From: a virus
Strand: one strand, 5' to 3'
DNA: 44,074 nt
Virus genome (UHGV): UHGV-0043902
Part shown: piece after piece, positions 1 to 44,074 of the stretch
How the letters are laid out: the number at the start of each line of letters is the position of its first letter
How positions within the stretch are numbered: the first letter of the stretch is position 1
The notes under the pieces: generated by a model
Databases searched by the model: none
The model's input: the letters and a program-made list of their open reading frames with translations, nothing else
What the model was told of the DNA's origin: nothing
Made by a program: the position numbers and the translations under genes

Positions 1-870
1 ACCGGTGTCGCCTTTAGGTCCTGGGACACCCTGTGGGCCGGTGTCGCCTTTAGGTCCTGGGACACCCTGTGGGCCGGTGTCGCCTTTTAGCCCCGGTGCA
101 CCTTGTGGGCCGAGCACCCTGTGGGCCGGTATCGCCTTTAGGCCCCGGGGCGCCTTGTGGGCCGGTGTCACCTTTTGGTCCCGGTTCACCCTGCGGACCG
201 GTGTCACCTTTAGGTCCTGGGACACCCTGTGGGCCGGTGTCGCCTTTTAGCCCCGGTGCACCTTGTGGGCCGGTGTCGCCTTTTGCCCCCGGCTCACCCT
301 GTGGACCGGTGTCGCCTTTTGGCCCCGGTGCACCTTGTGGACCGGTATCGCCTTTTAGCCCCGGTGCACCTTGTGGGCCGGTGTCGCCTTTAGGCCCCGG
401 CTCACCCTGTGGACCGGTGTCGCCTTTAGGCCCCGGCTCACCTTGTGGACCGGTGTCGCCTTTTAGCCCCGGTGCACCTTGTGGGCCGGTGTCGCCTTTA
501 GGCCCCGGCTCACCCTGTGGACCGGTGTCGCCTTTAGGCCCCGGCTCACCCTGTGGACCGGTGTCGCCTTTAGGCCCCGGCTCACCCTGTGGGCCGGTGT
601 CGCCTTTAGGCCCCGGCTCACCCTGTGGACCGGTGTCGCCTTTTAGCCCCGGTGCACCTTGTGGGCCGGTGTCGCCTTTAGGCCCCGGTGCACCCTGCGG
701 ACCAGTATCACCTTTCGGACCCGGAGCACCCTGTGGACCGGTGTCGCCTTTTAGCCCCGGTGCACCCTGCGGACCAGTATCACCTTTCGGACCCGGAGCA
801 CCCTGCGGACCAGTATCGCCTTTTGGCCCCGGCTCACCCTGTGGGCCGGTGTCGCCTTTAGGCCCTGGTG
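1..870 (-). repeat. Tandem 36-bp coding repeat array (about 24 units) encoding collagen-like Gly-X-Y repeats ([14 protein letters not shown]) inside the side tail fibre gene; runs off the window start
   Basis: Direct 36-nt periodicity visible in the sequence (ggtgtcgcctttagg(c/t)cc(c/t)gg...caccctgtgg(g/a)cc); translated minus strand gives perfect [10 protein letters not shown](E/A)P units. Confidence 0.9.
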
Positions 871-1456
871 TTTTAGCTATTTTCCTTGCTTCTTCCAGAG
901 CCTTGCAGGCACCAGATTCATATTCCATGGCATCTATTGTTGCCTGTTCTGCCCGACTGGCATTTTGTTCGGTGTCTCTGGCCAGCACATAGGCTTTCTG
1001 CGTATTTTCGGCAATAGCATCAGCATCCTGCCGTATTCCTCTGGCAAGCGTTTCTGTAGTCTGACGAGCCTGTTCAGCGGCGAATGCATGTTGTTCTGCT
1101 TTTTTTTCGCTTTGCTTTACCTGTACTACCATTTCTTCAAAACGCAGCACAACATCTGGTTTGAGATCGCTTTCATCGAGAGCGGTCAGAAAATCGTTTA
1201 ACGTGCCAGGCTTTGAGTCATCGTATACAGCAATATCGCCAACACAGTACTCGTCGCGCCAGTCCTGTTTCAGATATACGCAGTATTTTCCGGTCTGCGC
1301 CTTAAAACAGTACTCGCCACAGTTTCCTGTCACCACGTCGGCAACCGTGTGCATCACCACCTCTGAGGTGTTTACCCGGGATTTCAGAATTATGTGGCAT
1401 CCGGACATGGGGATGCCTGCGCCATCAATCAGCGCACCTGATATCACTACAGACAT
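50..1456 (-). CDS. Side tail fibre protein, lambda Stf-like N-terminal domain followed by collagen-like repeats; 3' end frame-disrupted within the repeats (possible pseudogene or assembly collapse)
   Basis: ORF track 468 aa; N-terminus (..[13 protein letters not shown]..) resembles the lambda Stf N-terminus from memory; about 24 Gly-X-Y units; frame breaks near nt 100-125 where one repeat unit is about 20 nt short. Confidence 0.7.
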
Positions 1457-1479
1457 AGTTTTTCTCGCGATAAATTAAA

Positions 1480-2025
1480 TCAGGAAGAGGCTTCCGGAGT
1501 GACGGGCCATTCAATGGCGTTATATGAGGTTTTATCAGTGATAATGTTGAAATCCATCGCCTGCAGCGATTTCGCGTAAATGCGGTACGCTTTCAGCTTC
1601 TCCCTGTCTTCGTCACTGATTAATCCCAGCAGCAGGTCTTTTTCCCATTCGCTGGTCATGATGCTGACCTGTTTTAACAGGGCATCACGCTCATCTTCCG
1701 CTTTAAGTTTGTAGTCAAAAACAAATTCATCATTGCGGTAGAACCAGTAACCCGGTGCGGTAATGCGGCGGTTAGCGGTAATATCAGGAACTTCAATAAC
1801 ACTGGCGTTACGGGGTTCAATACCTGTCACATCCTTACCGACCCACACCACGCGCCCGTCTCCGGTGTAAACCATTTTTATGGTGTCACTGGCAAAGTTC
1901 TTCTGTTCTTCATACCAGTTTTTGCCGTCTTCCGAAAAAAGCCAGGTGACACCATATTGTTTTGTCAGCTGATATTGTTCCGCGGTTTTCGGATTACCCG
2001 CAGTAATATTTTTTAAATGTAACAT
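1480..2025 (-). CDS. tfa: Tail fibre assembly chaperone (Tfa family)
   Basis: 181 aa; N-terminus MLHLKNITAGNPKTAEQYQLTK...WLFSEDGKNWYEE typical of Tfa chaperones (lambda/Mu/e14); immediately downstream of a fibre gene. Confidence 0.8.
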   Translation of the reverse strand: MLHLKNITAGNPKTAEQYQLTKQYGVTWLFSEDGKNWYEEQKNFASDTIKMVYTGDGRVVWVGKDVTGIEPRNASVIEVPDITANRRITAPGYWFYRNDEFVFDYKLKAEDERDALLKQVSIMTSEWEKDLLLGLISDEDREKLKAYRIYAKSLQAMDFNIITDKTSYNAIEWPVTPEASS

Positions 2026-2027
2026 TG

Positions 2028-3581
2028 TTAAACACTCGCCACGTTATACCAGGTGCCATTAATCAGTTTCTGAAGCGGACGGTAATACACGCCGCCGATG
2101 TTATCTGCCGAATTACTTCCGGTTTCCTGCACATTAATACCGGATAACCCGTGGCCTGAAGGTGAGCGAAATGTCCAGGATACCTGGTTACCTCCCGGGT
2201 TGTAATACATTTCGGAACCATAACGCACATCCTGCACGCCGCCATTTCGCTGCTGATAACGGGCATCGAAATTTCCATAGTTTGATGGGGTCATCTGTCC
2301 GTTTACAGCAAATGTGATACTGCCATCGGTATTTCTCTGGCTGTAAAAATGCCAGCCGGAATCATCACCAAGCTCTGCAACTACAGGTCGGGATGAATTA
2401 CCCCATAAATTAAACGTTGCGTTTTTCGTGGAGTTGTTGGCGCTGGATAACGTGAATTTTTTAGCATTTCCGGCCTGAATATTTTTTAACGCTATTGCCA
2501 CACCATTCTGGAAACGAAATACATGCTGTCCATTCGCATAAACATCCAGAATGCCGTCGCCATTCTGTTTCAGCCCGGTATCGTTATCCCCGAAAGCAAT
2601 TGAGTTTCCTCCCAGCGCGTTCTGAACGCCGATACCCAGCGCACCATTGACCTGAGAACCGCCGCCAACAGACACTTTATGCGACATGGATATTTCACCC
2701 GTCCGCAGGTTAATGCTGAACGGTCGCAGTGGGCCAATATCGCCGTTTTCACCCTGGCTTTCCTGGGTGGGAATGAGATGCAGGCTCTCTTCCGAACGAC
2801 GAAAAATCAGGCCAAAGGCTTCGTTGAAAATCCTCAGCGCATTAACATCACGGATTTTCAGTTCACCGGTCATCAAATCACCAGATTTTTTTACATATCG
2901 CAGATCAAAATCTGAATAGATATTGCCGGGGTTTATCACGCTGAAATAGCTTTTCTCGCTATCAAGAAGGCAAATCAAAGGAATACCCTTAATGATATCA
3001 TTCGCCACCAGCCCGGACTTGTTCCCCTTATAAAGTGGAAACGTACCAAGAACCTTTCCGCCCAGTGTCAATTGAAGCGTTGCGGCGTTGGTATTGTTCT
3101 GAACGGGGAAAACGATAATCGGGGTTCGTAGCGTCCAATCTGTACCTCCATTAACAAAAAACGTCGAGGGAAGTTCCAGCGTCAGTGCGTTTGCAGTGCC
3201 ACCTGCAACACCCGCAATATAATGACCGCTCTGAAGCTGCGCTATCTGTACGAAATAGTTTTCCGAACCACGCGTGGCAAAGTTAGCCACAACGTCATTA
3301 AGGGACCAACCTTTCGCGGTCGTTCCTTCCTGCCCACGAATGACCTTCAACACATCACCGCTTACCGATACCAGGTGACAAATCTCAAATGCAGACTCTT
3401 TATTATCGGTAAGCGTAATTTTTGCATAGACGCGTTGCCCGTTCGATTTATTTTCAAAATCGGCAGAAAGCAATTTTGCAAATTTAGCTCCCGTGCCCGG
3501 CATCACCGGAATATCAGTCTGAATCGTCGTGATATCGCCAGCCAGTGCTGAAACAACGTTATTGCCAAATCCAAGAATCAT
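2028..3581 (-). CDS. Tail fibre protein (Mu S / P2 H-like position)
   Basis: 517 aa ORF between the baseplate gpI-like gene and tfa; Gly/Asn-rich C-terminal region typical of fibre receptor-binding domains. Confidence 0.6.
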   Translation of the reverse strand: MILGFGNNVVSALAGDITTIQTDIPVMPGTGAKFAKLLSADFENKSNGQRVYAKITLTDNKESAFEICHLVSVSGDVLKVIRGQEGTTAKGWSLNDVVANFATRGSENYFVQIAQLQSGHYIAGVAGGTANALTLELPSTFFVNGGTDWTLRTPIIVFPVQNNTNAATLQLTLGGKVLGTFPLYKGNKSGLVANDIIKGIPLICLLDSEKSYFSVINPGNIYSDFDLRYVKKSGDLMTGELKIRDVNALRIFNEAFGLIFRRSEESLHLIPTQESQGENGDIGPLRPFSINLRTGEISMSHKVSVGGGSQVNGALGIGVQNALGGNSIAFGDNDTGLKQNGDGILDVYANGQHVFRFQNGVAIALKNIQAGNAKKFTLSSANNSTKNATFNLWGNSSRPVVAELGDDSGWHFYSQRNTDGSITFAVNGQMTPSNYGNFDARYQQRNGGVQDVRYGSEMYYNPGGNQVSWTFRSPSGHGLSGINVQETGSNSADNIGGVYYRPLQKLINGTWYNVASV

Positions 3582-4204
3582 TTTTGAATCACCGTTGTTG
3601 CATAGGAATAAATAAAAGGGAGTTTTACATATTTCTGGTCAATGGCATCTTTCAGAAAATAGCCTATACCATCACCATATTCTGGTATCTGAATAGAAAA
3701 AACACTGTCCGATACAGTCACACTCACATCAAAAGTGTGCTGCAACGGCGGGTCTATCCCATTTTTTCCGTGAATAAACCGCGCCACACGTCGCTTTAAC
3801 CAGTCAATGCAGAAATGCGAACCGTCAGCCTTATAAAAATTCCACGTTAATATTCGTTTGAAATAATCATCAGGTACATACGATGCCTGCCCCGGAACGT
3901 AATTCCGCATTGCGGCATACGGGATCGTATTGTATTCAATGGTATCGTATGCGCCGCGTGCAATAGCCTCCTCGGAAACCTGTAGTAAAGGCCTTTCAAC
4001 GCCATAAATCCCGAGTGCAATCCAGTCCAGCAATTGCCCGGTTATTGATTCCGATGTCCAGCATGGCAATGCCAGATTGTTGAGTGAATCGAGGTATTCC
4101 TGAGCAATTTCATTGTATGCATCAAAGAACGCAACAACATTCGGATCATCTCTGTACTGCACAAATGGATAAGCAGGGAGAATTTTCTCAGTCAGATATT
4201 GCAT
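3578..4204 (-). CDS. Baseplate/tail protein (P2 gpI / Mu gp48 / e14 YmfQ-like position)
   Basis: ORF track 3578..4312; internal ATG at 4204 (MQYLTEKILPAYPF...) avoids overlap with the upstream J-like gene; position after the J-like gene. Confidence 0.5.
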   Translation of the reverse strand: MQYLTEKILPAYPFVQYRDDPNVVAFFDAYNEIAQEYLDSLNNLALPCWTSESITGQLLDWIALGIYGVERPLLQVSEEAIARGAYDTIEYNTIPYAAMRNYVPGQASYVPDDYFKRILTWNFYKADGSHFCIDWLKRRVARFIHGKNGIDPPLQHTFDVSVTVSDSVFSIQIPEYGDGIGYFLKDAIDQKYVKLPFIYSYATTVIQK

Positions 4205-5414
4205 ACTTGTTGACCTGAACCTGTGATGCCACCGTTGAAAAATAGGAATAGGTATCGCCATAAACCAGGCTTGTGTCTTTCGCCGGAAGAACAATATGGC
4301 CGTTAATACCAATGCTCACACTGATTGTTGAGATCAACGTCGCATCAACCAGCAACCTGACGGAACTGGTAAAAATATCCTGGATACGCAGAAGATTTAT
4401 CGGGTGTCCGACTTCAATTGAATTGATGTAATCAGCAACGTTTTGCTGCACAGCCATAGCAATACCCGCCGGATCAACATAATCATCAGACACCGTGTTC
4501 CAGGTGATTAGCACCATGACGTTTTGTGATGACGGGATAACGAACGGTACCTGATAAACGTCCGGCGAAACGGTTATTGAAACCGTGCGTTTTTCCACTG
4601 CCGCACCGGATGGATTGCTAACATCGTTGGTCAGTTTCGAAATGTCCGGTACAGATTTGTAAATCGCATAAGCCACATCATACGGATCACCGCCACCAAC
4701 AACCGCAACCCATTTCCCCAGCGACGACTGCCGGAAAGAAATCAGGTTTTCGCGCACACCGCTTACTGATTTGAGCATCGCTTTAAAGCAATCCGGTGTT
4801 CCCTGCACACCAAACATGCCGGACTCCATGACTTCGGCGCGGTAAGATGCCCACGTCTGCGCCTCCTGACCTGGCATCCCTGCGGTAAGGTTCGTGCATT
4901 TTACAGGCTGGTCTTTGGGTACTGATGTAATAACCTGCGTCACGGTCCCTTCCGGTACAGCCCATGAGCCTGACGTTGTGGCCACACAGTAAACTGGCTC
5001 AGTCTGCCCACTTTCCGGCACCACCGTATCGCGGGAAACTGCATACTGGTAGTTACCGTCTCCAACCACAAATCCTTTAGGGATACCAAATCCCGGCAAC
5101 GCCTCAAACACCACGTATACCGCCGTATTTGTACTTAATCCCTTCTGTGCTCCATAAATGTTTCCGAGTTGCATCAGTAACGGAATATTCGCGCCGTATG
5201 GGCTTACAGAGTTAATAAGGTCCACCCGCGCCTGGTCTATTAATGCCAGCGCCCCTACTGCCGTGCTGGCAAGGTCTGTAATAAGTCCTGCCGGAAGGTT
5301 GGCTGTATATCCAGGTACTTTTTCAGCAACTCTGGTGATAAGATTCGCGAGCAAATCATTGGGTGGCGTAGGCTGCGCACCCGCACTGGTCATAGTAATT
5401 GGTATTTCTGACAT
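4188..5414 (-). CDS. Baseplate J-like protein (P2 gpJ / Mu gp47 family)
   Basis: About 408 aa; ORF track 4188..5426 begins with TTG, ATG at 5414 preferred; size and position match baseplate J. Confidence 0.6.
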   Translation of the reverse strand: MSEIPITMTSAGAQPTPPNDLLANLITRVAEKVPGYTANLPAGLITDLASTAVGALALIDQARVDLINSVSPYGANIPLLMQLGNIYGAQKGLSTNTAVYVVFEALPGFGIPKGFVVGDGNYQYAVSRDTVVPESGQTEPVYCVATTSGSWAVPEGTVTQVITSVPKDQPVKCTNLTAGMPGQEAQTWASYRAEVMESGMFGVQGTPDCFKAMLKSVSGVRENLISFRQSSLGKWVAVVGGGDPYDVAYAIYKSVPDISKLTNDVSNPSGAAVEKRTVSITVSPDVYQVPFVIPSSQNVMVLITWNTVSDDYVDPAGIAMAVQQNVADYINSIEVGHPINLLRIQDIFTSSVRLLVDATLISTISVSIGINGHIVLPAKDTSLVYGDTYSYFSTVASQVQVNKYAISD

Positions 5415-5435
5415 AGTTAATCTCAAGGATAAGTT

Positions 5436-5975
5436 ATGAAGAAATTAATTTCATTGCTAATTGCATCCACTCTTTCATTTTCAGTATGCGCTCAAGAAGA
5501 AGACAATTATCATACCCGTCTAATAAGAGCTGCCTGCAACGATGCCATGCATAAATTACAGCTTCAATATGGTCGGCGTTTTATATGCCATACTGATAAT
5601 TTTACTGCCGGAAATATGAATGCCGCATACTTATCTGATTCTGTTTATGGGAAATCGGGAATAATGTTAATGAAATTCGGTAATGTTTATTATGATAATC
5701 CCAGCCATCCAACCCATGACACATTACATTATTCCTACAATATACAAGACATGAATACGGCCATTTCTTTAATTGTCAATGGGGGCGGTTTAAACGATCA
5801 GCAAATAAATTATCAAATTTGTAAAAAAGCCATTACAGATACCAAGGAGAAAATAAAGAAAAACAATAAAGATTATCTAGACAAAAAGATAGATCATAAA
5901 ACTTATGAGATAATGAATTCAGTTTTCAATGACTCGATAAAAAATTTTGAAAAATGTGTAGCTGAAAATAAGTAG
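5436..5975 (+). CDS. AT-rich moron encoding a secreted protein of unknown function (Sec signal peptide, Lys-rich C-terminus)
   Basis: 179 aa; N-terminus MKKLISLLIASTLSFSVCAQ-EE is a Sec signal peptide; SD aaggataagttATG; composition visibly AT-rich compared with flanking phage genes; opposite strand to the tail operon. Confidence 0.7.
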   Translation: MKKLISLLIASTLSFSVCAQEEDNYHTRLIRAACNDAMHKLQLQYGRRFICHTDNFTAGNMNAAYLSDSVYGKSGIMLMKFGNVYYDNPSHPTHDTLHYSYNIQDMNTAISLIVNGGGLNDQQINYQICKKAITDTKEKIKKNNKDYLDKKIDHKTYEIMNSVFNDSIKNFEKCVAENK

Positions 5976-6239
5976 TTGTTGGACTTTACAACCGCGCCCA
6001 ATTGAGTATGATTGGGCGAATGAGGCGTCGAAACCTCTTTCACGCGGCCTAGACCAACCCCGTCAGTGTTGGATTTTTTATGCCTACAATTCAGTGATGG
6101 CACAATGTGCGGTCACATCCCCGATCAATGTCGGGAGGGCGACGAATACAACACCCGAAAGGGAAATAAGTCCGCGGTTTCGTGAAGCCGTTTCGAACCT
6201 CCTGGCACCACAATTTCGAAAAAATTTCACGAGGTTTCT

Positions 6240-6797
6240 ATGACCAGCCAATTAATTCCCGTATTCAACGGCATTGTTTCAAACGAAACTACTCTTCTCT
6301 GCAACGCTCGCGATCTGCACACCTTTCTCGAAGTAGGTAAACGCTTTGCTACTTGGATCACCGAGCGAATCGGCGAGTATGAATTCATAGAAAATCAGGA
6401 CTACATAGCTATTTCCCAAAAACGGGAAATAGGTCACGGACGAGGGAAAAAGGACTACCACCTCACCCTAGACACTGCCAAAGAGCTGGCAATGGTCGAG
6501 CGCAACGAAAAAGGCCGCCAAATCCGCCGATACTTTATCGAATGCGAGAAGAAGCTGCGCGAAGATACCACCAGCACACAATCCCCTCTGAATGTTGACA
6601 TCATCATGCGCGTCAGAAACGGTTCTGTTACCCACATTGAGCACCACAAATCAGGCTCAGTTATAACCACAGAATGGGCAATTCACTTACTACGCAAAAG
6701 TGGATGGATTGTCATGCCACGCGATGAACTTCTTAACACGCCACTGGCCCAACTGATGCACGAAAACTTGCCTCAAACCGGAACCTGCGTCCGGTAA
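6240..6797 (+). CDS. Putative antirepressor-like protein (AntA/KilA-N-like N-terminal domain)
   Basis: 185 aa; N-terminus LIPVFNGIVSNETTLLCNARDLHTFLEV...WITERI..YEFIENQDY resembles phage antirepressor N-domains; SD gaggtttctATG; opposite strand within the tail region, analogous to P22 immI. Confidence 0.45.
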   Translation: MTSQLIPVFNGIVSNETTLLCNARDLHTFLEVGKRFATWITERIGEYEFIENQDYIAISQKREIGHGRGKKDYHLTLDTAKELAMVERNEKGRQIRRYFIECEKKLREDTTSTQSPLNVDIIMRVRNGSVTHIEHHKSGSVITTEWAIHLLRKSGWIVMPRDELLNTPLAQLMHENLPQTGTCVR

Positions 6798-7120
6798 CTG
6801 GTTCCGTTAAAAAACACAACATCGATGTTATAGGTGGGGTTTTCTGCCCCATCTACCTTTGAAATTGCCAGCGATGCAAAATACCCGGCAAACTGTTGCT
6901 GAACCATGTTCACATAGTAGTCCGGGTAAATTTGCTGCACGATGCACTGCTGCGCTGGAATACCGTAATTCGCGTAAAACGGCGACTCCCCCAACCCCAG
7001 CTTTAACGTCTGAATGAGCGTCGTCAGCCAGCCGTAGGAGAAATCACCGTTGGCGTCAGATTCTACTGCAACCCATTTTTTGTTGCCGTTCGCGTCGGTG
7101 ACGCGGCCCCATGTTCTCAT
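6773..7120 (-). CDS. Hypothetical protein, 115 aa; positional candidate for baseplate wedge (gpW/gp25-like) but no motif support
   Basis: ORF track; lies between the V-like and J-like genes; start codon 3 nt after the stop of a small upstream ORF. Confidence 0.35.
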   Translation of the reverse strand: MRTWGRVTDANGNKKWVAVESDANGDFSYGWLTTLIQTLKLGLGESPFYANYGIPAQQCIVQQIYPDYYVNMVQQQFAGYFASLAISKVDGAENPTYNIDVVFFNGTSYRTQVPV

Positions 7121-7123
7121 GCG

Positions 7124-7288
7124 TCAACCTTTCAAGTAAATTAGGGTACCGGTAACCAGAGCGGTACAAATGATCCACGCTACTGGAGTCAGAATATGCC
7201 GAATACCCCGACATACTGCGATTATTCTCGCAGCTTTATCTGCTCCTTGCGTTGTCGTTTCAGCCTTATGAATCAGTTCGCTATCCAT
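7124..7288 (-). CDS. Small membrane peptide (54 aa, C-terminal hydrophobic helix), function unknown
   Basis: Manual translation MDSELIHKAETTTQGADKAARIIAVCRGIRHILTPVAWIICTALVTGTLIYLKG; overlaps an upstream 30-46 aa hydrophobic peptide ORF (about 7290..7430) in an ATGGATAG coupling arrangement. Confidence 0.25.
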   Translation of the reverse strand: MDSELIHKAETTTQGADKAARIIAVCRGIRHILTPVAWIICTALVTGTLIYLKG

Positions 7289-7501
7289 TTAGAACCTTTA
7301 TGATCTCTGCGATTCCCGGTAGAGATTTAGCAACCGCAAACCCTCCGATAACTATAAGAACTGCATAAAACATTCTTCTCAGAACCGGACTTCTTTCGAG
7401 CAATTTTAGAGCTTCCACAATCCAGTCTCCTCCGCTAAAATTAATCACGGAAGACCTCCAAACATACGTAATTATCCCTTGCCTTATTCAAGGTCAGAAA
7501 C

Positions 7502-7541
7502 AAAAAACCCCGACTGGGCCAACAGTCGGGGTTTTCGTTTT
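7502..7541. terminator. Bidirectional intrinsic terminator
   Basis: aaaaaa-ccccgactg-ggccaa-cagtcgggg-ttttcgtttt: 9-bp GC-rich stem flanked by an A-run and a T-run. Confidence 0.75.
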
Positions 7542-7573
7542 ATGGGTAGTATTTAAAGTGAAATGAACCGGTA

Positions 7574-8287
7574 TTAACCCGGATTTGGTTTCTTCGACGT
7601 GATCGTACTGCCACCACTTTGAACACCAGTCACATCGTGACTGTGGCTGCTGGCGCTCACGCCGTTGATAACTGCATCTTTCTCGACCTTAAGAGGACCA
7701 ATCAGCGAAGCAGTTGTATCCTTCATCTGGGCTTTGTCCTGGACGATCTGTCCGTTGAGATGAATTATCCCGCTCAGGAAAATATCTTCGGCCTCAAGAT
7801 AAACAGCCTTCGACTTTTGCCTGATTTCTTCCGGAGCTACCGTTACCGAGCTACTACCGTCCTCTGTTTTGAGAATTGCACCGTCAGGGCCGTACAAAAC
7901 GATTTTTCGCGGATCTTCATCGGACCAGTCCTTGTTTGCCAGCGGTACGAAAAACAGGGGAGTGAGCGACATCGAGTAAGAAAGCGTCGCCATACCTGTT
8001 CCCAGCCCTGATATGCCGCGCAGGGATACATCAGCGGCAATTGTTACTCCTCGATCGCCCGGCTGTATCGGGTAACGAATATACGGGAATGTGGCGACAG
8101 GGATTGTTATCTGCGGAAAGTTGATCCCCTCTGGCAACATATCAAACTGAACGGTCACTATCTGCCCACTGACATCGACAACATGGCAGGGCAATTCACG
8201 GCCTTTAAGCTCGGCTTGCTGGTTGCCAGAACTGGTCATCATCTCCGACAGCGTTCGGAGAAACGGTAATTTTTGAGCGTTTGACAT
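7574..8287 (-). CDS. Baseplate assembly/spike protein (P2 gpV / Mu gp45-like)
   Basis: 237 aa; position and size; overlaps the upstream gene by 1 nt. Confidence 0.5.
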   Translation of the reverse strand: MSNAQKLPFLRTLSEMMTSSGNQQAELKGRELPCHVVDVSGQIVTVQFDMLPEGINFPQITIPVATFPYIRYPIQPGDRGVTIAADVSLRGISGLGTGMATLSYSMSLTPLFFVPLANKDWSDEDPRKIVLYGPDGAILKTEDGSSSVTVAPEEIRQKSKAVYLEAEDIFLSGIIHLNGQIVQDKAQMKDTTASLIGPLKVEKDAVINGVSASSHSHDVTGVQSGGSTITSKKPNPG

Positions 8288-9294
8288 TACACCCTCGCCC
8301 AGTTCTCAGCATATGCCTCAAATACCGTCACCCAGGCATCGCCATCGGCTGTCAGATACGAACCAATGTGTCTGACTGATTTCACAAGAAATTTCCCGGT
8401 AAACGTGGTCGAATTTTTTGCGATAACGCTGGGTGCCGTTGTATTAGCCATCACAATCGACGCTGCGCCTGAATATAGCCCCTCCGGGAGTTCGATCACA
8501 TCGCCGCATCGAATATCTCCCCGCAACGGGCATTTAAAACTGACGGTAAAAGGGGCTATCCAGGTAGGCTGACCGACAAGTTCATAAAGCTCAATTTTCT
8601 TCGGTTTTCCCCAGTCAGCTGATGCGTTGTCGTAAACCCGTACCCTGTCGGAAAGAATGCTAATACCAACACCACAGTATTTTTCGCTGCGAATCATGGC
8701 AATCGAAGCACTACGAAGGACCATCGCTAACGAGCCAATATCTTCGTAGGTTCCCTTCCACGGCTCAGGCAAAACGAGACTGTCACTGACGGTACAATCG
8801 ATCAATTTATTCGGAAATGCCTTTTTTAAAGCTCGGGATATAACATCTCCCAGTTTCTCACCTGTTCTACCATCAAATTCTAAGATGAAAGGTTTTCCAT
8901 CATCGGTTTTACGTATGGTGGGGTTTATTACCAGATTTAATGTCTGGTTTGTGCCTATCCAGTTGGCGTAGGCAAAATAAATTTCGCCATAAATTACTTC
9001 CCCCTGTTGCAGTGGATTTGCCAAAGGTAATCCCTTAACAAATCCGGCCTTCATACGAACTAAACATCCCTGCAAATTCACGCTTTGCTCCAGCATGTCG
9101 ATTGGCAGTCCGTAGATCGTCAACATCGTTCCCGCTCTGACTATATCCAGAGCGGTTACTTCAAAGTCAAATTCGACATGCAACCCACATCCTGGTGTTT
9201 CACTGGTATCAAAAGGTCCAATGGGCTTTCCATTCCGACATACAGGTGGCTTTCCAGTTTTAGGGTTAATAATTTCTAATCGATAATAACGCAT
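8287..9294 (-). CDS. Tail/baseplate hub protein (P2 gpD / Mu gp44-like position)
   Basis: 335 aa ORF in the baseplate block, coupled to flanking genes. Confidence 0.4.
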   Translation of the reverse strand: MRYYRLEIINPKTGKPPVCRNGKPIGPFDTSETPGCGLHVEFDFEVTALDIVRAGTMLTIYGLPIDMLEQSVNLQGCLVRMKAGFVKGLPLANPLQQGEVIYGEIYFAYANWIGTNQTLNLVINPTIRKTDDGKPFILEFDGRTGEKLGDVISRALKKAFPNKLIDCTVSDSLVLPEPWKGTYEDIGSLAMVLRSASIAMIRSEKYCGVGISILSDRVRVYDNASADWGKPKKIELYELVGQPTWIAPFTVSFKCPLRGDIRCGDVIELPEGLYSGAASIVMANTTAPSVIAKNSTTFTGKFLVKSVRHIGSYLTADGDAWVTVFEAYAENWARV

Positions 9295-9560
9295 TACGAA
9301 ACCTCAAACTGATTCGTACTTTCGCGAAAAACAAGTTTCCCCGGTGAACAAGGCAGCGCCAGATTGATGTCGTAATTGTCAGGTGACGCGATCAACGGCA
9401 TGTACACAATCACGTCGCCAGAACTGTCTTTCAGTTCCAGGTAGTAACGATTTGCATACAGATTAAACGGAACGCGGGCGAATGTTTCATATTCTCCGAT
9501 TCTGGCCGTGAACTGAAACGGACCTCGCCCGTCCGGTTTGAAAGGAATTAACGTTGTCAT
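9294..9560 (-). CDS. Small tail protein, hypothetical
   Basis: 88 aa ORF translationally coupled (ATGA-type overlaps) within the tail operon. Confidence 0.4.
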   Translation of the reverse strand: MTTLIPFKPDGRGPFQFTARIGEYETFARVPFNLYANRYYLELKDSSGDVIVYMPLIASPDNYDINLALPCSPGKLVFRESTNQFEVS

Positions 9561-10225
9561 AAGCCAATACCAAACTCCTGCACGACCTGGTTCTTAATAC
9601 CTGACCACGATAGCGGCCCGTCTGACGGCATCCCTTTATCAAATTTATCCAGAACGCTCGCCAGCGTCTTTACTGTTTGTTCGACAGACGACAATGGTTG
9701 CTCAAACTCAATCTGCCAGGTGTGCTGCACTTGCTTGTTCTGCTCAGAGAAACCGGATGTATCGATAAACGACCGCATCAGGCAGCGCGTGTAGATAAAC
9801 GAGGGAGTCAGAACGGTGTAGCAACCGCCATACTGGTTATGCATATCAAGCGCCATTTTCAGCGCCGTGAACGTCATTCCCTTCGTGGTGTAGCCACCGT
9901 CCTCCGTAGATGCCGGGCGGATCATCTGCATGACTACCCGGTTAGGCTTCCTGACGGTCGCATTCGCTGCCGTTACCTGGTTATAGAAATTCAGGTTGCA
10001 GATATCCTGCTGGACTAACGTTGTCCCCGCCATTGGCGTGAATGCTGCCATCGAACGTGTACGAATCTCTCCATGCAGCAGACCGTTCGCGATGCTTAGT
10101 CCTTCGGTCAGAACAGCAATCGGCATCACCCCGCCAGGAATTTTCGACGCTATGCCATCAACTAAAAGAATGGGCGATACTTCAAACGCCAGTTTGAAAG
10201 CTTGTCCAAAGTAATTAAGTGACAT
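9557..10225 (-). CDS. Tail protein, hypothetical (downstream of tape measure)
   Basis: 222 aa ORF immediately after the tape-measure gene. Confidence 0.4.
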   Translation of the reverse strand: MSLNYFGQAFKLAFEVSPILLVDGIASKIPGGVMPIAVLTEGLSIANGLLHGEIRTRSMAAFTPMAGTTLVQQDICNLNFYNQVTAANATVRKPNRVVMQMIRPASTEDGGYTTKGMTFTALKMALDMHNQYGGCYTVLTPSFIYTRCLMRSFIDTSGFSEQNKQVQHTWQIEFEQPLSSVEQTVKTLASVLDKFDKGMPSDGPLSWSGIKNQVVQEFGIGL

Positions 10226-10228
10226 GGT

Positions 10229-12310
10229 TTACCCCGGAATTTGTTGCATCCCAGCCAGTTGAGCCGAAATATCCGAACCTGGTTTTTGAAGAACCTCAAG
10301 CTGAATAAGGGCTCTCCCGCCTGGATTGCTGGCAAGTACCTGCTGAGCATTTCGTAATTTACCTTCAAGCATCGGCCTCTGCTCTCTCATAGCTGGTATC
10401 TGTGCCATGAGCTTAAGGAGATAGTCCACTGTTTCACTTTTGAGCCTCAGGGTATTATCTTTCCCTACAGCAACATTGCCTCCATTATACTGGGCCAGAA
10501 CTTTTGCTATATCACCACCATAACGCTTCATGCTATCAGTAAGATATCTGGCAGCGGCATGCGTTGACTTAACTGGGTCAAAAACGTCATTTCCCTCTAA
10601 TCCATAAGCTTTTGCTGTTTCTGGAATAAATTGAAATAAACCTTTCGCACCAGCTTTGCTGATTGCATTTGGATTCCATCCTGATTCTTTTTCGGCAATT
10701 GCCGCCATCATATTCTCAGGTAATAATGATTCCCGGTTTATCTTTCTTACGTAATCCTGCAACCCGTTTACTGTCGCTACTCCCGGAATGTCCATAGCGA
10801 TTTCAGGCGTTCCCTGAACGGTATTTTTGCGCCCCAGATCGGTATCAATACCTATCCAGCGAAGCGCATCACCAACATTTCTCTTGGTGTAGTCCCATGA
10901 TGAATTTGCCGAAGCAATGATATTCTCGTGATCTTTATACGCATAAGCACCATAAGCCATTGCCGCAGAGATCAACGGATGCCTCATCATCGCAGTTACA
11001 ACCGCACTCGCCACTCCAGTGAAAGCCCCGCTTCCTCCGGCAATAACCGCTGCCCCAAAAAGCCAGGGATGCTCCGCCGCAAAACCAACAAATCCGCCAA
11101 GAGCCTTAGTGACCTTTGCAACATTTCCGGCAAAGTTATTCAGGTCGTTATTAAAATCCGGGCCATTAACGTACTTACCAAGTTTATCCAGCCCCGTTTC
11201 TACATCTGTCAGAATCCTTTTAAAGTTCTCACCGTTCATGAAATTCAGGGCAGCATTCGTGGTGCCATTAGAAATTCTGATTAAGGGATATGCATTCCCG
11301 GCCAGCGCCCCCTGAAATCCACTGGTAAGCCGATCCCAGTTATTTTCTAAGTTACTGGTAAGATTCTGATACTGACGTGTATGTCCAGATGTGAGCAACG
11401 AGTCATTCTGAGAAGCCCGCAATAAAAACTCTCTATTGAGTTCAGGTATTTTGTCCTGATATTTGACTAACTGGTTAGCAAAGCCAAAGTTAACCCAACC
11501 CAGCCCCCTCCCGTTTAACATCCCTTGAGTTAATCCTGTTCCCTCATACTCCTTTGCAAGAGCAGCAACTCTTTCTAACAACACAGGGAGATTTTCTGTT
11601 GCCCCTTTTTTAGGATTTATCCCTAACCCAATTAGCCCGTTGTAGGCAGGATGCTGAGTGTCATTCTGCGCGGCTGCCAGTGTATTGAGCAAATTACCAA
11701 CACCGGAAAAATAAGGCGAATAAGTGCTTTCTGCCGCCTTTAACTCTCCTGGCGTTGCCTGCAATTCATCAGCATTTTTCTGTTTCTCTACAACATTACG
11801 AGCCATCATGCCAAAGCCAAACGGCCCGGCAACGCCCATAACCGCAAGTTTTGTCCCCCACGATACGGTGGTTTTAAACAGGTTGTTTAATCTCGAAGTG
11901 GTCGTCCGTAGCGTAGAATTGATCTGCTTGTAAGTTTTCAGCGTCTGTTTGGCGTTTTTACCCAGACTACTGAGATACTTATCAAACATCGTTTCGCCGC
12001 GACCTTTATAGTTGCTCACCAGCGAATCAGGTGTTTTTCCGCTACCGACAAAGCGCCCTTTTTCATCCCTTAAACGTCCATCGGTGGGAGCAGGTGAAGA
12101 TGGTTTCCTGGGAGCCTGATTGGCTTCTCCGCCTGTGCTTGTCTGCCAGGAGCCACCTCCCGGACCTGTATTTGAAGGTATTTTAAGCGGCGTACCGGCA
12201 GGGCCAATCATCAGTCCGTTGCGATACTTTTCAAATATCGCCTCAAGCCGCCTGAGGTGTTCTTCATTAACATCCAGCGTCAGAACTGGCATCTGGTTAC
12301 CAGCCATCAC
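10229..12310 (-). CDS. Tail tape measure protein with C-terminal lytic transglycosylase (SLT) domain
   Basis: 693 aa; Gly/Ala-rich helical N-terminal part; C-terminal AIAEKESGWNPNAISKAGAKGLFQFIPETAKAYG matches the SLT catalytic-Glu motif (ES...GLMQ/FQ...T); follows the chaperone pair. Confidence 0.8.
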   Translation of the reverse strand: MMAGNQMPVLTLDVNEEHLRRLEAIFEKYRNGLMIGPAGTPLKIPSNTGPGGGSWQTSTGGEANQAPRKPSSPAPTDGRLRDEKGRFVGSGKTPDSLVSNYKGRGETMFDKYLSSLGKNAKQTLKTYKQINSTLRTTTSRLNNLFKTTVSWGTKLAVMGVAGPFGFGMMARNVVEKQKNADELQATPGELKAAESTYSPYFSGVGNLLNTLAAAQNDTQHPAYNGLIGLGINPKKGATENLPVLLERVAALAKEYEGTGLTQGMLNGRGLGWVNFGFANQLVKYQDKIPELNREFLLRASQNDSLLTSGHTRQYQNLTSNLENNWDRLTSGFQGALAGNAYPLIRISNGTTNAALNFMNGENFKRILTDVETGLDKLGKYVNGPDFNNDLNNFAGNVAKVTKALGGFVGFAAEHPWLFGAAVIAGGSGAFTGVASAVVTAMMRHPLISAAMAYGAYAYKDHENIIASANSSWDYTKRNVGDALRWIGIDTDLGRKNTVQGTPEIAMDIPGVATVNGLQDYVRKINRESLLPENMMAAIAEKESGWNPNAISKAGAKGLFQFIPETAKAYGLEGNDVFDPVKSTHAAARYLTDSMKRYGGDIAKVLAQYNGGNVAVGKDNTLRLKSETVDYLLKLMAQIPAMREQRPMLEGKLRNAQQVLASNPGGRALIQLEVLQKPGSDISAQLAGMQQIPG

Positions 12311-12600
12311 AATACTCCTGCGGGATTTTTGAATTTGAGCAGCTCACGAAACTGAGCTGCTGTTTTTACATTCAGACCGGAATCTGCACAGATGTCTCTG
12401 AATCCGGCTCCGGCTGAGTAGTCGAGGATGTCGCTGATGACGTGTTCGCCGTCGCGCCAGAACTGGCGGCTGATTTCAATGTCGGCAATGAAGCGATCCA
12501 TTCCGTAAGATTCAATGACGAGCATTGAGTGCTCCATATTCCATTGACCACATCCATAGTCCCCTTCGCCTGCTCCGGTGAATTTATCGACGAGACGCAT
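12307..12600 (-). CDS. Tail assembly chaperone -1 frame extension (GT-like; expressed by programmed frameshift)
   Basis: ORF in the -1 frame relative to the upstream chaperone, no SD, preceded directly by T8 (minus strand); overlaps the tape-measure start by 4 nt. Confidence 0.55.
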   Translation of the reverse strand: MRLVDKFTGAGEGDYGCGQWNMEHSMLVIESYGMDRFIADIEISRQFWRDGEHVISDILDYSAGAGFRDICADSGLNVKTAAQFRELLKFKNPAGVL

Positions 12601-12989
12601 GTAAAAAAAACGAGTTCACCCGCAACATCATCCAGCTCAACGATTTCACGCTCCAGCGCCATATCAAGAGGGATTGTGTCGTAACCTTTGCCCTCCACCG
12701 GATAAACAAGGTTTGCCAGGCGAATTATTTCGTTCACCAGCGTATTACGAACTCCCTTATCATCGTCCCAGATACCGGAATCACGCGAGATCCGCTCCAG
12801 CATCAGAAAAGCAACGCGCGGCCCGGCAACGACGCCAAGACCTTCTGAAAAAATGGCAGAAAAAGTTTTACTCAGAATGAAGAAATGCTCTTTAAACACC
12901 TCTTTGCTGATCGGCGTGGCATGGATCCAGCCATTACCCTTTTCTGTCCGGACAGGAATAATCAGATTCAGATTTCGGGAGATTTTCAT
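12372..12989 (-). CDS. Tail assembly chaperone, zero-frame product (G-like)
   Basis: ORF between the tube and tape-measure genes; ATG at 12989 overlaps the tube stop (ATGA); contains the slippery T8 run. Confidence 0.6.
   Translation of the reverse strand: MKISRNLNLIIPVRTEKGNGWIHATPISKEVFKEHFFILSKTFSAIFSEGLGVVAGPRVAFLMLERISRDSGIWDDDKGVRNTLVNEIIRLANLVYPVEGKGYDTIPLDMALEREIVELDDVAGELVFFTCVSSINSPEQAKGTMDVVNGIWSTQCSSLNLTEWIASLPTLKSAASSGATANTSSATSSTTQPEPDSETSVQIPV
12603..12610 (-). other. Candidate -1 programmed ribosomal frameshift slippery site (T TTT TTT in zero frame)
   Basis: Zero-frame codons GTT TTT TTT ACA (..ELVFFT..); a -1 slip continues as ..FF-YMRLVDKF.. into the downstream ORF; frame arithmetic checked from coordinates. 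Confidence 0.55.
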
Positions 12990-13429
12990 ACCAGATCCCA
13001 CATTTCAGAGTTGATGTAATACGTACCGGTAATGGTGATGGCCACACCCGGCTCGCCCCCGGCGAAGGTCATATCCTGCACGTTGGTGATCGCCGTGTTA
13101 TAGATATCGAAGTCACCGAATACCGTGCTGTCGCTATACACTTTTGCGTCGCCGATCGTGGCATTCTTTTCCCATTGCGCCTTGAATTGTTTTCCCAGCG
13201 CCTGGCTACGCAGCAGATGAACACGCGCCTGTAAAATCATGTATGGCTGCGGCGACTGCACGGCTCCCGTCATAGCGGGTAAAAACTCCGTGATATTGCC
13301 CTGAAAGGACAATTCGACGCCTTCTTTTGCCAGAAATGAGGCGGACACATTCAGTTCGGAATGAGAGGTGAATTTAACGCTGGCGCGAACCCGGTTAAGG
13401 GTGCCAACGGGGATCATTGGATTAGGCAC
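12986..13429 (-). CDS. Tail tube protein
   Basis: 147 aa ORF directly after the sheath-sized gene and before the chaperone pair. Confidence 0.55.
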   Translation of the reverse strand: MPNPMIPVGTLNRVRASVKFTSHSELNVSASFLAKEGVELSFQGNITEFLPAMTGAVQSPQPYMILQARVHLLRSQALGKQFKAQWEKNATIGDAKVYSDSTVFGDFDIYNTAITNVQDMTFAGGEPGVAITITGTYYINSEMWDLV

Positions 13430-13440
13430 GGTTCAGTCCC

Positions 13441-14778
13441 TCACGAAAGCTGCATTGTCACATTGATGTTAAAAATGATTTCGACAAATCCGCGCATCGG
13501 CGTATAGGAGGCCGAAAGGCCTGCATAACGCCCGATACCGTAATCATTCGGATTAGTGTTGATATAGTGACGGAAAGGCACTGCATCGACGACAGGCTGA
13601 CCGTTGACCAGGCCGTAAGATACGCCCGTATTGAACACCGCCTGTGCGACCTGCTGTAGACGGTCGATCCCGTCCTGGTTGTAGTAAAGCGGGTTAATTG
13701 GGTTATTGCTGCCGTTGATCACCGTGTTGGCGAGCTGCATATCGACATTAATCTGCACCCAGTCAACGGAATACCAGTACGTCATATCGTTACCGTCACT
13801 GGTAACGCCTTTCACCAGAATCGTGTTGGAAATTCCCCCCTCAGCCCCCGTGTCGACGTAGTTAATATTCTGCTTCGTCATCGTAGCCAGAATGGAATTT
13901 TTGCCCTTGTGGGCGTTTACCGCCTGTAGATAGCGAAATGCCATCGGCGGCACCTTGTTGATTTCTGAAGGTGATGCGGAAACATAGTTCCACATTACGG
14001 CTGCTGCCGCGTTTGTCGCCGGGTACGTATCATCCGCCGTTGCAATAACCGACTTAATACCGGCATAAGGCGAAACGTAATTCGTGTCGTCCGGCGTTTT
14101 CGTCAGCACGAAGAAATACTGCATCGCTTCGTTGGCGGTGTGGAGTTTTGCCAGACTGATAAATTCTGCGTCACCATCCCACCGCTGCGGCACCAGATAC
14201 GCATAAAACCGCAGGAGCGGATCTTCCATATAAGCTTTCAGTGCAGCGATTTCCTTACTGACCCCGCCTTTCTGTACTCCCAGCTCCAGCAGGTAAATCC
14301 CAACTGAATTTCCCTGGGCAAAAAACGTGTTTACTGCCGTCACCAGATTTTCACTGCCGACAATGGAAAACTGCCCTAGTGTCACTGGCGAACCGGAAAG
14401 CTGAGAATCAGCAATCGTCCAGGTCAGTGTTTTTTCATCCGTGACGGTAGCAGTATATTCGCCATTCCACGCGTCGGGCGAACACCCGGAAACAACAATT
14501 TTCACCTCAGAACTGTTTTCGCGTCGGATGTTGCTCCCTTCCGGAAGCGTCATCGTAACGGTGACGTTTGCCGCAGATTTTCCTGCGGCAGCCGCCGACA
14601 ACGCAGCAATCGGATTTTTAACCAGATCGTTAATATCCTGATTGCTGGTGAGTAATACAGGTTTCCCCGGCTCATGAGTCGTGGAGCCAAACGAGAGAAC
14701 CGCAGACATCTGCTGCAAATTCGAGGGAATGGCCCCGATGGTCTGGGACACATTCACCGTGACGATATTAAACCCCAT
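13441..14778 (-). CDS. Contractile tail sheath protein
   Basis: 445 aa; size and position upstream of tube, chaperones and tape measure; baseplate J/V-like genes downstream support a myovirus-type tail. Confidence 0.6.
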   Translation of the reverse strand: MGFNIVTVNVSQTIGAIPSNLQQMSAVLSFGSTTHEPGKPVLLTSNQDINDLVKNPIAALSAAAAGKSAANVTVTMTLPEGSNIRRENSSEVKIVVSGCSPDAWNGEYTATVTDEKTLTWTIADSQLSGSPVTLGQFSIVGSENLVTAVNTFFAQGNSVGIYLLELGVQKGGVSKEIAALKAYMEDPLLRFYAYLVPQRWDGDAEFISLAKLHTANEAMQYFFVLTKTPDDTNYVSPYAGIKSVIATADDTYPATNAAAAVMWNYVSASPSEINKVPPMAFRYLQAVNAHKGKNSILATMTKQNINYVDTGAEGGISNTILVKGVTSDGNDMTYWYSVDWVQINVDMQLANTVINGSNNPINPLYYNQDGIDRLQQVAQAVFNTGVSYGLVNGQPVVDAVPFRHYINTNPNDYGIGRYAGLSASYTPMRGFVEIIFNINVTMQLS

Positions 14779-15722
14779 TATTTAACCTCATATTTACAAA
14801 TAACTTTTTCAATCAACTGCCGGGATATTTTCCGGGCGGTGCTCTGGTAGTAATTCACGTCAAAATCGACAATCTTTTTCTTCGCCAGAGCGTTGATTTC
14901 AACCTGTCCCGACTTTGCGTCCTGAACCACCGGAATATTGGTTACACCAAACTTTTCCTCCTCCAGCGCCCTGTTCACCACCGAATCGACAAGATCCAGC
15001 GCCATTTTGTTGCTGAATCCGTAAAGCGTCAGGCGAACCGAATCCTGGACGAGCTGGAATCGCTCACCACCGAAAACAACGGGAGCCACCTGCAAAGGAA
15101 TACTGTTGCGAACATCCACCGCGATATACGGAGGGCGAAGGTTCTGCGGTACCAGGTAAGACGGATACACGGTCGCGGCATCTTTCATTTGCAGCCAGAT
15201 CGGGATGCTGTTGGAGATGATCTGCTCGTCGCTGATATCCTCCTCGCAGTCGATAATCTGAGAACGCATGGTTGGTAAAATCGCCATGCCGCGATAATGA
15301 AAAATACCCGACTGCTGATAACGGCTCTCCATTCGTGAAAAAGCGAACTGGACGCCTCCGTACTCACCGAGATAGATCGCATCGGGATTTTCCACATTAA
15401 AATCATCAACCTGCTGAACAGGCGTGAAAATAATGTTGTTCACATCCTTCGAGACAGACTCGTCCTGAATCGCAATAACCTGACGATGCAGGCTGCCTTT
15501 GATTTTCAGACGAGTTGGTGACTCAATATTCAGGCGACACAGTTCATCGCAACTGATGATTTCCGCATTAACCCAATAGACAAAGCCATCCAGCGGCAGA
15601 ACCTGCCGGACATAGAGCCTGAACGTGATTTCCTGGTCTGACGAGATGGTTTCAACTGCGGATTTAAGAACGGACGAGAGCTGCGAACTGTGCTGTTCGG
15701 CTAATTCCTCAAGACTCGGCAT
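14778..15722 (-). CDS. Hypothetical structural protein (head-tail joining region)
   Basis: 314 aa ORF between the head and tail blocks. Confidence 0.35.
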   Translation of the reverse strand: MPSLEELAEQHSSQLSSVLKSAVETISSDQEITFRLYVRQVLPLDGFVYWVNAEIISCDELCRLNIESPTRLKIKGSLHRQVIAIQDESVSKDVNNIIFTPVQQVDDFNVENPDAIYLGEYGGVQFAFSRMESRYQQSGIFHYRGMAILPTMRSQIIDCEEDISDEQIISNSIPIWLQMKDAATVYPSYLVPQNLRPPYIAVDVRNSIPLQVAPVVFGGERFQLVQDSVRLTLYGFSNKMALDLVDSVVNRALEEEKFGVTNIPVVQDAKSGQVEINALAKKKIVDFDVNYYQSTARKISRQLIEKVICKYEVK

Positions 15723-16164
15723 TATTATCTATCCACGCTATAAAGCTGCCCTTAAACAGGCCGCCGTCTATGAATGACGGACGCCGCTCTCCGGTATATT
15801 TGTCCTTAAGCCTGGAGTTAACGCCCAGTAGCGCGGCCTGAGTTGGCACAGGGTTTCCGTTAATCGTCATCCCGGCCATTTCTTCAGTTTCAAGAAAAAT
15901 ATGGAAAATCTTCCCGGTCCCTTCCAGAAAATGCTCGCCAGGTAGCGGAGCCTTATACTTGAAGTGATTGACCAACTGGTACGCCAGTTCAGTACCTGCC
16001 TCCTGGATAATCTCGTCCTTATGCATTTCCCAGAAGTGCGTAAAAATTTCGTATCGCTCCTCGAGGTCACAGGCCACGTCAAACGTGGTTTTTCCCGGTT
16101 CGTCGCCGTAGTCATACGGCTGGTCGATAACCCCAAAACAAAGTTTCATGGCGTGTACCCCCAT
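15709..16164 (-). CDS. Hypothetical head-tail connector/completion protein
   Basis: 151 aa ORF, coupled. Confidence 0.35.
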   Translation of the reverse strand: MGVHAMKLCFGVIDQPYDYGDEPGKTTFDVACDLEERYEIFTHFWEMHKDEIIQEAGTELAYQLVNHFKYKAPLPGEHFLEGTGKIFHIFLETEEMAGMTINGNPVPTQAALLGVNSRLKDKYTGERRPSFIDGGLFKGSFIAWIDNNAES

Positions 16165-16586
16165 ACCGTGCCCATCTGCATCAGCACCGCAACAACCTGT
16201 CGTCCATACGGATCCTGCAACATCTGCAAATCCAACAAAGACAGATTACTCAGCGCGTCGCTGATAGTGATCGAACCCGATGTCCCCTGGTCTGCTGCCG
16301 CGTTGACAAGCCCGGTAGCCAGTTTCCCAAGGTTGAGTTTTTTTCTCAGGCCGGCAAACCACGAGCCGGGGGCGAAATTCAGGAGAAATGAGGCGGCAGC
16401 GTTATAAACCGTTCGCACATAGATGATGGGTAAACGCTCCAGCCCCTGATCGTGAGGGATTAGCTCCATCGCAGACTGAAAGCAACATTCCAGCGTCGGA
16501 TCATCGTCAGCAATAGCGTGAACCGGTACTTTCATGTCGTCACGAACAAAGCGAATAAATCCCTCCAGTGAGGGACGCAGGGTCAT
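16146..16586 (-). CDS. Hypothetical head-tail connector/completion protein
   Basis: 146 aa ORF, coupled. Confidence 0.35.
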   Translation of the reverse strand: MTLRPSLEGFIRFVRDDMKVPVHAIADDDPTLECCFQSAMELIPHDQGLERLPIIYVRTVYNAAASFLLNFAPGSWFAGLRKKLNLGKLATGLVNAAADQGTSGSITISDALSNLSLLDLQMLQDPYGRQVVAVLMQMGTVWGYTP

Positions 16587-17071
16587 TATTTTTTAACCTT
16601 AATATTTCGCTTTGTGCTGGGTGGATTTTCCTGTTCGGTGTTGATCGCTTCCCCGGTGATTTCCACCTCAATACCGCCCGGTTGAGGTTTTTCGCCGCTC
16701 TGAATCACTGCCTGATCCACTGCGTTATTCAGCGATACGGCGCTGGCCGCAAGAATTTCCTCTGACATGGATTCCAGATTTTCCGTTTTCTGCTCCGCGC
16801 AATCCTCAATGCGACCGACGCTCACAGGTTTATCGATGGAATAGCAGATACCGGAAAAATTCTTGTCCACCTTGTCACAACGCTGGAATCCGTAAGGCTC
16901 ATGCTGTCGGATGATGTGGTCGATAATATCGGACTGATTTTCGATCATATGCTGACGTCCGGACGGAATTGTCACACCGAACGACTGCGTTTTTTCGGGG
17001 AGTTTGTAGTTGAACGTGTGCGGCTGACGTGAGCAGTTAGCGATGTAAAGCTTCATAAATTTTTCCCACAA
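16586..17071 (-). CDS. Hypothetical head completion protein
   Basis: 161 aa ORF downstream of the major capsid gene. Confidence 0.35.
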   Translation of the reverse strand: MWEKFMKLYIANCSRQPHTFNYKLPEKTQSFGVTIPSGRQHMIENQSDIIDHIIRQHEPYGFQRCDKVDKNFSGICYSIDKPVSVGRIEDCAEQKTENLESMSEEILAASAVSLNNAVDQAVIQSGEKPQPGGIEVEITGEAINTEQENPPSTKRNIKVKK

Positions 17072-17113
17072 AAAAGGGGAGCATTTAGCTCCCCGCGTTA
17101 TCAGGTTGAACGT

Positions 17114-18142
17114 TTATGCGTATTTGGCAGACAACAGGGTGATCCCCTCCGGGCGGAAGTTCCAGCCCGGCGTCGCGCGCATGGTATACAATGTGGTCAG
17201 GCCGCCATCCGGCATAGGGGACGGGATTTCCGTCGGCGCTGCCATGTCGCAGAACATCACGTTGACGGCCTGCTGGTTCGGTACCAGCGTGGAGAAAATA
17301 TTGGTATTAATGGCGTGACGCGCTTCCGGCACCTCAATCGTCGGGTTCGTAACGATGATCAGGTCATTACCACCAGCGCCCTTACCGATCAGCGTGTCGT
17401 CCTGGCAGAAAATGATATCATCGCCTGTCGCCTTATCGGCGACGTCTTTAACCACCGTTCCCACCGTTCCGGTACCACCACCAGGACGCTGGTAACTGGT
17501 CAGCTCAACAATTCCTGTCCACTCCAGCGCCTTCATGAATCGCTGCGGACTCAGAATGACAGTCGTTAATGGCTGCCCCAGCAGCAACATGCGGGTTTTC
17601 TGGTCAGCAATCAGGCCAAGCATAAATTTAGCCATCTCACCGGAATCCCAGGTGGTGTATGAATCGTTACCTTTGCTGTCGTTGCCCAGATTCAGTGTCA
17701 CTGCATTCGGGGAGTTGGTGATCCCTTCGTTATTCTTCGCTTCAACACCGTACAGCAGCATATTACGCAACATTTGAGCGTGTCCCTGGCGGTTAGCCAG
17801 GCGCAGACCTTCAATCAGAGAATAGCCCCAGCGATCTGCTGCATCAGTATCGAGATAGCTGTATTGCGAGCGGGAAGAAATTCGGTAAGTCATCATCCCG
17901 TCATAGCCGCCAGAGATACTGGAAGACGGTAACTGGCCCGGCAGAGACTGGCTGACCTGCGCCTGCGAGGTCATGCGCAGATATTTCTGATAGACCATCA
18001 AATCACTGGAACTGATTTTTACTGCCGGAGCACCACCAGCCAGGACTTCAAACGCCCCGGAAGCCATGCTCTGTTGCACGATCATTTCCGGCAGCACCAT
18101 TGACGGCGACACAATAGTAGTCGCAGGAGTAAATGCGCTCAT
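17114..18142 (-). CDS. Major capsid protein
   Basis: 342 aa; position after scaffold; composition typical of a capsid protein; SD ggggatattaattaATG. Confidence 0.6.
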   Translation of the reverse strand: MSAFTPATTIVSPSMVLPEMIVQQSMASGAFEVLAGGAPAVKISSSDLMVYQKYLRMTSQAQVSQSLPGQLPSSSISGGYDGMMTYRISSRSQYSYLDTDAADRWGYSLIEGLRLANRQGHAQMLRNMLLYGVEAKNNEGITNSPNAVTLNLGNDSKGNDSYTTWDSGEMAKFMLGLIADQKTRMLLLGQPLTTVILSPQRFMKALEWTGIVELTSYQRPGGGTGTVGTVVKDVADKATGDDIIFCQDDTLIGKGAGGNDLIIVTNPTIEVPEARHAINTNIFSTLVPNQQAVNVMFCDMAAPTEIPSPMPDGGLTTLYTMRATPGWNFRPEGITLLSAKYA

Positions 18143-18156
18143 TAATTAATATCCCC

Positions 18157-18774
18157 TTAAATTAAAAACAGGCCGCACGGTTTGCCGATTTCCCAGACAA
18201 CGTTACCGCCATCCTCTTTTTTCACCGTCAGGTTTCCGTCAACTGAAACCATCAGCAGCTTAATATCCACTTTCGGATTAGTGCCGGGTGATCCCGAATA
18301 AACATCAACCATGTTTTTCGTCAGATCCCACACAAAACCACTGGCAGCAACGGTGTTATTTCCATCAGCCAGCGCAACAACTTCTGCACTGACAGGGAGA
18401 GGAATGCGGGCACCTGAACCGACGCGGTAATAGTGAACAAAGCCACCCGCGAGATATAACGGCACCGGATTATCCGGCGTGGTAATGCCATGAAATGCCT
18501 GATTAAAGACTGTAAATGCGTTACAGGCGTCCTTCGTGGCCTGCTTGATAACCGCCCCGTTAACGCTGTCTTTCGCGGGAGCGATGCACTCGATAACACC
18601 GACACCACCCCATACCGGTTCACTGATTTTGCTGTCCAGTCGACCGGAGCAAAGTTGCAGACGAATTGCCGGATCATCCTGCGCATCCCCCTGCATCAGC
18701 CCACGGGATTCGACGTTAAAAAGGCCACCAAATGCTCCACGGTTTTTAAACGGATGAAAGTTAATATCAGCCAT
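18157..18774 (-). CDS. Hypothetical head protein (decoration or accessory)
   Basis: 205 aa ORF between the scaffold and capsid genes. Confidence 0.35.
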   Translation of the reverse strand: MADINFHPFKNRGAFGGLFNVESRGLMQGDAQDDPAIRLQLCSGRLDSKISEPVWGGVGVIECIAPAKDSVNGAVIKQATKDACNAFTVFNQAFHGITTPDNPVPLYLAGGFVHYYRVGSGARIPLPVSAEVVALADGNNTVAASGFVWDLTKNMVDVYSGSPGTNPKVDIKLLMVSVDGNLTVKKEDGGNVVWEIGKPCGLFLI

Positions 18775-20089
18775 TGTTCAGGCTCCCTTGAGTGTTAATT
18801 TTTGCCAGACGACGCCCCGGAATTTTGAAGGCACTCAGCCAGACGTTCGGATCGCCCTGATATTCAGTAATGCGACGCCCGGCTTCATCGTTGCGGATAC
18901 GTTTATGCAGTTGCCCCTGCGTACTCATCATTTCTTTTTCGATGGACTGACGGGCGGCACTGAAAATTGCGTCCTCAAGCACAGCCAGCGTTGCAGAATC
19001 CGCAATCGCGCGAATATTGACGTCCTTATGTGCTGGAGAGTGTTTCTGCATAGCGATTAGCGCACGCTTGCGGTAGTCCAGCGCATTTTCACCAGAAAAC
19101 GGTGCTGGCGCGTTTTTACCGCAGGCACTGAATGCGGAGTCGGCTTTTGCCTGCGCTTCTGCCAGGGCAGAATCATTGCGTTCTTTTTCTGCCTCCTCGT
19201 CGGCCTTACGCTGTTCTTCTGCTTCGGAATCAGCCTTTGCTTTCTCCTCAGCATCTTTGGCTGCTGCCTCGTCAGCTTTGGCTTTTTCTTCCGCCTCCTT
19301 TGCCGCAGCTTCATCAGCTTTACGCTGTTCCTCTGCGGCTTCATCGGCTTTGGCCTTTTCTTCGGTCTCTTTTTTCGCCTGCTCTTCGGCATCCGCCCGC
19401 GCTTTGTCCCGCTGTTCCAGTGAGTCCATGCGCGTAACGACACCATCGATTTTCTGATTAATGCCTTGCAGGGCATCGCTCACAACCCCCTGTAACAGGG
19501 CCTGGAGTTCTTCTTTTTCCATCTCGATTTCACCTGTGTTTGTCACTTCAACCCCTGCGGGGATCCGGTCTTTATCCCACACGCCCAGCGAGCCGTGGGC
19601 TTTCGTCACCAGGGCGATGTGATCAACCAGGAAAGGAACGCCCTCGATTAAAAAATTGGTGTCACCTTCCTGTACTTCCACATTTCCTGATGTGCTGTTG
19701 AACACCACCGACGGGCTTGTCGAAACATCCCCCTCAGCGATTTCTTCAACAATGCTCTGGAGGTAAACGCGGCACACCGCCCATACCTCATCACCCCGGA
19801 TATACGGCAGCATGACGCTACCGACGATCCGCGATTTAAAATCCTCCTCCGTCAGAACTGCGTCGTCAGGATGGTTTGCGATAACCGGAAGGCCATTGCA
19901 TCGCCTTAAAAACTCCTCGTTCAGATAGAGCTTTGGATCACGCCAGACGTGCTCTTTCAGCCCGGCGCGATAGGCAAGCCCGGTTCCGGTTATTCGCAAA
20001 TTCACCAGCCACATGTTGGAGAATTTCACCGGAGACGGTACGGTTCCGTCCCTGATGCGTTCTGCCACTTCAAGCTCGGTTAAACTCAC
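18767..20089 (-). CDS. Head scaffold or protease-scaffold protein with charged coiled-coil repeat region
   Basis: 440 aa; central low-complexity E/K/A repeats (KADEAA.EQRKADEAAAKEAEEKAKAD...); located between the head morphogenesis and capsid genes. Confidence 0.5.
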   Translation of the reverse strand: MSLTELEVAERIRDGTVPSPVKFSNMWLVNLRITGTGLAYRAGLKEHVWRDPKLYLNEEFLRRCNGLPVIANHPDDAVLTEEDFKSRIVGSVMLPYIRGDEVWAVCRVYLQSIVEEIAEGDVSTSPSVVFNSTSGNVEVQEGDTNFLIEGVPFLVDHIALVTKAHGSLGVWDKDRIPAGVEVTNTGEIEMEKEELQALLQGVVSDALQGINQKIDGVVTRMDSLEQRDKARADAEEQAKKETEEKAKADEAAEEQRKADEAAAKEAEEKAKADEAAAKDAEEKAKADSEAEEQRKADEEAEKERNDSALAEAQAKADSAFSACGKNAPAPFSGENALDYRKRALIAMQKHSPAHKDVNIRAIADSATLAVLEDAIFSAARQSIEKEMMSTQGQLHKRIRNDEAGRRITEYQGDPNVWLSAFKIPGRRLAKINTQGSLNNG

Positions 20090-20903
20090 GTTTGCCCTTC
20101 TCCGTTAAAAATTCGTCGGGTAGTTTCTGAGGGGCGTAGATCGGCAGTGCATCGCAACTGCAATAAACCTCCTCCCCGGCAGCAGTGATTTCGTCATAAA
20201 AACCATATACGGGCTTAATCAGCCCCTGCTCCAGCGCCCACGAATCGCGGAGGAGGTAAATTTTCTCGTCGCGCTCTTTGTGGTCCTGTCGGTATTTGTA
20301 GCCCGGACGCCGCCAGTTAGAATGCCAGCGCAGAGCAATCGCTCCACTCTGAACAGCCAGCAGATACTTAACGTTGTTTGCCAGCTTATGCCCCTGATCA
20401 ATTGCCACCCGGCGACTGATAAAATCCATATCCTTCACGGACTTCTGAAAACCGGACTTCACTTCCCGGCGATCAATTTCGCTCACCCCGTCAGGCGGAA
20501 TGGCCGTAACCCATCCCTGAAAACGCTGTATGGTTTTCTCGATAGCCTGTTCGCGGTTGAGTTTTATCAGGTTGGCACTGGCGAAAATTCGCCTGTCGAG
20601 TTCCTTACGAAACTCAGGTTTCAGTTTTTCAACAGTGATTTTTTTAGGGCCATCAGGAGGCTGATCCCGTAATGCCCCGCCGTCGATGACAAGACGGCTG
20701 TAGATAGCGGTGAGATGTTTTCTGGCTACGGTATCATCAGGGGTTTCTCGCTGAGCGGCTACACGGAGTTTCCGGCACCATTCGAGCAATGATTTTTCGC
20801 TATCCCACCCGTGATTTACGTAGTAGTTAACGGCATCCGTCAGAACCTCATACAGCGTCCTGATCCGTTTCTTCTTCCTCACCGCCCGGCTGGAAATTGC
20901 CAT
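20070..20903 (-). CDS. Head morphogenesis protein (SPP1 gp7 / Mu F-like minor head protein)
   Basis: ORF track 20070..21041; start at ATG 20903 with SD aggagacgcctgATG; follows the portal. Confidence 0.45.
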   Translation of the reverse strand: MAISSRAVRKKKRIRTLYEVLTDAVNYYVNHGWDSEKSLLEWCRKLRVAAQRETPDDTVARKHLTAIYSRLVIDGGALRDQPPDGPKKITVEKLKPEFRKELDRRIFASANLIKLNREQAIEKTIQRFQGWVTAIPPDGVSEIDRREVKSGFQKSVKDMDFISRRVAIDQGHKLANNVKYLLAVQSGAIALRWHSNWRRPGYKYRQDHKERDEKIYLLRDSWALEQGLIKPVYGFYDEITAAGEEVYCSCDALPIYAPQKLPDEFLTEKGKREFNRA

Positions 20904-22284
20904 CAGGCGTCTCCTGCTTCGGTGGTTCATAATTCGCCAGCGCGTCCACATCAATGATGAGTGGAGCTTCGCCATAGGTTTGCGTGGCATTAACAAGGCT
21001 TGCCAGCCATTCAGTGACGGCGGCACGGTTTTCAGGATCAACCTGTGGCGACACGGCAGAGAAAAGTGCTATCGCCTGTTGAATCACTTTACTGTCGCTT
21101 TCCCGGCGTTTGTCCGGCGACTCCTCCACCAGCTCCTGCCATGTCGCGGTAAATTCACGTCGCCACTGGTAAAACGTGGTTTTATAGTCATCAGTTATGA
21201 TGTCCGGGTAATCATTTTTCAGCGACTGATAAAATTCCTCGTTCCAGGCGATGTACTGCACCAGGCGTTCGAAATAATCCATCACGGGTTCAATCTGCTG
21301 GCGTACACCATCGATATACTGGCTGATAGCTTTCGAGTCCTCCTTACCTTCACCGAATCCGTTACTGAACGCTTCTTCCTTGATAATAATGGCCGGAACG
21401 TCACTCCCGGCGGCAATATCAGCAATGATGTTGTCGCGGGATGTATTCAGCGCCCCGTCGATGTTTTGCAGGTTCAGTGAACTTACATCTTCGTCTTTTC
21501 CAATACTCAACACGCCTTTATTTTTGGCGGCTTTCACGTTTTCCCTTTTACGCCCCGTGGCAGCAGCCATGATCCCGTCAATTTTCGAACCGTTCTGCAC
21601 AACTTTAGCCACCAGTACGCCTGCCTTCTGGCTGACGAGATCATTCGCCTCCATCGTATTGATATAGGATTTCAGGGAATAAAGAACTCGCTGAAACACG
21701 CTTCGCCCGGTGAATCCGAACGATGAACTCTGAAACTCCAGATAAATCGGTGTGCCGTTGAAGATTTTCAGTGTGCGTGACGGATGCCAGTCTTTTCCGC
21801 CAATCTTCAGTTTTTTATTGGCTTCCTGGAAAAACGGGCTGTTGGGGTTCTGGTCAGTCACCATCGAACCGGAAGCGTTCAACGGGTCCCACGCGTTGAT
21901 ATACACGTCATCTTCTGTCAGTCCGAACGTCGGAAGCGGTTCACGACATGAAACACTGTCGGTGCCCACGCCGATCGCTGCGGCACCGTAGCAACGAGAC
22001 AGAAAAAACAGATTTTTAATCTTCTCGTTAACCTTCATACGTTCCCATACCTCCTGGAAACGCCGCACAACCCGCTCGTCAGGGTCTGTCTCCACGTTGT
22101 ACTGGCGCGGCTTACACATCGCCATCAGTATGGGTTTTTCGACAAGTTTCCCGCCCAGCGGGTGGTACTGCCACAGCAGTTTACACAGTTCATAGCCAAT
22201 GTCGGTTCCCGGCTGAATTTCTTCAGCCTCAAGAATGCGCATCAACGAAGAACTGAGATTTACAGAAATCTCGATCTCAGCCAT
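20848..22284 (-). CDS. Portal protein
   Basis: 478 aa ORF immediately downstream of terminase large subunit; acidic C-terminus. Confidence 0.6.
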   Translation of the reverse strand: MAEIEISVNLSSSLMRILEAEEIQPGTDIGYELCKLLWQYHPLGGKLVEKPILMAMCKPRQYNVETDPDERVVRRFQEVWERMKVNEKIKNLFFLSRCYGAAAIGVGTDSVSCREPLPTFGLTEDDVYINAWDPLNASGSMVTDQNPNSPFFQEANKKLKIGGKDWHPSRTLKIFNGTPIYLEFQSSSFGFTGRSVFQRVLYSLKSYINTMEANDLVSQKAGVLVAKVVQNGSKIDGIMAAATGRKRENVKAAKNKGVLSIGKDEDVSSLNLQNIDGALNTSRDNIIADIAAGSDVPAIIIKEEAFSNGFGEGKEDSKAISQYIDGVRQQIEPVMDYFERLVQYIAWNEEFYQSLKNDYPDIITDDYKTTFYQWRREFTATWQELVEESPDKRRESDSKVIQQAIALFSAVSPQVDPENRAAVTEWLASLVNATQTYGEAPLIIDVDALANYEPPKQETPDGNFQPGGEEEETDQDAV

Positions 22285-22303
22285 CAGAAAAAAATCCAGA
22301 TTT

Positions 22304-23632
22304 TTACAATTCCGCGTAATTACCGTGCGCGATGATCAATCCATAGGTGTAACAATCGAAAAGGTCATCAGCACGTTTATGCGCATCTTTGTCTGCCAGG
22401 TGGAACCCGGCGATTTGTTTTATGAGGTGGTTTGCGGTGGTGCGTTTGAATGAAACGGTCTTGTCGTAAGCCTCCCGGACGATTTTGCACATCCCCTGAT
22501 AGTGGTAGCTGGATGCCATCACCGCCCGTTCGTCTTTGCCCTTGCTGGTTAGTGCCGATTTAATCGGCGTCATATCCCAGCCTTCGGTTTCCGCCTTCTG
22601 GTTGAGGATTGCCCCCATCGCGGCGTCTTCCATAAAAATACCCTGGCTGCCCAGACGCGGACGGCATAATTTCGCGAGGCGCTCGAGGTTGTCATAAACG
22701 CCGGGGATATACTCAGGAAGCAATGACGCTTTAATTTGCGTCACATCCCAGTCAATAATCGTCAGTTTTGGCTCGTCCGAATACGTTGACTCATAAGAGA
22801 AATACACCACGCCAGTACCATCATTTTCGGTCCCGCCTTTCAGCGCCGTATCCATCACTGCGAAAATCATGTCGCAGTACGGCGGCATCTCAATTGGTTG
22901 ACCGTCCACCAGCAGCTTATCGACATCGAGTAACGCGTCTTTGGACCAGTCTACGAACTCTGCAAGATATTCCTGCTGCCAGACGCGCGGATCGGATTTT
23001 TTCTCCGTTTCCTCCAGTTCTTCTTTCGGAATATACGGATTCGATGAAGTTGGCGCATGGTGCATAACAAATCCCAGGGATTCATCGTGGCATATCGCGT
23101 AGAAAAAATTGCTCTCGTCGATACCGTTTGGTGTGGAAAATACCCACGCACAGCCGCGGTAATCGACAAGCGTCGGGCGTATCGCTCGGGGCCAGATTTC
23201 CTCGAGCATTTCCGGCGATTTAGTGAATGCGGCCTCATCAATCAGCACAGCGTGATATTTACGCCCACGCCCGGCCAGTTTGTTATTGTCCGTTACCCAA
23301 AAGTCGATGCGCCCCCCATTACGGAGAATGATGCGCTTTTCATTTTTTGACTGACTGAGGATCAGCGGTTGCAGAACGGCGCTAATTTCATCCCAGATTT
23401 CCTGGTACTGGCGGTATTGCGCGGTAAAAATCCCCACCCTACCCGCGATAAGTTGCCCGGTGGTAGGAACGGCAAATTTTCGCGTAGCGAAACTGGTAGC
23501 GATGTTCACCAGCATCACCGTTTTACCCCAGCGACGACCACAGCATACCGCGTGGAAGCGTTCCTCTATTGCCGCCGTCCATGCAGCTATTTGCCCCTCA
23601 TGAGGTTTTGGGAGGTAGATTTCAATCGACAT
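22304..23632 (-). CDS. Terminase large subunit
   Basis: 442 aa; Walker A-like CGRRWGKT and Walker B-like VLIDEAAF; C-terminal nuclease-like acidic residues. Confidence 0.85.
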   Translation of the reverse strand: MSIEIYLPKPHEGQIAAWTAAIEERFHAVCCGRRWGKTVMLVNIATSFATRKFAVPTTGQLIAGRVGIFTAQYRQYQEIWDEISAVLQPLILSQSKNEKRIILRNGGRIDFWVTDNNKLAGRGRKYHAVLIDEAAFTKSPEMLEEIWPRAIRPTLVDYRGCAWVFSTPNGIDESNFFYAICHDESLGFVMHHAPTSSNPYIPKEELEETEKKSDPRVWQQEYLAEFVDWSKDALLDVDKLLVDGQPIEMPPYCDMIFAVMDTALKGGTENDGTGVVYFSYESTYSDEPKLTIIDWDVTQIKASLLPEYIPGVYDNLERLAKLCRPRLGSQGIFMEDAAMGAILNQKAETEGWDMTPIKSALTSKGKDERAVMASSYHYQGMCKIVREAYDKTVSFKRTTANHLIKQIAGFHLADKDAHKRADDLFDCYTYGLIIAHGNYAEL

Positions 23633-24713
23633 TATCCACTCCCGGCATCGGCAAAGAGTTGTGGATAATTATTTCGTTATTCTCACCACCCACGCCTTTT
23701 TTGAGGTTTTCAATCTCAGTGCGCAGCTTTTCGTTCCGAAGCCTCAGTCCTTCAAGCTCCAGATCATTGCGACTGTCAGTTGCACCACCAGCAGAACTTC
23801 CTTTCGTCGCCATTATCAGCTTGATAAGTTCGCGCCGGGCGGCAGCCTTATTCTCCAGCAGGATCTCAACACCAAATTTCCCGAGCTTTGCCCCTGCATA
23901 TAATTGCCGCGCATCCCCATCAAGCAGAGTGGTATCAGCCATATAAAGCTGCCCCGTTCCCTCACCGCAGCACTTCGGGCAGTCCGGATTGGGTATGGCG
24001 TTATCAACAAAGCCGAGGCCTCCATATTCCGGCTCGGGTTTGCCATCTCTGGAGGCCTGTGCCGCTGCCTTATCGAATTCTGCAATATCACGCCACTGGT
24101 AGAGATGATTCTCGCCCCAGCAATAACGGCAGTTAACACGGCGAAATTGTGCCAACTGATTGGGGTCGGCCTGGACAATGGCCATCAACTGACTCACCAG
24201 TAAATCCAGGTCTGCGGTATAGCGTTTCTGGTACTGATTGCGGAAGTAGCTGATGGCACGATAAACCTTAGGATTTCTTAGGAGCTGGCTGGCGGTTACG
24301 TAGGCCGCATTCCCCTCTGACTCGTATCCTGCCAGGCGATATGCCTCAACGAGTTTTTTCCCCTGGGCAACCAGCATTGCGAATTTCGCCTGCTGGTCTG
24401 AAATACCGAATTCATCGGGACAGAACGAAATTTCTTCCGCATCGCCCTCATTCAGGTACGCATCGGATACTGGCTTTTTTTCCTGAGATTTTCCGTTCCG
24501 CTTTTGCGCAGTCTGCGCAGGTTTTTTCTGCGCACTTTTTTGCGCAGTTTTGCGCAATTCTGCCTGCGCATTTTTCGGAGGTTTTTTGATGTAACGACGG
24601 GCTGTTGCGTAATTCAGTCCCCTTGCTTCACACCATGCCACCGGAGATATACCGGAGCGGGTGTATTCAGCAATATACTCCTGCTGCAACGCCCCCCAGT
24701 CCGGTCTGCTCAT
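23622..24713 (-). CDS. Terminase small subunit (Terminase_2-like core with extra N-terminal HTH and C-terminal Cys4 region)
   Basis: 363 aa; core motif AKFAMLVAQGKKLVEAYRLAGYES...ASQLLRNPKV; N-terminal GLNYATARRYIK HTH; C-terminal CRYC...CPKCC; overlaps the TerL start by 11 nt. Confidence 0.7.
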   Translation of the reverse strand: MSRPDWGALQQEYIAEYTRSGISPVAWCEARGLNYATARRYIKKPPKNAQAELRKTAQKSAQKKPAQTAQKRNGKSQEKKPVSDAYLNEGDAEEISFCPDEFGISDQQAKFAMLVAQGKKLVEAYRLAGYESEGNAAYVTASQLLRNPKVYRAISYFRNQYQKRYTADLDLLVSQLMAIVQADPNQLAQFRRVNCRYCWGENHLYQWRDIAEFDKAAAQASRDGKPEPEYGGLGFVDNAIPNPDCPKCCGEGTGQLYMADTTLLDGDARQLYAGAKLGKFGVEILLENKAAARRELIKLIMATKGSSAGGATDSRNDLELEGLRLRNEKLRTEIENLKKGVGGENNEIIIHNSLPMPGVDNVD

Positions 24714-24716
24714 CAG

Positions 24717-24968
24717 TTAGTCCTGATTTTTATCCACCCTGAGTAGTTCGCGCAGGGCAAAGGCATCCCCTTTTCTGGCAAGCTTAAACAATGCCGCCCG
24801 TAGCTCGGCTTCACCTTTCGCTCTGCCCTTACGGATGGACGCATAAAAATTTGTCATTGCTTCCCGATTTTCTTTCAGTCGGTTCAGATCAACATCCAGA
24901 ACGTCAGCGATTTGTTGTGCAGTCATCCGGCACGCTGCCAGAGACTCGACTTTCGAATACGGAATCAT
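24717..24968 (-). CDS. Small HTH-like protein, hypothetical
   Basis: 83 aa; SD gggggtgacaaATG; helix-rich with basic stretch. Confidence 0.4.
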   Translation of the reverse strand: MIPYSKVESLAACRMTAQQIADVLDVDLNRLKENREAMTNFYASIRKGRAKGEAELRAALFKLARKGDAFALRELLRVDKNQD

Positions 24969-25854
24969 TTGTCACCCCCATTGATATGCAGGGTGTCTTC
25001 TTCCTGTATTTTTCGTGAAGGATTTTTACTGCAGCGTTGTTCCAGGTGACCTGATGGTGAATGCGTTTATGGCTGGCACCCATCAGTGAAATTTTTACAC
25101 ACGACGGCGCATACATGACGGAGTAAAAACTTTTAACGTAGGTTCCGGAATCCAGATACAGCTCGGTCATTCCGCCGCTGTTTTTCTGCGTCTGTTTCTG
25201 CCCTAACTGGACAGCACCGATCGTCATAAACAATTCACCACGGCGACCGAGATTCGTGTACGTATTCACATCCTCGTTAATGCGCCCCATGAATGAGAAC
25301 GGTCGATCAACCGAACAGATAAAGCTGTTCATTGCCTTGCGTTTCACCCATGAAGCATGGCCGCCATTGTCACCAAGAAAATCCCCGCCCTGCGACATAG
25401 CGATGGAAAGAGCAGGTATTGATTCGTAATACGCCAGCATTTCAGAAAGGATCGCATCCAGTTTCCTTATCGGAAAATAGGCCTGGTCATAGTTGCGATC
25501 CACCCGAAACTGAAACTCGTGATAATCATCATCGAGCTGAATGAAGTATTTACACCCGACCTTTTTTGCCAGGTCGAAACAGGCATTACGGGCGTAAAAA
25601 ATTGAGCGACGATCACCGAAATTATCGGCTTCGTCAAAACGACTGGCGATTTCGGCTTTGGAAAACACCAGCACCTGTTCACCAAATTCTGCTATGTACT
25701 GATGCCGGGTTTTATCTTCATCATCAACGACGATAAAAATTTTCCCGGTATAGCCAGCACGACGCAAAGTCCGGTAAGTCAGAACTTTGTCCGGTCGCCC
25801 ATGAGTCAGAATAAAGGCGCAAAAATCATCACGCATATTCCTCCTCCCCGCCAT
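24904..25854 (-). CDS. Putative glycosyltransferase-like protein (GT-A-like N-terminus with DxD-type acidic motifs), soluble
   Basis: 316 aa; FILTHGRPD resembles the GT2 (I/V)PTYNRP motif; VVDDEDK and QLDDDYHEF acidic motifs; start overlaps the ParB-like gene by 26 nt. Confidence 0.4.
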   Translation of the reverse strand: MAGRRNMRDDFCAFILTHGRPDKVLTYRTLRRAGYTGKIFIVVDDEDKTRHQYIAEFGEQVLVFSKAEIASRFDEADNFGDRRSIFYARNACFDLAKKVGCKYFIQLDDDYHEFQFRVDRNYDQAYFPIRKLDAILSEMLAYYESIPALSIAMSQGGDFLGDNGGHASWVKRKAMNSFICSVDRPFSFMGRINEDVNTYTNLGRRGELFMTIGAVQLGQKQTQKNSGGMTELYLDSGTYVKSFYSVMYAPSCVKISLMGASHKRIHHQVTWNNAAVKILHEKYRKKTPCISMGVTNDSVFESRVSGSVPDDCTTNR

Positions 25855-26617
25855 GCATGATCTCCACCATGCACTGAGTCATCCGGACAAAACCATTTTC
25901 AATAGCCTGCTGATAATCAATGATCACCAGTGCCGACTCTTCGAAAAGCGCCTGAACTTCAGCGGGCGCATGAGCGTAATAGCCCGCAATTCTGCTGAAA
26001 TTAAATACTGTGTGGCGTTCTGCCGCACACAGGAGGAATTTTTCGATATCAGGATCAAGGGACGCCGAACGTATCCGGCTGACCAGCTCCTGAGTTTTCG
26101 TATCGTCGTACAGTTCGCCGATATCCGGTTTATCGCCCGACGGCTCATAAACAGGCGTATCAATTTTCGTCGTGTACGGCTCCTCCTCATTTCCTGTACC
26201 TGGCAAAACATCCGTCAACAGTTCATCAATTTCTGTCGGGCTGAATCCTGTCAGGGAGATATCAAAATCAGCATTGATTAGCTCCGACAGTTCCACCCGT
26301 AACAGTTCTTCATCCCAGCCAGCGTTGAGCGGCAGGCGATTATCTGCCAGGCGGTACGCCTTTTTTTGGTCATCCGTCAGACCAGACAGAACAATGACCG
26401 GAACCGAATCCATTTTGAGCACCTCAGCCGCCATCACGCGACCGTGACCAGCAATAATTTCGCCCTTTTCGTCAATCAGCACCGGATTGGTCCAGCCGAA
26501 TTGCTTAATGCTTTCTACCAGTTGTGCCACCTGCTCAGGGCTGTGTGTCCTGGCGTTGTGCGCATACGGAGACAGTTTTTGTAACGGGCGATAGACGATC
26601 TTCAATTTCTCGCTCAT
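25829..26617 (-). CDS. ParB N-terminal (ParB/Srx-fold) domain protein
   Basis: 262 aa; LIDEKGEIIAGHGRVMAA matches the ParB-box GxxR motif region; SD gaggctgtATG. Confidence 0.7.
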   Translation of the reverse strand: MSEKLKIVYRPLQKLSPYAHNARTHSPEQVAQLVESIKQFGWTNPVLIDEKGEIIAGHGRVMAAEVLKMDSVPVIVLSGLTDDQKKAYRLADNRLPLNAGWDEELLRVELSELINADFDISLTGFSPTEIDELLTDVLPGTGNEEEPYTTKIDTPVYEPSGDKPDIGELYDDTKTQELVSRIRSASLDPDIEKFLLCAAERHTVFNFSRIAGYYAHAPAEVQALFEESALVIIDYQQAIENGFVRMTQCMVEIMHGGEEEYA

Positions 26618-26741
26618 ACAGCCTCGCTTGATGAATAAAAAAGCTCACTAACAGCCAGTGCGCTGGGTGCGCGGCGGGTGCTGTTGGTGAGCCTGGCATT
26701 ATCGCAGCCCATCGCTGTGTGAAGGGCTGCTGTAATGCCTG

Positions 26742-27041
26742 TTACTCAGTAACTACCGCACCTTCCGGTAACTCCATACCAGCAAATACCGGACAACCAG
26801 GATGACGATCATCTTCTGTTGCTTCCAGCATTGACTCACCAAACCACTCCGTCGTGGCGCGACCATCAGCTGCTTTGTAGTGGATCAAGTACTGGTTTTC
26901 GCCATCCGCATACTGCGCACGGGCTTTAACCTCACCCCATTCATCACTGATGCGCATCTCCACCAGTTGAGACAACTCAAACTTAAACGGAGCAGCATCA
27001 GCACCAATTACAATCGGTTTGTTTTCTGTTTTTTCCATCAT
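26742..27041 (-). CDS. Hypothetical protein, about 99 aa
   Basis: ORF track 26742..27089; ATG-ATG at about 27041 with SD caggagacgATGATG. Confidence 0.4.
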   Translation of the reverse strand: MMEKTENKPIVIGADAAPFKFELSQLVEMRISDEWGEVKARAQYADGENQYLIHYKAADGRATTEWFGESMLEATEDDRHPGCPVFAGMELPEGAVVTE

Positions 27042-27212
27042 CGTCTCCTGATATTGAAGCCCGTCGCCGCACCGGGCACTGATCAACATTTGAGTATTCG
27101 CGGCAACAGAAAGAATTTATTTTATTGAGTAGCCACAAACACAGAATTTCATGCTTTCCGGACACTGGCGCATCCTTCATTTTTCAGCAAAATATTCTGC
27201 TATTACAGGCGA

Positions 27213-27395
27213 TCAGTTCTGCATACACTGCCGAACACCGTCGACAATTTCACAGACCTGAGAAGCTGTATCGAAAAGCTGGCGCGCCTTATTCAGGCTG
27301 ACGCATCCCACCAATAAAAAAGGCACCAGTATCGCTACCAGTGCCCATTTCGCTGCCGTTCGCGGCATTCTATGTGTCCAGTGTTTTCGACTCAT
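27213..27395 (-). CDS. Small lipoprotein (possible o-spanin-like lysis accessory; partner i-spanin not identified)
   Basis: ORF track 27213..27467; hydrophobic h-region plus lipobox LVGC in ..AAKWALVAILVPFLLVGC..; start slightly overlaps the endolysin 3' end. Confidence 0.45.
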   Translation of the reverse strand: MSRKHWTHRMPRTAAKWALVAILVPFLLVGCVSLNKARQLFDTASQVCEIVDGVRQCMQN

Positions 27396-27409
27396 AACTC
27401 GCCCGGCTA

Positions 27410-27793
27410 TCAGCGTTTCAATTGGAAGTGCGGCCCGTCCTTCAGCGTTTTCCAGTCCCCGCCCCATTCGATGGCGACTCCCAGCTCTGCGGCAGCCTGC
27501 TTAAATGCCTGTGCGATTTTCTCGTACAGAGGCCAGTCCCATGACACCTGGCTGCCAACATAAGCCACAACATCCACAGCATCACCGGTCAGGTGGCAGC
27601 TGTTCATGGTCTGGCTTTTCCCTTCCGCGACCAGCTGTTTCTGGCGTTCTTTCGTGCGCAGCCCTTCCGTAATACCGAAATCAACCTCCGTCAATTCCAG
27701 CGCACGGCGAACGACAGCAACCAGCTGTGGTTTGACGCCCTCCAGATTTTTTTTACTGCGACGACTGAATCTGAATTTACCCGACATGCTCAC
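27410..27793 (-). CDS. Endolysin, peptidase M15 family (L-alanyl-D-glutamate peptidase, T5-type)
   Basis: 127 aa; motifs VKPQLVAVVRRALEL, SCHLTGDAVD, GGDW...GPHFQL parallel the phage T5 endolysin. Confidence 0.85.
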   Translation of the reverse strand: MSMSGKFRFSRRSKKNLEGVKPQLVAVVRRALELTEVDFGITEGLRTKERQKQLVAEGKSQTMNSCHLTGDAVDVVAYVGSQVSWDWPLYEKIAQAFKQAAAELGVAIEWGGDWKTLKDGPHFQLKR

Positions 27794-28065
27794 CTCCGGA
27801 ATGAAAGGATTTTTGAAACGTTCCCGCGTGCGCGTATTACCAGCACGCAGAACAGCAGATTAAGCCCCACCGCCAGCCAGTTCGCCGCTAACGGGCGACC
27901 GCACAGATAGCTGAGTGGTGCAAAGGCATACAGCAGCATCAGCAGCCAGGCCAGCCATGACATCAGCGGTTTGTGTCTGGAATCACGGCGACGATAAAAA
28001 AAGAGCGTCAGCACGATAACCGTGCATAACGCTACATTCAGCAATCCGGGAATGTTACTTAACAT
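27790..28065 (-). CDS. Small membrane protein of the lysis cassette (holin/antiholin-like, about 3 TM segments)
   Basis: ORF track 27790..28119; ATG at 28065 with SD ggaggaggcggcaATG; strongly hydrophobic. Confidence 0.5.
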   Translation of the reverse strand: MLSNIPGLLNVALCTVIVLTLFFYRRRDSRHKPLMSWLAWLLMLLYAFAPLSYLCGRPLAANWLAVGLNLLFCVLVIRARGNVSKILSFRR

Positions 28066-28447
28066 TGCCGCCTCCTCCACCCCGCAGACGGGAGAACAGG
28101 CCGGACACCAGTGATGCAATATCCTGCTGGTGGATGAACGAGAGAATCTTCACCGACACCACTGACACCAGCACTGCACACAGTGCGTCGACAGGCGCAC
28201 CGTCAAACCCTGTATGCTTTACCAGCCAGGATGCCAGAACCTCTGCGCCCAGCACGCCGATAATGAACGACACCAGAAAATGCGCCGCCACACGCCAGGC
28301 TGAAAGCGCCTGCGGCATCGTTGCCACAAATAACGCCCCGGCGAACGCACCAAACACAATCCCGAAATCCGTTCCGGTAAACAGCCCGAATACCGTCGCC
28401 CCGCCGAGCGCCACAGCCGTGCCGGAACCGGATAAGGGTTCAGACAT
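28055..28447 (-). CDS. Holin
   Basis: ORF track 28055..28519; ATG at 28447 with SD caggagaaaaaagtATG; multiple TM segments (..FGLFTGTDFGIVFGAFAGALFV.., ..FLVSFIIGVLGAEVLA..); first gene of the lysis cassette. Confidence 0.65.
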   Translation of the reverse strand: MSEPLSGSGTAVALGGATVFGLFTGTDFGIVFGAFAGALFVATMPQALSAWRVAAHFLVSFIIGVLGAEVLASWLVKHTGFDGAPVDALCAVLVSVVSVKILSFIHQQDIASLVSGLFSRLRGGGGGNVK

Positions 28448-28766
28448 ACTTTTTTCTCCTGTAAATAAAAAAGGGCCACCAGCGGCCCGTAAAAAACACC
28501 CCGTCAAAAGCACCGGCATCCGCAGATGCCCTTTGCGTGGCGTTATTTGATGCGCGCCAGATGTGGCGCAAAGAAATGAAATAAGACTTATCGGAAATTA
28601 AGGTTAATTTGAGGATTTAAACCACTTCTGAAGCTTAGTAGTATGAACATGTCCCCGGAAGGGGGCCAATACTTATTATTCTTCATGGACTTTGTCCCGC
28701 GGTCTTAATCCGACGACCGCGCTACTTTTCACCCTCTCGCAAATTGCTATCCAAAGGACGTTGTCC

Positions 28767-28799
28767 CACGAGTATTCCTGGATGCTCGTGTCTTTTTTT
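28767..28799 (+). terminator. Intrinsic terminator (plus strand)
   Basis: cacgag-tattcctggatg-ctcgtg followed by tcttttttt. Confidence 0.6.
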
Positions 28800-28814
28800 G
28801 TCCTGAGAAAGGAA

Positions 28815-28841
28815 TAAAAAAAACCGCCATATCTGGCGGTT
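28815..28841 (-). terminator. Intrinsic terminator (minus strand), about 370 nt downstream of the tRNA pair
   Basis: Plus-strand a8-accgcca-tatc-tggcggt; on the minus strand a 7-bp stem followed by T8. Confidence 0.7.
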
Positions 28842-29204
28842 GGTCAATGCAAGGGATGAATTTTTTAATTGTTATTAAACCGAGGCGTCGGGTGCCTCCC
28901 GAAGTATTCCGTGCTGTATGGATACTGTGGTTTCCCGCTAAACCGACTCTTTAAACCACCCTCGCTCTGAGGTGCGCCTCTTTGGTGTGATTTACAACAC
29001 CAGAATGATGCATCACCGACCCTGCCAGGAAATACAAAATCTCCACCGATAATGCACCATTCTGCTGTCGTAAAAAAATCAGCACTGAGGCTACACCTGG
29101 TCTCAAATCATAGCCAGAGAACAGAATGCTTTTTCAAAACAACCTGCTCCCACGTAATAAAAAATACGCCAGTGCCGCAATACAATAAGGCTTGTTTCAA
29201 ATGC

Positions 29205-29279
<75 letters not shown>

Positions 29280-29282
29280 ATA

Positions 29283-29358
<76 letters not shown>

Positions 29359-29597
29359 ATTGGTTCTTCAGGGGAGCGATATCACCAAGCAAAGAAGAGT
29401 CCCCCCCCCCTCAGAACCGTTTTCGATGATACGATTTAATATTCCAATCGCAACAACACTTTACGTCAAGTTATGTAAATTAATTTATATGTTTTTATTT
29501 TATGTGAATAATTCACTTTCACTTAAAATATACATAACAATATATAAACAAATTTATTTTGAAGGCGATTATTAAATGTCGTTTCTTATATCACACC

Positions 29598-29630
29598 ATA
29601 GAAACAACAAAACCCGCTCGATGGCGGGTT
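29598..29630 (-). terminator. tR'-like intrinsic terminator downstream of Q (late-operon 6S-type terminator)
   Basis: Plus strand aacccgc-tcgatg-gcgggtt; minus strand stem followed by TTTGTTGTTTCT; about 100 nt downstream of the Q stop. Confidence 0.55.
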
Positions 29631-29727
29631 CTATTAAAGTTCAATTGCGCTTGGTTCGCCTCGCGATACAGCTTTGCGAAGCATAGCTGAATTGAAGCAG
29701 TTTATTGGCAAAAATGCAATAACTTTT

Positions 29728-30183
29728 TTATTGGCTTTCTCCGCATAACGCTAATTTCATTGGTATATACAGAATGTGTTCAGCAACACCCAACCATGCA
29801 TCAATGCGATTTCTGCAAGTTTTCAAGCTCCAGCCAGGGCGATACTTATTTAACTGTTGTGCCATTTTCAGCTTACTCATCCCCCGCCCTTCATATCTTT
29901 GTCGGAGGATAAAAATCAATCCAGGATGCTCTACCATCACTTCACTAATTACCCGGTCAATACATAACGCCTCGGCATCAGTGCAATGGGACAGCCAGCT
30001 TTTTTGCTTACTGTCGATCATCTCACGCAAAAATGCTTCCAGCTCTGGCTTCTCTATTCCCGCTTTTTTCATTCTGCGCAGAGCTTCATTGATGGCTGTT
30101 TTCGTCAATTTTTTGGATGCCAGCAACTGGTTGAACATATTCCCCGTCTTACCGCCACCAATATACGACCAGCGCCCCCACAT
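29728..30183 (-). CDS. Late antiterminator Q (82/21-type family)
   Basis: ORF track 29728..30390 (220 aa); likely start at internal Met (MWGRWSYIGG...) after the ybcO-like gene; position immediately upstream of tR', tRNAs and lysis genes. Confidence 0.55.
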   Translation of the reverse strand: MWGRWSYIGGGKTGNMFNQLLASKKLTKTAINEALRRMKKAGIEKPELEAFLREMIDSKQKSWLSHCTDAEALCIDRVISEVMVEHPGLIFILRQRYEGRGMSKLKMAQQLNKYRPGWSLKTCRNRIDAWLGVAEHILYIPMKLALCGESQ

Positions 30184-30266
30184 ACGCAGTTTTCCCTGAA
30201 TCCAGACACTTTCCAGCGTGGTGAGACGAAGGTGTTCTCCGCTTTTTCCTGTATTCGTTGGGTAAA

Positions 30267-30557
30267 TCACAAATATCCCTCCTTTCTCCAGATTTCTTGT
30301 GTGCGAAAAACACCTTCTGCATGCATCAGGCGTAATTCTTCTTTGGTGTAATCGCTGGTTTTTACCCGCCCGTCGATTAAATCGTGGCACGAGCTACAGG
30401 CAATCGCGGCCTGCATATCGTGTGGCTTTATCGCTGTTCCGCACGTTCCCGCCAGTCGGTAATGCGCCAGCACAGACGTTTCGGGATTGTGATTGCAGTA
30501 GCCAGGAATTCTGACCTGGCACATCTGGCCCCGCGCCGCTTTACGTAAATCCACCAT
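30267..30557 (-). CDS. ybcO: YbcO-like protein (DUF1364, Cys-rich putative nuclease of the lambdoid nin region)
   Basis: 96 aa; MVDLRKAARGQMCQVRIPGYCNHNPETSVLAHYR...ACSSCHD resembles DLP12 YbcO from memory. Confidence 0.6.
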   Translation of the reverse strand: MVDLRKAARGQMCQVRIPGYCNHNPETSVLAHYRLAGTCGTAIKPHDMQAAIACSSCHDLIDGRVKTSDYTKEELRLMHAEGVFRTQEIWRKEGYL

Positions 30558-31168
30558 TACGCAAACTCCAGCAGCTGCACGGCCACATTTTCGACTTGTT
30601 CCGGAGAGGAAAATTTACGGAACAGAATCCAGTTCCACAGCACATTCAGTACAGATTTATAAACCTGCTGAAACTCGGTTTCGTCCATATTCGCAAACGA
30701 GATGGATTTCGCCCTGCGCCCACGGCTACCGTCCGGATAAATATGCTCGGTGTAAAATCCGGCCTGAATGGTTACCCACTCGCGGAAAGCCTCAAACGAC
30801 TTTAGCAATGCTGTATCTCGGGTTCTGCGTGTCGCAACTGTATTCAGATATTGCTCTGCGGCTTCGCTCAGAGCTGGCGTATGTTCCCGGCCTACTGATT
30901 CGCACAGATAATCAACGAAACCGGACACCAGTTTTCGCTCGCGAGGAGTGATCGCCCCACCGACCGGAGTCCAGTAATCGAATCCGAGTTGCAGAAGTTT
31001 GAAAAAACGCTTATGGAATGCGTAGTTACGAACGCGCTTAAAATCAGCGTGTATCCACTCGCCTATTTTGATTTGATGCAGAAAATCACAACTCTCCGGC
31101 GTCGCCGGGAGAAGTAATCCGGAAGAGGTTTGTTTGACCAGTTGTATATGCGCCATTGCTGTCTCCAA
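30557..31168 (-). CDS. Conserved nin-region protein of unknown function
   Basis: 203 aa ORF coupled to the ybcO-like gene (1-nt overlap). Confidence 0.4.
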   Translation of the reverse strand: METAMAHIQLVKQTSSGLLLPATPESCDFLHQIKIGEWIHADFKRVRNYAFHKRFFKLLQLGFDYWTPVGGAITPRERKLVSGFVDYLCESVGREHTPALSEAAEQYLNTVATRRTRDTALLKSFEAFREWVTIQAGFYTEHIYPDGSRGRRAKSISFANMDETEFQQVYKSVLNVLWNWILFRKFSSPEQVENVAVQLLEFA

Positions 31169-31215
31169 TGGCGCTGTAGGTTGCCAGTTGTTCAGGCTGG
31201 CTTACGAATTATAAC

Positions 31216-31389
31216 TCATTCGCGAACCACCTTGAAACCGAGCCTTTCAAGGTATTCAATGAATGCCTCGATAGATAAAATTACATGATCATCAGGGATT
31301 AACGTTGTGTAGACAACTTTCCCATTCTCAACGCGCACAGCATAGAGGCCATTTTCACTAAAAATTTCACGCAATTCTTCGATTTTCAT
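31216..31389 (-). CDS. Small hypothetical protein (57 aa)
   Basis: Manual translation MKIEELREIFSENGLYAVRVENGKVVYTTLIPDDHVILSIEAFIEYLERLGFKVVRE; not in the ORF track (under 60 aa). Confidence 0.3.
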   Translation of the reverse strand: MKIEELREIFSENGLYAVRVENGKVVYTTLIPDDHVILSIEAFIEYLERLGFKVVRE

Positions 31390-31477
31390 CTTCAGAATCC
31401 TTCCAGATAAATAGCTCTTCCCCTTCGGGGTCCATCCCTCTTCTCCCTGCGCGCTACTTAAGTATTTTTGATTCTAT

Positions 31478-31725
31478 NNNNNNNNNNNNNNNNNNNNNNN
31501 NNNNNNNNNNNNNNNNNNNNNNNNNNNNNNNNNNNNNNNNNNNNNNNNNNNNNNNNNNNNNNNNNNNNNNNNNNNNNNNNNNNNNNNNNNNNNNNNNNNN
31601 NNNNNNNNNNNNNNNNNNNNNNNNNNNNNNNNNNNNNNNNNNNNNNNNNNNNNNNNNNNNNNNNNNNNNNNNNNNNNNNNNNNNNNNNNNNNNNNNNNNN
31701 NNNNNNNNNNNNNNNNNNNNNNNNN
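31478..31725. other. Assembly gap (248 N); true length and content unknown
   Basis: Run of n characters in the sequence. Confidence 1.
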
Positions 31726-31769
31726 CAGATGACGATCAGGGCGATTAACATCGCCTTTTGCTGCTTCAT
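31726..31769 (-). CDS. hokD: hok-family type I toxin gene, 5' fragment (HokD/RelF-like N-terminus), interrupted by the assembly gap
   Basis: Minus strand ATG at 31769 then MKQQKAMLIALIVI(C) exactly as the Hok/Gef N-terminal transmembrane start; ORFs reported across the gap are artefacts. Confidence 0.7.
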
Positions 31770-32054
31770 AGCCTGCTTCTCCTTGCCTTTCGGCACGTAA
31801 GAGGCTAACCTACATGTGTCTAGCATGAAATCGGCCTCAGATTAATGTTAAGCGTCTTGCAGGACGCGTAATGTTAACTGGGGCTTTTCTCTATCTGCCT
31901 TTTGGTGATCATGCCTGAGGCAGATAGCCTCAAGCACCCGCTGCAATTCTACTTAACTCTCCTTTTCCCGCAAACCGTTTTTATCCCCAGCGGCAAATCG
32001 AATACACCACCAGCGCCACCGCGATTCCTACCGTTGTGAATGCTTCAGGCCAGG

Positions 32055-32450
32055 TCATTGATTCACCTTCTGCTCAATATTTTTAAGGTCATTTTCCGCA
32101 TACAGTATTGCAGTTCTTGCTGCCCGCAACCGTGCTTTGGTGTTCTTTTCTTCACGCTCGAGGCTGGCAACAGATTCGCGGAGCTGATCGCGTCTGTTAT
32201 GAAGCTGTCTAATCTCTCTCACCACAGCCTCACCATCGTTCGCACACCGCAGAACATACTGAAAAGGGTCCACAACACATCCGCACTGCAAGCACAGGAT
32301 AACGCGATCCTGTTCATGAACCTCAATGGCCCGATGCTTACAGCTCTGTTGTGTGTAGTTTTTTCTGCCAGTTACTGTAATGTTCAGCAGCTTCTCTTCA
32401 TCGCGCTTTGGCTGCACCAGTGTGATGATATTATCGCCTTCATTTTCCAT
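32055..32450 (-). CDS. Hypothetical Cys-rich (zinc-ribbon-like) protein with C-terminal coiled coil
   Basis: 131 aa; C..H...CLQCGC motif; ORF track. Confidence 0.4.
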   Translation of the reverse strand: MENEGDNIITLVQPKRDEEKLLNITVTGRKNYTQQSCKHRAIEVHEQDRVILCLQCGCVVDPFQYVLRCANDGEAVVREIRQLHNRRDQLRESVASLEREEKNTKARLRAARTAILYAENDLKNIEQKVNQ

Positions 32451-33178
32451 CAGCTCACCTCCTGCGGCGGTTCCGGTAATTTCATCCAGTGAGTTGCCTG
32501 CTCAATACCATTACCCGGCTTAATCGTTGCATCTCCTCGCCGGAATGTGCTTCCGGTATAGCGTGCAGAGCATATTAGCGGTTCAACCAGAGAGCTATCG
32601 AAATTCACCGAAATAAGCACGTTCTGATTCTTTTCCGGCATTCGATCACTACAGCTTATCCAACTATCCGGAGTTCCCGGAGAGTTGCCATTTACATCGA
32701 AGTTTGGCTCTGCGTCCTGAACCAGGAGGATGTAACCATTCTTGGCTGTATCAAGTTCTAACGCCTCGGTGACGGTGCCGAAATAGCGATTACCTAAATC
32801 AGCATCACAAGTGCTTACATCAATGGAAACTTCCATGCCTTCGATTAATTCTGGCAAGTTGTAAGTTTGGTTTACAGCTTGGCCTCCCTGAAGCATGGCG
32901 GCGCGGTGACACCAGATAATCCAGCCAAGCGCCATATCCCATGCCATGTATTCTCTATCGCCATTTTTTGCCCTGCGGCGATCTACAGATTCCCCGAAAC
33001 GCTTCTCCATAAATAATTCATAGGCTGCTCGTTCATCCGATACTGCTGCCAGTGATGCCAGTGCAATCCGTGCCAGCTCTTCCGCTTCTTCTGCTGGAAG
33101 CACTACGTTGCTACCAGGTCCGTATGTTTCACGCCACTGTTTGATTGTCATCAGTCGCTCTTTGGTAATAGTGGTCAT
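32450..33178 (-). CDS. DUF551-like lambdoid prophage protein
   Basis: 242 aa; C-terminal ..THWMKLPEPPQE.. resembles the DUF551 signature (HWMPLPEPP). Confidence 0.5.
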   Translation of the reverse strand: MTTITKERLMTIKQWRETYGPGSNVVLPAEEAEELARIALASLAAVSDERAAYELFMEKRFGESVDRRRAKNGDREYMAWDMALGWIIWCHRAAMLQGGQAVNQTYNLPELIEGMEVSIDVSTCDADLGNRYFGTVTEALELDTAKNGYILLVQDAEPNFDVNGNSPGTPDSWISCSDRMPEKNQNVLISVNFDSSLVEPLICSARYTGSTFRRGDATIKPGNGIEQATHWMKLPEPPQEVS

Positions 33179-33180
33179 AG

Positions 33181-33414
33181 CTATTTCACCTTAATCTCAA
33201 CATTTCGCAGCTTTAGCTCTACTGGCAGGTCTGACTTTCCTGTTAATGCTAATGCGAGATTTTCTGGAGTAATGAGAGCAGTTATTGTTTTCCCCCTCGC
33301 CAGACGAATAATCATGCGTATCTCGCGATCGTCACATGCTCCCGGTCGAACAATTGATATTTGTCCGTTCATCTCACTCTCCTTTGATGCGAATGCCAGT
33401 AGCGCGGATTGCAT
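33181..33414 (-). CDS. Small hypothetical protein
   Basis: 77 aa ORF, coupled. Confidence 0.3.
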   Translation of the reverse strand: MQSALLAFASKESEMNGQISIVRPGACDDREIRMIIRLARGKTITALITPENLALALTGKSDLPVELKLRNVEIKVK

Positions 33415-34162
33415 CGATGACTTCAGAAACTTTGTATGCCATTACCGTTTGGTAATCATCGTGAAAATCTGTTCGATGAAGCATGCTGCTACGTTCCGGG
33501 AGCGATATTTCCCGAGCATCCAGTTCCTTAACGCGTTCCTCCAGTTCGTAGACCCTGCATTGTTCTCTATCATCAATCAGATATAACCCAAGACATTCGC
33601 TTTCTACCCAACCGCCAAAATCATGATCGTAACGCTCACATGAAAACTCACCGTCACCGTCCTTTGTTGGAATGGTGTAACTATCTAATGGGCCACCATA
33701 TGTCGGCACATTTCCCAATGTTGGATGCTCAATCCACATGAAAAATGCACGTCCGGTTATTGGGCAAATATCTGGCCGCCATTGGTTACGAACAGCCTTG
33801 GTTTCGGATAATTCTTCAGCGTGTTGTTTTACTTCCTCAAGCTCAACTCTCAGCTTCCCTACCGTTAGCGCAATATCCTCGTTCTCCTGATCACGGCTTT
33901 TGATGTATTGCTGGTTTCTTTCCCGTTCATCCAGCAGCGCCAAGACGGTAGCCGGATTGGCTGCGGCGATGAATCGCTTATTGGCGCGATTATCTGGTCC
34001 TGAGCATGATGCTATGTAGTAATTTGCGTTCAGTCCGGCATCAGCAATTAACCCATAATCATCAGAACACCATTCGCCAGGGGTTGCATTTTCTGCCGCC
34101 ATTCGCAGTGCCTGGTAATTAATGTTGCGCACTGGTTTCCTCCTGGCAAAGCTGGGCGACAA
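33374..34162 (-). CDS. Ead/Ea22-like protein
   Basis: 262 aa; ..[18 protein letters not shown].. motif typical of the Ead/Ea22 family in lambdoid phages. Confidence 0.5.
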
Positions 34163-34862
34163 TATCGCGATATTTATTCAGCTCCCGCAGCGCGGCACGG
34201 ACTCGCTCCCATTTCCGGATATCACTTTTCGCCCGACGCAGTTCGCGGTTTGCCTGTCGCAGCGATGGCAGAACCAGATTATCCACTCGCTTCTCAAGCG
34301 GCTGCACAATGTCCGCCACAGTTTCTGTTTTAATTTCTTCCTGTATTGCAGCCTCCTGTACTGGTAAAACAACACATGCAGGCTGAGGAAAGGCTTTACC
34401 ATCAGTTTCCGCTACCGATGCAGCTTTCGGCTCTGCTGGTAAATTACCGCCCGGCATGCAGTAACGAAATTTACCGTTCTGATTTACGCGAATCAGGCGT
34501 CCTTTGCTGATTGCCATTGCCAGCGTTGAAGCAACTTTGCGGGATGTTGTACCGAACAGCGTAGCCAGTTCATCCGCCGTTTGTGGTCCGCGTTGTTCAA
34601 TCGTCGCGGTTAAATCGCACTCTGAGATTTTCGCTACTGTCGCCGTGGTGGTTTCTTCCGGCTGTTCTTCTGGCGCTGGCTGTTCCTGCTGAACGTTGTT
34701 ATCAGCCACACGCCAGGTGTATACGCTTTTATCAACGAAGCCAGCCTTTTTCAGCTCCCACAGCTCGTTCAGTACTTCTTCACGACTGATATCAAGTCGC
34801 GCAGCCAGCTCTACCGACGTGGCTTTTCCCATCGCTTTCAGTGCGTCAAAAACAGTCTCCAT
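34119..34862 (-). CDS. Winged-helix/HTH-like protein, hypothetical
   Basis: 247 aa; N-terminal ..[29 protein letters not shown].. wHTH-like. Confidence 0.4.
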
Positions 34863-34894
34863 AAATTTCCTCCCGGTAAAAATTACTTCTCAAC

Positions 34895-35560
34895 TCAAAC
34901 AAACCCAGCCGCTTTCCGGCGTTCATATTCCTGTTTCAGTAACTCAATTGGCGTTGGCCCCGACGGGCGTTTGGGTGCCGCCAGTTGTCGCCGGACTGGC
35001 GGAACGCTCAGGCCGTTACTAACATGCTTTGCCCATTTCGTCAGCTGCCGTTCTGCAAGCCGTTTTAATTCCCCTTCGGTCATCTGGCGCTCAATCCCCT
35101 TTGAACGCATCTCGAGGCAAATGTGATACAGCACAGGCTGAGACCACGGGTACTTATCACTTCCGTCGTATCGCCAGGACTCATTGCGCCAGCGGCGGTA
35201 CTCCTCCATCACAGCATCCACCGTCAGACCAAATGGATTTGCCCCACTCTCCGAAATCAGCGCCACAAACTCAGCCAGGTCCGGAGGCCATGTTTCACCC
35301 GCCCGGCAGCGGTCCATGCACTGGCGGCAGACCAGCCGGATTTGCTGCTCAGTCATCGCGCCAATCTGTGCAATCCAGAGCTTCGAAGGTGCGGCCCCGT
35401 TCTTCTGGGTCCAGCGGTTCGAATAAACCTCCCCCATGAGTTCCCACAGCTTCCACGCCGTTTCCGTCGCTGATAAATCCGTTTTCACGTTCCCACTGCT
35501 CACGTGCTGCCCGAATTTCCTGAACTGCCCGTGATGCGGTGCCACCTGGTGCGGCTGCAT
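34895..35560 (-). CDS. Replication protein P-like helicase loader
   Basis: 221 aa; architecture parallels lambda P (..[13 protein letters not shown].., ..[15 protein letters not shown].. versus lambda ..FLPSPGQFVAW.., ..YPWKSNAHYWLVTNL..); SD aagggggtgagccATG; the 5' end overlaps the O-like gene by 212 nt. Confidence 0.65.
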
Positions 35561-36473
35561 GGCTCACCCCCTTGCTGACTGGTTTAACCTGCGCCCTGAC
35601 GTGATTTACGTGACGGGCGAATTTCTGCTCCCACTGAACCTGCGTGAACACTTTGCCCTCCGCTGCCCAGTAGTCCCGGAAGGCGGCAAGTTCAGCTGGT
35701 GTAAATTCCGGCTCAGGAAGAGCCACGCCCCACAGCGCAGCCCGTCGTCGAAAATCCGGCGACGGATGCCAGCCATCGGTCATCGGAAATTTCCCGATGG
35801 GTTCGCTCAGGCCTTCCAGGTAATCAGGTTCCGCTGTCTGCAACGGCACGCCATTTGCCTCACTGGCCGGAGCACTCTCGCGCACGCGCGCGTTATGTGT
35901 GGGGTTTATATATCTGTTATCTGTTATCTGGATACCGCATGACAAAGCGTTAGCCTTATCCTTAGGCTTATCCTCAGGCAAAGGGATTGCCTTATCGAAT
36001 GCCATCCCCAAAGCCTCAGAAACCCCGTAGGACGCGGCTCTCAGCGATTCCCTGGCCTCCCATTTGAGAGGGCAATCAGGAATTAAAGCGAATGCCTTTG
36101 CCCAGGATTTAATGACATTTATCGAGTTTGGCGGATTGTGTTTCGCAGCATTCGGGAGCCAAAAAACTCTGGCTTTGATATCTGCTTTCACCATGCCAAG
36201 ATTCATGGCTTCGCCTAAGGCTAAGTCAAAGGCTTCGATATCCCACCCCAACTCTTCAGCCATTGCTGCCCGCCCGGCTTTAAATAACCCAGGAATAATC
36301 CCGGTAAATGGACTGGTCAGCAGATAAATAAACAAACTCTGTCCACTTGGAGGCAGAGGAGATAACGCCCTAAATTTGGGATCATCCCATATCGTTATTT
36401 TTACCTTGCGATAAGGCTCATTGTTTGCCTTAGTTTTTGGCATGGGATTTGGCATGTTTTTAGCCTTAACCAT
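35349..36473 (-). CDS. Replication initiator O-like protein (iteron-containing gene) with DnaT/primosomal-like C-terminal region
   Basis: ORF track 35349..36527 (TTG); ATG at 36473 with SD gaggcaattATG; iterons and AT-rich tract lie inside the gene as in lambda O. Confidence 0.6.
35903..35997. promoter_or_regulatory. Candidate replication origin: AT-rich tract with tctgttatc x2 followed by three GCYTTATCC iterons and a short palindrome
   Basis: gtttatatatctgttatctgttatctgg then agccttatcc / ggcttatcc / tgccttatcg at 35952, 35965 and 35988; located within the O-like coding sequence. Confidence 0.5.
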
Positions 36474-36552
36474 AATTGCCTCATCTGGTGTCGAACCTTC
36501 CTCCGGATATAATCTGTGATTCCCCAATCAACAGAACCAAAGGAGGTTCGAC

Positions 36553-37008
36553 ATGTCTTTAATGGCTGTTTGCCAAAAAATTAAAAATCACATGCGCACT
36601 GTGTACAAAATTAACCAGCACGATCACGACATGGTTAACCTGGTAACATGCAGGGCTATAGTTCTCACCCGCTTCCACCTGATTCTTACAAATCACTCAC
36701 GGGATTCTCTCCTGAGCCCCAGTAGCTATGATTCGCTGGCGAGATTGCTATACCAGGCAAGTGAAAAACGTATTACTGATCCCTTATCTGTTTCCCCTGT
36801 CCTTGCTCTTCACATTCTGGAAGACGCTCTCTATGACCCCCGTCAGGAATGCGACTATCAATTTCTTGAAGCTGAGAAATCAATGAGAGAATGGTTCGTT
36901 GAATATCGCGAACGGCAGCAAAAGTTACCCTCAGAGTATTCAGAACTTCCGCAACTTCGCTGGAGTGACCTTCCGAACGAATTATTTGCTCTGACCCCAG
37001 AAAATTAA
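36553..37008 (+). CDS. Hypothetical protein encoded antisense to the early-right operon (151 aa), unknown function
   Basis: Strong SD ccaaaggaggttcgacATG; a perfect TATAAT (-10) about 40 nt upstream; conflicts with the minus-strand ORF 36773..37186. Confidence 0.45.
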   Translation: MSLMAVCQKIKNHMRTVYKINQHDHDMVNLVTCRAIVLTRFHLILTNHSRDSLLSPSSYDSLARLLYQASEKRITDPLSVSPVLALHILEDALYDPRQECDYQFLEAEKSMREWFVEYRERQQKLPSEYSELPQLRWSDLPNELFALTPEN

Positions 37009-37186
37009 TTCTTGGGGATAAATCGTCCATAACTGAGCGCAGGCTAAGTTCTGCGCTCTGAAGCTTCCGAACCGAAGTTTCTGTACCCCAACCCGCAATT
37101 TCTGCATTTTTTGCAAGTTTCAGGATCCAGTCTCGTAGTTCGCCGGGAGTAAGATTTCCGGCATTTATGTACGGTTTGATTTTCAT
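36773..37186 (-). CDS. Hypothetical protein (137 aa) downstream of the ydaT-like gene; mutually exclusive or overlapping with the plus-strand ORF
   Basis: ORF track; begins 20 nt after the ydaT-like stop; weak SD. Confidence 0.3.
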   Translation of the reverse strand: MKIKPYINAGNLTPGELRDWILKLAKNAEIAGWGTETSVRKLQSAELSLRSVMDDLSPRINFLGSEQIIRSEGHSSEVAEVLNTLRVTFAAVRDIQRTILSLISQLQEIDSRIPDGGHRERLPECEEQGQGKQIRDQ

Positions 37187-37205
37187 TATTGGATACCCTA
37201 TTCAA

Positions 37206-37628
37206 TCAATGCACTACGACAGAATCGCCGGGCGACCCACCACCGCTGAAATGTGCTTTCCGGTAAACGGCCTGGACTGCATCATCATGCGCATCAATTG
37301 CCGTACTCAACGCTTCCTGCGCCGCCAGTAATGCACGGCGTTCCAGGGTATCGAAGATGCAGAGTCGGTGACGCAGCTCGCGCGGAAGAATTGCCAGAAC
37401 CGCAGGGATCAGTGTCTGAATTTTTTCCCTTTGCGCTTTCGTTTCACCTTTTAACCAACGGTGATAGATGTTCTGCTGATTATTCCAGTCCTTGCCTGGT
37501 ACCAGGGGCAATTCGCCGCCCCCCTGGCGCAGATATTCTTCAGTAATTGCATTGGCTACCCATGCCTGCCCTTTTTCAGCGGCCAGGGCTAACAGCACTG
37601 ATTCGATGTGCTCATGCCTGATTTTCAT
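37206..37628 (-). CDS. ydaT: YdaT-like protein (Rac-type cII-position protein)
   Basis: 140 aa; MKIRHEHIESVLLALAAEKGQAWVANAITEEYLRQ... resembles Rac YdaT from memory; SD caggagttgattcATG. Confidence 0.6.
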   Translation of the reverse strand: MKIRHEHIESVLLALAAEKGQAWVANAITEEYLRQGGGELPLVPGKDWNNQQNIYHRWLKGETKAQREKIQTLIPAVLAILPRELRHRLCIFDTLERRALLAAQEALSTAIDAHDDAVQAVYRKAHFSGGGSPGDSVVVH

Positions 37629-37887
37629 GAATCAACTCCTGTGCATTTTGTGTGTTAGCCTTACATCCAACAGGTAAACCATCGGTCGGATTCGGGTAGA
37701 TATCAGGCCGGAGTTCATGAGGTGTAACCTCGAAATTCGTTACTTCAGCAACACGTAATGCTTTTTCAGGGCTGAATCTTTCATAGCCCCCCAGTACTCG
37801 ACTTACATGCACCTGAGATAAACCCGTTAGCTTCCCAAACTGTAGCTGGGTGATATGTTTCTCTTTTAAATAGTCTCTTAAGTTCAT
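37612..37887 (-). CDS. ydaS: Cro-like HTH protein (YdaS family)
   Basis: ORF track 37612..37893 (TTG); ATG at 37887 with SD gaaggttggctATG; HTH ..QLQFGKLTGLSQVHVSRVL.. and ELRPDI motif. Confidence 0.6.
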   Translation of the reverse strand: MNLRDYLKEKHITQLQFGKLTGLSQVHVSRVLGGYERFSPEKALRVAEVTNFEVTPHELRPDIYPNPTDGLPVGCKANTQNAQELIHENQA

Positions 37888-37994
37888 AGCCAACCTTCTA
37901 CGTTATGTCTCGAGCAAATATTAGCTCCGCTAATTTTAAAGATCAATAGTCAGACTATCTTTGATAATATTGGTAAAACAAATAAACTCTATGT
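37888..37994. promoter_or_regulatory. Divergent immunity promoter/operator region (racR leaderless promoter and ydaS promoter)
   Basis: TTGATA-N16-TAAACT ends 7 nt before the racR ATG with no SD (leaderless, like lambda pRM-cI); palindrome aatattagc-tcc-gctaatttt; CTAATATTT-type motif also recurs near the early-left promoter. Confidence 0.45.
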
Positions 37995-38456
37995 ATGAAA
38001 AAAACACGCGAAGTGATTGCAACCCCAGAAGCGAGCAAGAATTTAAAAGCCGCATGGAATGCAAGAAAAAAAGAGCTGAAGCTGACTCAAGAGCTGGCGG
38101 CTGAGTTGTTGGGATTCGAATCTCAAGGCACCGTTAGCCAGTATCTGAACGGCAAGATACCGGTAAATACCGACGCTGCGCTAAAATTTGCGGCTCTGTT
38201 AAAGGTAAAACCAGAGGACATTCGAGAAGACCTTAAAGACTTAATGAATTACGTAAGATCATCAGATACTTATGATGATAGCTTTTCAGGCAAAGGATGG
38301 AGGCTGGTCAATGAAGAACAGGCAGAGTTACTTAACCTCTTCGAGATTCTACCTGCGTCAGAAAAAGCCAAACTCCTTAACCAGCTACGTGGACTAAACA
38401 AGCTCTACGAGGAAGCCTTCGAGAACATGCTGGCACTAAAGAAACGTAACCAGTAG
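37995..38456 (+). CDS. racR: Prophage repressor, RacR-like (XRE-family HTH)
   Basis: 153 aa; HTH ..LTQELAAELLGFESQGTVSQYLNGK..; divergent from the cro-like gene. Confidence 0.6.
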   Translation: MKKTREVIATPEASKNLKAAWNARKKELKLTQELAAELLGFESQGTVSQYLNGKIPVNTDAALKFAALLKVKPEDIREDLKDLMNYVRSSDTYDDSFSGKGWRLVNEEQAELLNLFEILPASEKAKLLNQLRGLNKLYEEAFENMLALKKRNQ

Positions 38457-38482
38457 CCACCGCTCACTACCCCATCCACAAC

Positions 38483-38512
38483 AAAAAAACCGACGTCTTA
38501 GTCGGTTTTTTT
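38483..38512. terminator. Bidirectional intrinsic terminator downstream of racR
   Basis: a7-ccgac-gtctta-gtcgg-t7. Confidence 0.7.
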
Positions 38513-38609
38513 GTGCCATAACTTCTGCAAATCAGCTGTATAACTAATATTTTTCCCTTGAAAAAACATTTACATAGTTACCAAATCAAAAATATTATGC
38601 GCCATGCTG

Positions 38610-38638
38610 TTGACTTAAAATATCCGTGTTACTAATAT
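38610..38638 (+). promoter_or_regulatory. Near-consensus sigma70 promoter (early-left, pL-analogue)
   Basis: TTGACT - 17 nt - TAATAT; upstream of the ydaG-like/kilR operon. Confidence 0.55.
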
Positions 38639-38706
38639 TTATATCAAGAACAGCACGGCGCTGTAGGGTTTTAGTTCCGCCACCCGGCGTTAAGGGGAGA
38701 GATAAG

Positions 38707-38841
38707 ATGGTGCATTACGAAGTAGTTCAGTATTTGATGGATTGTTGCGGTATCACTTACAACCAGGCTGTGCAGGCTTTACGCAGCAACGACTGGGATC
38801 TCTGGCAGGCAGAAGCCTCTATCCGCAACAACAAAATGTGA
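38707..38841 (+). CDS. Small protein, Rac YdaG-like (44 aa)
   Basis: SD ggggagagataagATG; MVHYEVVQYLMDCCGITYNQAVQALRSNDWDLWQAEASIRNNKM. Confidence 0.4.
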   Translation: MVHYEVVQYLMDCCGITYNQAVQALRSNDWDLWQAEASIRNNKM

Positions 38842-38851
38842 GGTGCGAAAA

Positions 38852-39004
38852 ATGCAAAAAATCGACCTCGGCAATAACGAATCCCTGGTGTGCGGCGTGT
38901 TCCCCAACCAGGATGGAACGTTCACCGCCATGACTTATACCAAAAGCAAGACATTCAAAACTGAAACGGGCGCACGTCGCTGGCTTGCCAGAAATACTTG
39001 CTAA
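38852..39004 (+). CDS. Small protein, Rac YdaF-like (50 aa)
   Basis: SD gaggtgcgaaaaATG; MQKIDLGNNESLVCGVFPNQDGTFTAMTYTKSKTFKTETGARRWLARNTC; not in the ORF track (under 60 aa). Confidence 0.4.
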   Translation: MQKIDLGNNESLVCGVFPNQDGTFTAMTYTKSKTFKTETGARRWLARNTC

Positions 39005-39201
39005 TCCATTATTTGGATTAATTCAATATTCTCGCTGTAGGGGTATAGCAGAAACCACCAAAGCCCGGAGGTGGTGAAATAAAACCGGGCGCAACACGAA
39101 GGCGCATTTCCGATATCCATAAAGAGTCGGTTTTGTCTGTTAAATTTAAATGGTGGGAGTGCGCCTCCGGTTGTAAATAACGACATTGCTGTGTGTATCC
39201 T

Positions 39202-39248
39202 GGCGGCATCAGTTTTTTCTTGAAGTTCGGCTGATGTCCGCCCTTTTT
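39202..39248 (+). terminator. Strong intrinsic terminator between the ydaF-like gene and kilR
   Basis: ggcggcatcag-(18 nt loop)-ctgatgtccgcc: 11-bp stem with one bulge, followed by CTTTTT. Confidence 0.65.
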
Positions 39249-39423
39249 AAAGTGAATTTTGTGATGCGGTGAATGCGGCTAAGCGCACGCGGCACAGTTA
39301 AAAGTCATGTTAGTCCTTATTGGTTTGGGTGGGAAAGCCGACTGTAATTGTTAACTGGTTGCAGTCACCTGGAGGCACCAGGCACCGCATCAACAAAGTT
39401 CATTTGTAAAAATGGAGATAATT

Positions 39424-39645
39424 ATGATTGCTCATCACTTCGGAACTGATGAAATACCACGTCAGTGTGTGACCCCTGGCGATTATGTTCTTCATGAAGG
39501 TCGGACATATATCGCCTCGGCAAACAATATTAAAAAGCGAAAACTTTATATTCGTAGCCTGACTACAAAAACATGCATTTCTGACTGCATGATTAGAGTC
39601 TTCATCGGTCGTGATGGTTTACCTGTAAAGGCGGAGTCATGGTAA
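39424..39645 (+). CDS. kilR: KilR-like cell-division inhibitor
   Basis: [46 protein letters not shown]... resembles Rac KilR from memory; SD ggagataattATG. Confidence 0.65.
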
Positions 39646-39815
39646 TGACTAAGAAAATAAAATGTGCTTATCACCTTTGCAATAAAGAAATTGAAGAAAG
39701 CAAAATCATTACAAGACCACTTCATTTCATGCGTGGAGTTATACCAACGACGGAAATGAAAAAATATTGTAGTGAAATCTGTGCCGAAAAAGACCAGATG
39801 GCACACGAACTTTAA
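39645..39815 (+). CDS. ydaE: YdaE-like small zinc-binding protein (56 aa)
   Basis: ATG overlaps the kilR stop (TAATG); [56 protein letters not shown] with four Cys. Confidence 0.5.
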   Translation: MTKKIKCAYHLCNKEIEESKIITRPLHFMRGVIPTTEMKKYCSEICAEKDQMAHEL

Positions 39816-39889
39816 TTAACTGACTATCCGAAACTGAATTTATGCCAGCAATGGCAGGGATTCGCTCAACCTTAATTAAGGAGAAAAAC

Positions 39890-40165
39890 ATGATTACCAG
39901 TTATGAAGCCACTGTTGTTACTACTGATGACATTGTTCACGAAGTTACCCTGGAAGGAAAGCGTATTGGCTACGTGATTAAGACAGAAAATAAAGAAACC
40001 CCATTCACTGTGGTTGATATCGACGGTCCATCAGGCAACGTTAAAACACTTAACGATGGTGTTAAAAAAATGTGTCTGGTGCACATAGGAAAGAATCTGC
40101 CCGCAGAAAAAAAAGCCGAATTTCTGGCAACTCTGATTGCAATGAAATTAAAAGGTGAAATCTGA
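39890..40165 (+). CDS. racC: RacC-like protein (91 aa)
   Basis: SD ttaaggagaaaaacATG; ORF track 39842..40165 with internal start. Confidence 0.45.
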   Translation: MITSYEATVVTTDDIVHEVTLEGKRIGYVIKTENKETPFTVVDIDGPSGNVKTLNDGVKKMCLVHIGKNLPAEKKAEFLATLIAMKLKGEI

Positions 40166-40263
40166 AAAAAGAAAGCCTGCACACTGTGCAGGCCTGAGTG
40201 AAGAACCTGGGACATTTATTCATCACTCGCAGTAATTTTAATCTGAGTTGAGGTTAAAAAACA

Positions 40264-42282
40264 ATGAGCACCGATAAACAAGTTTACCCACTGTATTACG
40301 AAGCAAAAAATGACAAAGTAAGAAAACGTCTCGGTATTAAAGGCGGTTTCTACTGGGCTGAAGCGAAAAAATTATCCATTGCCATCTCCCGTGGTGCTGT
40401 TGCGATTGACGATGCTGGCTACGATGAAGATGACTTTAAAAAACCTGTTCGCGTCAATTTGCCCGTTGTTGATGACCTTCCACCAGAAGGCGTATTTGAT
40501 ACGGAATTCTGCAACCGTTACGAAAAAGGCGGGGAAGATGGCATCACAATGGTATTTATCGCGCCCTCATCCTCTGCGCAGGACAAACCAGCCAGCACTG
40601 ACAATACCAATGTTAATGGCGAAGACATGACGGAGATTGAGGAGAATATGCTACTCCCGATTTCCGGTCAGGAGCTGCCCATTCGCTGGCTTGCTCAACA
40701 CGGCAGCGAAAAACCGGTGACGCACGTTTCACGCGACGAACTCCAGGCATTACACATTGCACGAGCTGAAGAACTACCAGCTGTTACTGCCCTGGCTGTT
40801 TCCCACAAAACCAGCCTGCTCGACCCGCTGGAAATTCGCGATCTCCACAAACTGGTGCGTGATACTGACAGAGTTTTCCCTAATCCAGGCAATTCAAGCC
40901 TGGGGCTGATGACTGCTTTTTTCGAAGCATACCTGGACGCAGACTACACCGATCGTGGTCTGCTGACAAAAGAGTGGATGAAAGGGAATCGTGTTTCACG
41001 CATCACGCGCACGGCTTCCGGCGCTAATGCTGGCGGCGGGAACCTCACCGATCGCGGCGAAGGTTTCGTTCACGATCTGACGTCACTGGCGCGCGACGTA
41101 GCCACTGGCGTACTGGCTCGTTCAATGGACGTGGACATTTATAACCTTCATCCGGCACACGCTAAACGTGTCGAGGAAATTATCGCTGAAAATAAACCGC
41201 CCTTTTCTGTTTTCCGCGACAAATTCATCACCATGCCTGGCGGGCTGGATTATTCCCGCGCCTTCGTGGTTGCGTCCGTAAAAGAAGCACCAATTGGGAT
41301 CGAGGTTATCCCCGCACACGTCACTGAATATCTAAACAAAGTACTGACTGAAACTGATCATGCCAACCCTGATCCAGAAATCGTGGATATTGCCTGCGGT
41401 CGTTCCTCTGCCCCGATGCCGCAGCGTGTAACAGAAGAAGAAAAACAGGATGATGAAGAAAAACTGCAACCATCTTGCGCAATGGCAGATGAACAGGCAA
41501 CGGCTGAAACAGTGGAACCGGATGCAACTGAACATCATCAGGACACGCAGTCGCTGGATGCTCAGTCACAGGTAAATTCTGTTGATGCGAAATATCAGAA
41601 ACTGCGGGCAGAACTCCATGAAGCCCGGAAAAACATTCCGCCCAAAAATCCTGTCGATGCAGACAAATTACTGGCTGCCTCTCGCGGAGAATTTGTTGAA
41701 GGGATTAGCGACCCGAATGATCCGAAATGGGTTAAGGGGATCCAGACCCGCGACTCTGTGTACCAGAATCAGCCAGAAACGGAACATAACGACCAAAAAG
41801 CGGAACAGAACGACCCAAATACGCAACAAAACGAGCCAGAAACGAAACAGCCTGAGCCAGTAGTGCACCAACAGGAAACGGAGAAAGTTTGCATCGCCTG
41901 CGGTCAGGCTGGCGGCGGCAACTGTCCTGACTGCGGCGCGGTGATGGGCGACGCAACGTATCAGAAAACCTTTAATGAAGAAAATCAGAATGAATATCAG
42001 GAAAAAGGTCTGGAGGAAATGGAAGGTGCTGAACATCCGCACAAGGAGAACGATGGCAGCGATCCGCATCGCGATTGCAGTGATGAAACTGGCGAAGCAG
42101 CAGCTTCATCATTAGAAAAACTCGACTGGAAAAGACAAGTGGTGATTGCAGCGGTTTACGGTTTATGTGCAAATCCTGCGGGTATAGCCTCAGCGCCATT
42201 AATTCCGGGTATTGCAATGATGATTGCAAACAAACTTGAAAATTTTGGGGTGACGGATGATGAGTACATGCCCAATTTTTGA
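40264..42282 (+). CDS. recE: RecE-like protein lacking the C-terminal exonuclease domain; ends in a novel hydrophobic tail
   Basis: 672 aa; long stretches resemble the dispensable N-terminal two-thirds of Rac RecE (from memory); terminates with ..[42 protein letters not shown]..; overlaps the gam start. Confidence 0.5.
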
Positions 42283-42556
42283 TCGCATTGAAGAGCAGGC
42301 ATGGTCACGCCACTACCAGCAAATCGTTCGCGAAGAAAAAGAAACGGAGCTGGCGGACGACCTGGAAAAAGGTCTGCCCCAGCACCTGTTTGAATCGCTC
42401 TGCATCGACCATTTGCAACGCCACGGTGCCAGCAAACAGGCAATCAGTCGCGCATTTGATGACGATGTTGAATTTCAGGAACGTGTGGCGGAGCACATCC
42501 GGTACATGGTTGAAACCATTGCTCGTCACCAGGTTGATATTGATTCAGAGGTATAA
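42257..42556 (+). CDS. gam: Gam (RecBCD inhibitor), short GamS-like form
   Basis: 99 aa; ..[45 protein letters not shown]...[20 protein letters not shown] near-identical to the lambda Gam C-terminal 90 aa. Confidence 0.9.
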
Positions 42557-42561
42557 AACGA

Positions 42562-43347
42562 ATGAGTACAGCACTTGCAACACTGGCCGGGAAGCTGGCT
42601 GAACGCGTCGGCATGGATTCTGTCGACCCGCAGGAACTGATCGCCACTCTTCGCCAGACGGCATTTAAAGGTAATGCCAGCGATGCGCAATTCATCGCGC
42701 TGCTGATCGTCGCCAACCAGTACGGACTTAATCCGTGGACGAAAGAGATTTACGCCTTCCCTGATAAGCAGAACGGCATTGTTCCGGTGGTGGGCGTTGA
42801 TGGCTGGTCCCGCATCATAAATGAAAACCAGCAGTTTGATGGCATGGACTTTGAGCAGGACAATGAATCATGTACATGCCGGATTTACCGCAAGGACCGT
42901 AATCATCCGATCTGCGTTACCGAGTGGATGGATGAGTGCCGTCGCGAACCATTCAAAACCCGAGAAGGCAAAGAAATCATCGGACCATGGCAGTCGCATC
43001 CCAAACGGATGTTACGGCATAAAGCCATGATTCAGTGTGCCCGTCTGGCCTTCGGATTTGCTGGTATCTATGACAAGGATGAAGCCGAGCGCATTGTCGA
43101 AAATACCGCATGCACTGCAGAACATCAGCCGGAACGCGACATCACTCCGGTTAACGATGAAACCATGCAGGAGATTAACACTCTGCTGATCGCCCTGGAT
43201 AAAACATGGGATGACGACTTATTGCCGCTCTGTTCCCAGATATTTCGCCGCGACATTCATGCATTGTCAGAACTGAAACAGGCCGAAGCAGTGAAAGCTC
43301 TTGGATTCCTGAAACAGAAAGCCGCAGAGCAGAAGGTGGCAATATGA
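42562..43347 (+). CDS. bet: Bet (Red-beta single-strand annealing protein)
   Basis: 261 aa; [27 protein letters not shown]...[13 protein letters not shown] near-identical to lambda Bet. Confidence 0.95.
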
Positions 43348-44024
43348 CACCGGACATTATCCTGCAGCGTACCGGGATCGACGTGAGAGCTATCGTACAG
43401 GGGGATGATGCGTGGCACAAATTACGGCTCGGCGTCATCACAGCTTCAGAAGTTCACAACGTGATAGCAAAACTCCGCTCCGGAAAGAAATGGCCTGACA
43501 TGAAAATGTCCTACTTCCACACCCTGCTTGCCGAGGTTTGCACCGGTGTGGCTCCGGAAGTTAACGCTAAGGCGCTGGCCTGGGGAAAACAGTACGAGAA
43601 CGACGCCAGAACCCTGTTTGAGTTCACTTCCGGCGTGAATGTTACTGAATCCCCGATCATCTATCGTGACGAGACTATGCGCACCGCCTGCTCTCCCGAT
43701 GGTTTATGCAATGACGGCAACGGCCTTGAGCTGAAATGCCCGTTCACCTCCCGGGATTTCATGAAGTTCCGGCTCGGTGGTTTCGAGGCCATAAAGTCGG
43801 CTTACATGGCCCAGGTGCAGTACAGCATGTGGGTGACGCAAAAAGATGCCTGGTACTTTGCCAACTATGACCCGCGTATGAAGCGTGAAGGCCTGCATTA
43901 TGTCGTGGTTGAGCGGGATGAAAAGTACATGGCGAGTTTTGACGAGATGGTGCCAGAATTCATCGAAAAAATGGACGAGGCACTGGCTGAAATTGGTTTT
44001 GCATTTGGGGAACAATGGAAATGA
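43344..44024 (+). CDS. exo: Exo (lambda exonuclease, Red-alpha)
   Basis: 226 aa; [16 protein letters not shown]...[13 protein letters not shown]...GEQWK near-identical to lambda Exo; ATGA overlap with bet. Confidence 0.95.
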
Positions 44025-44074
44025 GCGCAGCCATAAAGCTCACAGGAGAAAAACCAGTGCTATACACAAAAGTC

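Follow-up and report, generated by a model that had tools for sequence, protein, structure and literature searches.

Near the first base of the virus genome UHGV-0043902 (44,074 nt; hereafter the window, i.e., the whole stretch of DNA analysed) lies a gene for a collagen-like tail fibre in which one unit of a tandem 36-nt array is incomplete, the reading frame shifts and a stop codon follows. The initial annotation, made from the letters alone, had offered three readings of this break: a genuine inactivating indel, a phase-variable contraction of the array, or a collapse of the array during assembly. We asked which of these readings best accounts for the structure of the gene, given the same gene in other assemblies and the way in which such repeats are assembled from short reads.

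Anatomy of the array and of its frame break

Tandem Repeats Finder detected a 36-nt period at positions 114-865 (20.9 copies, score 965) and a second stretch of the same period at 2-112 (3.1 copies). Such an array is far above chance expectation, and its G+C content is 67.5%, compared with 48.9% in the rest of the window. Read along the minus strand from 868 to 113, the array consists of 21 complete, in-frame units, each ending in E, A or V, which together encode 84 uninterrupted Gly-X-Y triplets. These are followed at 112-97 by a partial unit of 16 nt, its initial 20 nt missing, which shifts the reading frame by one base. Beyond it, the array goes on in the wrong frame for two full units and a further 24 nt, and runs off at window base 1. 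The total of 24.1 units agrees with the earlier estimate of about 24, and the description of one unit as some 20 nt short, with a shifted frame and with repeats that continue to the window edge, was accurate. A stop codon does follow the break, but it is a TAA at 50-52 and not, as initially given, at 47-49.

The truncated open reading frame matches the Collagen family (PF01391, E=7e-43), while the phage fibre repeat PF03406 was found neither in it nor in its intact homologue. By analogy with related fibres, the N-terminal PfN domain is presumed to anchor the fibre to the tail or baseplate, and the long helix modelled for residues 106-195 appears to match the PCoil trimerisation region of the E. 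coli EPcl proteins (discussed below). Judging from its sequence, the fibre would be a trimer with a collagen triple helix. Coordinates of these and other features are collected in Table 1.

Table 1. Features of the collagen-like fibre locus in the window, with the loci of the paralogous fibre in the closed genomes
Feature	Position	Strand	Basis or remark
Terminal block, out of frame with the ORF	1..111	-	Block comparison; exact copy of RSHH22 gene nt 1258-1368
Truncated ORF, prophage collagen-like accessory tail fibre, 468 aa	50..1456	-	First 588 nt 100% identical to the intact 1983-nt RSHH22 gene
Frame-breaking partial unit, 16 nt; junction between 112 and 113	97..112	-	Coding strand ...GGTGCT / CGGCCCACAAGGTGCA; 1 nt microhomology
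21 in-frame collagen units, string ABCDCEFGHHE IHEJKLM PQR	113..868	-	36-nt unit typing
Exact 77-nt repeat; R21-R24 of the closed-genome array (4 units, 144 nt) absent inside	207..283	-	Skip invisible to k-mers of up to 78 nt
Exact 79-nt repeat; R12-R13 of the closed-genome array (2 units, 72 nt) absent inside	466..544	-	Skip invisible to k-mers of up to 79 nt
PCoil-like stalk, predicted single long alpha helix (aa 106-195)	872..1141	-	AlphaFold2 single-sequence model, pLDDT 74-91
PfN N-terminal domain (aa 1-130)	1067..1456	-	PF08400, E=6.3e-59
Tail fibre assembly protein (Tfa), 181 aa, immediately upstream of the collagen-like fibre	1480..2025	-	PF02413 Caudo_TAP, E=2e-23
Primary tail fibre of the contractile tail, 517 aa	2028..3581	-	RefSeq 'phage tail protein'; between the baseplate genes and Tfa
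Scaffold gap, 248 N	31478..31725		Corresponds to 244 nt of RSHH22 overlapping a Hok/Gef gene
Second-prophage paralogue, SK6988	1,352,032-1,354,194		
Second-prophage paralogue, RSHH22	near 2,846,055		
Second-prophage paralogue, M8	near 1,449,048		

The same gene in closed genomes and in other assemblies

The same prophage is present in three closed genomes of mouse E. coli, namely RSHH22, SK6988 and M8. Between positions 869 and 44074 the window differs from RSHH22 by three SNPs and the length of one poly-C tract; all four differences fall within 869-31477, and 31726-44074 matches without a single mismatch. Two of the SNPs are synonymous and the third (29248) is located in a tRNA-Gly gene, beside the anticodon loop. 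In all three closed genomes the fibre gene is an intact ORF of 1983 nt (660 aa) with 27 units, which are followed by three divergent Gly-X-Y units to give 120 triplets (aa 198-557). The intact homologue has a stronger match to Collagen (PF01391, E=2e-60) and a C-terminal domain assigned to PF21882, Gp53-like_C (31 bits, cut-off 24.9); this knob also matches those of R-type pyocin fibres weakly (6CT8 and 6CL6, E ~5e-6). On the 3' side of the intact gene lie a DUF4376 gene and a DUF1353 gene, after which the chromosome resumes at pphA. RefSeq lists the protein from these strains as WP_263536089.1 / WP_213952594.1 ('prophage tail fiber N-terminal domain-containing protein'). It represents the same gene, in the same prophage, as the window copy: there is no difference over the first 588 nt, and it contains each block of the window array as an exact substring. 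Unlike the window copy, it is intact, has 27 units and a C-terminal knob, and is without the 16-nt partial unit.

Alignment with RSHH22 resolved the window gene into four exact blocks of the RSHH22 gene: nt 1-991, 1064-1322 and 1467-1561, and then back to 1258-1368. Expressed as a string of unit types, the RSHH22 array reads ABCDCEFGHHEHEIHEJKLMNOEMPQR; the window array is this string minus HE and minus NOEM, followed by the end of an L/E-type unit (16 nt), then M and N in full, and then 24 nt from the start of O. Two kinds of discontinuity can thus be told apart. The first kind consists of two in-register skips, one of 2 units within an exact repeat of 79 nt and one of 4 units within an exact repeat of 77 nt; the assembly passed correctly through repeats of 71 and 73 nt, and this pattern fits the expected output of an assembly graph with k of about 77. 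The second kind is a single seam, which joins gene nt 1561 to nt 1258, i.e., 304 nt back, out of register and with 1 nt of microhomology. The 111 nt after the seam, which comprise the end of unit 19, units 20 and 21 and the start of unit 22, are an exact copy of array sequence skipped by the main path. At any k of 78 or less, the window gene contains no k-mer foreign to the closed relative, apart from those that cross this one seam. The seam-spanning 25-mer is GGGTGCTCGGCCCACAAGGTGCACC; the continuation expected in its place is GGGTGCTCCGGGTCCGCAGGGTGAGCG. Searches for the seam in metagenome, viral and species-representative collections, and a megablast search of 5426 complete E. coli genomes, gave no match. 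A look-up of the truncated 468-aa protein likewise returned no identical record, and the start of the array had no match in the viral and metagenome collections.

To compare alleles, we looked up the identical Tfa protein, which is encoded in at least 24 public contigs, and read the gene downstream of it. The eight other alleles have 3, 26, 27, 27, 27, 28, 30 and at least 32 units, and all are in frame. The comparison of unit number between isolates, which the initial annotation had proposed as a check, revealed variation in length (3 to at least 32 units) that always preserves the frame. Besides the three closed genomes, five assemblies are in frame across the array (3-32 units). Altogether, none of the nine other assemblies of this gene (the closed genomes and six more) leaves the frame within its sequenced part, seven can be read to the stop codon, and the seam is absent from every one. 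Each array that could be read to its end finishes with ...MNOEMPQR before the C-terminal part. The shortest version, a 3-unit fibre of 372 aa, was found in GCA_040086125.1 (L010) and in a k=31 Logan assembly of SRR29305383 (L006), with identical N- and C-terminal parts; this may be a genuine short allele, or the array may have collapsed completely. Four draft contigs terminate within the gene or shortly beyond it. Two of them stop inside the array and a third 92 nt beyond it, while the fourth, which carries a different allele, stops in the C-terminal domain. None of the four contains the out-of-register seam, and their ends at this gene indicate that the locus routinely breaks short-read assemblies.

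All three closed relatives also carry a second prophage, which adjoins fadR/nhaB in SK6988 and has a paralogous fibre of 720 aa with 32 units and with DUF4376 and DUF1353 genes of its own. The window gene and the paralogue are identical over nt 280-588, with 107 mismatches in nt 1-279, meaning that their N-terminal domains differ. At the end of the array, both genes share an exact stretch of 89 nt (gene nt 1489-1577, i.e., units Q and R plus 17 nt), and the two loci diverge in the DUF4376 gene, more than 500 nt past the array. In an assembly graph of the two loci, the 89-nt stretch forms a branch for any k of up to 89, and the main path of the window ends at nt 1561, inside this stretch; the branch would explain why the path was not continued into a C-terminal domain that otherwise looks unique. 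From the near-identity of the window to the closed genomes, we infer that the source strain carries the paralogue too. In M8, the copy of the gene considered here (L004, 3045-5027) has 27 units arranged as a mosaic, with blocks of 88 and 136 nt that exactly match the array of the second prophage, and the sequences suggest that units have been exchanged between the two co-resident fibre genes.

Assembly artefact or rearrangement

We consider it probable that the frame break and the stop codon are artefacts of assembly and that the real gene is intact. The assembly collapse is the best supported of the three readings initially proposed: other assemblies of the same prophage carry the gene intact and in frame, including the 27-unit version of the three closed genomes, and the window array itself combines skipped loops with a misplaced piece of 111 nt. 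The gap of 248 N, which the initial annotation had rightly pointed to elsewhere in the assembly, identifies the source as a scaffolded draft. Such a draft, built from short reads, would have failed to resolve the array: a graph with k of about 77 would have dropped two loops at the exact 77- and 79-nt repeats, the path would have halted where the array meets sequence common to the second-prophage paralogue, and a misplaced 111-nt piece of the same array would have been abutted to the contig end. The apparent short unit would then be the seam between the main path and the misplaced piece, and the shift of frame and the stop would both be artefactual; window base 1 would presumably be a contig end as well. 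In keeping with such an origin, the sequences on both sides of the seam are exact copies of the true array and only the k-mers across it are novel, and independent assemblies of the same element are without it. The seam is also unlike a product of slippage, since it is out of register in spite of abundant in-register homology. If it is indeed artefactual, the gene in the real genome most likely resembles its near-identical relatives, with about 27 units, 660 aa and 120 triplets. Its product would be an accessory tail fibre in which a PfN domain is followed by a helical stalk, then by a long Gly-X-Y triple helix and, at the C-terminus, by a small knob, with the trimeric state and the roles of the domains deduced from homology. 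As the collagen triple helix rises by about 0.29 nm per residue, the intact stalk would be roughly 100 nm long, if triple-helical.

Three considerations keep us from holding the artefact with greater confidence. First, when we computed the unitig boundaries of the two-locus graph with k from 31 to 127, none of them fell at either end of the misplaced block (nt 1257/8 and 1368) or at the point where the main path terminates (nt 1561). We also reconstructed rules by which overlapping pieces might be joined, and none of them yielded the seam, though the skips fit a k of about 77. Second, a graph assembler should not invent k-mers. Third, the other drafts stop cleanly. As the four draft contigs that end at this gene are free of it, an out-of-register seam of this kind does not arise routinely in assembly; an assembler that relies purely on a de Bruijn graph makes no new k-mers, so the seam should either have been present in some reads or stem from a step of scaffolding or gap closing. 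Similarly, the two in-register skips could equally be true losses of units, given that the number of units differs among strains.

Some of these considerations lend weight to a reading that we nevertheless regard as rather unlikely, namely that the seam is real and marks a strain-specific, out-of-register rearrangement. Its simplest form is a tandem duplication of 304 nt (gene nt 1258-1561), or, equivalently, a duplication of 8 units with a deletion of 20 nt. This single event yields exactly the observed junction of nt 1561 with nt 1258, and an assembler would be expected to stop soon past that junction because the remainder duplicates what precedes it. It is also unusual for a graph assembler to output k-mers that no read contains, other drafts simply stop in or near the array without a seam, and the array does change in nature, as the range from 26 to at least 32 units among strains and the mosaic of M8 illustrate. 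Against this stand the nine assemblies in frame, the failure to find the junction in any other genome or collection searched, and the four small changes relative to RSHH22, which leave little time for a rare non-homologous event. Moreover, a microhomology of 1 nt implies an illegitimate event where in-register homology dominates, and the first copy would in addition need to have lost NOEM, whether truly or by collapse. Were the seam real, the fibre would be cut off from its C-terminal knob and the primary fibre would be kept; the truncated product would probably be non-functional, since folding of the triple helix, by analogy, is likely to start from the knob. On this doubtful view, the 304-nt out-of-register duplication would have knocked out one of a pair of paralogous fibres carried by the same strain, and the two arrays would also exchange units, as the M8 mosaic hints, meaning that recombination between prophages would diversify both the length and the presence of fibres.

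We find it quite improbable that the seam is missing from the consensus genome and derives from a small share of the reads, whether these came from a subclone or from chimeric molecules in the library. Such an origin would reconcile the read support that graph assemblers need with the intact relatives, and a G+C content of 67.5% together with tandem repeats favours chimeras and uneven coverage; however, PCR chimeras in arrays normally form in register, via homology, and assemblers usually remove paths of low coverage. Scarcely credible is a contingency locus with phase variation, in which the fibre would be switched on and off as the array contracts and expands: unit number does differ between strains, and the array is recombination-prone with a paralogue in the same genome, but the 36-nt unit is a multiple of three, so that a change by any number of complete units leaves the frame intact, none of the eight other alleles is out of frame, the lone frame break is not a whole-unit change, and there is no slippery heptamer near the junction. 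We thus rejected the phase-variable contraction put forward initially. Programmed ribosomal frameshifting was likewise rejected, as the 50 nt on either side of the junction contain no X XXY YYZ heptamer and the gene of the intact relatives is read without a shift.

The finding has little biological import; fibres of this architecture were characterised in 2012, and an intact version of this gene is already annotated in RefSeq. The practical lesson is that GC-rich arrays of 36-nt collagen units, especially where a second prophage carries a paralogue, are collapsed or broken by short-read assemblers, and that frameshifts, stops and copy numbers from such drafts should not be read as pseudogenes or phase variation.

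Relation to known fibres and prophage context

Both the class of fibre and its pairing with a contractile tail have already been described. The EPcl proteins of E. coli prophages (EPclA-D; Ghosh et al. 2012, PLoS One 7:e37872, PMC3368898) consist of PfN, PCoil and Col regions and a globular C-terminus. Circular dichroism, light scattering and electron microscopy established EPclA as a trimer with a collagen triple helix, whose refolding is nucleated by the C-terminal domain, and the collagen domains of the family differ in length by multiples of three residues (PMC3368898). The window gene shares with these proteins PF08400, a predicted helical region, one long (Gly-X-Y)n stretch and, in its intact form, a globular C-terminus, as well as its place in a prophage tail-fibre module. 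It differs from classes A and B, which are defined by PfC (PF06820), in that the intact homologue has PF21882 (Gp53-like_C) instead, and so resembles only the minor classes C and D with their 'other' C-termini, classes that are loosely defined. It also differs in the contractile tail of its host prophage and in the length of its collagen domain, which is 360 residues when intact, compared with 322 in the longest by far of those studied by Ghosh et al. (PMC3368898). For specialists in phage fibres, the points of interest are thus that 120 uninterrupted triplets are unusually long for the class and that the number of units differs among close strains.

The initial annotation had also drawn attention to a lambda-type Stf N-terminus on a contractile tail. 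This combination was correctly recognised, given the PF08400 domain and a tail sheath gene, but it is not new: phage phiP27 (NC_003356, L54-L57), which has a contractile tail, carries a fibre, a Caudo_TAP-type Tfa and an Stf-N fibre in the same order (L54-L56). Nucleotide identity between phiP27 and the window is about 93% over some 370 nt covering the end of Tfa and the N-terminus of the fibre; similarity ends after the N-terminal part, and we found no nucleotide match in phiP27 to the 36-nt array. Stf of lambda and its homologues in the cryptic prophages of K-12 likewise combine PF08400 with a nearby gene of the Caudo_TAP type. The shaft of lambda Stf, however, has PF03406 repeats and belongs to a non-contractile tail, whereas that of the window fibre is collagen-like, without PF03406; many of the other sequences that we matched do carry PF03406. 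More broadly, the Tfa/Stf-N junction is present in 166 of the 5426 complete E. coli genomes, and collagen-like fibres are widespread in phages, with 1653 phage records matched by tblastn.

On the same strand and upstream of the primary fibre, the prophage encodes a phrog_8212 protein and a Baseplate_J protein and, further upstream, a baseplate hub, a tape-measure-like transglycosylase, a tail sheath (phrog_205, 4e-55), a portal and a large terminase; the sheath, hub and Baseplate_J together identify the tail as contractile. The module of baseplate and fibre genes is interrupted by two genes on the opposite strand that look like cargo. One (5436-5975, plus strand) encodes a protein of 179 aa with a hydrophobic N-terminus resembling a signal peptide, and the other (6240-6797, plus strand) an AntA/AntB antirepressor according to RefSeq. 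The early region resembles that of Rac: in the twin prophage, RefSeq annotates RalR, RecE, Kil and YdaS/T there. The window ends at 44074 within ralR, where the flanking sequence is single-copy in RSHH22.

The RSHH22 counterpart of the scaffold gap overlaps an annotated Hok/Gef toxin gene and its downstream region, and it is plausible that this is a multi-copy element which broke the assembly there. The prophage also carries two tRNA genes, tRNA-Gly (anticodon tcc, 29205-29279) and tRNA-Thr (anticodon tgt, 29283-29358). Just past the latter, at about 29401-29410, lies the poly-C tract that is C10 in the window and C9 in RSHH22, the sole indel outside the array; it could be a sequencing error or a true change in length. 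The gene at 20848-22284 (minus strand) is a portal by comparison with PHROGs (phrog_146, 1.4e-74), and its RSHH22 counterpart is labelled 'anti-CBASS protein Acb1 family protein' in RefSeq, a label which may be wrong unless the protein is a fusion. Finally, other short tandem arrays, each of 2-4 copies, were detected at 19229-19321 (unit of 42 nt), 24502-24575 (36 nt) and 41773-41849 (21 nt), the last of them within the RecE-like gene.

Follow-up and report, generated by a model that had tools for sequence, protein, structure and literature searches.

The ant locus within the tail block

The window, i.e. the whole 44,074-nt stretch of virus genome UHGV-0043902 that was analysed, represents a Rac-SA53-like E. 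coli prophage. This prophage hosts a cassette that ends in ant, a gene for a 185-aa protein, and that lies within the late (tail) block on the strand opposite to the flanking tail genes. The genes and ORFs of the region are:

4188..5426, minus strand: Baseplate_J gene (Pfam/PHROG), the tail gene on the 5' side of the ant cassette
5436..5975, plus strand: cargo ORF of 179 aa, with a signal-peptide-like N-terminus and no family in Pfam or PHROG
6097..6243, plus strand: reported 48-codon ORF, 48 aa from its ATG and 49 aa from the GTG at 6094, overlapping the RNA element described below
6240..6797, plus strand: ant, 185 aa, with an AntA domain at residues 22-89 (nt 6303-6506)
6773..7120, minus strand: phrog_7986 gene (PHROG), the tail-block neighbour on the 3' side of ant
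7574..8287, minus strand: baseplate gene, after the phrog_7986 gene

The 48-aa and 185-aa plus-strand ORFs of the original prediction are both present, with an ATGA overlap at 6240-6243, and ant does sit among tail genes, with the Baseplate_J gene on one side, further baseplate genes on the other, and an orientation opposite to theirs. The AntA-like N-terminal domain was likewise recovered: residues 22-89 align to positions 2-68 of the 68-position Pfam profile AntA/AntB (PF08346; E 1.7e-27, 96.2 bits, gathering threshold 27), which amounts to the whole domain. A KilA-N-like character had been proposed too, yet the Pfam search gave no match to KilA-N (PF04383) at E<=1; P22_AR_N and P22_AR_C were not found by Pfam either, AntA being the sole domain. 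Ant also matches PHROG anti-repressor families (e.g. phrog_14211 at 1.4e-66) and bears the RefSeq product name 'antA/AntB antirepressor family protein', while a PDB sequence search yielded no relatives. By tblastn, its N-terminal domain was found in 780 phage records, with few full-length matches, and its C-terminal half is common only to Rac-SA53-like prophages. Judged from these matches, the 185-aa product is an AntA-domain antirepressor-family protein, to which annotation ascribes the inactivation of a phage repressor. As for the neighbouring 179-aa ORF, it is missing 5' of the same cassette in four loci (L022, L004, L010, and L027), and on this distribution it is not part of the ant cassette.

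A structured RNA lies upstream of ant

Between the 179-aa ORF and the start of ant we identified the following elements:

5985..6012, plus strand: sigma-70-like promoter (-35 TTTACA 5985-5990, 16-nt spacer, -10 TATGAT 6007-6012)
6022..6044, plus strand: upstream copy of the target boxes, with a hairpin (GAGG 6022-6025 / CCTC 6034-6037), b1 (TCGAAA 6028-6033) in its loop, and a1 (TTTCACG 6038-6044)
6054..6079, plus strand: terminator-like hairpin (CCAAC 6054-6058 / GTTGG 6068-6072, 9-nt loop), followed by A and T6 (6074-6079)
6130..6211, plus strand: sRNA-Xcc1 (RF02221) element, a three-way junction with P1 (6130-6138/6198-6206), P2 (6141-6172), and P3 (GCGG 6174-6177 / CCGT 6188-6191)
6178..6197, plus strand: antisense boxes of the RNA, a' being the P3 loop (TTTCGTGAAG, 6178-6187) and b' the joint (TTCGAA, 6192-6197)
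6214..6235, plus strand: target at the ant ribosome-binding site, with b2 (TTCGAAA, 6215-6221) and a2 (TTTCACGAGGT, 6225-6235), the latter including the Shine-Dalgarno sequence (SD) GAGG at 6231-6234

The Rfam family RF02221 was matched at 6130-6214 on the plus strand with 69.7 bits (gathering score 53, E 1e-10) and over its full length (model positions 1-87 of 87); P2 carries an AAUACAA bulge and a GAAA loop. Our own model, R1, a hand-annotated covariance model with re-alignment, scored 107.5 bits at the window element. In a structure test on 29 distinct sequences, 99.1% of cells were paired and 11 of 19 pairs had changed on both sides (both counted on an alignment that had been fitted to the model), compared to at most 51% of cells paired in slid controls. 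R1 replaced a combination of MAFFT and RNAalifold that recovered only 3 pairs from 19 elements, MAFFT having shifted a P1 strand between classes. The whole leader folds more stably than shuffles (z = -3), and its plain MFE fold, made with a tool without pseudoknots, contains a different long-range pairing. C4 (RF01695) had no match at E<=5 in 5400-7200 and isrK (RF01394) none in the window, and R1 found no match at E<=1 in the C4 elements of three other loci (L045, L050, and L084); Rfam gives no clan for RF02221, the C4 clan being CL00128. The stretch upstream of ant is, on these grounds, most likely a conserved structured RNA and not a gene.

In the window the element occupies the stretch 26-110 nt before ant. 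Among 74 IMG/VR loci in which the N-terminus of ant is intact, 70 carry it at a fixed position, and the other four have isrK and C4 there instead. A species-level survey found it full length in 93 of 100 loci. We then assigned the downstream genes by Pfam, using 38 ORFs hand-trimmed from 48 distinct ones by dropping near-duplicates, spurious-looking ORFs (GC-rich/low-complexity), and two short truncated ORFs, and obtained Bro-N (13), pRha (5), P22_AR_N (3), ORF6N (3), SymE (2), AntA (1), and KilA-N (1). By these domain assignments, the elements of the 93 species-level loci mostly precede Bro-N, Rha, ORF6N, P22_AR, AntA, or KilA-N genes. In Xanthomonadaceae cassettes the RNA and the upstream box are kept and there is no box at the downstream ribosome-binding site, so that occlusion of this site is not universal in the Xcc1 family.

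Antisense boxes covary with two targets

The promoter has 10 of 12 consensus matches in a consensus scan, with a predicted start near 6019. Comparable -35 and -10 boxes are found in every leader class at the same relative place; between otherwise unrelated flanks, similarity starts at the -35, and likeness to Stx-phage ant loci begins at approximately 6022. From its sequence, the promoter looks constitutive and sigma-70-like. The operator-like repeats that had been anticipated in 5976-6096 came down to a single inverted repeat over the -10 (5996-6017), which was dropped as an operator on being unique in the window and degenerate in close relatives. Control by LexA, as in Gifsy antirepressors, was also discarded, with no CTGT-N8-ACAG-like site near 5950-6250.

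Downstream of the promoter, b1/a1 duplicate the boxes at the ant ribosome-binding site and are complementary to the Xcc1 loop and joint. The duplex predicted between this upstream copy and Xcc1 6175-6199 has -21.4 kcal/mol, a value equalled by 1.7% of shuffles, while that between Xcc1 6177-6198 and the ant ribosome-binding site has -17.6 kcal/mol (10 + 7 bp, equalled by 0.7% of shuffles) and covers the SD. The layout of the upstream copy is that of hairpin 2 and the single strand of isrK, and the terminator-like hairpin that follows occupies the position of the isrK terminator in C4-type loci. Hairpin and T-run are found at the same place in all leader classes, with differing stem sequences, and a short RNA of ~60 nt that contains b1/a1 probably has its 3' end there. 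A simple terminator scan did not call this hairpin because its loop exceeds 8 nt, and plain MFE folding of the short RNA was uninformative (z = 0.4).

In the class of the window, whose members are otherwise 92% identical, hypervariability is confined to the P3 loop, and all else is invariant. Of 19 distinct ant-locus elements, 18 have a loop complementary to a2 as well as a1: complements of at least 7 nt are found downstream in 18 of the 19 and upstream in 18 of the 19, a box of at least 7 nt is common to both flanks in all 19, and in 14 the longest string common to both flanks is exactly the loop-complementary box. Loop and ribosome-binding-site box change together from TTTCGTGAA/TTCACGAGG in the window to CTTTGAAG/CTTCAAAGG in L040, CATAGAT/ATCTATGG in L035, CTTATTTG/CAAATAAGG in L038, CTTTTTGC/GCAAAAAG in L019, and CTTGCTG/CAGCAAG in L048, and others do likewise. 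Across 22 classes, own duplexes are more stable than cross duplexes (-12.6 vs -8.8 kcal/mol), and none of 20000 permutations reached the own-pair mean. At species level, in 49% of loci the 70 nt downstream hold a complement of at least 8 nt to the locus's own loop, compared to 8% of cross pairs; at the laxer length of at least 7 nt the background in cross controls is high (25-33%), partly from relatedness of the sequences. These own-versus-cross tests are alignment-free: the register of the box to the SD and ATG differs between classes, which makes a column-wise count of the loop-ribosome-binding-site pseudoknot impossible. At the sequence level, then, the loop (a'), the ant ribosome-binding-site box, and the upstream box covary across phage classes.

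Other readings of the leader

The original prediction took the 48-codon ORF for a small regulator, or a leader ORF, whose translation terminates at the ATGA and couples ribosomes onto ant. Besides the ORF and the overlap themselves, this reading has a precedent in Gifsy-1, where the 45-codon orf45, located in the equivalent position between isrK and anrP and with the same AUGA overlap, was shown experimentally to couple translation and is required for that of anrP, its nucleotides being conserved and its amino-acid sequence not (PMC4825925). Yet the small ORF of the window is not kept in homologous loci: 40 of 47 distinct leaders keep the frame open for no more than 13 codons, and one of them, L027 (12 codons), is the closest of the non-identical relatives that share the ribosome-binding-site box. 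In the only long open case that is not identical, L022, the RNA segment is read in a different frame, and loop lengths within the window's class differ by 1-2 nt, through indels that are not multiples of three. There is no SD at ATG 6097 (+2.2 kcal/mol, vs -6.6 kcal/mol for the SD-antiSD duplex of ant), and the 48-aa product has no family match in Pfam or PHROG. An open frame is unremarkable at this place, because four other ORFs of 39-55 aa overlap 6066-6340 in other frames and on the other strand. The ATGA, for its part, arises because Ant begins with Met-Thr (ATG ACC; ATG AC. in the leaders), and the TGA after the ATG is seen in 46 of 47 distinct homologous leaders, upstream ORF or not. The lineage of the window has lost a hairpin, P4, that normally stands between the RNA and the ribosome-binding site and carries stop codons, and the 48-codon ORF exists only through this loss. 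We judge the ORF, from its pattern of conservation, to be most likely non-coding and the ATGA probably to carry no coupling meaning, and consider coupling an unlikely explanation, even if ribosomes may transit this copy of the ORF by the precedent of orf45. Part of the earlier idea stands, in that something 5' of ant would regulate it, but the candidate is a structured RNA instead of a 48-aa protein.

The element could also be an independent trans-acting sRNA with chromosomal targets in the host, its adjacency to ant being incidental. An ~88-nt sRNA-Xcc1 has been detected on Northern blot in X. campestris (PMC2996969), many chromosomal targets have been predicted and such a role proposed for Xanthomonas and Xylella (PMC2996969; PMC12189769), and the Xanthomonadaceae cassettes without a cis target at the downstream ribosome-binding site fit this view. 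We find it very unlikely, nonetheless, that host targets explain the locus: they would constrain the loop, which is the most variable part of the RNA, and would not lead one to expect three-site covariation with the adjacent ribosome-binding site and the upstream box. The fixed distance to ant in 70 of 74 intact loci and a linkage to antirepressor-type genes that holds across phyla also speak against an incidental position. Trans action on host genes may exist as an extra role. A leader in which the three-way junction senses a ligand or protein (riboswitch-like, or a protein-binding site) and the boxes form the expression platform (anti-SD or attenuator) would account for the stability of the whole leader relative to shuffles, and for the conserved P2 internal loop (AAUACAA ... 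GAAU) and the GNRA-type loop that the antisense model does not explain. Against such a sensor, the downstream genes regulate mobile elements and not metabolism, the specificity boxes are hypervariable, and C4/isrK systems, not riboswitches, typically have a duplicated decoy box with a terminator of its own, all of which makes this the kind of explanation that we regard as highly improbable.

A probable RNA-controlled antirepressor cassette

We consider it likely that positions 5985-6797 form a self-contained, RNA-controlled antirepressor cassette, with the 48-codon ORF as a by-product. Its order would be promoter, short leader RNA with b1/a1 and the terminator-like hairpin, ~82-nt Xcc1 RNA, b2/a2 over the SD, and ant. 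By analogy with P1/P7 c4, P4 CI, N15 CA, and Gifsy-1 IsrK, pairing of a'b' with b2/a2 would occlude the ribosome-binding site, so that Ant would not be made, and the upstream b1/a1 RNA would compete for a'b' as a decoy or anti-antisense RNA able to release translation. The same analogy suggests that the Xcc1 element is perhaps excised as a discrete ~85-nt RNA, perhaps also acting in trans on incoming phages with the same box sequence, in which case the hypervariable boxes would define specificity (heteroimmunity) groups. It is from these systems that we infer the direction of regulation, RNA processing, co-transcription, and cis versus trans action. A block of translation is the simplest reading for the window, since the predicted target overlaps the SD. 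By default the cassette could be ON instead of OFF, because the upstream copy is predicted to bind more strongly than the ribosome-binding-site copy (-21.4 vs -17.6 kcal/mol).

Relation to known immunity systems

In C4/CI-class systems the RNA is processed by RNase P to a discrete species of ~77 nt, represses in trans, and gives immunity. An indirect pointer to such a species in the Xcc1 family is the ~88-nt RNA of the Xanthomonas Northern blot (PMC2996969). The C4 RNA itself (RF01695; c4-a1b1 motif) shares its three-way-junction topology with the window element, namely a closing stem, one hairpin with a tetraloop and another with a variable loop, a single-stranded joint, and a CaCC tail, as well as an identical position upstream of orthologous ant genes; the window RNA nevertheless belongs to another covariance-model family, RF02221, with a shorter P1 and a longer P2 with a conserved bulge. 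In P1/P7, immI consists of the c4 antisense RNA, icd, and ant (Citron & Schuster 1990, summarised in PMC12197685, PMC2864571), and differences in box sequence between related phages are the basis of heteroimmunity (PMC12197685, PMC2864571). As there, a structured RNA precedes an antirepressor gene and shares its strand, with a' and b' complementary to a2 and b2 over a ribosome-binding site and to a1 and b1 upstream. Unlike in P1/P7, the target in the window is directly at the ribosome-binding site of ant and no icd-like ORF intervenes, Ant is short and AntA-only, and the cassette is placed among tail genes.

P4 immunity (seqA / CI RNA / seqC) and N15 anti-immunity (CA RNA - antA) act mainly through premature transcription termination (PMC3632133). 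Their three-element logic, in which a sequence like IsrK comes first, then a processed RNA of C4 type, and last a target that controls lytic or antirepressor genes, would be that of the window too; the difference is that here the target overlaps the SD. In Gifsy-1, activation by the short RNA isrK has been demonstrated (Hershko-Shalev et al. 2016, PMC4825925). Like isrK-orf45-anrP, the cassette would run from a promoter to a short terminated RNA that shares sequence with a downstream target, and read-through would extend into a structured leader followed by a gene of antirepressor type; a small ORF that overlaps this gene as AUGA occurs in the window as well. Judging by how related loci such as L045 are spaced, orf45 would overlie a C4-like element. 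On the other hand, no isrK model match was found in the window, whose upstream element has one hairpin only and is shorter, conservation of the small ORF is lacking among Xcc1-type leaders, and activation by a short RNA is proposed here by comparison.

The original prediction had likened the locus to immI of P22, which comprises mnt, arc, and ant, together with the sar RNA. What holds of this likeness is an antirepressor cassette in the late (tail) region, separate from the primary immunity region, with a small RNA as a contributor. What does not hold is the rest: there are no Arc or Mnt genes, Pfam giving no match of this type in the neighbouring 179-aa ORF or the 48-codon ORF, Ant is without P22_AR_N/C, and the RNA is on the same strand and upstream rather than a true cis-antisense RNA from the opposite strand, in keeping with an RNA-based logic. 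The microRNA-size RNA 24B_1 of phage Phi24B, with its reported effect on an anti-repressor gene, was set aside as a different locus and mechanism. The sRNA-Xcc1 of Xanthomonas campestris, described as trans-acting and virulence-linked (PMC2996969), is of the same covariance-model family, and promoter, box with terminator, and RNA come in the same layout; its copies differ in lying in integron cassettes without a box at the downstream ribosome-binding site. The family has so far been treated as an orphan sRNA under that description. Taken by its sequence features, the window cassette would be an RNA control module of the P1/P7/P4/N15/Gifsy type built on a different RNA family, and not of the P22 arc/mnt type.

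Implications

Antirepressors decide whether their own and co-resident prophages stay silent, and a lock made of RNA, instead of a protein repressor or LexA, would change how induction is studied. There is also a practical warning in this locus: short ORFs over structured leader RNAs are easily taken for coupled genes, and Met-Thr starts create ATGA 'overlaps' that are likewise mistaken for coupling.

The match between the variable Xcc1 loop and the ant ribosome-binding site, like that of the RNA lock of phage P1, hints at what this widespread family of small RNAs may do. RF02221, which annotation pipelines flag without an accepted role, would gain a testable one, with a target rule in which the P3 loop and 3' joint pair with SD-proximal boxes of the next gene. 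We lean toward the broader view, with some reserve, that the sRNA-Xcc1 family is a large unrecognised branch of P1/P4/N15-type RNA immunity: a modular 'addressable lock' (promoter, decoy RNA, antisense RNA, and ribosome-binding-site target) gating SymE and antirepressor-type genes (Bro-N, Rha, ORF6N, P22_AR, AntA, and KilA-N) of prophages, integrons, and islands, in Proteobacteria and also outside them, with boxes of 7-10 nt as orthogonal specificity groups. If this is true, prophage cross-talk and heteroimmunity would be predictable from box sequence and, as an address code, the boxes would predict which phages silence one another's antirepressors.

An AntA-family gene at a cargo hot spot of the tail module

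The window belongs to an E. coli M8 prophage (NZ_CP019953.1, 100% identity) of the Rac-SA53 type (KU052037). The product of its ant gene had been predicted to be antirepressor-like, with an AntA/KilA-N-like N-terminal domain. The domain search bore this out for AntA, matched as a full-length domain (residues 22-89, E 1.7e-27), and the protein also matches PHROG anti-repressor families; KilA-N gave no match in this search. As originally predicted, the gene lies among tail genes, on the plus strand between minus-strand neighbors:

4188..5426, minus strand, Baseplate_J gene, flanking ant on one side
6097..6243, plus strand, 48-aa ORF counted from its ATG (ORF scan)
6240..6797, plus strand, ant, 185 aa (Pfam AntA and PHROG anti-repressor families)
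6773..7120, minus strand, phrog_7986 gene, 115-aa tail-module protein, flanking ant on the other side
7574..8287, minus strand, baseplate gene, on the same side of ant as phrog_7986

The 3' end of ant and the convergent 115-aa tail-module gene overlap by 25 nt (6773-6797). Late minus-strand transcription must also pass through the entire ant cassette in the antisense direction. The gap between Baseplate_J and phrog_7986 (4188-7120) is a cargo hot spot. Related prophages have different inserts there, namely a 179-aa signal-peptide ORF, additional small ORFs, a gene of the LprI family, and ant, either intact or decayed. Rac-SA53 carries ant and two extra ORFs, ETEC4090 an LprI-family gene and a truncated ant, and E. 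coli W an ant without leader and N-terminus.

Elsewhere in the window is a Rac-type immunity region (37991-38452, plus strand, and neighbors). Its HTH repressor gene diverges from YdaS/YdaT-like genes, and kil, recE, bet and ralR are also present; the repressor is the presumed target of Ant. A whole-window scan allowing one mismatch found no CTGT-N8-ACAG-like sites near the ant cassette; the window as a whole holds 22, compared to 12.5 expected from shuffles. The window also bears a hok/sok-type toxin-antitoxin locus (31610-31939, minus strand; Rfam sok, 120.9 bits) adjoining an annotated Hok/Gef CDS, two adjacent tRNA genes (29208-29358, minus strand; RefSeq tRNA-Gly and tRNA-Thr) between a DUF1133-family gene and the lysis genes, and, in the head-gene block (~20848-22284, minus strand), a 478-aa protein that RefSeq annotates as 'anti-CBASS protein Acb1 family'.

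The 48-codon ORF does not behave as a gene

The original prediction held that the 48-aa ORF is a small regulator translationally coupled to ant. Both ORFs and their ATGA overlap are present, yet coupling found no support once homologous loci were compared. From 80 IMG/VR loci encoding Ant relatives and five annotated loci we obtained 47 distinct 300-nt leaders, and in 40 of these the ATGA-ending frame stays open for no more than 13 codons. In another four it is open for 26-29 codons, yet the first start codon lies only at -35 or -38. The frame is long in just three: two are identical to the window, and in the third (L022) the central segment is read in a different frame, giving an unrelated peptide. 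The closest non-identical relative (L027), with the same ribosome-binding-site sequence as the window, has 12 open codons. Length differences of 1-2 nt occur inside the ORF segment within the window's own class, no Shine-Dalgarno precedes the ATG at 6097 (+2.2 kcal/mol, versus -6.6 for ant), and the ORF has no Pfam or PHROG match. The same stretch is also overlapped by four further ORFs (39-55 aa) lying in different frames and on the opposite strand. The ATGA itself is nearly universal (TGA directly follows ATG in 46/47 leaders) because Ant starts with Met-Thr.

Nearly all relatives have a hairpin, P4 (for example CACCACT-CAGAT-AGTGGT), between the structured RNA described below and the ribosome-binding site, and it contains stop codons. 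The 48-codon ORF exists in the window phage because most of P4 is lost there (6206-6225), as it is in L027, compared with L004, L019, L040 and other loci. This loss also brings the target boxes b2/a2 12 nt closer to the RNA element. Ribosome transit through the leader of the window phage is possible, after the precedent of Gifsy-1.

A structured RNA of the sRNA-Xcc1 family precedes ant

Rfam sRNA-Xcc1 (RF02221) matches the plus strand at 6130-6214 over its full length (69.7 bits, gathering score 53). With a covariance model built from the window's class and an Rfam-type structure, we re-aligned 34 elements from ant loci. Among the 29 distinct sequences, in an alignment fitted to that model, 99.1% of cells hold standard pairs, 11 of 19 pairs change on both sides, no shuffle reached the observed covariation score, and sliding the partners by 1-3 columns lowers pairing to 28-51%. 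The conserved fold is a three-way junction of three helices (P1-P3). The leader is laid out on the plus strand as follows:

5985-5990 and 6007-6012, promoter-like -35 (TTTACA) and -10 (TATGAT)
6028-6033, b1 (TCGAAA), inside a hairpin loop
6038-6044, a1 (TTTCACG), after the b1 hairpin
6054-6079, hairpin and T-run after a1
6130-6138 with 6198-6206, P1 (covariance model)
within the element, P2, with conserved AAUACAA bulge and GNRA-type loop
6174-6177 (GCGG) with 6188-6191 (CCGT), P3, closing a 10-nt loop
6178-6187, a', the P3 loop (TTTCGTGAAG)
6192-6197, b', the joint (TTCGAA)
6215-6221, b2 (TTCGAAA)
6225-6235, a2 (TTTCACGAGGT), including the SD GAGG at 6231-6234

Members of the window's class differ in this element almost solely in the P3 loop. 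The loop supplies box a', which complements the sequence leading into the ant Shine-Dalgarno (a2); the single-stranded joint after P3 (b') complements b2, a few nucleotides upstream of a2. The predicted duplex has 10 + 7 bp and -17.6 kcal/mol, a value matched by 0.7% of shuffled targets; with b1/a1 the same boxes give a predicted -21.4 kcal/mol.

Loop, RBS box and upstream box covary across classes, with loop/RBS pairs including CTTTGAAG/CTTCAAAG, CATAGAT/ATCTATG, CTTATTTG/CAAATAAG, CTTTTTGC/GCAAAAAG, CTTGCTG/CAGCAAG, CTATGCG/CGCATAG and CTGACG/CGTCAG. A contiguous loop complement of at least 7 nt occurs downstream in 18 of 19 distinct elements and upstream in 18 of 19. All 19 share a string of at least 7 nt between both flanks, compared to 33% of cross pairs; the longest such string is exactly the loop-complementary box in 14/19 and the b box in most others. 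Across 22 classes, mean duplex energy was -12.6 kcal/mol for own pairs versus -8.8 for cross pairs, and none of 20000 permutations reached the own-pair mean.

A further complementarity was seen between the upstream element (GAAACCUC, 6030-6037) and the ant SD and spacer (GAGGUUUC, 6231-6238). The match is perfect, and this pairing is the dominant one when the full leader is folded by MFE; class relatives keep only ACCTC/GAGGT of it.

A probable c4-type lock on ant

A good -35/-10 directly precedes b1 in every leader class, and otherwise unrelated flanks become similar from the -35 onward. The hairpin and T-run after a1 keep their position across classes with different stem sequences. With these elements and b1/a1 in place, the unit therefore consists of a promoter, a short terminated b1/a1 RNA, the Xcc1 RNA, b2/a2 with the SD, and ant. 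This architecture is that of c4-ant in P1/P7 (summarised in PMC12197685), of P4 and N15 (PMC3632133) and of isrK-orf45-anrP in Gifsy-1 (PMC4825925); PMC2864571 names 'c4 antisense RNA' and 'c4-a1b1' as motifs. C4 and Xcc1 are alike in topology (closing stem, tetraloop hairpin, variable-loop hairpin, single-stranded joint and CaCC tail), and isrK has a hairpin with b1 in its loop, then a1, then a terminator. In four loci encoding Ant homologues of 57-60% identity (L045, L049, L050, L084), Rfam isrK and then Rfam C4 stand exactly in place of the Xcc1 cassette. Among the 80 loci, Xcc1 precedes ant in 70, isrK+C4 in 4, and ant is N-terminally truncated in 6.

By likeness to these systems, ant is probably held by a c4-type RNA lock built upon the sRNA-Xcc1 family. 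The P22 immI-like arrangement originally proposed is retained for late-region location only, its control being read here as this lock. Pairing of the Xcc1 boxes with b2/a2 would block ribosome binding to ant, and the upstream b1/a1 RNA would compete for the antisense boxes, as does IsrK, which activates anrP translation in Gifsy-1 (PMC4825925). The direction of control is uncertain, because the upstream copy pairs more strongly than the RBS copy.

Xcc1 cassettes beyond this phage

In the literature, sRNA-Xcc1 is treated as an sRNA of Xanthomonas and Xylella for which trans targets are predicted; it is also placed ahead of symE in integron cassettes and, in APSE phages, ahead of an ORF6N gene. 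No link to c4-type control was found in the searchable literature on the family, and Rfam lists no clan for it. In APSE-7 records LR794147.1 and LR794151.1, depositors annotate 'putative a' / b' antisense regions' for a C4+isrK pair that precedes a Bro-N gene; they mention Xcc1 upstream of ORF6N in other APSE phages, not connected to that pair.

Scanning one genome per species for the exact pattern of the P2 core gave at least 120 loci. Among the matches listed, a second covariance model recovered full-length elements in 93 of the first 100 loci, and hosts include Pseudomonas, Xanthomonadaceae, Pasteurellaceae, Neisseria, Azospirillum, Desulfovibrio and Pectobacterium, with a few MAGs of Acidobacteria, Verrucomicrobia, Planctomycetes and Bacteroidetes. 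Of the 67 distinct loops in these matches, 49% have a complement of 8 nt or longer within their own downstream 70 nt (8% of cross pairs), and 54% have one in their own upstream flank (13%). The start codon of an ORF follows the complement within 13 nt in 55 of the 92 usable loci listed. Pfam searches with 38 of the proteins encoded there gave Bro-N (13), Phage_pRha (5), P22_AR_N (3), ORF6N (3), SymE_toxin (2), AntA (1), KilA-N (1) and HTH (1).

Six Xanthomonadaceae loci (L089, L098, L106, L110, L121, L169) keep the promoter, GGAGCGTCGAAACTCC hairpin, terminator and Xcc1 RNA, and their a1 box covaries with the P3 loop. None has a matching box at the ribosome-binding site of the downstream ORF, which leaves the decoy/antisense pair without an obvious cis target.

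Two Xcc1 cassettes that differ in loop and box sequences, or one isrK+C4 and one Xcc1 cassette, occur together in several phages and genomes, each before its own gene (L003, 2571-2660 and 3110-3195; L033, 2164-2249 and 2377-2462; L072, 2377-2461 and 3260-3349; L054, 1355-1542 and 2372-2460; also L178, L104 and L156). This arrangement suggests that the cassettes are orthogonal addresses within one genome. It is possible that the Xcc1 element is freed as a separate trans-acting RNA; specificity groups would then be determined by the boxes, as between P1 and P7.

What the first reader, a model, noticed from the sequence alone, without database searches (positions are those of the whole stretch)
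7124..7541. Bidirectional terminator followed by two overlapping small membrane-peptide ORFs between baseplate genes
Immediately after the V-like gene there is a strong bidirectional terminator (7502..7541), then a possible weak promoter and two short hydrophobic ORFs: a 30-46 aa peptide at about 7290..7430 (..MFYAVLIVIGGFAVAKSLPGIAEIIKVLNG, SD GGAGGAG before an in-frame GTG) and a 54-aa peptide at 7124..7288, coupled to each other (ATGGATAG) and to the 115-aa ORF. Together with the opposite-strand genes at 5436..6797 this forms an island of about 2.1 kb that splits the baseplate cluster. Expression of the J-like and fibre genes would then depend on Q-mediated readthrough. Small membrane peptides here could be toxin-like or lysis/exclusion factors.
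Basis: seen in the sequence. Interest (0 to 1): 0.5.

Follow-up and report, generated by a model that had tools for sequence, protein, structure and literature searches.

The report
Antisense-gated small membrane-protein cassette
Between two tail-baseplate genes of this E. coli prophage sits an inserted, never-annotated cassette (a two-way transcription stop signal, a structured leader and two tiny membrane-protein genes, apparently kept silent by an antisense RNA) that belongs to a widespread family found between late genes of many phages, including Shiga-toxin phages.

Summary
A strong bidirectional hairpin terminator lies at 7503-7536. Two real, translationally coupled small membrane-protein genes follow on the minus strand: A (55 aa, GTG 7448..7281) and B (54 aa, 7288..7124).

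They are not baseplate parts. In distant relatives the V-like and 115-aa genes abut. In the E. coli clade this gap holds 1-4 interchangeable small genes in about 13 architectures.

The same genes, behind the same hairpin and leader, also occur after the endolysin (H-19B, Stx phages, SPN3UB), between lambda-type M and L, and between terminase, portal and tail genes of diverse metagenomic phages.

No sense promoter fits between hairpin and start codon. Instead, the first ~12 codons carry a conserved -10/-35 on the opposite strand (35 of 39 non-redundant cassettes; synonymous shuffles give 15). That promoter points at the hairpin and predicts a ~95-nt antisense RNA covering A's ribosome-binding site and start codon.

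Best reading: a mobile, late-only, antisense-gated small membrane-protein cassette, resembling a type I toxin or the P22 sar system. The proteins' function is unresolved. No Pfam, NCBIfam, PADLOC or Rfam family matches.

The sense promoter, A's start codon and the single-island idea were wrong.

The parts
7121..7573 (.). Inserted segment at the V/W junction (hot spot 1): the whole cassette
   Evidence: The V-like and 115-aa genes are 0-26 bp apart in 25 distant relatives. The gap is 244-1528 bp in 54 distinct versions in the E. coli clade. GC is 0.435 against 0.507 and 0.509 for the flanking genes. PGAP leaves it unannotated in E. coli M8.
7503..7536 (.). Hairpin 1: bidirectional intrinsic terminator (stem 7508-7516/7523-7531, loop 7517-7522, A- and T-tracts on both sides)
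   Evidence: Covariation in 23 homologous leaders: 8 of 13 pairs change on both sides, 92.5% of cells are paired, and 0 of 500 shuffles reach this. The loop occurs in both orientations among relatives.
7477..7493 (-). Hairpin 2 of the leader (CCTTG 7493-7489 / CAAGG 7481-7477, 7-nt loop). In most family members its 3' arm overlaps the Shine-Dalgarno sequence.
   Evidence: A stem of at least 5 bp sits at the same place in 26 of 39 non-redundant cassettes, against 10.2 +/- 2.6 in shuffles. There are 22 distinct stem sequences, e.g. CCTAT/ATAGG, CGTTG/CAACG and CGTTA/TAACG.
7445..7465 (-). Six-codon leader mini-ORF ATG TTT GGA GGT CTT CCG TGA. It contains A's SD GGAGG (7459-7455), and its stop overlaps A's GTG (GTGA).
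   Evidence: Read directly from the sequence. It is shared by the other E. coli A-type cassettes. Translation was not tested.
7281..7448 (-). ORF A, 55 aa, GTG start: MINFSGGDWIVEALKLLERSPVLRRMFYAVLIVIGGFAVAKSLPGIAEIIKVLNG. Amphipathic helix 8-19, then a membrane helix.
   Evidence: There are 88 homologues across Enterobacterales, all named 'hypothetical'. Relatives also occur in Aquitalea, Azoarcus and Vibrio. The frame is kept through 49-69 nt differences. AF2 pLDDT is 82.5. The most hydrophobic 19-aa window scores 1.91.
7124..7288 (-). ORF B, 54 aa: MDSELIHKAETTTQGADKAARIIAVCRGIRHILTPVAWIICTALVTGTLIYLKG. It is coupled to A (ATGGATAG) and to the 115-aa gene (TGA CGC ATG). Its first 7 residues are recombinant.
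   Evidence: There are 25 homologues in E. coli and Salmonella. Codon changes against STEC711 are 23 synonymous and 5 non-synonymous. AF2 predicts a single helix.
7414..7441 (+). Predicted antisense promoter inside codons 3-12 of A: -35 TCCACA 7414-7419, 16-nt spacer, -10 TAAAAT 7436-7441
   Evidence: Codons 3-12 show zero synonymous variation in 8 non-redundant A-type genes, then a sharp rise. C-type genes show codon heterozygosity 0.16 against 0.48, p=0.0009. An antisense TAnnnT lies at a fixed distance from the start codon in 35 of 39 cassettes, against 15.0 +/- 2.6 in synonymous shuffles.
7448..7541 (+). Predicted cis-antisense RNA (~90-98 nt). It is complementary to A's start codon, SD, mini-ORF and leader, and ends at hairpin 1.
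   Evidence: Inferred from the promoter plus the terminator. The fold shows a 5' single-stranded CCUCC region, a small hairpin and the terminator (-32.7 kcal/mol, z -3.9). No transcript data are available.
7574..8287 (-). V-like baseplate/spike gene (context, upstream neighbour)
   Evidence: PGAP calls it 'phage baseplate protein' and Rac-SA53 annotates bppV. Hits to GpV Apex and TIGR01644 are below threshold.
6773..7120 (-). Conserved 115-aa baseplate-module gene (W position; phrog_7986). It is not part of the insertion.
   Evidence: It is present in all 264 confirmed relatives, including those without any insertion.
5427..6772 (.). Hot spot 2 (W/J junction), carrying opposite-strand cargo: a 179-aa secreted protein, an sRNA-Xcc1-like element and an AntA gene
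   Evidence: The W-J distance is ~50-60 bp in 8 relatives. Cargo elsewhere is an LprI-family protein, a type I restriction endonuclease-like gene or IS2.

Best explanation
The 453 bp between the V-like gene and the 115-aa gene are an inserted accessory cassette. It belongs to a widespread, essentially unannotated family.

**Anatomy of the mobile unit**, in the direction of late transcription:
1. A bidirectional intrinsic terminator (hairpin 1).
2. A leader of about 35-45 nt with a second small hairpin whose 3' arm overlaps the Shine-Dalgarno sequence.
3. A small gene, usually starting with GTG or TTG, for a single-pass membrane protein. It has a polar or amphipathic N-terminus, one membrane helix, and in many members a C-terminal IRWW-like tail.

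This window carries two such genes, A and B, translationally coupled to each other and to the next baseplate gene.

**Expression (inferred).** The cassette has no sense promoter of its own. A and B can therefore only be made when Q-modified RNA polymerase from the late promoter reads through the hairpin.

**Antisense control (inferred).** The opposite strand of A's first ~12 codons carries a conserved sigma-70 promoter. Its transcript would start at about the complement of A's start codon. It would run through the SD and the leader and stop at the same hairpin, giving an antisense RNA of ~95 nt. That RNA would block A's translation, and through coupling B's, until late mRNA outnumbers it.

**Function (my best guess, the weakest step).** A and B are membrane-active proteins, like type I toxins or holins, made only late in infection. 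They would act on the cytoplasmic membrane, for example by tuning membrane energisation and so lysis timing.

**What is shown.** The anatomy, the insertion boundaries, the coding status, the mobility of the unit, the covariation of the hairpins and the nucleotide-level constraint on the 5' codons are all shown here.
For: **It is an insertion.** V and W abut in distant relatives. The gap is variable, with 54 distinct versions and about 13 architectures of A, A', A'', B, C, D and Rha-like genes.

**The unit is mobile.** The same gene families sit behind a homologous hairpin and leader in other places:
- after the endolysin in Enterobacter and Providencia prophages, H-19B and SPN3UB;
- in an E. 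coli prophage with Stx-phage-type lysis genes, for B;
- between lambda-type M and L in Yersinia;
- after the tail fibres in Salmonella;
- between terminase, portal, tape-measure, lysozyme and tail genes of metagenomic phages, up to 3 per contig.

**The terminator.**

**No room for a sense promoter.** Only 35-45 nt separate the hairpin from the start codon, the sequence upstream of the hairpin differs between contexts, and the scan finds none on the gene strand.

**The antisense promoter.**
- The scan hit lies at 7414-7441 on the plus strand.
- Synonymous sites are frozen in codons 2-13 only.
- TAnnnT is kept at a fixed position in 35 of 39 non-redundant cassettes although the encoded residues differ (DFS, KYT, NIN, KFS and others). 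Synonymous shuffles give a mean of 15 and a maximum of 24.
- The -35 score lies above all 500 shuffles, and TGn is present in 18 of 38.

**Weak start codons and hairpin 2.**

**Q system.** The window has a Q-like gene and tR'-like terminators.

**The ORFs code for protein.** They are helical, hydrophobic proteins.
Against: - No transcript, termination or protein data exist here. The antisense RNA is predicted from sequence only.
- The window's own antisense promoter is only a 9/12 match and lacks the TGn extension.
- Frozen 5' codons could partly reflect constraints on translation initiation, mRNA structure or a recombination junction.
- The cassette lacks a toxin promoter, so it is not a canonical type I TA.
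- Nothing shows that A or B is toxic or affects lysis. In this window the cassette is far from the lysis genes.
- Cassettes also sit between essential late genes in phages whose late transcription may not use antitermination. If so, hairpin 1 would have to be leaky in the sense direction. In most family members the sense U-tract is interrupted (UUUCUGUUUC).
Confidence: 0.55

Rival explanations
1. Classical lysogenic-conversion moron. A and B would be made in the lysogen from an unrecognised promoter and sit in the inner membrane to block DNA entry of superinfecting phages, as HK97 gp15, P22 SieA or T4 Imm do.
For: - The genes are inserted and variable, and they diversify within a tail-gene cluster, as expected for arms-race genes.
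- The neighbouring hot spot carries defence-like cargo: an LprI-family lysozyme inhibitor and a type I restriction endonuclease-like gene.
- The N-terminal parts vary on a conserved membrane anchor.
Against: - No sense promoter was found, and there is no room for one.
- The terminator lies upstream of the genes, not downstream.
- The weak start codon, the SD-overlapping hairpin and the antisense promoter all argue for silencing in the lysogen.
- There is no PADLOC hit.
Confidence: 0.2
2. There is no antisense RNA. The frozen nucleotides in the first ~12 codons would reflect translation-initiation or mRNA-structure constraints, or a shared recombination junction. The hairpin would be only a terminator and boundary of the late operon, and A/B would be ordinary low-level late proteins.
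For: - 5' codons are commonly constrained.
- A-type genes are closely related in this segment, so common descent could explain the zero variation.
- The window's promoter match is modest.
- No Rfam family matches.
Against: - The -10-like hexamer is kept at the same distance from the start codon across subfamilies with different residues and different hexamers (TAAAAT, TATACT, TAATAT, TATAAT). It far exceeds the synonymous shuffles, and the sense strand shows it in only 8 of 39.
- C-type genes from different genera show two conserved blocks around a variable, spacer-like stretch.
- The A-rich flank of the hairpin, which is the U-tract only in the antisense direction, is also conserved.
Confidence: 0.3
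3. A and B are structural or assembly components of the baseplate, for example small adaptor proteins between the spike and the wedge.
For: They lie between baseplate genes, in the same orientation and translationally coupled to the next one.
Against: - They are absent from 25 relatives with the same baseplate genes.
- They are replaced by unrelated small genes in close relatives.
- They are found with lambda-type tails and in lysis and head-gene regions.
Confidence: 0.02
4. The ORFs are chance reading frames, and the region is purely regulatory RNA or DNA.
For: PGAP does not call them. They have no Pfam or PHROG match.
Against: - Codon changes show an excess of third-position and synonymous differences.
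- Frames and the membrane segment are kept across genera, with a conserved C-terminal IRWW motif.
- Correctly spaced SD sequences and start/stop coupling are present.
Confidence: 0.03

Closest known systems
P22 immI 'ant moron': sar antisense RNA controlling ant inside the late operon (Liao/Wu/Susskind 1987; described in PMC2629481)
   Same: Both are inserts in a lambdoid late operon. In both, a small antisense RNA starts inside or next to the 5' end of the regulated gene and covers its ribosome-binding site. Both antisense RNAs have two stem-loops.
   Different: The regulated gene here is a 45-55-aa membrane protein, not an antirepressor. There are no Arc/Mnt repressors. The Rfam sar model scores only 20.8 bits against a gathering score of 43, and on the wrong strand. 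The comparison of sar architecture rests on my own knowledge plus PMC2629481 and was not tested here.
Type I toxin-antitoxin modules (hok/sok, ldr/rdl, ibs/sib)
   Same: Both encode a hydrophobic protein under 60 aa. Both have a cis-encoded antisense RNA over the translation start region, a structured leader and a weak translation start. The window itself carries a bona fide sok RNA elsewhere (31764-31939), so the contrast is direct.
   Different: No promoter for the 'toxin' was found here. Its mRNA is the phage late transcript. The membrane helix is C-terminal rather than N-terminal. Toxicity is untested. There is no Rfam or Pfam membership.
Lambdoid morons encoding small inner-membrane proteins (HK97 gp15; lambda lom/bor)
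   Same: Both are extra genes inserted between conserved late or tail genes and absent from relatives.
   Different: Morons are defined by their own promoter in front and a terminator behind, which allows prophage expression. Here the terminator is in front and no sense promoter exists.
Accessory holin-like proteins such as P1 LydC/LydD (PMC9025707)
   Same: Both are small late membrane proteins additional to the main holin. The P1 proteins modulate lysis timing. Many cassette members sit directly after the endolysin gene.
   Different: LydC and LydD are 84-93 aa with two membrane helices. There is no sequence similarity. In this window the cassette is 20 kb from the lysis genes. Any lysis role is untested.
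PHROG 6632 (unknown function)
   Same: It is the only catalogued family that contains a cassette member, the C-type gene (Rac-SA53 rac58), with E = 2e-28.
   Different: The window's A and B do not match it or any other PHROG. The A-to-C relationship is shown only by intermediate sequences and alignment.

Membership tests
Bidirectional intrinsic (Rho-independent) terminator | Stable GC-rich stem-loop | tested here: met
   The core is 9 bp, extended to 13-14 pairs. dG is -24.7 and -25.9 kcal/mol, z -5.5 and -5.1.
Bidirectional intrinsic (Rho-independent) terminator | U-tract directly 3' of the stem on both strands | tested here: met
   The gene strand reads UUUUUUGUUUCU and the other strand UUUUCGUUUUAU.
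Bidirectional intrinsic (Rho-independent) terminator | Structure maintained by selection | tested here: met
   8 of 13 pairs show compensatory changes, and 0 of 500 shuffles reach the observed values.
Bidirectional intrinsic (Rho-independent) terminator | Termination of transcription in vitro or in vivo | not testable with these tools
   This needs Term-seq or single-round transcription with and without Q.
Moron (Juhala/Hendrix sense) | Extra DNA absent from related phages at the same junction | tested here: met
Moron (Juhala/Hendrix sense) | Own promoter upstream and terminator downstream, allowing expression from the prophage | tested here: not met
   There is no gene-strand promoter, the terminator lies upstream, and only 35-45 nt separate it from the start codon.
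Moron (Juhala/Hendrix sense) | Base composition differs from the neighbours | tested here: met
   GC is 0.435 against 0.507 and 0.509.
Type I toxin-antitoxin | Small (<60 aa) hydrophobic membrane protein | tested here: met
   A is 55 aa and B is 54 aa, each with one hydrophobic helix.
Type I toxin-antitoxin | Antisense RNA overlapping the toxin mRNA's translation start region | tested here: inconclusive
   A conserved antisense promoter plus a terminator predict it. No transcript evidence is available.
Type I toxin-antitoxin | Independent promoter for the toxin mRNA | tested here: not met
Type I toxin-antitoxin | Toxicity on overexpression, neutralised by the RNA | not testable with these tools
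   This needs an experiment.
Holin / antiholin / lysis accessory protein | Gene located in the lysis cassette | tested here: not met
   In this window the cassette is at 7.1-7.6 kb and the lysis genes at 27.2-28.5 kb. Homologues in other phages do sit after the endolysin.
Holin / antiholin / lysis accessory protein | Effect on lysis timing or membrane permeabilisation | not testable with these tools
   This needs an experiment.
Structural baseplate component (gpW/gp25-like) | Conserved presence and position in phages sharing the baseplate module | tested here: not met
   A and B are absent from 25 relatives and are variable in the others.
Known anti-phage defence proteins (PADLOC-DB) | Profile match | tested here: not met
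   There were 0 hits for A, B, C and D at E<=1.
Gifsy-1 isrK-orf45-anrP | sRNA gene upstream of a small ORF whose amino-acid sequence is not conserved, coupled to an antirepressor | tested here: not met
   A, B and C are conserved at protein level. There is no isrK or C4 Rfam hit at this place. The system is described in PMC4825925.

The most novel reading that the evidence does not exclude
The cassette would represent a previously unrecognised, widespread class of phage elements. Each is a small tail-anchored membrane protein gene, headed by a bidirectional terminator and silenced by a cis-antisense RNA that uses the same hairpin as its terminator. The elements would spread by recombination and punctuate the late operons of temperate phages of Proteobacteria, sometimes several per operon, including the R-Rz gap of H-19B and Stx-converting phages. 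Such an element would resemble a type I TA module but have no toxin promoter, so that the late-operon transcript itself serves as the 'toxin' mRNA.
Probability: 0.5. Interest if true: 0.8.

Novelty: new variant of a known kind. Interest (0 to 1): 0.65.

Why it matters
- **Hidden genes.** The element is invisible to current annotation. PGAP leaves the gap empty, and most phage records list 'none' under the gene. Yet it is conserved from E. coli and Salmonella to Aquitalea, Azoarcus and Pseudomonas phages, and it sits in medically relevant Stx phages next to the lysis genes.
- **A new regulatory design.** If the antisense layer is real, one hairpin would serve as terminator for both the late operon and a silencing RNA. 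This would show how phages keep membrane-active proteins strictly late.
- **Testable candidates.** It offers a set of small proteins to test for roles in lysis timing, exclusion or toxicity.
- **Practical markers.** The V/W and W/J junctions of this prophage family are cargo hot spots worth mining.

Tried and rejected
- **Curated libraries.** Pfam, PHROGs, NCBIfam and PADLOC gave nothing for A and B. Only the C-type gene hits phrog_6632, which has unknown function.
- **Rfam.** Gathering and permissive searches found no family at the hairpin or leader, only sub-threshold terminator-like hits to sar, AgrB, rimP and others.
- **Gifsy-1 IsrK-orf45-anrP.** I considered it because C is 45 aa and some gaps add a Rha/Ant-like gene. 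I rejected it because that orf45 is conserved only at nucleotide level and has an upstream sRNA.
- **Pas sRNAs of pathogenic E. coli.** They are Q- and holin-proximal and unrelated.
- **P1 LydC/LydD.** They are an analogy only.
- **Literature.** Searches for Rac-SA53 and for combinations of antisense, moron and small membrane protein found no description of this element.
- **Locus search with the mixed A/C alignment.** It failed because the alignment has no conserved stretch. I split it into A2 and A3 instead.
- **Plasmids.** Only 10 records matched, so the element is not plasmid-borne.
- **Exhaustive profile search of 1.84 billion representatives.** It found only 49 clusters. The family is rarely called as a gene, so protein databases understate it.
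- **AlphaFold models.** They are simple helices and add nothing on function, so I ran no fold search.
- **Sense-strand promoter.** I looked for one by eye and by scan. No conserved candidate was found.
Full report
**1. Where we are**

The window is a lambdoid prophage of E. coli. The region around the finding is 100% identical to E. coli M8, and the closest sequenced phage is Rac-SA53. All late genes run on the minus strand, in this order:
- a Q-like gene (DUF1133/Phage_antitermQ, 29728..30390);
- two tR'-like terminators and two tRNAs;
- holin and M15 endolysin;
- head genes;
- a sheath-sized gene;
- a tape-measure protein with an SLT domain (12310..10229);
- three baseplate genes;
- the V-like gene (8287..7574);
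- the interval in question;
- a conserved 115-aa gene (7120..6773, phrog_7986);
- two plus-strand genes;
- the J-like gene (5426..4188) and the fibre genes.

NCBI's pipeline annotates nothing between the V-like and 115-aa genes.

**2. The observation**

*The hairpin.* It is real and exceptional. A 9-bp GC core extends to 13-14 pairs through flanking A- and T-tracts. Folding gives dG -24.7 kcal/mol on the gene strand and -25.9 on the other strand, z about -5. It is the best terminator-like site on both strands in 10 kb.

*ORF A.* It starts at GTG 7448 and encodes 55 aa. An SD GGAGG lies 6 nt upstream. A six-codon mini-ORF ends in GTGA, overlapping A's start.

*Coupling.* The ATGGATAG overlap is correct, and so is the TGA-CGC-ATG junction to the 115-aa gene.

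*Coding.* Both ORFs code for protein.
- B differs from the STEC711 copy at 34 nt, 25 of them in third positions, giving 23 synonymous and 5 non-synonymous codon changes.
- A keeps its frame and its hydrophobic segment through 49-69 nt differences.
- A has 88 database relatives and B has 25, all named 'hypothetical'.
- AlphaFold predicts an amphipathic helix plus a long helix for A, and one long helix for B.

**3. It is an insertion, and there are two hot spots, not one island**

I fetched 80 loci through the 115-aa protein.
- In the 25 most distant ones (115-aa protein 77-84% identical), the V-like and 115-aa genes are 0-26 bp apart. In eight of them the J-like gene follows within about 50-60 bp.
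- In the E. coli clade the V/W gap is 244-1528 bp, in 54 distinct versions. It contains one to four small membrane-protein genes, sometimes with a Rha/Ant-like gene. The small genes are A, two A variants, B, C (Rac-SA53 rac58, phrog_6632) and D.
- The W/J gap varies independently. It carries Ant plus a secreted protein here, and an LprI-family protein, a type I restriction endonuclease-like gene or IS2 elsewhere.

The 115-aa gene between the two gaps is part of the conserved module.

**4. The hairpin travels with the gene**

A and C are one family, because intermediates join them. Outside this prophage type the same genes sit:
- directly after the endolysin in Enterobacter and Providencia prophages, in H-19B (S-R-[hairpin + 45-aa gene]-Rz) and in SPN3UB; tblastn also finds the gene, mostly unannotated, in many Stx1a-, Stx2a- and Stx2c-converting phages, whose flanking genes I did not inspect;
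- between lambda-type M and L in Yersinia;
- in a tail-tip island of Pseudomonas phage YMC11/02/R656.

B occurs after the endolysin of an E. coli prophage with Stx-phage-type lysis genes, and after the tail fibres of a Salmonella prophage.

In nearly every case the gene is preceded by a homologous hairpin and a leader: AAGCGAAAGCCCCGA..CGGGGCTTTCT..CCTTG-N7-CAAGG-GAGAA-N3-6-GTG.

*Covariation.*
- Hairpin 1: in 23 leaders, 8 of 13 pairs change on both sides, and 0 of 500 shuffles reach this. Its loop is found in both orientations.
- Hairpin 2: its 3' arm overlaps the SD. It is kept in 26 of 39 non-redundant cassettes with 22 different stem sequences, against 10.2 +/- 2.6 in shuffles.

*Wider distribution.* A scan of IMG/VR with a generic form of hairpin 1 showed that 29 of 126 occurrences are followed by a small membrane-protein gene of the same superfamily. 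These genes are very divergent, and many end in AIRWW. They lie between terminase, portal, protease, tape-measure, lysozyme and tail genes, with up to three per 7.5-kb contig. By their tails and motifs, D and probably B belong to this superfamily (my reading of the sequences).

**5. No sense promoter, but a conserved antisense one**

Only 35-45 nt separate hairpin 1 from the start codon. Sequence upstream of the hairpin is unrelated between contexts. The scan finds no gene-strand promoter. The start codon is GTG or TTG in most cassettes.

The only promoter-like site in the interval is on the plus strand, inside codons 3-12 of A: TCCACA-16-TAAAAT at 7414-7441.

Comparative tests support it.
- In 14 non-redundant C-type genes, codon heterozygosity is 0.16 for codons 2-13 and 0.48 for codons 14-45 (p=0.0009). 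Arg12 is CGA in 14 of 14, while Arg43 uses five codons. Two conserved blocks flank a variable stretch, like a -35, a spacer and a -10.
- In 8 non-redundant A-type genes, codons 3-12 show no synonymous change at all. Variation starts abruptly at codon 13.
- Across 39 non-redundant cassettes of all subfamilies, an antisense TAnnnT sits at sense positions 5-11 in 35 of them, and at position 8 in 27. The encoded residues differ (DFS, KYT, NIN, KFS, NYK and others). Synonymous shuffles give 15.0 +/- 2.6 with a maximum of 24. The sense strand shows the motif in 8 of 39.
- The -35 score at the proper spacing exceeds all 500 shuffles, and TGn precedes the -10 in 18 of 38.

The predicted transcript would start at about 7448 and end at the hairpin (about 7535-7541). 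It would be complementary to A's start codon, SD, mini-ORF and leader. It folds into a 5' single-stranded CCUCC stretch, a small hairpin and the terminator. The A-rich flank of hairpin 1, which is a U-tract only in this direction, is conserved as well.

**6. How it most likely works**

*Shown:* an inserted, mobile, terminator-headed cassette with two coding small membrane-protein genes. Both hairpins, and the 5' codons on the antisense strand, are under structural and sequence constraint.

*Inferred:*
- A and B are transcribed only by read-through from the late promoter. The Q-like gene and the tR'-like terminators fit this.
- Translation is damped by the weak start codon and by hairpin 2.
- An antisense RNA made from the opposite strand silences what leaks through, until late mRNA is in excess.

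*Guessed:* the proteins act on the cytoplasmic membrane late in infection. That is a toxin-like or holin-like action, possibly tuning lysis timing. The frequent position next to the endolysin and the GxxxG-like motif in C-type helices point that way, but weakly.

Superinfection exclusion is the main functional rival. It fits the diversification, but not the lack of a promoter or the several silencing layers. A structural role is excluded by the comparative data.

In this window the hairpin would also stop plus-strand transcripts that leave the Ant gene. That gene overlaps the 115-aa gene tail to tail and has no strong terminator before 7504. This is a secondary, inferred role.

**7. Comparison with what is known**

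By architecture the nearest systems are the P22 sar/ant control inside the late-operon 'ant moron' (PMC2629481) and type I toxin-antitoxin pairs. By position the nearest are lambdoid morons. By possible role the nearest are accessory holin-like proteins such as P1 LydC/LydD (PMC9025707).

The cassette fails defining features of each.
- It has no own promoter and a terminator in front, so it is not a moron.
- It has no toxin promoter, so it is not a canonical type I TA.
- It has no similarity to sar or to holin families.

No curated protein, defence or RNA family covers A, B or the leader. The literature searches found no description. In an exhaustive library the family has only 49 representative clusters, because it is hardly ever called as a gene.

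**8. Verdict**

The finding is real and more interesting than first described. I file it as a new variant of a known kind: antisense-controlled small membrane protein genes, or morons. The caveat is that the antisense RNA and any function are predictions awaiting transcript mapping and genetics.

Noticed in passing
window 6130-6214 (+): An Rfam sRNA-Xcc1 (RF02221) match scores 69.7 bits, above the gathering score of 53. It lies immediately upstream of the AntA-like gene (6240..6797). An RNA element in front of an antirepressor recalls the IsrK/anrP and c4/ant arrangements.
   Followed up: no
window 31764-31939 (-): A canonical sok antitoxin RNA (RF01794, 120.9 bits) is present, so a hok/sok type I TA lies in the early region of the same prophage.
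   Followed up: no
window 5427-6772, and loci L003, L004, L006: The junction between the 115-aa gene and the J-like gene is a second cargo hot spot. It carries Ant plus a secreted protein here. In other E. coli prophages it carries an LprI-family lysozyme-inhibitor-like protein, a type I restriction endonuclease-like gene or IS2.
   Followed up: partly
window 5436-5975 (+): A 179-aa protein with a signal peptide (MKKLISLLIASTLSFSVCAQ) has very low GC (0.32) and no family match. Only weak hits appeared (WBM0748 T4SS-associated, E 0.001).
   Followed up: no
hairpin 7508-7531, and loci L018, L033, L041, L048, L052, L054, L060: The 6-nt loop of the terminator occurs in both orientations among close relatives (TTGGCC here, GGCCAA or GGCAAA elsewhere). 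It looks as if the palindrome's centre flips.
   Followed up: partly
window 27213-27395 (-): Directly after the endolysin lies a small lipoprotein-like ORF: MSRKHWTHRMPRTAAKWALVAILVPFLLVGC.., with lipobox LVGC. It could be an o-spanin or an unusual spanin. The Providencia relative L090 has a hairpin plus two small membrane genes inserted between the endolysin and this ORF.
   Followed up: no
window 24904-26617 (-): A ParB_N-domain gene and a TET-associated glycosyltransferase (TAGT) gene lie between the lysis and terminase genes. This suggests DNA hypermodification functions in the late operon.
   Followed up: no
L188, L164, L174, L238 (IMG/VR metagenomic contigs): Several cassettes occur per contig, each with its own hairpin, leader and small membrane gene. 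They are wedged between terminase, portal and protease genes, with three in the 7.5 kb of L188.
   Followed up: partly
loci L163-L255 (many marine contigs): The same generic hairpin, with loops such as TCTCTTTTGAGG, precedes a conserved ~220-aa protein (MAIPKLNP..YTYKKLGGDVLDIEL) in many environmental phage contigs. This use of the hairpin is unrelated to the small-protein cassettes.
   Followed up: no
PP818812.1 (hit H1): 'Actinobacillus phage vB_Apl-pPE4' is about 96% identical in DNA to this E. coli prophage region. That is odd for the stated host.
   Followed up: no
L097 4200-4290 (E. coli prophage with Stx-phage-type lysis genes): Between the B-type gene and the Rz start lies a further in-frame hydrophobic stretch (MSTEFIRAMAFAIRIVAIAVLVGQAVGGD). 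It runs directly into the Rz reading frame. It could be an N-terminal extension of Rz or another small gene.
   Followed up: no

Follow-up and report, generated by a model that had tools for sequence, protein, structure and literature searches.

What is a ParB-like protein doing next to a glycosyltransferase, immediately ahead of the packaging genes of an E. coli prophage? The question is raised by a two-gene cassette in virus genome UHGV-0043902 (the window: the entire 44,074 nucleotides analysed, to which all positions refer); the cassette and the terminase genes lie on the minus strand. The first gene (25829-26617) encodes the ParB-like partner, 262 aa with an IIAGHGR motif. The second encodes a GT-A glycosyltransferase, which in its longest form (24904-25854, from an alternative ATG at 25854) has 316 aa and the motifs FILTHGRPD, VVDDED and QLDDDYHEF. 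Lysis genes (27410-28447) flank the cassette upstream. Directly downstream, and joined to it in one overlapping gene chain, are the small terminase gene (TerS, 23622-24713) and the large one (TerL, 22304-23632), both recognised by Pfam Terminase_2 / Terminase_6N and PHROG matches. A sequence-only reading had correctly placed the pair between lysis and packaging genes, and analysis bears out its reading frames; it had also noted that lambdoid phages commonly carry cargo in this region, and here revision is needed: the pair is no idiosyncratic cargo of such phages, it is a pan-phage obligate module that heads the packaging operon.

The ParB-like gene has its own Shine-Dalgarno sequence, as had been noticed: GAGG, 5 nt upstream of the ATG, in an intergenic leader (26618..26741) that also contains a hairpin, CAGCCC...GGGCTG. 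Where does the glycosyltransferase start? The longest reading frame does overlap the partner gene by the 26 nt originally reported, but we place the likely start at 25836 (24904-25836; 310 aa), because Met7 corresponds to the first residue of every homologue (MRDDF...), the PGAP start is identical, and GGGGAGGAGG stands before the Met7 ATG; the overlap is then likely 8 nt, ATGCGTGA. The glycosyltransferase gene is translationally coupled to the ParB-like gene. A 69-aa HTH-like reading frame (24717-24926; 83 aa at most, from 24968), which is a PGAP CDS and matches phrog_309 (partial TerS; E 2.5e-22), overlaps the 3' end of the glycosyltransferase gene by 23 nt, with 3 nt between its own end and the start of TerS. 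It belongs to the enterobacterial version of the cassette, with an 82-aa equivalent in Yersinia loci, and is not conserved outside it; phage phi jlb1 is without it, and there the glycosyltransferase gene directly precedes TerS. The upstream boundary of the cassette is near 26637 (in pPE4 the counterpart of 26637-26748 abuts the TerS start). Also in the interval, outside the conserved pair, is a 98-aa phrog_1935 reading frame (26742-27038) that is found in phiP27 as well, where the pair is absent.

The glycosyltransferase had been described as a "GT2-like" protein. A GT-A glycosyltransferase with the listed motifs it is; an orphan it is not, for on its profile match it belongs to a curated family, Pfam PF20691 (TAGT, the family of GREB1, JGT and the T6-type enzymes), with 127.3 bits against a cutoff of 27.5 (E 1e-36, residues 14-228). 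PF20691 is present in 120/120 homologues among the matches listed, no other Pfam domain was found in the protein, and PGAP names it "GREB1-related"; a search of PDB sequences with its profile and searches with PADLOC and NCBIfam profiles gave no match. The protein combines the GT-A nucleotide-sugar transferase fold with a DXD motif, D102-D103-D104 in Met7 numbering (25525..25533, inside LDDDY), which is invariant in 62/62 homologues from many phyla; indeed, the catalytic motifs are invariant across phyla. It is soluble and basic (pI 8.9; median for homologues 8.8), and 23-26% identical to T4-like (Aeromonas) TAGT members. Its C-terminal half, the presumed acceptor site, is modelled with low confidence. 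Longer representatives of the family carry a second TAGT, a methyltransferase or a sulfotransferase domain; no ParB domain was found in those tested, and no natural ParB-glycosyltransferase fusion was found. (K-12 ydaY was considered as a remnant of the glycosyltransferase, and rejected.)

What do such enzymes act on? JGT, a predicted base-J glucosyltransferase, is said to have been grouped with GREB1 in a 2013 description of the family. The T6-type TAGT has been assigned the addition of a second glucose to glucosyl-hmC DNA (PMC13390438), and viral GT-A enzymes are known to glycosylate DNA (bioRxiv 10.1101/2023.12.21.572611); GREB1, an animal TAGT-domain protein, is reported to O-GlcNAcylate a protein (PMC7968844).

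The partner is modelled as three parts: a predicted NTP-binding N-terminal domain of ParB-CTPase/Srx fold (aa 1-135; 26213..26617), a linker (aa 136-175; 26093..26212) that is predicted to be disordered (AF2 pLDDT <50 over 136-170), and a helical C-terminal domain (aa 176-262 and the stop codon; 25829..26092). The N-domain matches Pfam ParB_N, PF02195 (28.7 bits; cutoff 26.3), and PDB profiles of Noc, ParB and Spo0J; the protein also matches phrog_620 (E 8e-87). Foldseek, a check that the sequence-only reading had named beforehand, returns the ParB fold with probability 1.0 (Noc, ParB-CDP, PadC, KorB). Residues 3-141 match phrog_498, comprising ParB-DNA methyltransferase fusions (E 1.2e-51), the N-terminal part of PADLOC MTase_II matches the same domain (E 2.6e-38), and the N-domains of proteins annotated as phage DNA methylases are 50-56% identical to it (tblastn). 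Neither protein of the pair contains a methyltransferase or PAPS-reductase domain by Pfam, as had been read from the sequence. Among the putative nucleotide-binding boxes, Box I reads N21-A-R23 and Box II G57-H-G-R60 in place of the canonical GERR, with His or Asn where the hydrolysis Glu would be, while N93 forms part of Box III; G57 is conserved in 60/62, R60 in 53/62 and N93 in 59/62 sequences.

It is the remainder of the partner that evolution has held most nearly constant. Mean pairwise identity is 0.53 for the C-domain and 0.32 for the N-domain, which are, respectively, the most and the least conserved parts of the protein. In the linker motif, Y148-[T/S]149-x-K-[I/V]-x-x-P155-x-Y157, residues Y148, P155 and Y157 are invariant (62/62 pairs from different phyla), and only T or S occurs at position 149. 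The C-domain has the pattern FLxxAAxRHxxF...IAxYY...QxLxExSALVIID...AIxxG, with L195, R201, A211, Y214, E226 and D234 invariant; its profile found only weak coiled-coil-like noise in Pfam and PDB (FadA, E 0.002). Judged by these alignments, the conserved core of the partner is an undescribed unit of ~115 aa, linker plus C-domain. Eight or more loci, and Vibrio phage pv27 (Vibrio jumbo phages), have the unit by itself beside the glycosyltransferase, with no ParB N-domain; a homologue search with the C-domain alone yielded, for the most part, fragments at contig edges, and revealed no further architecture. The partner does not have the makings of a ParABS partition protein: Pfam and the model reveal no HTH or other DNA-binding domain in it, the partition-ParB profile TIGR00180 scores 36.5, below its cutoff of 58.45, and there is no ParA gene in the prophage. 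It is acidic (median pI 4.6). Mirror-tree co-variation of the two proteins among distant pairs is modest (r = 0.26) and is not taken as evidence of physical contact.

How firmly are the two genes linked? The co-occurrence analysis that had also been proposed in advance gives a clear answer: the partner is upstream of the glycosyltransferase on the same strand in 76/78 diverse loci (the remaining 2 end at a contig edge), and the genes overlap or abut in 71 of the 76. (A technical note: the first IMG/VR harvest consisted mostly of near-identical E. coli prophages, and was left out of the statistics.) Among 1,201 clusters of neighbouring genes, partner and glycosyltransferase are the only universal ones; any other is present in at most 16/83 loci. 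The pairing is far beyond chance, and the module is obligate. It is found in Gram-negative and Gram-positive bacteria (Bacteroidota, Firmicutes and Actinobacteria included) and in one haloarchaeal virus, and 889/5,426 complete E. coli genomes (~16%) carry the pair. Relatives have glycan-tailoring additions, as fusions or inserts: tandem TAGTs, SAM-methyltransferases, sulfotransferases. Genes inserted between partner and glycosyltransferase encode additional TAGTs rather than dioxygenases. A methyltransferase-ParB fusion is present in one locus. The literature searched holds no relevant experimental work on the pair, on ynaK or on cultured carrier phages.

The position of the module is conserved too. 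Where enough sequence is available downstream, terminase or portal genes directly follow the pair in ~85% of loci: a scan covering the first large downstream ORF finds TerL, of at least 4 Pfam families, in ~49/57 cases and portals in 8. In phi jlb1 the pair comes after the late activator, in phage c5 it constitutes ORF1 and ORF2, adjoining cos, and in Vibrio jumbo phages it is inside the replication module. Packaging can nonetheless proceed without it: Rac-SA53 and pPE4 have TerS, TerL and portal genes that are ~95% identical and lack the cassette, which is therefore a dispensable accessory. The same slot is put to other uses. In phiP27-type phages it holds HNH endonucleases, before cos and TerS; in Vibrio phage X29 it holds a ParB-N-domain gene beside the terminase, annotated as a methylase and only 201 aa long.

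If DNA is the acceptor, which group on DNA receives the sugar? To our knowledge, phage DNA is glycosylated only on hydroxymethyl or hydroxy pyrimidines made beforehand by a dedicated enzyme, and we know of no glycosyltransferase that glycosylates a canonical DNA base. The cassette is not associated with TET/JBP (5mYOX) or any other source of hydroxymethyl-pyrimidines. By PGAP and Pfam annotation, the 44-kb prophage contains no TET/JBP and no dCMP/dUMP hydroxymethylase or kinase; oxygenases, methyltransferases and thymidylate-synthase-like enzymes are likewise missing. No TET/JBP, hydroxymethylase or kinase is encoded by phi jlb1 (38 kb) or c5 (32 kb), both examined as complete genomes, and neither has an unassigned ORF big enough to hide a dioxygenase or hydroxymethylase; PF12851 is absent from five Pfam-annotated loci. 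None of these enzymes is a recurrent neighbour in 83 loci, as established by clustering and by Pfam with 25 families listed per batch; absence of TET is a matter of Pfam and PGAP annotation and of clustering, which rare singletons could escape. Since there is no TET/JBP or hydroxymethylase, the acceptor would have to be a canonical DNA group or another universally available group. The TAGT enzyme and its ~115-aa partner domain might glycosylate a canonical group of DNA directly, with no hydroxymethyl-pyrimidine intermediate, the sugar being attached perhaps to an unmodified base, perhaps to a DNA end or to the backbone; we regard this specific chemistry as doubtful, its chances being well short of even.

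The sequence-only reading had proposed a DNA-modification or anti-defence module, and that is still the best-supported hypothesis: TAGT membership, a methylase-like N-domain and dispensability argue for it, and the function itself is predicted from sequence. In our version, to which we incline at slightly less than an even chance, the cassette is a device for late, partner-dependent glycosylation of phage DNA, a two-subunit system encoded by a late accessory cassette. The catalytic subunit would be the soluble, basic TAGT enzyme, made by translational coupling with its acidic partner. The partner's linker motif and C-domain would bind and activate the glycosyltransferase, or present the substrate to it, while the ParB-type N-domain, in the majority of versions (the prophage's among them), would couple its activity to double-stranded DNA. 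Late-operon expression just before the terminase genes implies that sugar would be added to replicated phage DNA while it is being packaged, or earlier. Relatives that possess additional TAGT, methyltransferase or sulfotransferase modules might build tailored oligosaccharides on DNA. On entering a new host, the genome would be shielded against defences that rely on nucleases.

The proposal has parallels. The closest is 5mYOX176/ParB176, a ParB-dependent phage thymine dioxygenase in which ParB serves as a protein activator of the post-replicative DNA-modifying enzyme that needs it, a role that survives mutation of NTP-binding residues (O'Toole et al., PNAS 2026; PMC13229309). Like ParB176, the partner has no DNA-binding domain: a short helical segment follows the NBD, and a disordered linker of ~50 aa leads on to the CTD; the spacing of N21/R23/S36/R60, which are the N-x-R of Box I, a conserved Ser and the Arg of Box II, matches that of N14/R16/S29/R56; and its gene lies beside that of a modifying enzyme, with glycosyltransferases and terminases as frequent neighbours. 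The likeness is one of architecture, as described for ParB176, and of residue spacing; the adjacent enzyme here is a TAGT glycosyltransferase, no 5mYOX dioxygenase being present, and the N-domain is sometimes missing from the cassette clade. An earlier suggestion, that the ParB-like protein itself takes part in nucleotide-activated transfer, finds no support, the nearest precedent being an activator and the N-domain the least conserved part, missing in some loci. The ParB-N6/N4 DNA methyltransferase fusions (phrog_498; PADLOC MTase_II; Kaljevic et al. 2025, PMC12704722) share a homologous N-domain and are likewise prophage-enriched, but their enzyme is a fused SAM methyltransferase rather than a separate glycosyltransferase polypeptide, and they lack the conserved linker and C-domain that we propose as the coupling element. 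Phage ParBs have been proposed to direct DNA-modification enzymes at packaging (Aravind and co-workers, as cited in PMC8256090). With the T2/T6 beta-glucosyl-HMC-alpha-glucosyltransferase and GREB1 the catalytic subunit shares HMM membership, GT-A fold, DXD motif and solubility, and with the former its phage origin; unlike the TET-linked TAGTs it has an obligate partner protein and no TET/JBP or hmC/hmU pathway. The T4 alpha- and beta-glucosyltransferases, which have the GT-B fold, would be comparable, if the DNA reading is true, in that they too are phage enzymes that glycosylate DNA post-replicatively as a means of escaping restriction; their substrate is hmC that was built in while the DNA was copied, and they need no partner protein.

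Obligate pairing, the place beside packaging genes, accessory nature, glycan-tailoring relatives and the opposite charges of the two proteins also favour DNA as acceptor. Against it stand the missing acceptor-generating enzyme, a strongly acidic partner with no recognisable DNA-binding domain, a link to DNA that depends mainly on the N-domain, of all parts the least conserved and in some loci absent, the low-confidence C-terminal half of the glycosyltransferase, and the protein substrate reported for GREB1. The main rival is protein glycosylation: the enzyme would modify the invariant Tyr, Thr or Ser residues in the linker of its partner, or else some other protein of phage or host, and the glycoprotein would be the effector. 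The O-GlcNAcylating TAGT domain of GREB1 is its precedent (PMC7968844). An invariant motif in a predicted disordered segment is what one would expect of an acceptor or docking peptide, the universal partner is the linker and C-domain unit rather than the ParB N-domain, and the problem of the DNA acceptor disappears. A sulfotransferase fusion, such as occurs among relatives, is typical of glycoconjugates. The motif is explained equally well as a docking site, however, and a rationale for a glycosylated acidic ParB-like protein is lacking; the N-domain clade is otherwise tied to DNA methyltransferases, the other TAGT members considered here (the T6-type and, reportedly and by prediction, JGT) act on DNA, and a place in the packaging operon, or in the replication module of jumbo phages, fits DNA. 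We consider protein glycosylation improbable, though its chances are not negligible.

The other alternatives fare worse. A classical TET-TAGT pathway, with the glycosyltransferase acting on 5hmC/5hmU made by a dioxygenase or hydroxymethylase elsewhere in phage or host, has in its favour the family name and original context of TAGT, and the co-occurrence of metavirome 5mYOX contigs with ParB (27%), glycosyltransferase (31%) and terminase (19%) (PMC13229309); rare singletons beyond the 25 Pfam families listed per batch might also supply it. The searches of prophage, phi jlb1, c5 and the five loci, the rarity of every non-pair neighbour and the nature of the inserts all weigh against such a pathway. 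E. coli, moreover, has no TET that we know of, and we give the pathway next to no credence. Could the pair instead be a packaging or partition accessory that modifies nothing, the ParB-like protein marking pac/cos or segregating the genome and the glycosyltransferase-like protein being structural or regulatory? The slot directly 5' of TerS/TerL is kept whatever the terminase family, phiP27-type phages fill it with HNH endonucleases, and the fold is ParB-like. But the cassette is absent beside nearly identical terminase and portal genes, there is neither an HTH domain nor ParA, and invariant catalytic motifs, glycan-tailoring fusions and the replication-module location in jumbo Vibrio phages would be hard to account for; this explanation is quite unlikely. 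Glycosylation of the envelope or of a small molecule (a TarP-like change of teichoic acid, for example, or of LPS), leading to superinfection exclusion, is more unlikely still. Such origins are discussed for viral GT-A enzymes (10.1101/2023.12.21.572611), but carriers that range from Gram-negative and Gram-positive bacteria and Bacteroidota to a haloarchaeal virus share no envelope acceptor, a late-operon gene is not expected to be expressed from a lysogen, and the enzyme is soluble and coupled to a ParB-fold partner. The pair is also present in c5, which we take to be virulent.

What would follow? If DNA is the acceptor, the cassette would imply an acceptor chemistry not seen before and, in temperate phages that are very common, an epigenetic layer so far hidden, which would matter for defence by restriction, CRISPR and type IV systems, for nanopore/SMRT basecalling and for enzyme tools; if protein is the acceptor, it would be a new phage glycoprotein system. 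Should the glycosylation of DNA be direct, on a canonical group, then a new DNA modification chemistry would reside in ~16% of complete E. coli genomes and in phages of most bacterial phyla and of haloarchaea, and the name "TET-associated" would misdescribe the family's largest clade. Either way, a new partner domain is defined, and ParB-like proteins may have a wider role as activators of DNA-modifying enzymes.

Only two of 1,201 neighbour clusters, the ParB-like partner and the glycosyltransferase, are universal to the sampled loci (the next cluster is found in 16 of 83). A species-dereplicated genome scan provided the sample: 80 loci at 44-60% identity, spread over Proteobacteria, Bacteroidota, Firmicutes, Kiritimatiellia, Acidobacteriota, Ignavibacteria and candidate phyla. 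When co-occurrence was checked with HMMs of both proteins, the pairing proposed in the sequence-only reading was borne out: the partner lies upstream on the same strand in 76 of 78 loci, overlapping or abutting the glycosyltransferase in 71, and the two exceptions are truncated by the end of their contig. Where at least 3.5 kb of downstream sequence is available (63 loci), a large ORF follows within 4.5 kb in 57; ~49 of these first large ORFs are large terminases, of at least four Pfam families (Terminase_6N, Terminase_3, GpA, TerL_ATPase), and 8 are portals. Cultured carriers include Salmonella SPF_0923, several E. coli isolates, Nocardia NTR1 and the haloarchaeal virus HHTV-2; in Lactobacillus phi jlb1 the order is late activator, pair, TerS, TerL, and in L. 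delbrueckii c5 and LL-Ku the pair constitutes ORF1/ORF2, adjoining cos. At least 80% of the pair is present in 889 of 5,426 complete E. coli genomes.

The downstream protein, read as glycosyltransferase-like from sequence, is clearly a member by sequence of the TET-associated glycosyltransferase (TAGT) family, Pfam PF20691 (127 bits, E 1e-36). It also matches phrog_842, and PGAP names it 'GREB1-related'; the N-terminal half of its AF2 model is confident and Rossmann-like, and its best matches in a viral structure library are TAGT-domain phage proteins. Its profile gathers ~1,500 clusters at 50% identity, 712 with E <= 1e-30. In long relatives the enzyme is extended by a second TAGT domain, by SAM-methyltransferase domains or by a carbohydrate sulfotransferase domain, and these fusions point to real sugar transfer, with tailoring of the glycan afterwards. 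(Fusions to SAM-methyltransferase, Sulfotransfer_2 or a second TAGT are found in the sampled relatives P0248, P0256, P0282, P0286, P0265 and P0272 and at loci L149:3581-5275 and L116:189-1739; in one locus the partner is a methyltransferase-ParB fusion.) The glycosyltransferase is basic (median pI 8.8) and its partner acidic (4.6).

The N-domain of the partner is of the ParB-CTPase/Srx type, with a Pfam match and PDB profile matches to Noc, ParB and Spo0J; Foldseek, matching it to ParB-CDP, PadC and KorB, upholds the fold first assigned from sequence alone. It is followed by a linker predicted to be disordered and then by a helical C-domain, and the partner has no HTH domain. This architecture is like that of ParB-like proteins (NBD-linker-CTD, no DNA-binding domain) described as activators, on dsDNA, of one subclass of the thymine dioxygenases of phages (O'Toole et al., PMC13229309): the spacing of the Box I N-x-R, conserved Ser and Box II Arg of those proteins (N14/R16/S29/R56) is paralleled by N21/R23/S36/R60, with Box II reading GHGR rather than GERR. 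At 50-56% identity the N-domain also resembles those of proteins annotated as phage DNA methylases, and it matches a PADLOC type II methyltransferase model; this kinship ties full-length versions of the partner to DNA.

Is the N-domain the essential part? The mean pairwise identities among 62 pairs are 0.51 (glycosyltransferase), 0.32 (partner N-domain), 0.36 (linker) and 0.53 (C-domain). In the linker, Y148, P155 and Y157 never vary and position 149 holds either Thr or Ser throughout; the C-domain shows the same invariance at L195, R201, A211, Y214, E226 and D234. At least eight loci and Vibrio jumbo phages have, upstream of the glycosyltransferase, a short ORF (130-150 aa) matching the linker and C-domain only (E 1.8e-45 for phage pv27), with no N-domain ORF nearby. 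(In jumbo Vibrio phages, such as the 191-kb pv27, this protein of 139 aa, devoid of the ParB N-domain, precedes a glycosyltransferase gene lying in a replication module beside a helicase gene; L170:6459-7888.) Since this unit can stand alone, the obligate partner of the glycosyltransferase is a new linker + C-domain of ~115 aa, for which there is neither a Pfam model nor a solved relative; the NTP-binding ParB domain is often added at its N-terminus (~80% of loci).

The window comprises nearly all of a Rac-like lambdoid prophage from E. coli, and its ParB-glycosyltransferase stretch is 100% identical to that of the mouse-associated strains M8, RSHH22 and SK6988. The minus-strand order (Q-like antiterminator, two tRNAs, holins, M15 endolysin, small ORFs, ParB-like gene, glycosyltransferase, 69-aa ORF, TerS, TerL, portal, head, myovirus tail) confirms that the pair lies between lysis and packaging genes. 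Both ORFs are present with the motifs originally quoted, the 262-aa one at 25829-26617 (-). The 26-nt overlap attributed to them holds only for the longest glycosyltransferase ORF (start 25854): because the starts of all homologues, the PGAP start and a GGGGAGGAGG tract 5' of the ATG all favour Met7, the real junction is most likely ATGCGTGA, an 8-nt overlap. The 69-aa HTH-like ORF overlaps the end of the glycosyltransferase by 23 nt and stops 3 nt before TerS, the TerS and TerL ORFs overlap, and no convincing promoter or terminator separates the pair from the terminase genes; these successive junctions place the pair inside a chain of translationally coupled late genes. A strong terminator-like hairpin (27321-27346 (-), 11-bp stem and T-run) lies between the lysis cassette and a 98-aa phrog_1935 ORF, and late transcripts would need antitermination to reach the ParB-glycosyltransferase-terminase genes. 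The phrog_1935 gene (26742-27038 (-); DNA 96% identical to phiP27 L33) occurs with or without the cassette and is thus an independent small late gene. Elsewhere, tRNA-Gly(tcc) (29205-29279 (-)) and tRNA-Thr(tgt) (29283-29358 (-)) lie between the Q-like antiterminator and holin genes; the equivalent slot of phiP27 holds tRNAs and Stx2e. The 478-aa protein at 20848-22284 (-), named 'anti-CBASS protein Acb1 family' by PGAP, is probably the portal, judging by its place after TerL, its size and portal-type Pfam matches at the equivalent position elsewhere (e.g., DUF4055, Yersinia loci), and the name a naming artefact. The early region is Rac-like (31609-31764, 37201-37882 and 39419-44074: hok/gef toxin, ydaS/ydaT, kil, RecE-family exonuclease, gam, bet, exo, ralR start), and ~30 tandem collagen-like repeats, PKGDTGPQG[A/E]PG, in a tail-fibre gene (50-1000 (-)) account for the GC of 0.65 and AT skew of -0.47 there.

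Rac-SA53 and pPE4 have a TerS/TerL/portal module ~95% identical to that of the prophage but no cassette; the sequence immediately preceding the ParB start (window 26637-26748) adjoins the TerS start in pPE4. The cassette (~24717-26637) is therefore a discrete accessory unit, not needed for packaging. The slot between lysis genes and packaging operon also houses LT-II-type heat-labile enterotoxin A and B genes, directly upstream of the pair in a Yersinia enterocolitica prophage (L003:2180-3332) and in its place in Rac-SA53 (L175:7432-8572). In K-12 Rac, ynaK (L177; window 26364-26661) amounts to the first ~85 codons of the ParB gene plus 44 nt upstream (90.6% identity), and everything else in the cassette is deleted there along with the packaging genes; ydaY in its annotated frame was rejected as a homologue of either gene.

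What, then, is glycosylated? TAGT enzymes are expected to use 5hmC, 5hmU or a sugar already on them (10.1101/2023.12.21.572611, PMC13390438). Annotated in full with Pfam and PGAP, the prophage yields no oxygenase, thymidylate-synthase-like hydroxymethylase, kinase or methyltransferase. PF12851 is absent from five fully Pfam-annotated loci; the complete phi jlb1 and c5 genomes lack such a gene too, and none of their unassigned ORFs is big enough to hide one; among the top 25 Pfam families listed per batch for 208 upstream neighbour representatives there are only generic replication/recombination genes, occasional DNA methylases and PAPS reductases; and the inserts between partner and glycosyltransferase, another TAGT (L159) and a TAGT-methyltransferase fusion (L149), include no dioxygenase. 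The evidence assembled here makes three readings very unlikely: a classical TET-dependent pathway, a part in packaging or partition, and modification of the envelope. The main rival, rated unlikely though likelier than those three, is that a protein is glycosylated. Its acceptor may be the partner's own invariant Tyr/Thr motif; GREB1 (PMC7968844) is one precedent and self-glycosylation of the glycogenin kind another.

The best-supported reading, itself tentative and somewhat short of an even bet, is a late two-subunit system that would glycosylate the DNA of the phage ahead of packaging or in the course of it. The partner would activate or adapt the glycosyltransferase, as ParB does for the 5mYOX thymine dioxygenases and, by fusion, for methyltransferases, and the likely role of the glycosylation would be protection against nuclease-based defence. 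To that extent the original proposal of a DNA-modification or anti-defence module stands, but the acceptor is its weak point: with no hydroxymethyl base, the chemistry of DNA glycosylation would have to be new. Both families are already known, and a role for phage ParBs in directing DNA-modification enzymes at packaging was put forward by Aravind and co-workers, as cited in PMC8256090. The literature searched, whose scope does not extend to the 2013 paper defining TAGT, reports no experiments on the pair, nor does it describe a TET-independent ParB-TAGT module or the partner domain. There is a realistic chance that the ParB-TAGT cassette harbours new chemistry.

Follow-up and report, generated by a model that had tools for sequence, protein, structure and literature searches.

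Two predicted noncoding RNA genes face each other between the tRNA pair and the lysis genes of an Escherichia coli prophage

The late region of the prophage UHGV-0043902 contains a gap of about 700 bases between a pair of tRNA genes and the holin gene, and our analysis suggests, with a probability that we put at roughly 0.6, that this gap is occupied by two facing noncoding RNA genes that are insulated by terminators from the lysis genes. Most likely, the layout represents a variant of the convergent small RNA (sRNA) arrangement published for Shiga-toxin prophages, in versions that standard annotation misses. Prophage sRNAs encoded between Q and the lysis genes (AsxR, AgvB, STnc100/EcOnc27, and Pas) retune host sRNA networks in pathogenic E. 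coli. Judging by the locus described here, a commensal mouse isolate and about 4% of complete E. coli genomes would also carry the two-gene layout, in forms overlooked by Rfam-based annotation. If this is true, the locus would link an STnc100-type sRNA to the tRNA operon of a phage and contribute a candidate family of sRNAs whose cassettes can be exchanged, and the allelic series of seed regions could be used for target prediction.

The window, i.e., the whole stretch of 44,074 nucleotides (nt) that was analyzed, is 100% identical to E. coli M8 (CP019953), a commensal mouse isolate. Its late region lies on the minus strand throughout, in the order NinB-like gene, DUF1364 (Rus-type) gene, Q, tRNA-Thr, tRNA-Gly, the gap, holin, second holin, M15 endolysin, and spanin (Table 1). 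The initial annotation had delimited a structured noncoding region at 28520-29204; its noncoding structured core was confirmed, but these limits proved too narrow, as the feature has the holin leader (28451) at one end and the tRNA promoter (29453) at the other. Immediately past the Q stop codon, we observed a pR′-like promoter (TTGCAT, 17 nt, TTCAAT at 29719..29691, minus strand) and downstream of it, within the region 29600-29719, a strong terminator (29636..29605, minus strand); together they predict a short RNA of about 80 nt, comparable to lambda 6S RNA or StxS. About 3.2 kb from the gap toward higher coordinates, the nin region of this prophage carries a gene that RefSeq assigns to the Hok/Gef toxin family (L003:6161-6316; about 31610-31765 of the window, minus strand). 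At the start of the window, an 11-mer that surfaced as a by-product of a BLAST run recurs at positions 82, 242, 350, 458, 638, and 746 (82-756, plus strand), which suggests a repeat array.

Table 1. Features between Q and the holin gene, in window coordinates
Feature	Position	Strand	Details and basis
Q (DUF1133)	stop at 29728	minus	
Sigma-70 promoter of the tRNA/structured-RNA unit	29426..29453	minus	−35 TTGCGA (29453..29448), 16-nt spacer, −10 TATCAT (29431..29426); promoter scan
tRNA-Thr (UGU)	29283..29358	minus	ARAGORN; Rfam tRNA, 73.8 bits
tRNA-Gly (UCC)	29205..29279	minus	ARAGORN; Rfam tRNA, 65.6 bits
Trailer domain 0, three-way junction immediately 3′ of tRNA-Gly	29080..29177	minus	RNAalifold, 20 homologues
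Trailer domain 1, long imperfect hairpin of about 33 bp	28991..29074	minus	RNAalifold
STnc100-like sRNA module (predicted)	28816..28986	minus	covariance model R1
Intrinsic terminator of the tRNA/structured-RNA unit	28814..28841	minus	stem 28841..28822 (AACCGCC..GGCGGTT), U's to about 28814; terminator scan
Promoter of the plus-strand RNA (predicted)	28616..28644	plus	−35 TTTAAA (28616-21), 17-nt spacer, −10 TAGTAT (28639-44)
Candidate convergent sRNA, about 149 nt	28651..28799	plus	covariation, fold z, conserved promoter
Plus-strand RNA, 5′ hairpin	28651-66	plus	
Plus-strand RNA, conserved U-rich single strand	28667-86	plus	
Plus-strand RNA, SL2a	28687-97	plus	
Plus-strand RNA, SL2	28698-28721	plus	
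Plus-strand RNA, allelic cassette	28722-55	plus	
Plus-strand RNA, SL3	28756-66	plus	
Plus-strand RNA, terminator	28767-28790	plus	stem CACGAG..CTCGTG, T7 run to 28799; terminator scan
Holin-proximal leader with two terminator-like hairpins	28451..28552	minus	hairpins 28530..28515 and 28488..28473 + T6; terminator scan
Holin	28447..28055	minus	ATG at 28447
Module A (holin leader)	28440-28552		
Module B	~28546-28811		
Module C	28812 to tRNA-Gly		

The minus-strand unit has the same sense as the late genes and would be self-contained, comprising its own sigma-70 promoter, both tRNAs, and a trailer that ends in a strong intrinsic terminator. The TTG of the −35 hexamer and the TAnnAT of the −10 hexamer are invariant and equally spaced across six upstream regions whose mean identity is otherwise 59%. 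The trailer occupies a 3′ETS-type position, between the last tRNA and the operon terminator, and is predicted to be cotranscribed from this conserved promoter. The leader between the promoter and tRNA-Thr carries a G10 homopolymer (29401-29410, minus strand), the length of which differs among homologues: it is about G5 in phage 683R6 and interrupted in others.

The trailer is 391 nt long (29204..28814, minus strand) and folded better than every shuffle tried (z = −6.8), and alignments of 20 to 35 distinct homologues resolved it into three domains. The consensus energy of the three-way junction was −39.5 kcal/mol, compared with −15.1 for the reverse complement (RNAalifold), and that of the long hairpin was −35.1 kcal/mol on the minus strand, compared with −1.5 for its reverse complement. 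Within the two helices of the long hairpin, 97.5 to 100% of the cells were paired, with an AU↔GC swap (19/15) and many G·U pairs, and the hairpin is a candidate RNase III or processing site. The minus-strand structure comprises 63 pairs, with 97.6% of 2,204 cells paired versus 40 to 58% with slid partners, and reached −56.0 kcal/mol versus −24.3 on the reverse complement. Moreover, G·U cells outnumbered A·C cells about 30:1 (279:8, and 204:7 for the three-way junction), so that the trailer fold is specific to the minus strand. Given these strand-specific consensus energies and the G·U excess, we conclude that selection acts on the minus-strand RNA; the covariation is largely shared by descent among a few clades and therefore reflects few independent events.

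The third domain, i.e., the last ~170 nt of the trailer, is composed of a closing helix (GAGGCG/CGCCUC, 28980-28975 with 28887-28882), internal hairpins, a UCGGG-AGGCA-CCCGA motif, an A/U- and ARN-rich linker, a C/U-rich single-stranded stretch (UUCAUCCCUUGCAUUGACCAA at ~28864..28844, minus strand), and the terminator. Here, 98% of the cells were paired versus 43 to 52% in slid controls, and the closing pair of the helix (GAGGYG/CRCCUC) covaries between UA and CG in 21 and 14 sequences; one such switch occurs inside a single close-knit clade. The GGGAGGCACCCG element may form a local hairpin or pair with the upstream CGGG, and the covariation does not separate the two. A covariance model built from 27 homologues of 28986..28816 (R1) was searched with filters off against 66 kb, and its best nonself match was the bona fide STnc100 of the E2348/69 prophage PP5 (L096:195-355), which aligned end to end (positions 1-172) with 37.5 bits and an E value of 4e-7 to 1.4e-6; background matches reached at most 15.5 bits. 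The alignment matched the closing helix, the small hairpin inside it, the (C/U)CGGG-AGGCA-CCCG(G/A) hairpin by the closing strand, the linker, and the terminator. In 236 kb, the top three out-of-family matches were the same STnc100, a PasD-like element in L032, and the STnc100 of Sakai Sp5. Within Sakai Sp5, STnc100 was the top match, barely over background (20.4 versus 18.3 bits). The matches of R1 to PasD1 and PasD2 were marginal (9.8 and 12.6 bits). STnc100, also named EcOnc27 or sRNA103, is an Hfq-binding sRNA located 75 nt after stx2B (PMC12711010, PMC12370729), and PasD has been reported as its relative (bioRxiv 10.64898/2026.05.13.724894).

In the opposite direction, the Rfam STnc100 model (RF02076) scored 11.5 bits on the window and 22.0 to 22.4 bits, full length, on the homologues L060, L048, and L050, compared with 123.6 and 207.7 bits on true STnc100 and 37.7 to 41.4 bits on PasD. 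The module thus lies outside the family by the gathering threshold of 47 bits, and it agrees with the family in architecture (closing helix, GGGAGGCACCCG hairpin, linker, and terminator), in reciprocal profile similarity, and in place (late strand, from Q/pR′ to the lysis genes of a lambdoid prophage). We conclude that this part of the trailer is a divergent relative of STnc100 below the Rfam membership threshold. The linker contains many A-R-N triplets, and the scaffold stays constant while the C/U-rich single strand differs among alleles; we infer that these may be the marks of an Hfq-dependent sRNA with a seed region. The scan against Rfam covariance models, proposed as a check in the initial annotation, returned only the tRNAs above threshold, along with subthreshold matches to sroB/ChiX and STnc100; at permissive thresholds, too, the tRNAs alone passed in the window and its homologues. 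Matches to miRNA-type families were rejected, as they merely reflect the long hairpin. The PasD-like element mentioned above (L032:4653-4835, minus strand; 26.6 bits with R1) is 80% identical to PasD nt 47-95 and lies upstream of a truncated trailer copy, and that late region therefore holds two STnc100/PasD-type elements.

Terminator-like sites are enriched around the gap: we found 9 between 28000 and 30000, compared with 2.3 ± 1.4 in shuffles. The terminator scan recovered both facing terminators, on the plus strand at 28767..28799 and on the minus strand at 28815..28841, where the initial annotation had placed them. The predicted 3′ ends of the two facing units are 14 nt apart, and the stem of the minus-strand terminator is kept across 35 homologues while its loop is variable. 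Four minus-strand terminators lie between Q and holin, namely, the tR′-like site, the one that ends the trailer, and a pair in the holin leader. This leader, a separate mosaic module that accompanies this holin type (e.g., in phiP27), stops ~20 nt short of the holin Shine-Dalgarno sequence. The GC-rich hairpin with its T6 run lies just before this sequence, and holin would therefore be reachable only by terminator-resistant (Q-modified) polymerase.

On the plus strand, two hexamers, TTTAAA and TA(G/A)TAT, are invariant or nearly so in 26 homologues at a distance of 17 nt and precede a predicted RNA that also folded better than every shuffle tried (z = −4.8). Of its cells, 92.9% were paired versus 34 to 48% in slid controls, and 8 pairs were changed on both sides, with covariation between CG and UA in the 5′ hairpin, between UA and CG in SL2, and in the terminator stem as well. 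The 5′ hairpin corresponds to the GC hairpin gtccccggaagggggcc singled out in the initial annotation; it is located at 28651-28667 and covaries between CG and UA in 11 to 12 of 25 distinct sequences. With the hairpins covarying and both predicted RNAs surpassing their shuffles, the suggestion of a structured region with several GC hairpins was borne out. The guess that small RNAs are encoded here is supported by comparative evidence, which predicts both a 3′ extension of the minus-strand tRNA transcript to ~28815, the 3′ part of which is related to STnc100, and a plus-strand RNA ending at 28799 that has its own conserved promoter. The 5′ two-thirds of the plus-strand RNA are conserved, and two unrelated cassette alleles occur between conserved flanks. 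The module had no Rfam match at an E value of ≤10 within 27800-30400, and an nhmmer profile of it detected no relatives outside its own family when run against every locus retrieved, Sakai Sp5 and the prophages of E2348/69 among them. The Pas sRNAs of E2348/69, located from their published coordinates, were rejected as relatives because blastn-short yielded chance words only.

The segment was detected by megablast in 448 of 5,426 complete E. coli genomes (78 to 100% identity), 215 of which (about 4% of the total) carry it at a coverage of at least 80%, and no RNA annotation covers it among the matches listed or the records fetched. It also occurs in phages SerU-LTIIb and vB_EcoS-683R6, beside different Q and holin genes. 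In a "distant" blastn search of 50,697 phage records, only 2 carried the region, and Stx phages shared the holin leader only. A scan of GTDB species representatives for a motif of the plus-strand module found Escherichia ruysiae only, plus three chance matches, and diagnostic sequence strings of the region did not occur in a full-text literature search. BLAST against 87 loci from a pattern scan of IMG/VR defined modules A to C. Module B, which holds the plus-strand unit, is absent from some prophages, leaving 64 to 70 bp between A and C; where present, it spans ~265 bp, and in other prophages it is replaced by different noncoding cassettes of 706 or 750 bp. As it is absent, present, or swapped among prophages, module B acts as an independent insert bounded by promoter and terminator. 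The replacement cassettes (L023:2216-2923, L025:3782-4533, and similar loci) lack convincing open reading frames (ORFs), and Rfam finds nothing in them; the 750-bp cassette consists of a second tRNA-Gly and a second copy of the trailer-like terminator region. In SerU-LTIIb (L001, KU052038), the block of tRNAs, trailer, holin leader, and holin is tandemly duplicated upstream of the LT-IIb toxin genes, and the trailer of the second copy is partial.

These features suggest how the locus might work. Processing of the tRNAs, possibly with RNase III cutting at the long hairpin, would free the 3′ part of the minus-strand transcript as a 3′-end-derived sRNA, which would bind Hfq via its U-tail and ARN-rich linker and pair with mRNAs via the C/U-rich single strand, allele specific on a kept scaffold. 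From the other side, the conserved plus-strand promoter would drive an RNA of ~149 nt up to the facing terminator, or possibly of ~80 nt in alleles with a U-run after SL2, and this RNA could act as a trans-acting sRNA or as an sRNA sponge. Its full complementarity to the leader of the late transcript might in addition make it a cis-antisense brake on read-through into holin. The four minus-strand terminators would keep lysis dependent on Q yet permit independent expression of the tRNAs and the sRNA. A bolder proposal, which we regard as quite unlikely, is that the whole trailer (three-way junction, ~33-bp hairpin, and STnc100-like domain) is one functional tRNA-linked RNA and the plus-strand RNA a modular sponge with an exchangeable 3′ decoy cassette, the two together forming a promoter-to-terminator noncoding "moron" pair that rewires host sRNA networks in commensal and non-Stx E. 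coli.

The minus-strand structure could instead be a purely cis-acting leader of the late operon, with terminators enforcing Q dependence and hairpins separating the tRNAs from the lysis mRNA or stabilizing it, and with no trans-acting sRNA. It lies on the strand of the late genes, there are four terminators between Q and holin, its ~33-bp hairpin and three-way junction are without counterpart in STnc100, and inspection by eye revealed no convincing internal promoter for the STnc100-like part. We nevertheless consider this reading unlikely, as the unit has its own conserved promoter and its own terminator, its 3′ part resembles a family experimentally shown to bind Hfq (PMC4104026, PMC12711010), and a single-stranded segment that varies among alleles on a kept scaffold is what would be expected of a seed region; moreover, the roles of cis leader and trans-acting sRNA can coexist. 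For the plus-strand RNA, the strand preference was weaker than for the trailer: RNAalifold energies were equal on both strands (−15.9 versus −16.5), and in the four-member L004 group the plus-strand terminator is decayed and the substitutions favor the minus strand (G·U:A·C of 8:18). The thresholds of a simple promoter scan also did not flag the plus-strand promoter. These observations would agree with the absence of any plus-strand RNA, the hairpins at 28651-28790 working only in the minus-strand late transcript and the promoter and terminator likenesses being fortuitous. However, only the plus side of the terminator hairpin carries a U-run, the two hexamers keep their sequence and 17-nt distance even in homologue L020, the flanks of which have diverged, and G·U exceeds A·C by 33:5 in the main group of 22 other sequences. 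The module is also gained and lost as a unit bounded by promoter and terminator, and a convergent sRNA at exactly this place follows the published rule (PMC4104026), as does AsxR in Sp5; fortuitous signals are thus an improbable explanation.

A third reading, that the region is a scar or decayed protein cargo, such as toxin or moron genes, or that it encodes small proteins, could draw on the hypothetical coding sequences annotated across it in Sx181 (WP_122653682.1, 118 amino acids) and phage 683R6 and on a 32-codon ORF (28686..28588, minus strand) that is intact in 31 of 37 distinct homologues. However, the annotated sequences are not conserved and run across the terminators. Of the 12 ORFs of at least 25 codons in the region, the other 11 lose their frame to stops or 1-nt indels in most of the homologues, and even the best-conserved stretches contain 1-nt indels. 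The 32-codon ORF shows no third-position bias (23, 17, and 19 variable columns by codon position), has more nonsynonymous than synonymous codon differences (101 versus 52), and is truncated to products of 13 to 16 amino acids in four allele groups (6 of 37 sequences). No ORF of the region matched Pfam or PHROGs, so that neither a conserved frame with codon-position bias nor a family match points to a gene or pseudogene, in keeping with the earlier view that the region contains no convincing ORF. The accompanying idea of a deletion scar or degenerate remnant fared less well: hundreds of E. coli prophages conserve the region, with compensatory changes and G·U substitutions specific to the strand, every candidate frame carries 1-nt indels, and outside the holin leader its DNA resembles neither stx nor other cargo regions nor cargo-bearing phages. 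Alignment of the homologous Q-tRNA-lysis regions, another check proposed at the outset, revealed modules and covariation and gave no support to a degenerate gene remnant. Because strand-specific RNA covariation explains the conservation of the region, we judge protein cargo to be highly improbable, and the result argues against hypothetical-protein annotation across the segment.

The reading of two facing RNA genes places the locus among known systems. In eight prophages of EHEC Sakai, Tree et al. (2014) described Hfq-bound "convergent sRNA genes" that occupy the moron site past pR′ (PMC4104026), and the gap likewise holds two opposed terminator-ended units, both structured and conserved, beyond Q and the tRNAs. 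The slot, which follows Q, pR′, and the tRNAs and precedes the lysis genes, is shared with these pairs, as is the combination of a sense and an opposite sRNA with facing terminators. The remark in the initial annotation that cargo such as stx sits here in many lambdoid phages was apt, as a direct check of Sakai Sp5 gave the order Q, three tRNAs, stx2AB, STnc100 (plus strand), and facing AsxR (EcOnc02; minus strand). The 3′ ends are only 1 to 2 nt apart in Sp5, however, and the window, in contrast to Sp5, has no toxin or other protein cargo between the tRNAs and the sense sRNA but 220 nt of extra conserved structured RNA that joins the sRNA to the tRNA operon; its facing partner shows no sequence relationship to AsxR/AgvB and has two to three times their length.

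With STnc100 and PasD, the sense unit shares the late strand and the whole series from closing helix to terminator that R1 aligned, including the single-stranded linker, whereas its internal hairpins and seed region differ from those of STnc100, and its upstream neighbor is a tRNA operon instead of stx2B or a DUF3927 gene. The plus-strand RNA resembles AsxR and AgvB (RF02703 and RF02702) in its slot, in its orientation convergent with an STnc100-type sRNA, and in having a conserved and a variable part. It lies outside that family, as it gave no covariance-model match at an E value of ≤10 in 27800-30400, measures ~149 (or ~80) nt versus 51 to 60 nt, and has a conserved 5′ part with a variable 3′ cassette, whereas in AgvB/AsxR the 3′ ~42 nt are conserved and the 5′ end varies. 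PasA and PasC of enteropathogenic E. coli E2348/69 (PMC8550237, bioRxiv 10.64898/2026.05.13.724894) likewise start ~200 nt upstream of holin on the opposite strand, are directed away from it, and have tandem terminators that yield short and long forms, as is predicted for the plus-strand RNA, but they share no sequence similarity with it (blastn-short, and nhmmer with nothing in L094-L097 or L102).

The sroB/ChiX model (RF00368) matched 28903..28814 over its full length with 31.3 bits (E value of 0.025 in a 421-nt search), below its gathering score of 44. A hairpin, an ARN/A-rich linker, a C/U-rich stretch ending in UUGAC, and a terminator are common to both, the seed sequence differs, and the likeness probably represents the resemblance of Hfq-binding modules rather than homology. 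Finally, Lalaouna et al. reportedly described, in 2015, 3′ETS-leuZ, which is freed from the 3′ external spacer of a tRNA operon and acts as an sRNA or sponge. The trailer lies, like 3′ETS-leuZ, between the last tRNA and the intrinsic terminator of its operon, but it is far longer, highly structured, and phage borne.

Follow-up and report, generated by a model that had tools for sequence, protein, structure and literature searches.

There is still no agreement on long antiparallel dual coding in bacterial and phage genomes, and one locus of UHGV virus genome UHGV-0043902 raises the question directly: where two ORFs face each other between a ydaT-like gene and an O-like replication gene, is there one gene or two, and what would they do? 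For the window (the whole stretch of 44,074 nucleotides that was analysed), the original prediction had described a 151-aa plus-strand ORF lying antisense to the early-right operon and overlapping a minus-strand ORF by 236 nt, and had proposed that only one of the two is likely to be real. The ORF and the 236-nt overlap are both present (Table 1), but the choice between them falls away: both frames are conserved and open across deep divergence. Its conservation marks the plus ORF as a genuine gene, one that is absent from the RefSeq annotation. The region comprises, as comparison with its relatives shows, a two-gene cargo module of ~640 bp, not a gene and its shadow ORF.

Table 1. Genes and sequence elements of the locus, in window coordinates
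Feature	Position	Strand	Remarks
Plus gene	36553-37008	+	151 aa, ATG start
Minus gene	36773-37186	-	137 aa; early operon, after ydaT
Dual-coding core	36850-37005	both	plus codons 100-151 facing minus codons 60-111; ~156 nt
Unconstrained tail of minus ORF	36773-36849	-	codons 113-137 and stop, facing plus codons 74-99
Leader	36474-36552		~80 bp between divergent ATGs (replication gene 36473, plus gene 36553)
Conserved hairpin	36489-36553	- (operon RNA)	22 pairs, three helices
Putative -10 of plus gene	36508-36515	+	TATAAT at 36508-36513, overlapping family-conserved TAnnCT
Putative -35-like element CTGGTG	36485-36490	+	family consensus TTGGTG; 17-18 bp upstream of -10
Shine-Dalgarno sequence of plus gene, AAAGGAGG	36539-36546	+	
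Inverted repeat, left arm GTCGAACCT	36490-36498		
Inverted repeat, right arm AGGTTCGAC	36544-36552		
YdaT-box-like palindrome TGATT-N6-AATCA	36680-36695		inside plus ORF, codons 43-48; candidate regulatory site
Palindrome TGATT-N4-AATCA	36517-36530		leader; tip helix of hairpin
YdaT-family gene (cII analogue)	37206-37628	-	Pfam PF06254, E 9e-11; PGAP annotation
O-like replication initiator, DnaT domain	35349-36473	-	ATG 36473; GAGG Shine-Dalgarno 36479-36482

The plus protein is predicted to be soluble, mildly acidic and all-helical. Its 15 homologues at 49-99% identity are mostly exactly 151 aa long, full-length homologues of 150-157 aa are found at 25-58% identity, and the family comprises 23 clusters among 1.84 billion representatives. 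The C-terminal motif LPELxWxDLPxELF is invariant, including residues L132, W137, D139 and P141. The AF2 model of the plus protein is of low confidence (pLDDT 56), and the protein has no match in Pfam, NCBIfam, PHROG or PADLOC. Among 16 close haplotypes, none carries a premature stop, and the N:S ratio outside the overlap is ~1:1 or lower. A scan of species-representative genomes added one locus alone, in Trabulsiella, so the family is rare. We found no description of the plus gene, the gene pair or the slot that it occupies in the searchable literature.

The minus ORF corresponds to PGAP protein WP_040092190 and matches phrog_37051, a self-type PHROG of unknown function; it has no match in PADLOC, Pfam, NCBIfam or PDB families. 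Searching PDB sequences with profiles of either family gave nothing significant, and fold searches with the two proteins were uninformative. The minus protein is predicted to form a three-helix hairpin (helices 14-30, 35-64 and 74-112) followed by a disordered tail, with an AF2 pLDDT of 70.6 overall and <50 at residues 116-137. In particular, the confident helices stop at residue 112, the exact end of constraint. Codons 1-59 show coding-type periodicity (0.49/0.38/0.60 at the three positions), while variability in the tail is 0.64 at position 2 vs 0.24 at position 3, and the position of the stop shifts in two diverged loci (L007 and L039). The last ~25 codons clearly drift freely, and ~112 of the 137 residues prove functional by this measure. 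Strong Shine-Dalgarno sequences precede the minus start in the aligned diverged lineages.

In every lineage examined, both ORFs are homologous and intact, even in Salmonella, Serratia and viral contigs where identity falls to 28%, and the pair is always convergent with a 194-272-nt overlap (minus ORF intact in the diverged loci L007, L008, L010, L036-L041, L189-L199, L202 and L204). Both non-overlapping halves show coding periodicity, and in the overlap core variability is low at all three codon positions. Comparison across these lineages shows that the ~156 nt of the core code in both directions, with both frames open and under purifying selection among divergent relatives, as is characteristic of an overlapping gene pair.

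It is distinctly unlikely that the plus gene alone is fully functional and that the minus gene is an early gene of ~60 codons that reads on until it meets a stop. Such a gene would account for the unconstrained end of the minus ORF, and the plus protein leaves few possible sites for minus-frame stops, giving a chance of 0.08-0.35 per lineage that the frame stays open; in one locus (L011), the frame is open despite an unrelated N-terminal half. The joint probability, however, is 8.6e-8: opposite plus codons 101-151 the minus frame has 0 stops in all 9 of the 9 lineages, as against 1-7 stops opposite plus codons 1-73. Plus-gene synonymous sites are extra-conserved exactly there (synonymous-codon identity of 0.68 in the core vs 0.41-0.45 elsewhere), although this extra constraint could stem partly from RNA-level selection. 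The minus protein itself shows protein-like conservation in the overlap (I..YL.S..I.RS.D...E.L..L) down to 24% identity, and its most confident AF2 helices (pLDDT >90) sit there. The converse, that the minus ORF alone is real, as in RefSeq, and the plus ORF is a chance shadow with a fortuitous Shine-Dalgarno sequence, agrees with PGAP, which annotates the minus ORF and omits the plus ORF in E. coli genomes, but is highly improbable and already contradicted by the comparative data: ORF length and the invariant motif are retained down to 25% identity, position 3 is the most variable throughout, the chance of an open plus frame given the minus protein is 0.003-0.05 per lineage (product 2.3e-21), the Shine-Dalgarno sequence and ATG are invariant in 44 leaders, gene callers picked the plus ORF in most diverged loci, and no plus-frame stops, which the original prediction had named among the observations that would count against the ORF, were found in natural relatives.

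Annotation pipelines drop one gene each time: in E. coli, PGAP leaves out the plus gene; elsewhere, other callers leave out the minus gene. GenBank record PP818812 annotates both. The locus is a clean example, backed by comparative genomics, of two conserved proteins read from the two strands of one ~156-nt stretch, a situation maintained from E. coli to Serratia. The antisense overlapping genes of EHEC (asa, PMC6294744; olo, PMC9927249) are alike in their long antiparallel coding overlap, which annotation pipelines disallow. However, most of the EHEC cases are young ORFs, restricted to a lineage and lying within an older gene, whereas here both partners are conserved together to 24-28% identity, each with a non-overlapping half. 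Comparison of the loci shows that, in lambdoid and P2/186-like prophages of Enterobacteriaceae, the two genes are passed on together as one unit. The mutual dependence is not absolute, since L011 retains the plus gene with a minus ORF that is chimeric, and two loci (L200 and L201) retain the minus gene with a truncated plus ORF.

The leader upstream of the plus gene aligns across different cargo types. Of 5426 complete E. coli genomes, 582 (>10%) carry it at 92-100% identity; the two-gene module is present in 24. The Shine-Dalgarno core RAGGAGG is invariant in all leaders. As predicted, the plus gene is preceded by AAAGGAGG, at a spacing of 6 nt (TTCGAC) instead of the 7 nt given, and by a TATAAT, which ends 39 nt ahead of the ATG where ~40 nt had been stated. 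The TA of the -10 is invariant and lies in an unpaired part of the hairpin (29 leaders), and a conserved TGGTG block lies outside the hairpin helices. A consensus promoter scan makes no call on this promoter, the -35 being weak; the two conserved elements together are a putative plus-gene promoter. A second promoter-like sequence, TTGGCA-16-CATAAT (36449-36476), lies within the O-like coding sequence and is absent where another replication gene flanks the leader, and was rejected as a conserved promoter; its use would put the entire hairpin into the plus 5' UTR. The O-like ORF taken here is the long form, as annotated in PP818812; the alignment to phrog_1408 begins at its residue 38.

The inverted repeat described around the Shine-Dalgarno sequence exists, as part of the longer 22-pair hairpin. 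Folding of the 85-nt leader gives z-scores of -4.3 for the plus and -4.65 for the minus strand, and 0 of 200 shuffles fold as well. RNAalifold gives the three-helix consensus structure, with a covariation score reached by 0 of 500 shuffles. In 42 of the 44 distinct leaders the minus RNA has the more stable fold (mean ddG -6.5 kcal/mol), and 94.7% of cells are paired on the minus RNA, with 89 G-U pairs, as compared to 82.3% with 10 G-U pairs on the plus RNA. The 89 minus-RNA G-U pairs would be C-A mismatches on the plus RNA. The G-U pattern shows that the hairpin folds on the operon RNA, where it adjoins the replication-gene Shine-Dalgarno sequence on its 5' side; because the family-conserved -10 sits between the arms, the left arm would lie outside the plus mRNA. 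On these two observations we reject the proposed sequestration of the plus-gene Shine-Dalgarno sequence on the plus mRNA. Rfam has no family for the leader hairpin or for anything else nearby. On the opposite transcript, ahead of the replication genes, the leader also forms a conserved RNA hairpin, a candidate for an unstudied control element of the early operon.

The same leader precedes at least 11 unrelated cargo families, including PD-Lambda-6 and ECs1072, and for this reason we regard the slot as a cargo hot spot. Alignment of the loci shows that the hot spot lies between the cro/cII-analogue genes and the replication genes, is framed by the ~80-bp leader, and that, on its plus strand, the leader equips any cargo with promoter-like -35 and -10 elements, a strong Shine-Dalgarno sequence and an ATG. 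The slot is thereby defined in Rac-like and lambdoid prophages, with a portable ~80-bp socket of putative promoter, ribosome-binding site and ATG. Like a moron, the module is patchy among related prophages, is replaced by other cargo and is atypical in composition, with a GC content of 45% vs 53% in its neighbours. The P2/P4 defence hot spots (PMC9122126, PMC9519451) likewise combine a fixed site and conserved flanks with many small unrelated cargo genes, some of them validated defences. The present slot differs in belonging to another phage group, in lying antisense inside an early lytic operon and in the conserved promoter/RBS/ATG cassette that its cargo shares.

PD-Lambda-6 is a single-gene anti-phage system from the functional selection of Vassallo et al. 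2022 (PMC9519451; PADLOC PDLC04020). Other E. coli prophages (strain 317; PDLC04020, E 9e-90) and IMG/VR contigs carry it in this very slot, downstream of the leader described here. Like the plus gene, it is small, prophage-borne and served by a promoter of its own, putative in the case of the plus gene. The two are not homologous: neither protein of the pair has a PADLOC match, and hhalign gives a probability of 0.09%. Moreover, PD-Lambda-6 has an N-terminal hydrophobic segment, in contrast to the soluble plus protein, and there is no overlap between it and its convergent minus-strand neighbour of 73 aa. The superinfection-exclusion or defence role suggested for a gene at this position gains indirect support from PD-Lambda-6, and would extend to the plus gene by association with this one validated neighbour. 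A BssS-like gene is found in the slot too, so a defensive role need not apply to all cargo. With one validated defence gene and at least 10 uncharacterised cargo families, the slot offers a list of candidates for anti-phage and lysogenic-conversion functions.

The ECs1072 family (NCBIfam NF033230), uncharacterised and found in O157 prophages of the CP-933P/Sakai type, lies in the same slot between ydaT and the replication gene. ECs1072 is on the same strand as the plus gene and has the same length of 151 aa, and its leader is 92.6% identical over 81 nt. It also faces an unannotated convergent minus ORF, with an overlap of ~317 nt, and the N-terminus of that ORF resembles the present minus family (hhalign E 2.4e-4, probability 43%). 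The plus protein itself is not recognised as an ECs1072 homologue, with no HMM match at E <= 0.1 (curated cut-off 70 bits; a true ECs1072 protein scores 105.7 bits) and an hhalign probability of 0.1%. A 97-aa cargo type has a long convergent overlap too.

Our best explanation of the whole, to which we assign a probability of about 0.5, is a two-gene module in which a lysogen-expressed plus gene and an early-lytic partner are expressed reciprocally. In a lysogen, the early operon would be repressed, so the plus gene alone would be transcribed, from its own promoter. For ECs1072, in the same slot, expression is detectable in uninduced O157 Sakai and varies under growth-phase regulation (PMC2241611). 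The plus gene would belong to the accessory genes of the prophage and, like PD-Lambda-6, would most probably be an anti-phage or superinfection-exclusion factor. Upon induction or infection, transcription from a pR-like promoter would cross the minus gene head-on into the plus gene, and polymerase collision together with pairing of the long complementary RNAs would silence the plus gene during synthesis of the minus protein. The latter would serve as the phage's own partner to the plus protein in the early phase, whether as an antagonist conferring self-immunity or as a co-factor, and the overlap would hard-wire co-inheritance and reciprocal expression of the two genes.

Prophage defences with built-in self-immunity are represented by BstA/aba (10.1101/2020.07.13.199331) and Tha/Ith (PMC11087260). 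By analogy, they would follow the same proposed logic, in which a lysogen-expressed defence factor is neutralised at lytic entry of the prophage by an element in or next to the gene. Neither is related in sequence to the present pair, and self-immunity in those systems is provided by a DNA element or a separate lytic-phase inhibitor, not by an overlapping antisense gene. A stronger version of the two-gene reading, which we put forward only tentatively, is that the obligatory antisense pair acts as a lysogen/lytic toggle, in which the plus protein would be an anti-phage effector produced solely while the prophage is silent, the minus protein would be the antidote or switch partner produced solely when the early operon fires, and the doubly coding ~150-270 bp would keep the two states exclusive and the two genes inseparable. 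If so, the ECs1072 and 97-aa cargo types would be further overlapped two-gene defence/self-immunity cassettes, and such cassettes would form an unrecognised class plugged into a common promoter-hairpin socket.

In phage lambda, the p_o promoter gives rise to oop, a 77-nt non-coding antisense RNA transcribed against the pR operon from between the cII-position and replication genes and covering the 3' end of the upstream, cII-position gene. A doubtful but possible reading on this model is a lysis-lysogeny control module, in which the minus protein is an early regulator and the plus transcript is mainly an oop-like antisense RNA that lowers minus-gene expression and codes for protein incidentally. 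The placement is consistent with this reading: the putative plus promoter is positioned as p_o is, the plus RNA would cover the 3' end of the upstream gene, the minus gene follows cro directly, at the cII position, in loci lacking ydaT, and the plus ORF contains an exact YdaT box. However, the plus transcript is neither a short non-coding RNA nor one with an intrinsic terminator in the cII-position gene. The single plus-strand terminator-like site, at 37142-37162, is not conserved. Unlike oop, the transcript encodes a conserved 151-aa protein and overlaps another conserved coding sequence; the strong conservation of that protein, including its invariant C-terminal motif, indicates that the transcript is not just RNA. 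The minus protein, moreover, is modelled with long coiled helices and no helix-turn-helix, the YdaT cII analogue is already in the window, and the module is dispensable and swappable among similar prophages, which would be unusual for a core decision gene.

It is quite unlikely that the pair is a toxin-antitoxin or addiction module that stabilises the prophage, in which the toxicity of one protein is neutralised by its partner or by the antisense RNA. Two strictly co-inherited small genes with long antisense complementarity, as in type I systems, would suit such a module, and the locus adjoins immunity regions, where toxin-antitoxin systems of the paaR2-paaA2-parE2 type occur (PMC8630535). Neither protein, however, is significantly similar to any toxin-antitoxin family, neither has the small size and hydrophobicity of type I toxins (GRAVY -0.44 and -0.47), and the convergent gene order is unlike that of type II systems, which are co-directional and co-transcribed.

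YdaT-box-like palindromes occur four times in the window vs 0.52 expected, all spacings counted. One TGATT-N6-AATCA spans the ydaT ATG (37619-37634); a YdaT box covering the ydaT ATG has been published for Rac and CP-933P (PMC11879457, PMC9986795). The palindrome inside the plus ORF, present in most close copies and missing in L033 and L034, is a candidate operator of the TTGATT-N6-AATCAA type to which YdaT binds. The leader palindrome has an N4 spacing unlike that of the published N6 box and forms helix 3 of the hairpin, which explains it at least partly.

The two overlapping ORFs of the window, a 151-aa ORF on the plus strand and a 137-aa ORF on the minus strand, are with a probability of about 0.9 both real genes, functionally overlapping and carried as hot-spot cargo. 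The window represents an E. coli prophage, Rac-like and lambdoid, to which E. coli M8 (NZ_CP019953) is 100% identical across the region. The plus ORF lies where the original prediction placed it, as do the TATAAT element, the inverted repeat, and the 236-nt overlap with the minus ORF; the Shine–Dalgarno (SD) sequence AAAGGAGG is present too, 6 nt rather than the predicted 7 nt from the ATG. PGAP annotates the minus ORF alone and leaves 36263–36773 blank; the sole record seen with both ORFs annotated is GenBank PP818812 ("Actinobacillus phage vB_Apl-pPE4"), which is 99–100% identical to the E. coli prophage over the two ORFs and their neighbours, and for which Actinobacillus looks doubtful as host. 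PGAP starts the O-like gene at 36263, and the ORF runs on to an ATG at 36473, preceded at 5 nt by a GAGG SD; residue 38 of this long form, which PP818812 also annotates, is where the alignment to the PHROG replication-initiator profile begins. The RefSeq start is probably ~70 codons too short, thus creating a false 510-bp "intergenic" gap.

Table. Features of the early-right operon and of the cargo module (window coordinates)
Feature	Position	Strand	Remark
Divergent repressor gene	37995-38456		
Cro/YdaS-like gene	37893-37612	-	early-right operon
YdaT-family gene	37628-37206	-	early-right operon; cII analogue
137-aa minus ORF	37186-36773	-	early-right operon
O-like replication gene	from 36473	-	early-right operon; DnaT domain
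P-like gene		-	early-right operon
Plus ORF	36553-37008	+	151 aa
SD of plus ORF	36539-36546	+	
TATAAT	36508-36513		
Inverted-repeat arms	36490-36498 / 36544-36552		
Putative dual-coding segment	36850-37005		
Terminator-like hairpin	37142-37162	+	
Palindrome 1	37619-37634		spans ydaT start codon
Palindrome 2	36680-36695		within plus ORF
Palindrome 3	34480-34495		within DUF1627 gene

Conservation indicates that both ORFs are genes, contrary to the earlier view that probably only one is real. In particular, a search of 5.8 billion proteins returned 15 relatives of the plus protein, most of them exactly 151 aa and including full-length members in Salmonella and Serratia (49–58% identity), and exhaustive profile searching across 1.84 billion representatives yielded 23 clusters, mostly of 148–162 aa. 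L132, W137, D139, and P141, all in the C-terminal motif LPELxWxDLPxELF, are invariant in the family at 23–36% identity; codon position 3 is the most variable along the entire ORF; and no family match was obtained in any of the libraries searched. The minus frame was expected to be broken in diverged loci; it is instead intact and homologous (~125–148 aa) in nearly every lineage read, with a convergent overlap of 194–272 nt. Intact minus ORFs are kept in Salmonella (loci L007 and L010), Serratia (L008 and L009), IMG/VR and metagenome contigs (L036–L041), and remote relatives (L189–L199) whose plus proteins are just 28–33% identical. The contexts vary, with or without ydaT and with different replication genes, one locus being a Cox/Ash/integrase P2/186-type element. 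Where gene callers took the minus gene instead (P0043 and P0045), the opposite strand carries the plus ORF without a call. The exceptions are a chimeric minus ORF (L011), a shorter one of 110 aa (L039), and N-terminally truncated plus ORFs (L200 and L201). In L011 (Trabulsiella guamensis, 1505–2303) the plus gene is intact, the minus ORF before the overlap is unrelated sequence, and the recombination breakpoint falls exactly at the plus stop codon, with the minus frame still open across the overlap. UniRef labels the minus-family member P0043 "Chemotaxis protein CheZ"; the label has no support in a Pfam search and is probably spurious, arising from helical-hairpin similarity.

Within the overlap, position 1 of plus codons faces position 1 of minus codons, plus position 2 faces minus position 3, and plus position 3 faces minus position 2, which is the most constraining arrangement. 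Outside it, variability by codon position shows coding periodicity in both genes (0.40/0.29/0.52 for plus codons 1–73; 0.49/0.38/0.60 for minus codons 1–59). Plus codons 74–99 have a pure plus pattern (position 3, 0.65), so that the opposing minus codons 112–137 are most variable at position 2 (0.64) and hence escape selection at the protein level; plus codons 100–125 and 126–151 are quiet at all positions (0.28/0.32/0.38 and 0.21/0.19/0.29). Same-amino-acid pairs use the identical codon in 45%, 41%, and 68% of cases in plus codons 1–73, 74–99, and 100–151, respectively, and minus-frame stops number 1–7 per lineage opposite plus codons 1–73 and 0 in 101–151 (nine lineages). With synonymous codons chosen at random for each plus protein, an open minus frame has a chance of 0.08–0.35 per lineage (product 8.6e-8), and an open plus frame given the minus protein one of 0.003–0.05 (product 2.3e-21); both products treat lineages as independent and overstate significance, the direction being unambiguous. 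AlphaFold2 predicts three helices in the minus protein (14–30, 35–64, and 74–112; pLDDT >90 within the overlap) and a tail disordered from residue 116, the same helix/tail boundary as in the evolutionary analysis. Stops accumulating in the plus frame of related prophages had been proposed as the pattern that would speak against the plus gene; among 16 close haplotypes neither frame has a premature stop, and nonsynonymous:synonymous changes in the two non-overlap halves are 7:7 and 5:8. Together, the codon-position, synonymous, stop, structural, and haplotype results argue that ~156 nt code in both directions, the free-running tail of the minus ORF being limited to its last ~25 codons.

The ~80-bp leader between the replication-gene ATG and the plus-gene ATG folds far better than shuffles (z = -4.3 and -4.65 on the two strands). 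The 44 distinct leaders have in common the invariant RAGGAGGTTCGACATG, a TA..CT hexamer (TATAAT/TAATCT in the window), and, 17–18 bp upstream of the hexamer, a TGGTG block; the hexamer and block lie outside the leader hairpin or in its unpaired parts, and most plausibly represent the -10 and weak -35 of a putative cargo promoter. This 22-pair, three-helix hairpin has the inverted repeat at its base, and its deviations from Watson–Crick pairing are strand-specific: 94.7% of cells are paired, with 89 G-U, as minus-strand RNA, versus 82.3%, with 10 G-U and 113 mismatches, as plus-strand RNA. The minus-RNA fold is more stable in 42/44 leaders, and covariation is higher than in any of 500 shuffles or any slid control. 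Pairing and G-U bias, stability, and covariation thus point to selection of the hairpin on the operon transcript. Sequestration of the plus-gene SD by the repeat, as originally proposed, finds no support, since the putative -10 sits between the arms and the plus mRNA would be made without the left arm. The hairpin ends 6 nt before the GAGG SD of the replication gene, lacks a U-tract, matches nothing in Rfam, and could, as guesses, be an RNase III site, a 5′-end stabiliser, or an uncoupler from the sense/antisense duplex.

Between ydaT and the replication genes lies a hot spot for cargo, whose constant socket consists of a putative promoter, a ribosome-binding site, and an ATG. The leader (first 81 nt of the query) matches 582 of 5426 complete E. 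coli genomes, and the module itself is in 24. In other prophages the cargo following this leader is an 83-aa gene, a member of the ECs1072 family (NF033230, 151 aa), or a homologue of PD-Lambda-6 (PADLOC E 9e-90). Scanning IMG/VR with GAACCNRAGGAGGTTCGACATG gave at least 120 loci; the cargo among the matches listed was ECs1072 (at least 28), the plus-gene family (at least 26), a 97-aa family (at least 24), the 83-aa family (at least 12), PD-Lambda-6, a BssS-like gene, and a 78-aa family (at least 3 each), and others (at least 18). Module GC is 45%, versus 53% in the neighbours. Vassallo et al. (PMC9519451) obtained PD-Lambda-6 by functional selection; their paper names lambdoid prophages as a source without describing the slot, and studies of CP-933P/Rac immunity regions place ydaS and ydaT alone between repressor and replication genes (PMC8630535, PMC9986795, PMC11879457). 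The only literature found on ECs1072 is a microarray table, which shows its expression, with growth-phase regulation, in Sakai without induction (PMC2241611).

Sequence comparison places neither protein in any TA family or with ECs1072 or PD-Lambda-6. The ECs1072 module is a sibling by position and architecture: in the CP-933P-type prophage of E. coli E2865 (L004, 3212–3724), an unannotated ~170-aa minus-strand ORF begins right after ydaT, overlaps the ECs1072 gene by ~317 nt, and has an N-terminus, GGLSDVELAEWL, weakly matching the window's minus family (hhalign E 2.4e-4). Elsewhere, PD-Lambda-6 cargo (L006, 3474–3695) faces a convergent, hydrophobic 73-aa minus ORF; the 83-aa plus gene and a 98-aa minus gene of EC11 (L005, 3074–3622) adjoin stop to stop; and the 97-aa family at IMG/VR loci has a convergent ORF too (~273-nt overlap). 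As kinds, antisense overlapping genes and hot-spot cargo of prophages are both known. What appears undescribed is their combination here: two convergent genes, deeply conserved and doubly coding, joined to a bifunctional socket of putative promoter and hairpin within an early operon.

In a lysogen, with the early promoter repressed, the plus gene would be expressible from its own putative promoter, as expected of hot-spot cargo. Upon firing of the early operon, transcription through the minus gene would collide head-on with plus transcription, and the two RNAs would be complementary across the whole module, which together should silence the plus gene during minus-protein production. That the genes are strictly co-inherited, and keep their overlap in the phase that constrains most, suggests that each product acts on the other or that both work on one process. 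The main rival is that the pair are lysis–lysogeny regulators, and the minus gene does occupy the cII position at loci without ydaT. We infer, tentatively, that the plus product may be a lysogen-phase accessory or defence protein and the minus product its early-lytic partner or antidote; the logic would be analogous to BstA and Tha self-immunity, and the topology to lambda oop/cII and convergent-promoter switches. This defence/antidote assignment is itself rather doubtful; for the account as a whole, both genes and hot spot included, we put the odds at even.

A terminator-like hairpin (GCCGGGAGTAAGATTTCCGGC, then a T-rich tail) within the first minus-ORF codons, 134 nt beyond the plus stop, may be where the plus transcript of this lineage stops; it is not conserved among diverged lineages. 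The window also contains three exact TGATT-N6-AATCA palindromes of the YdaT-box type (Table), that over the ydaT start codon being published for Rac (PMC11879457, PMC9986795). With all spacings (N3–8), there are 4 matches versus 0.52 expected, which suggests that the cargo gene may be a target of YdaT too.
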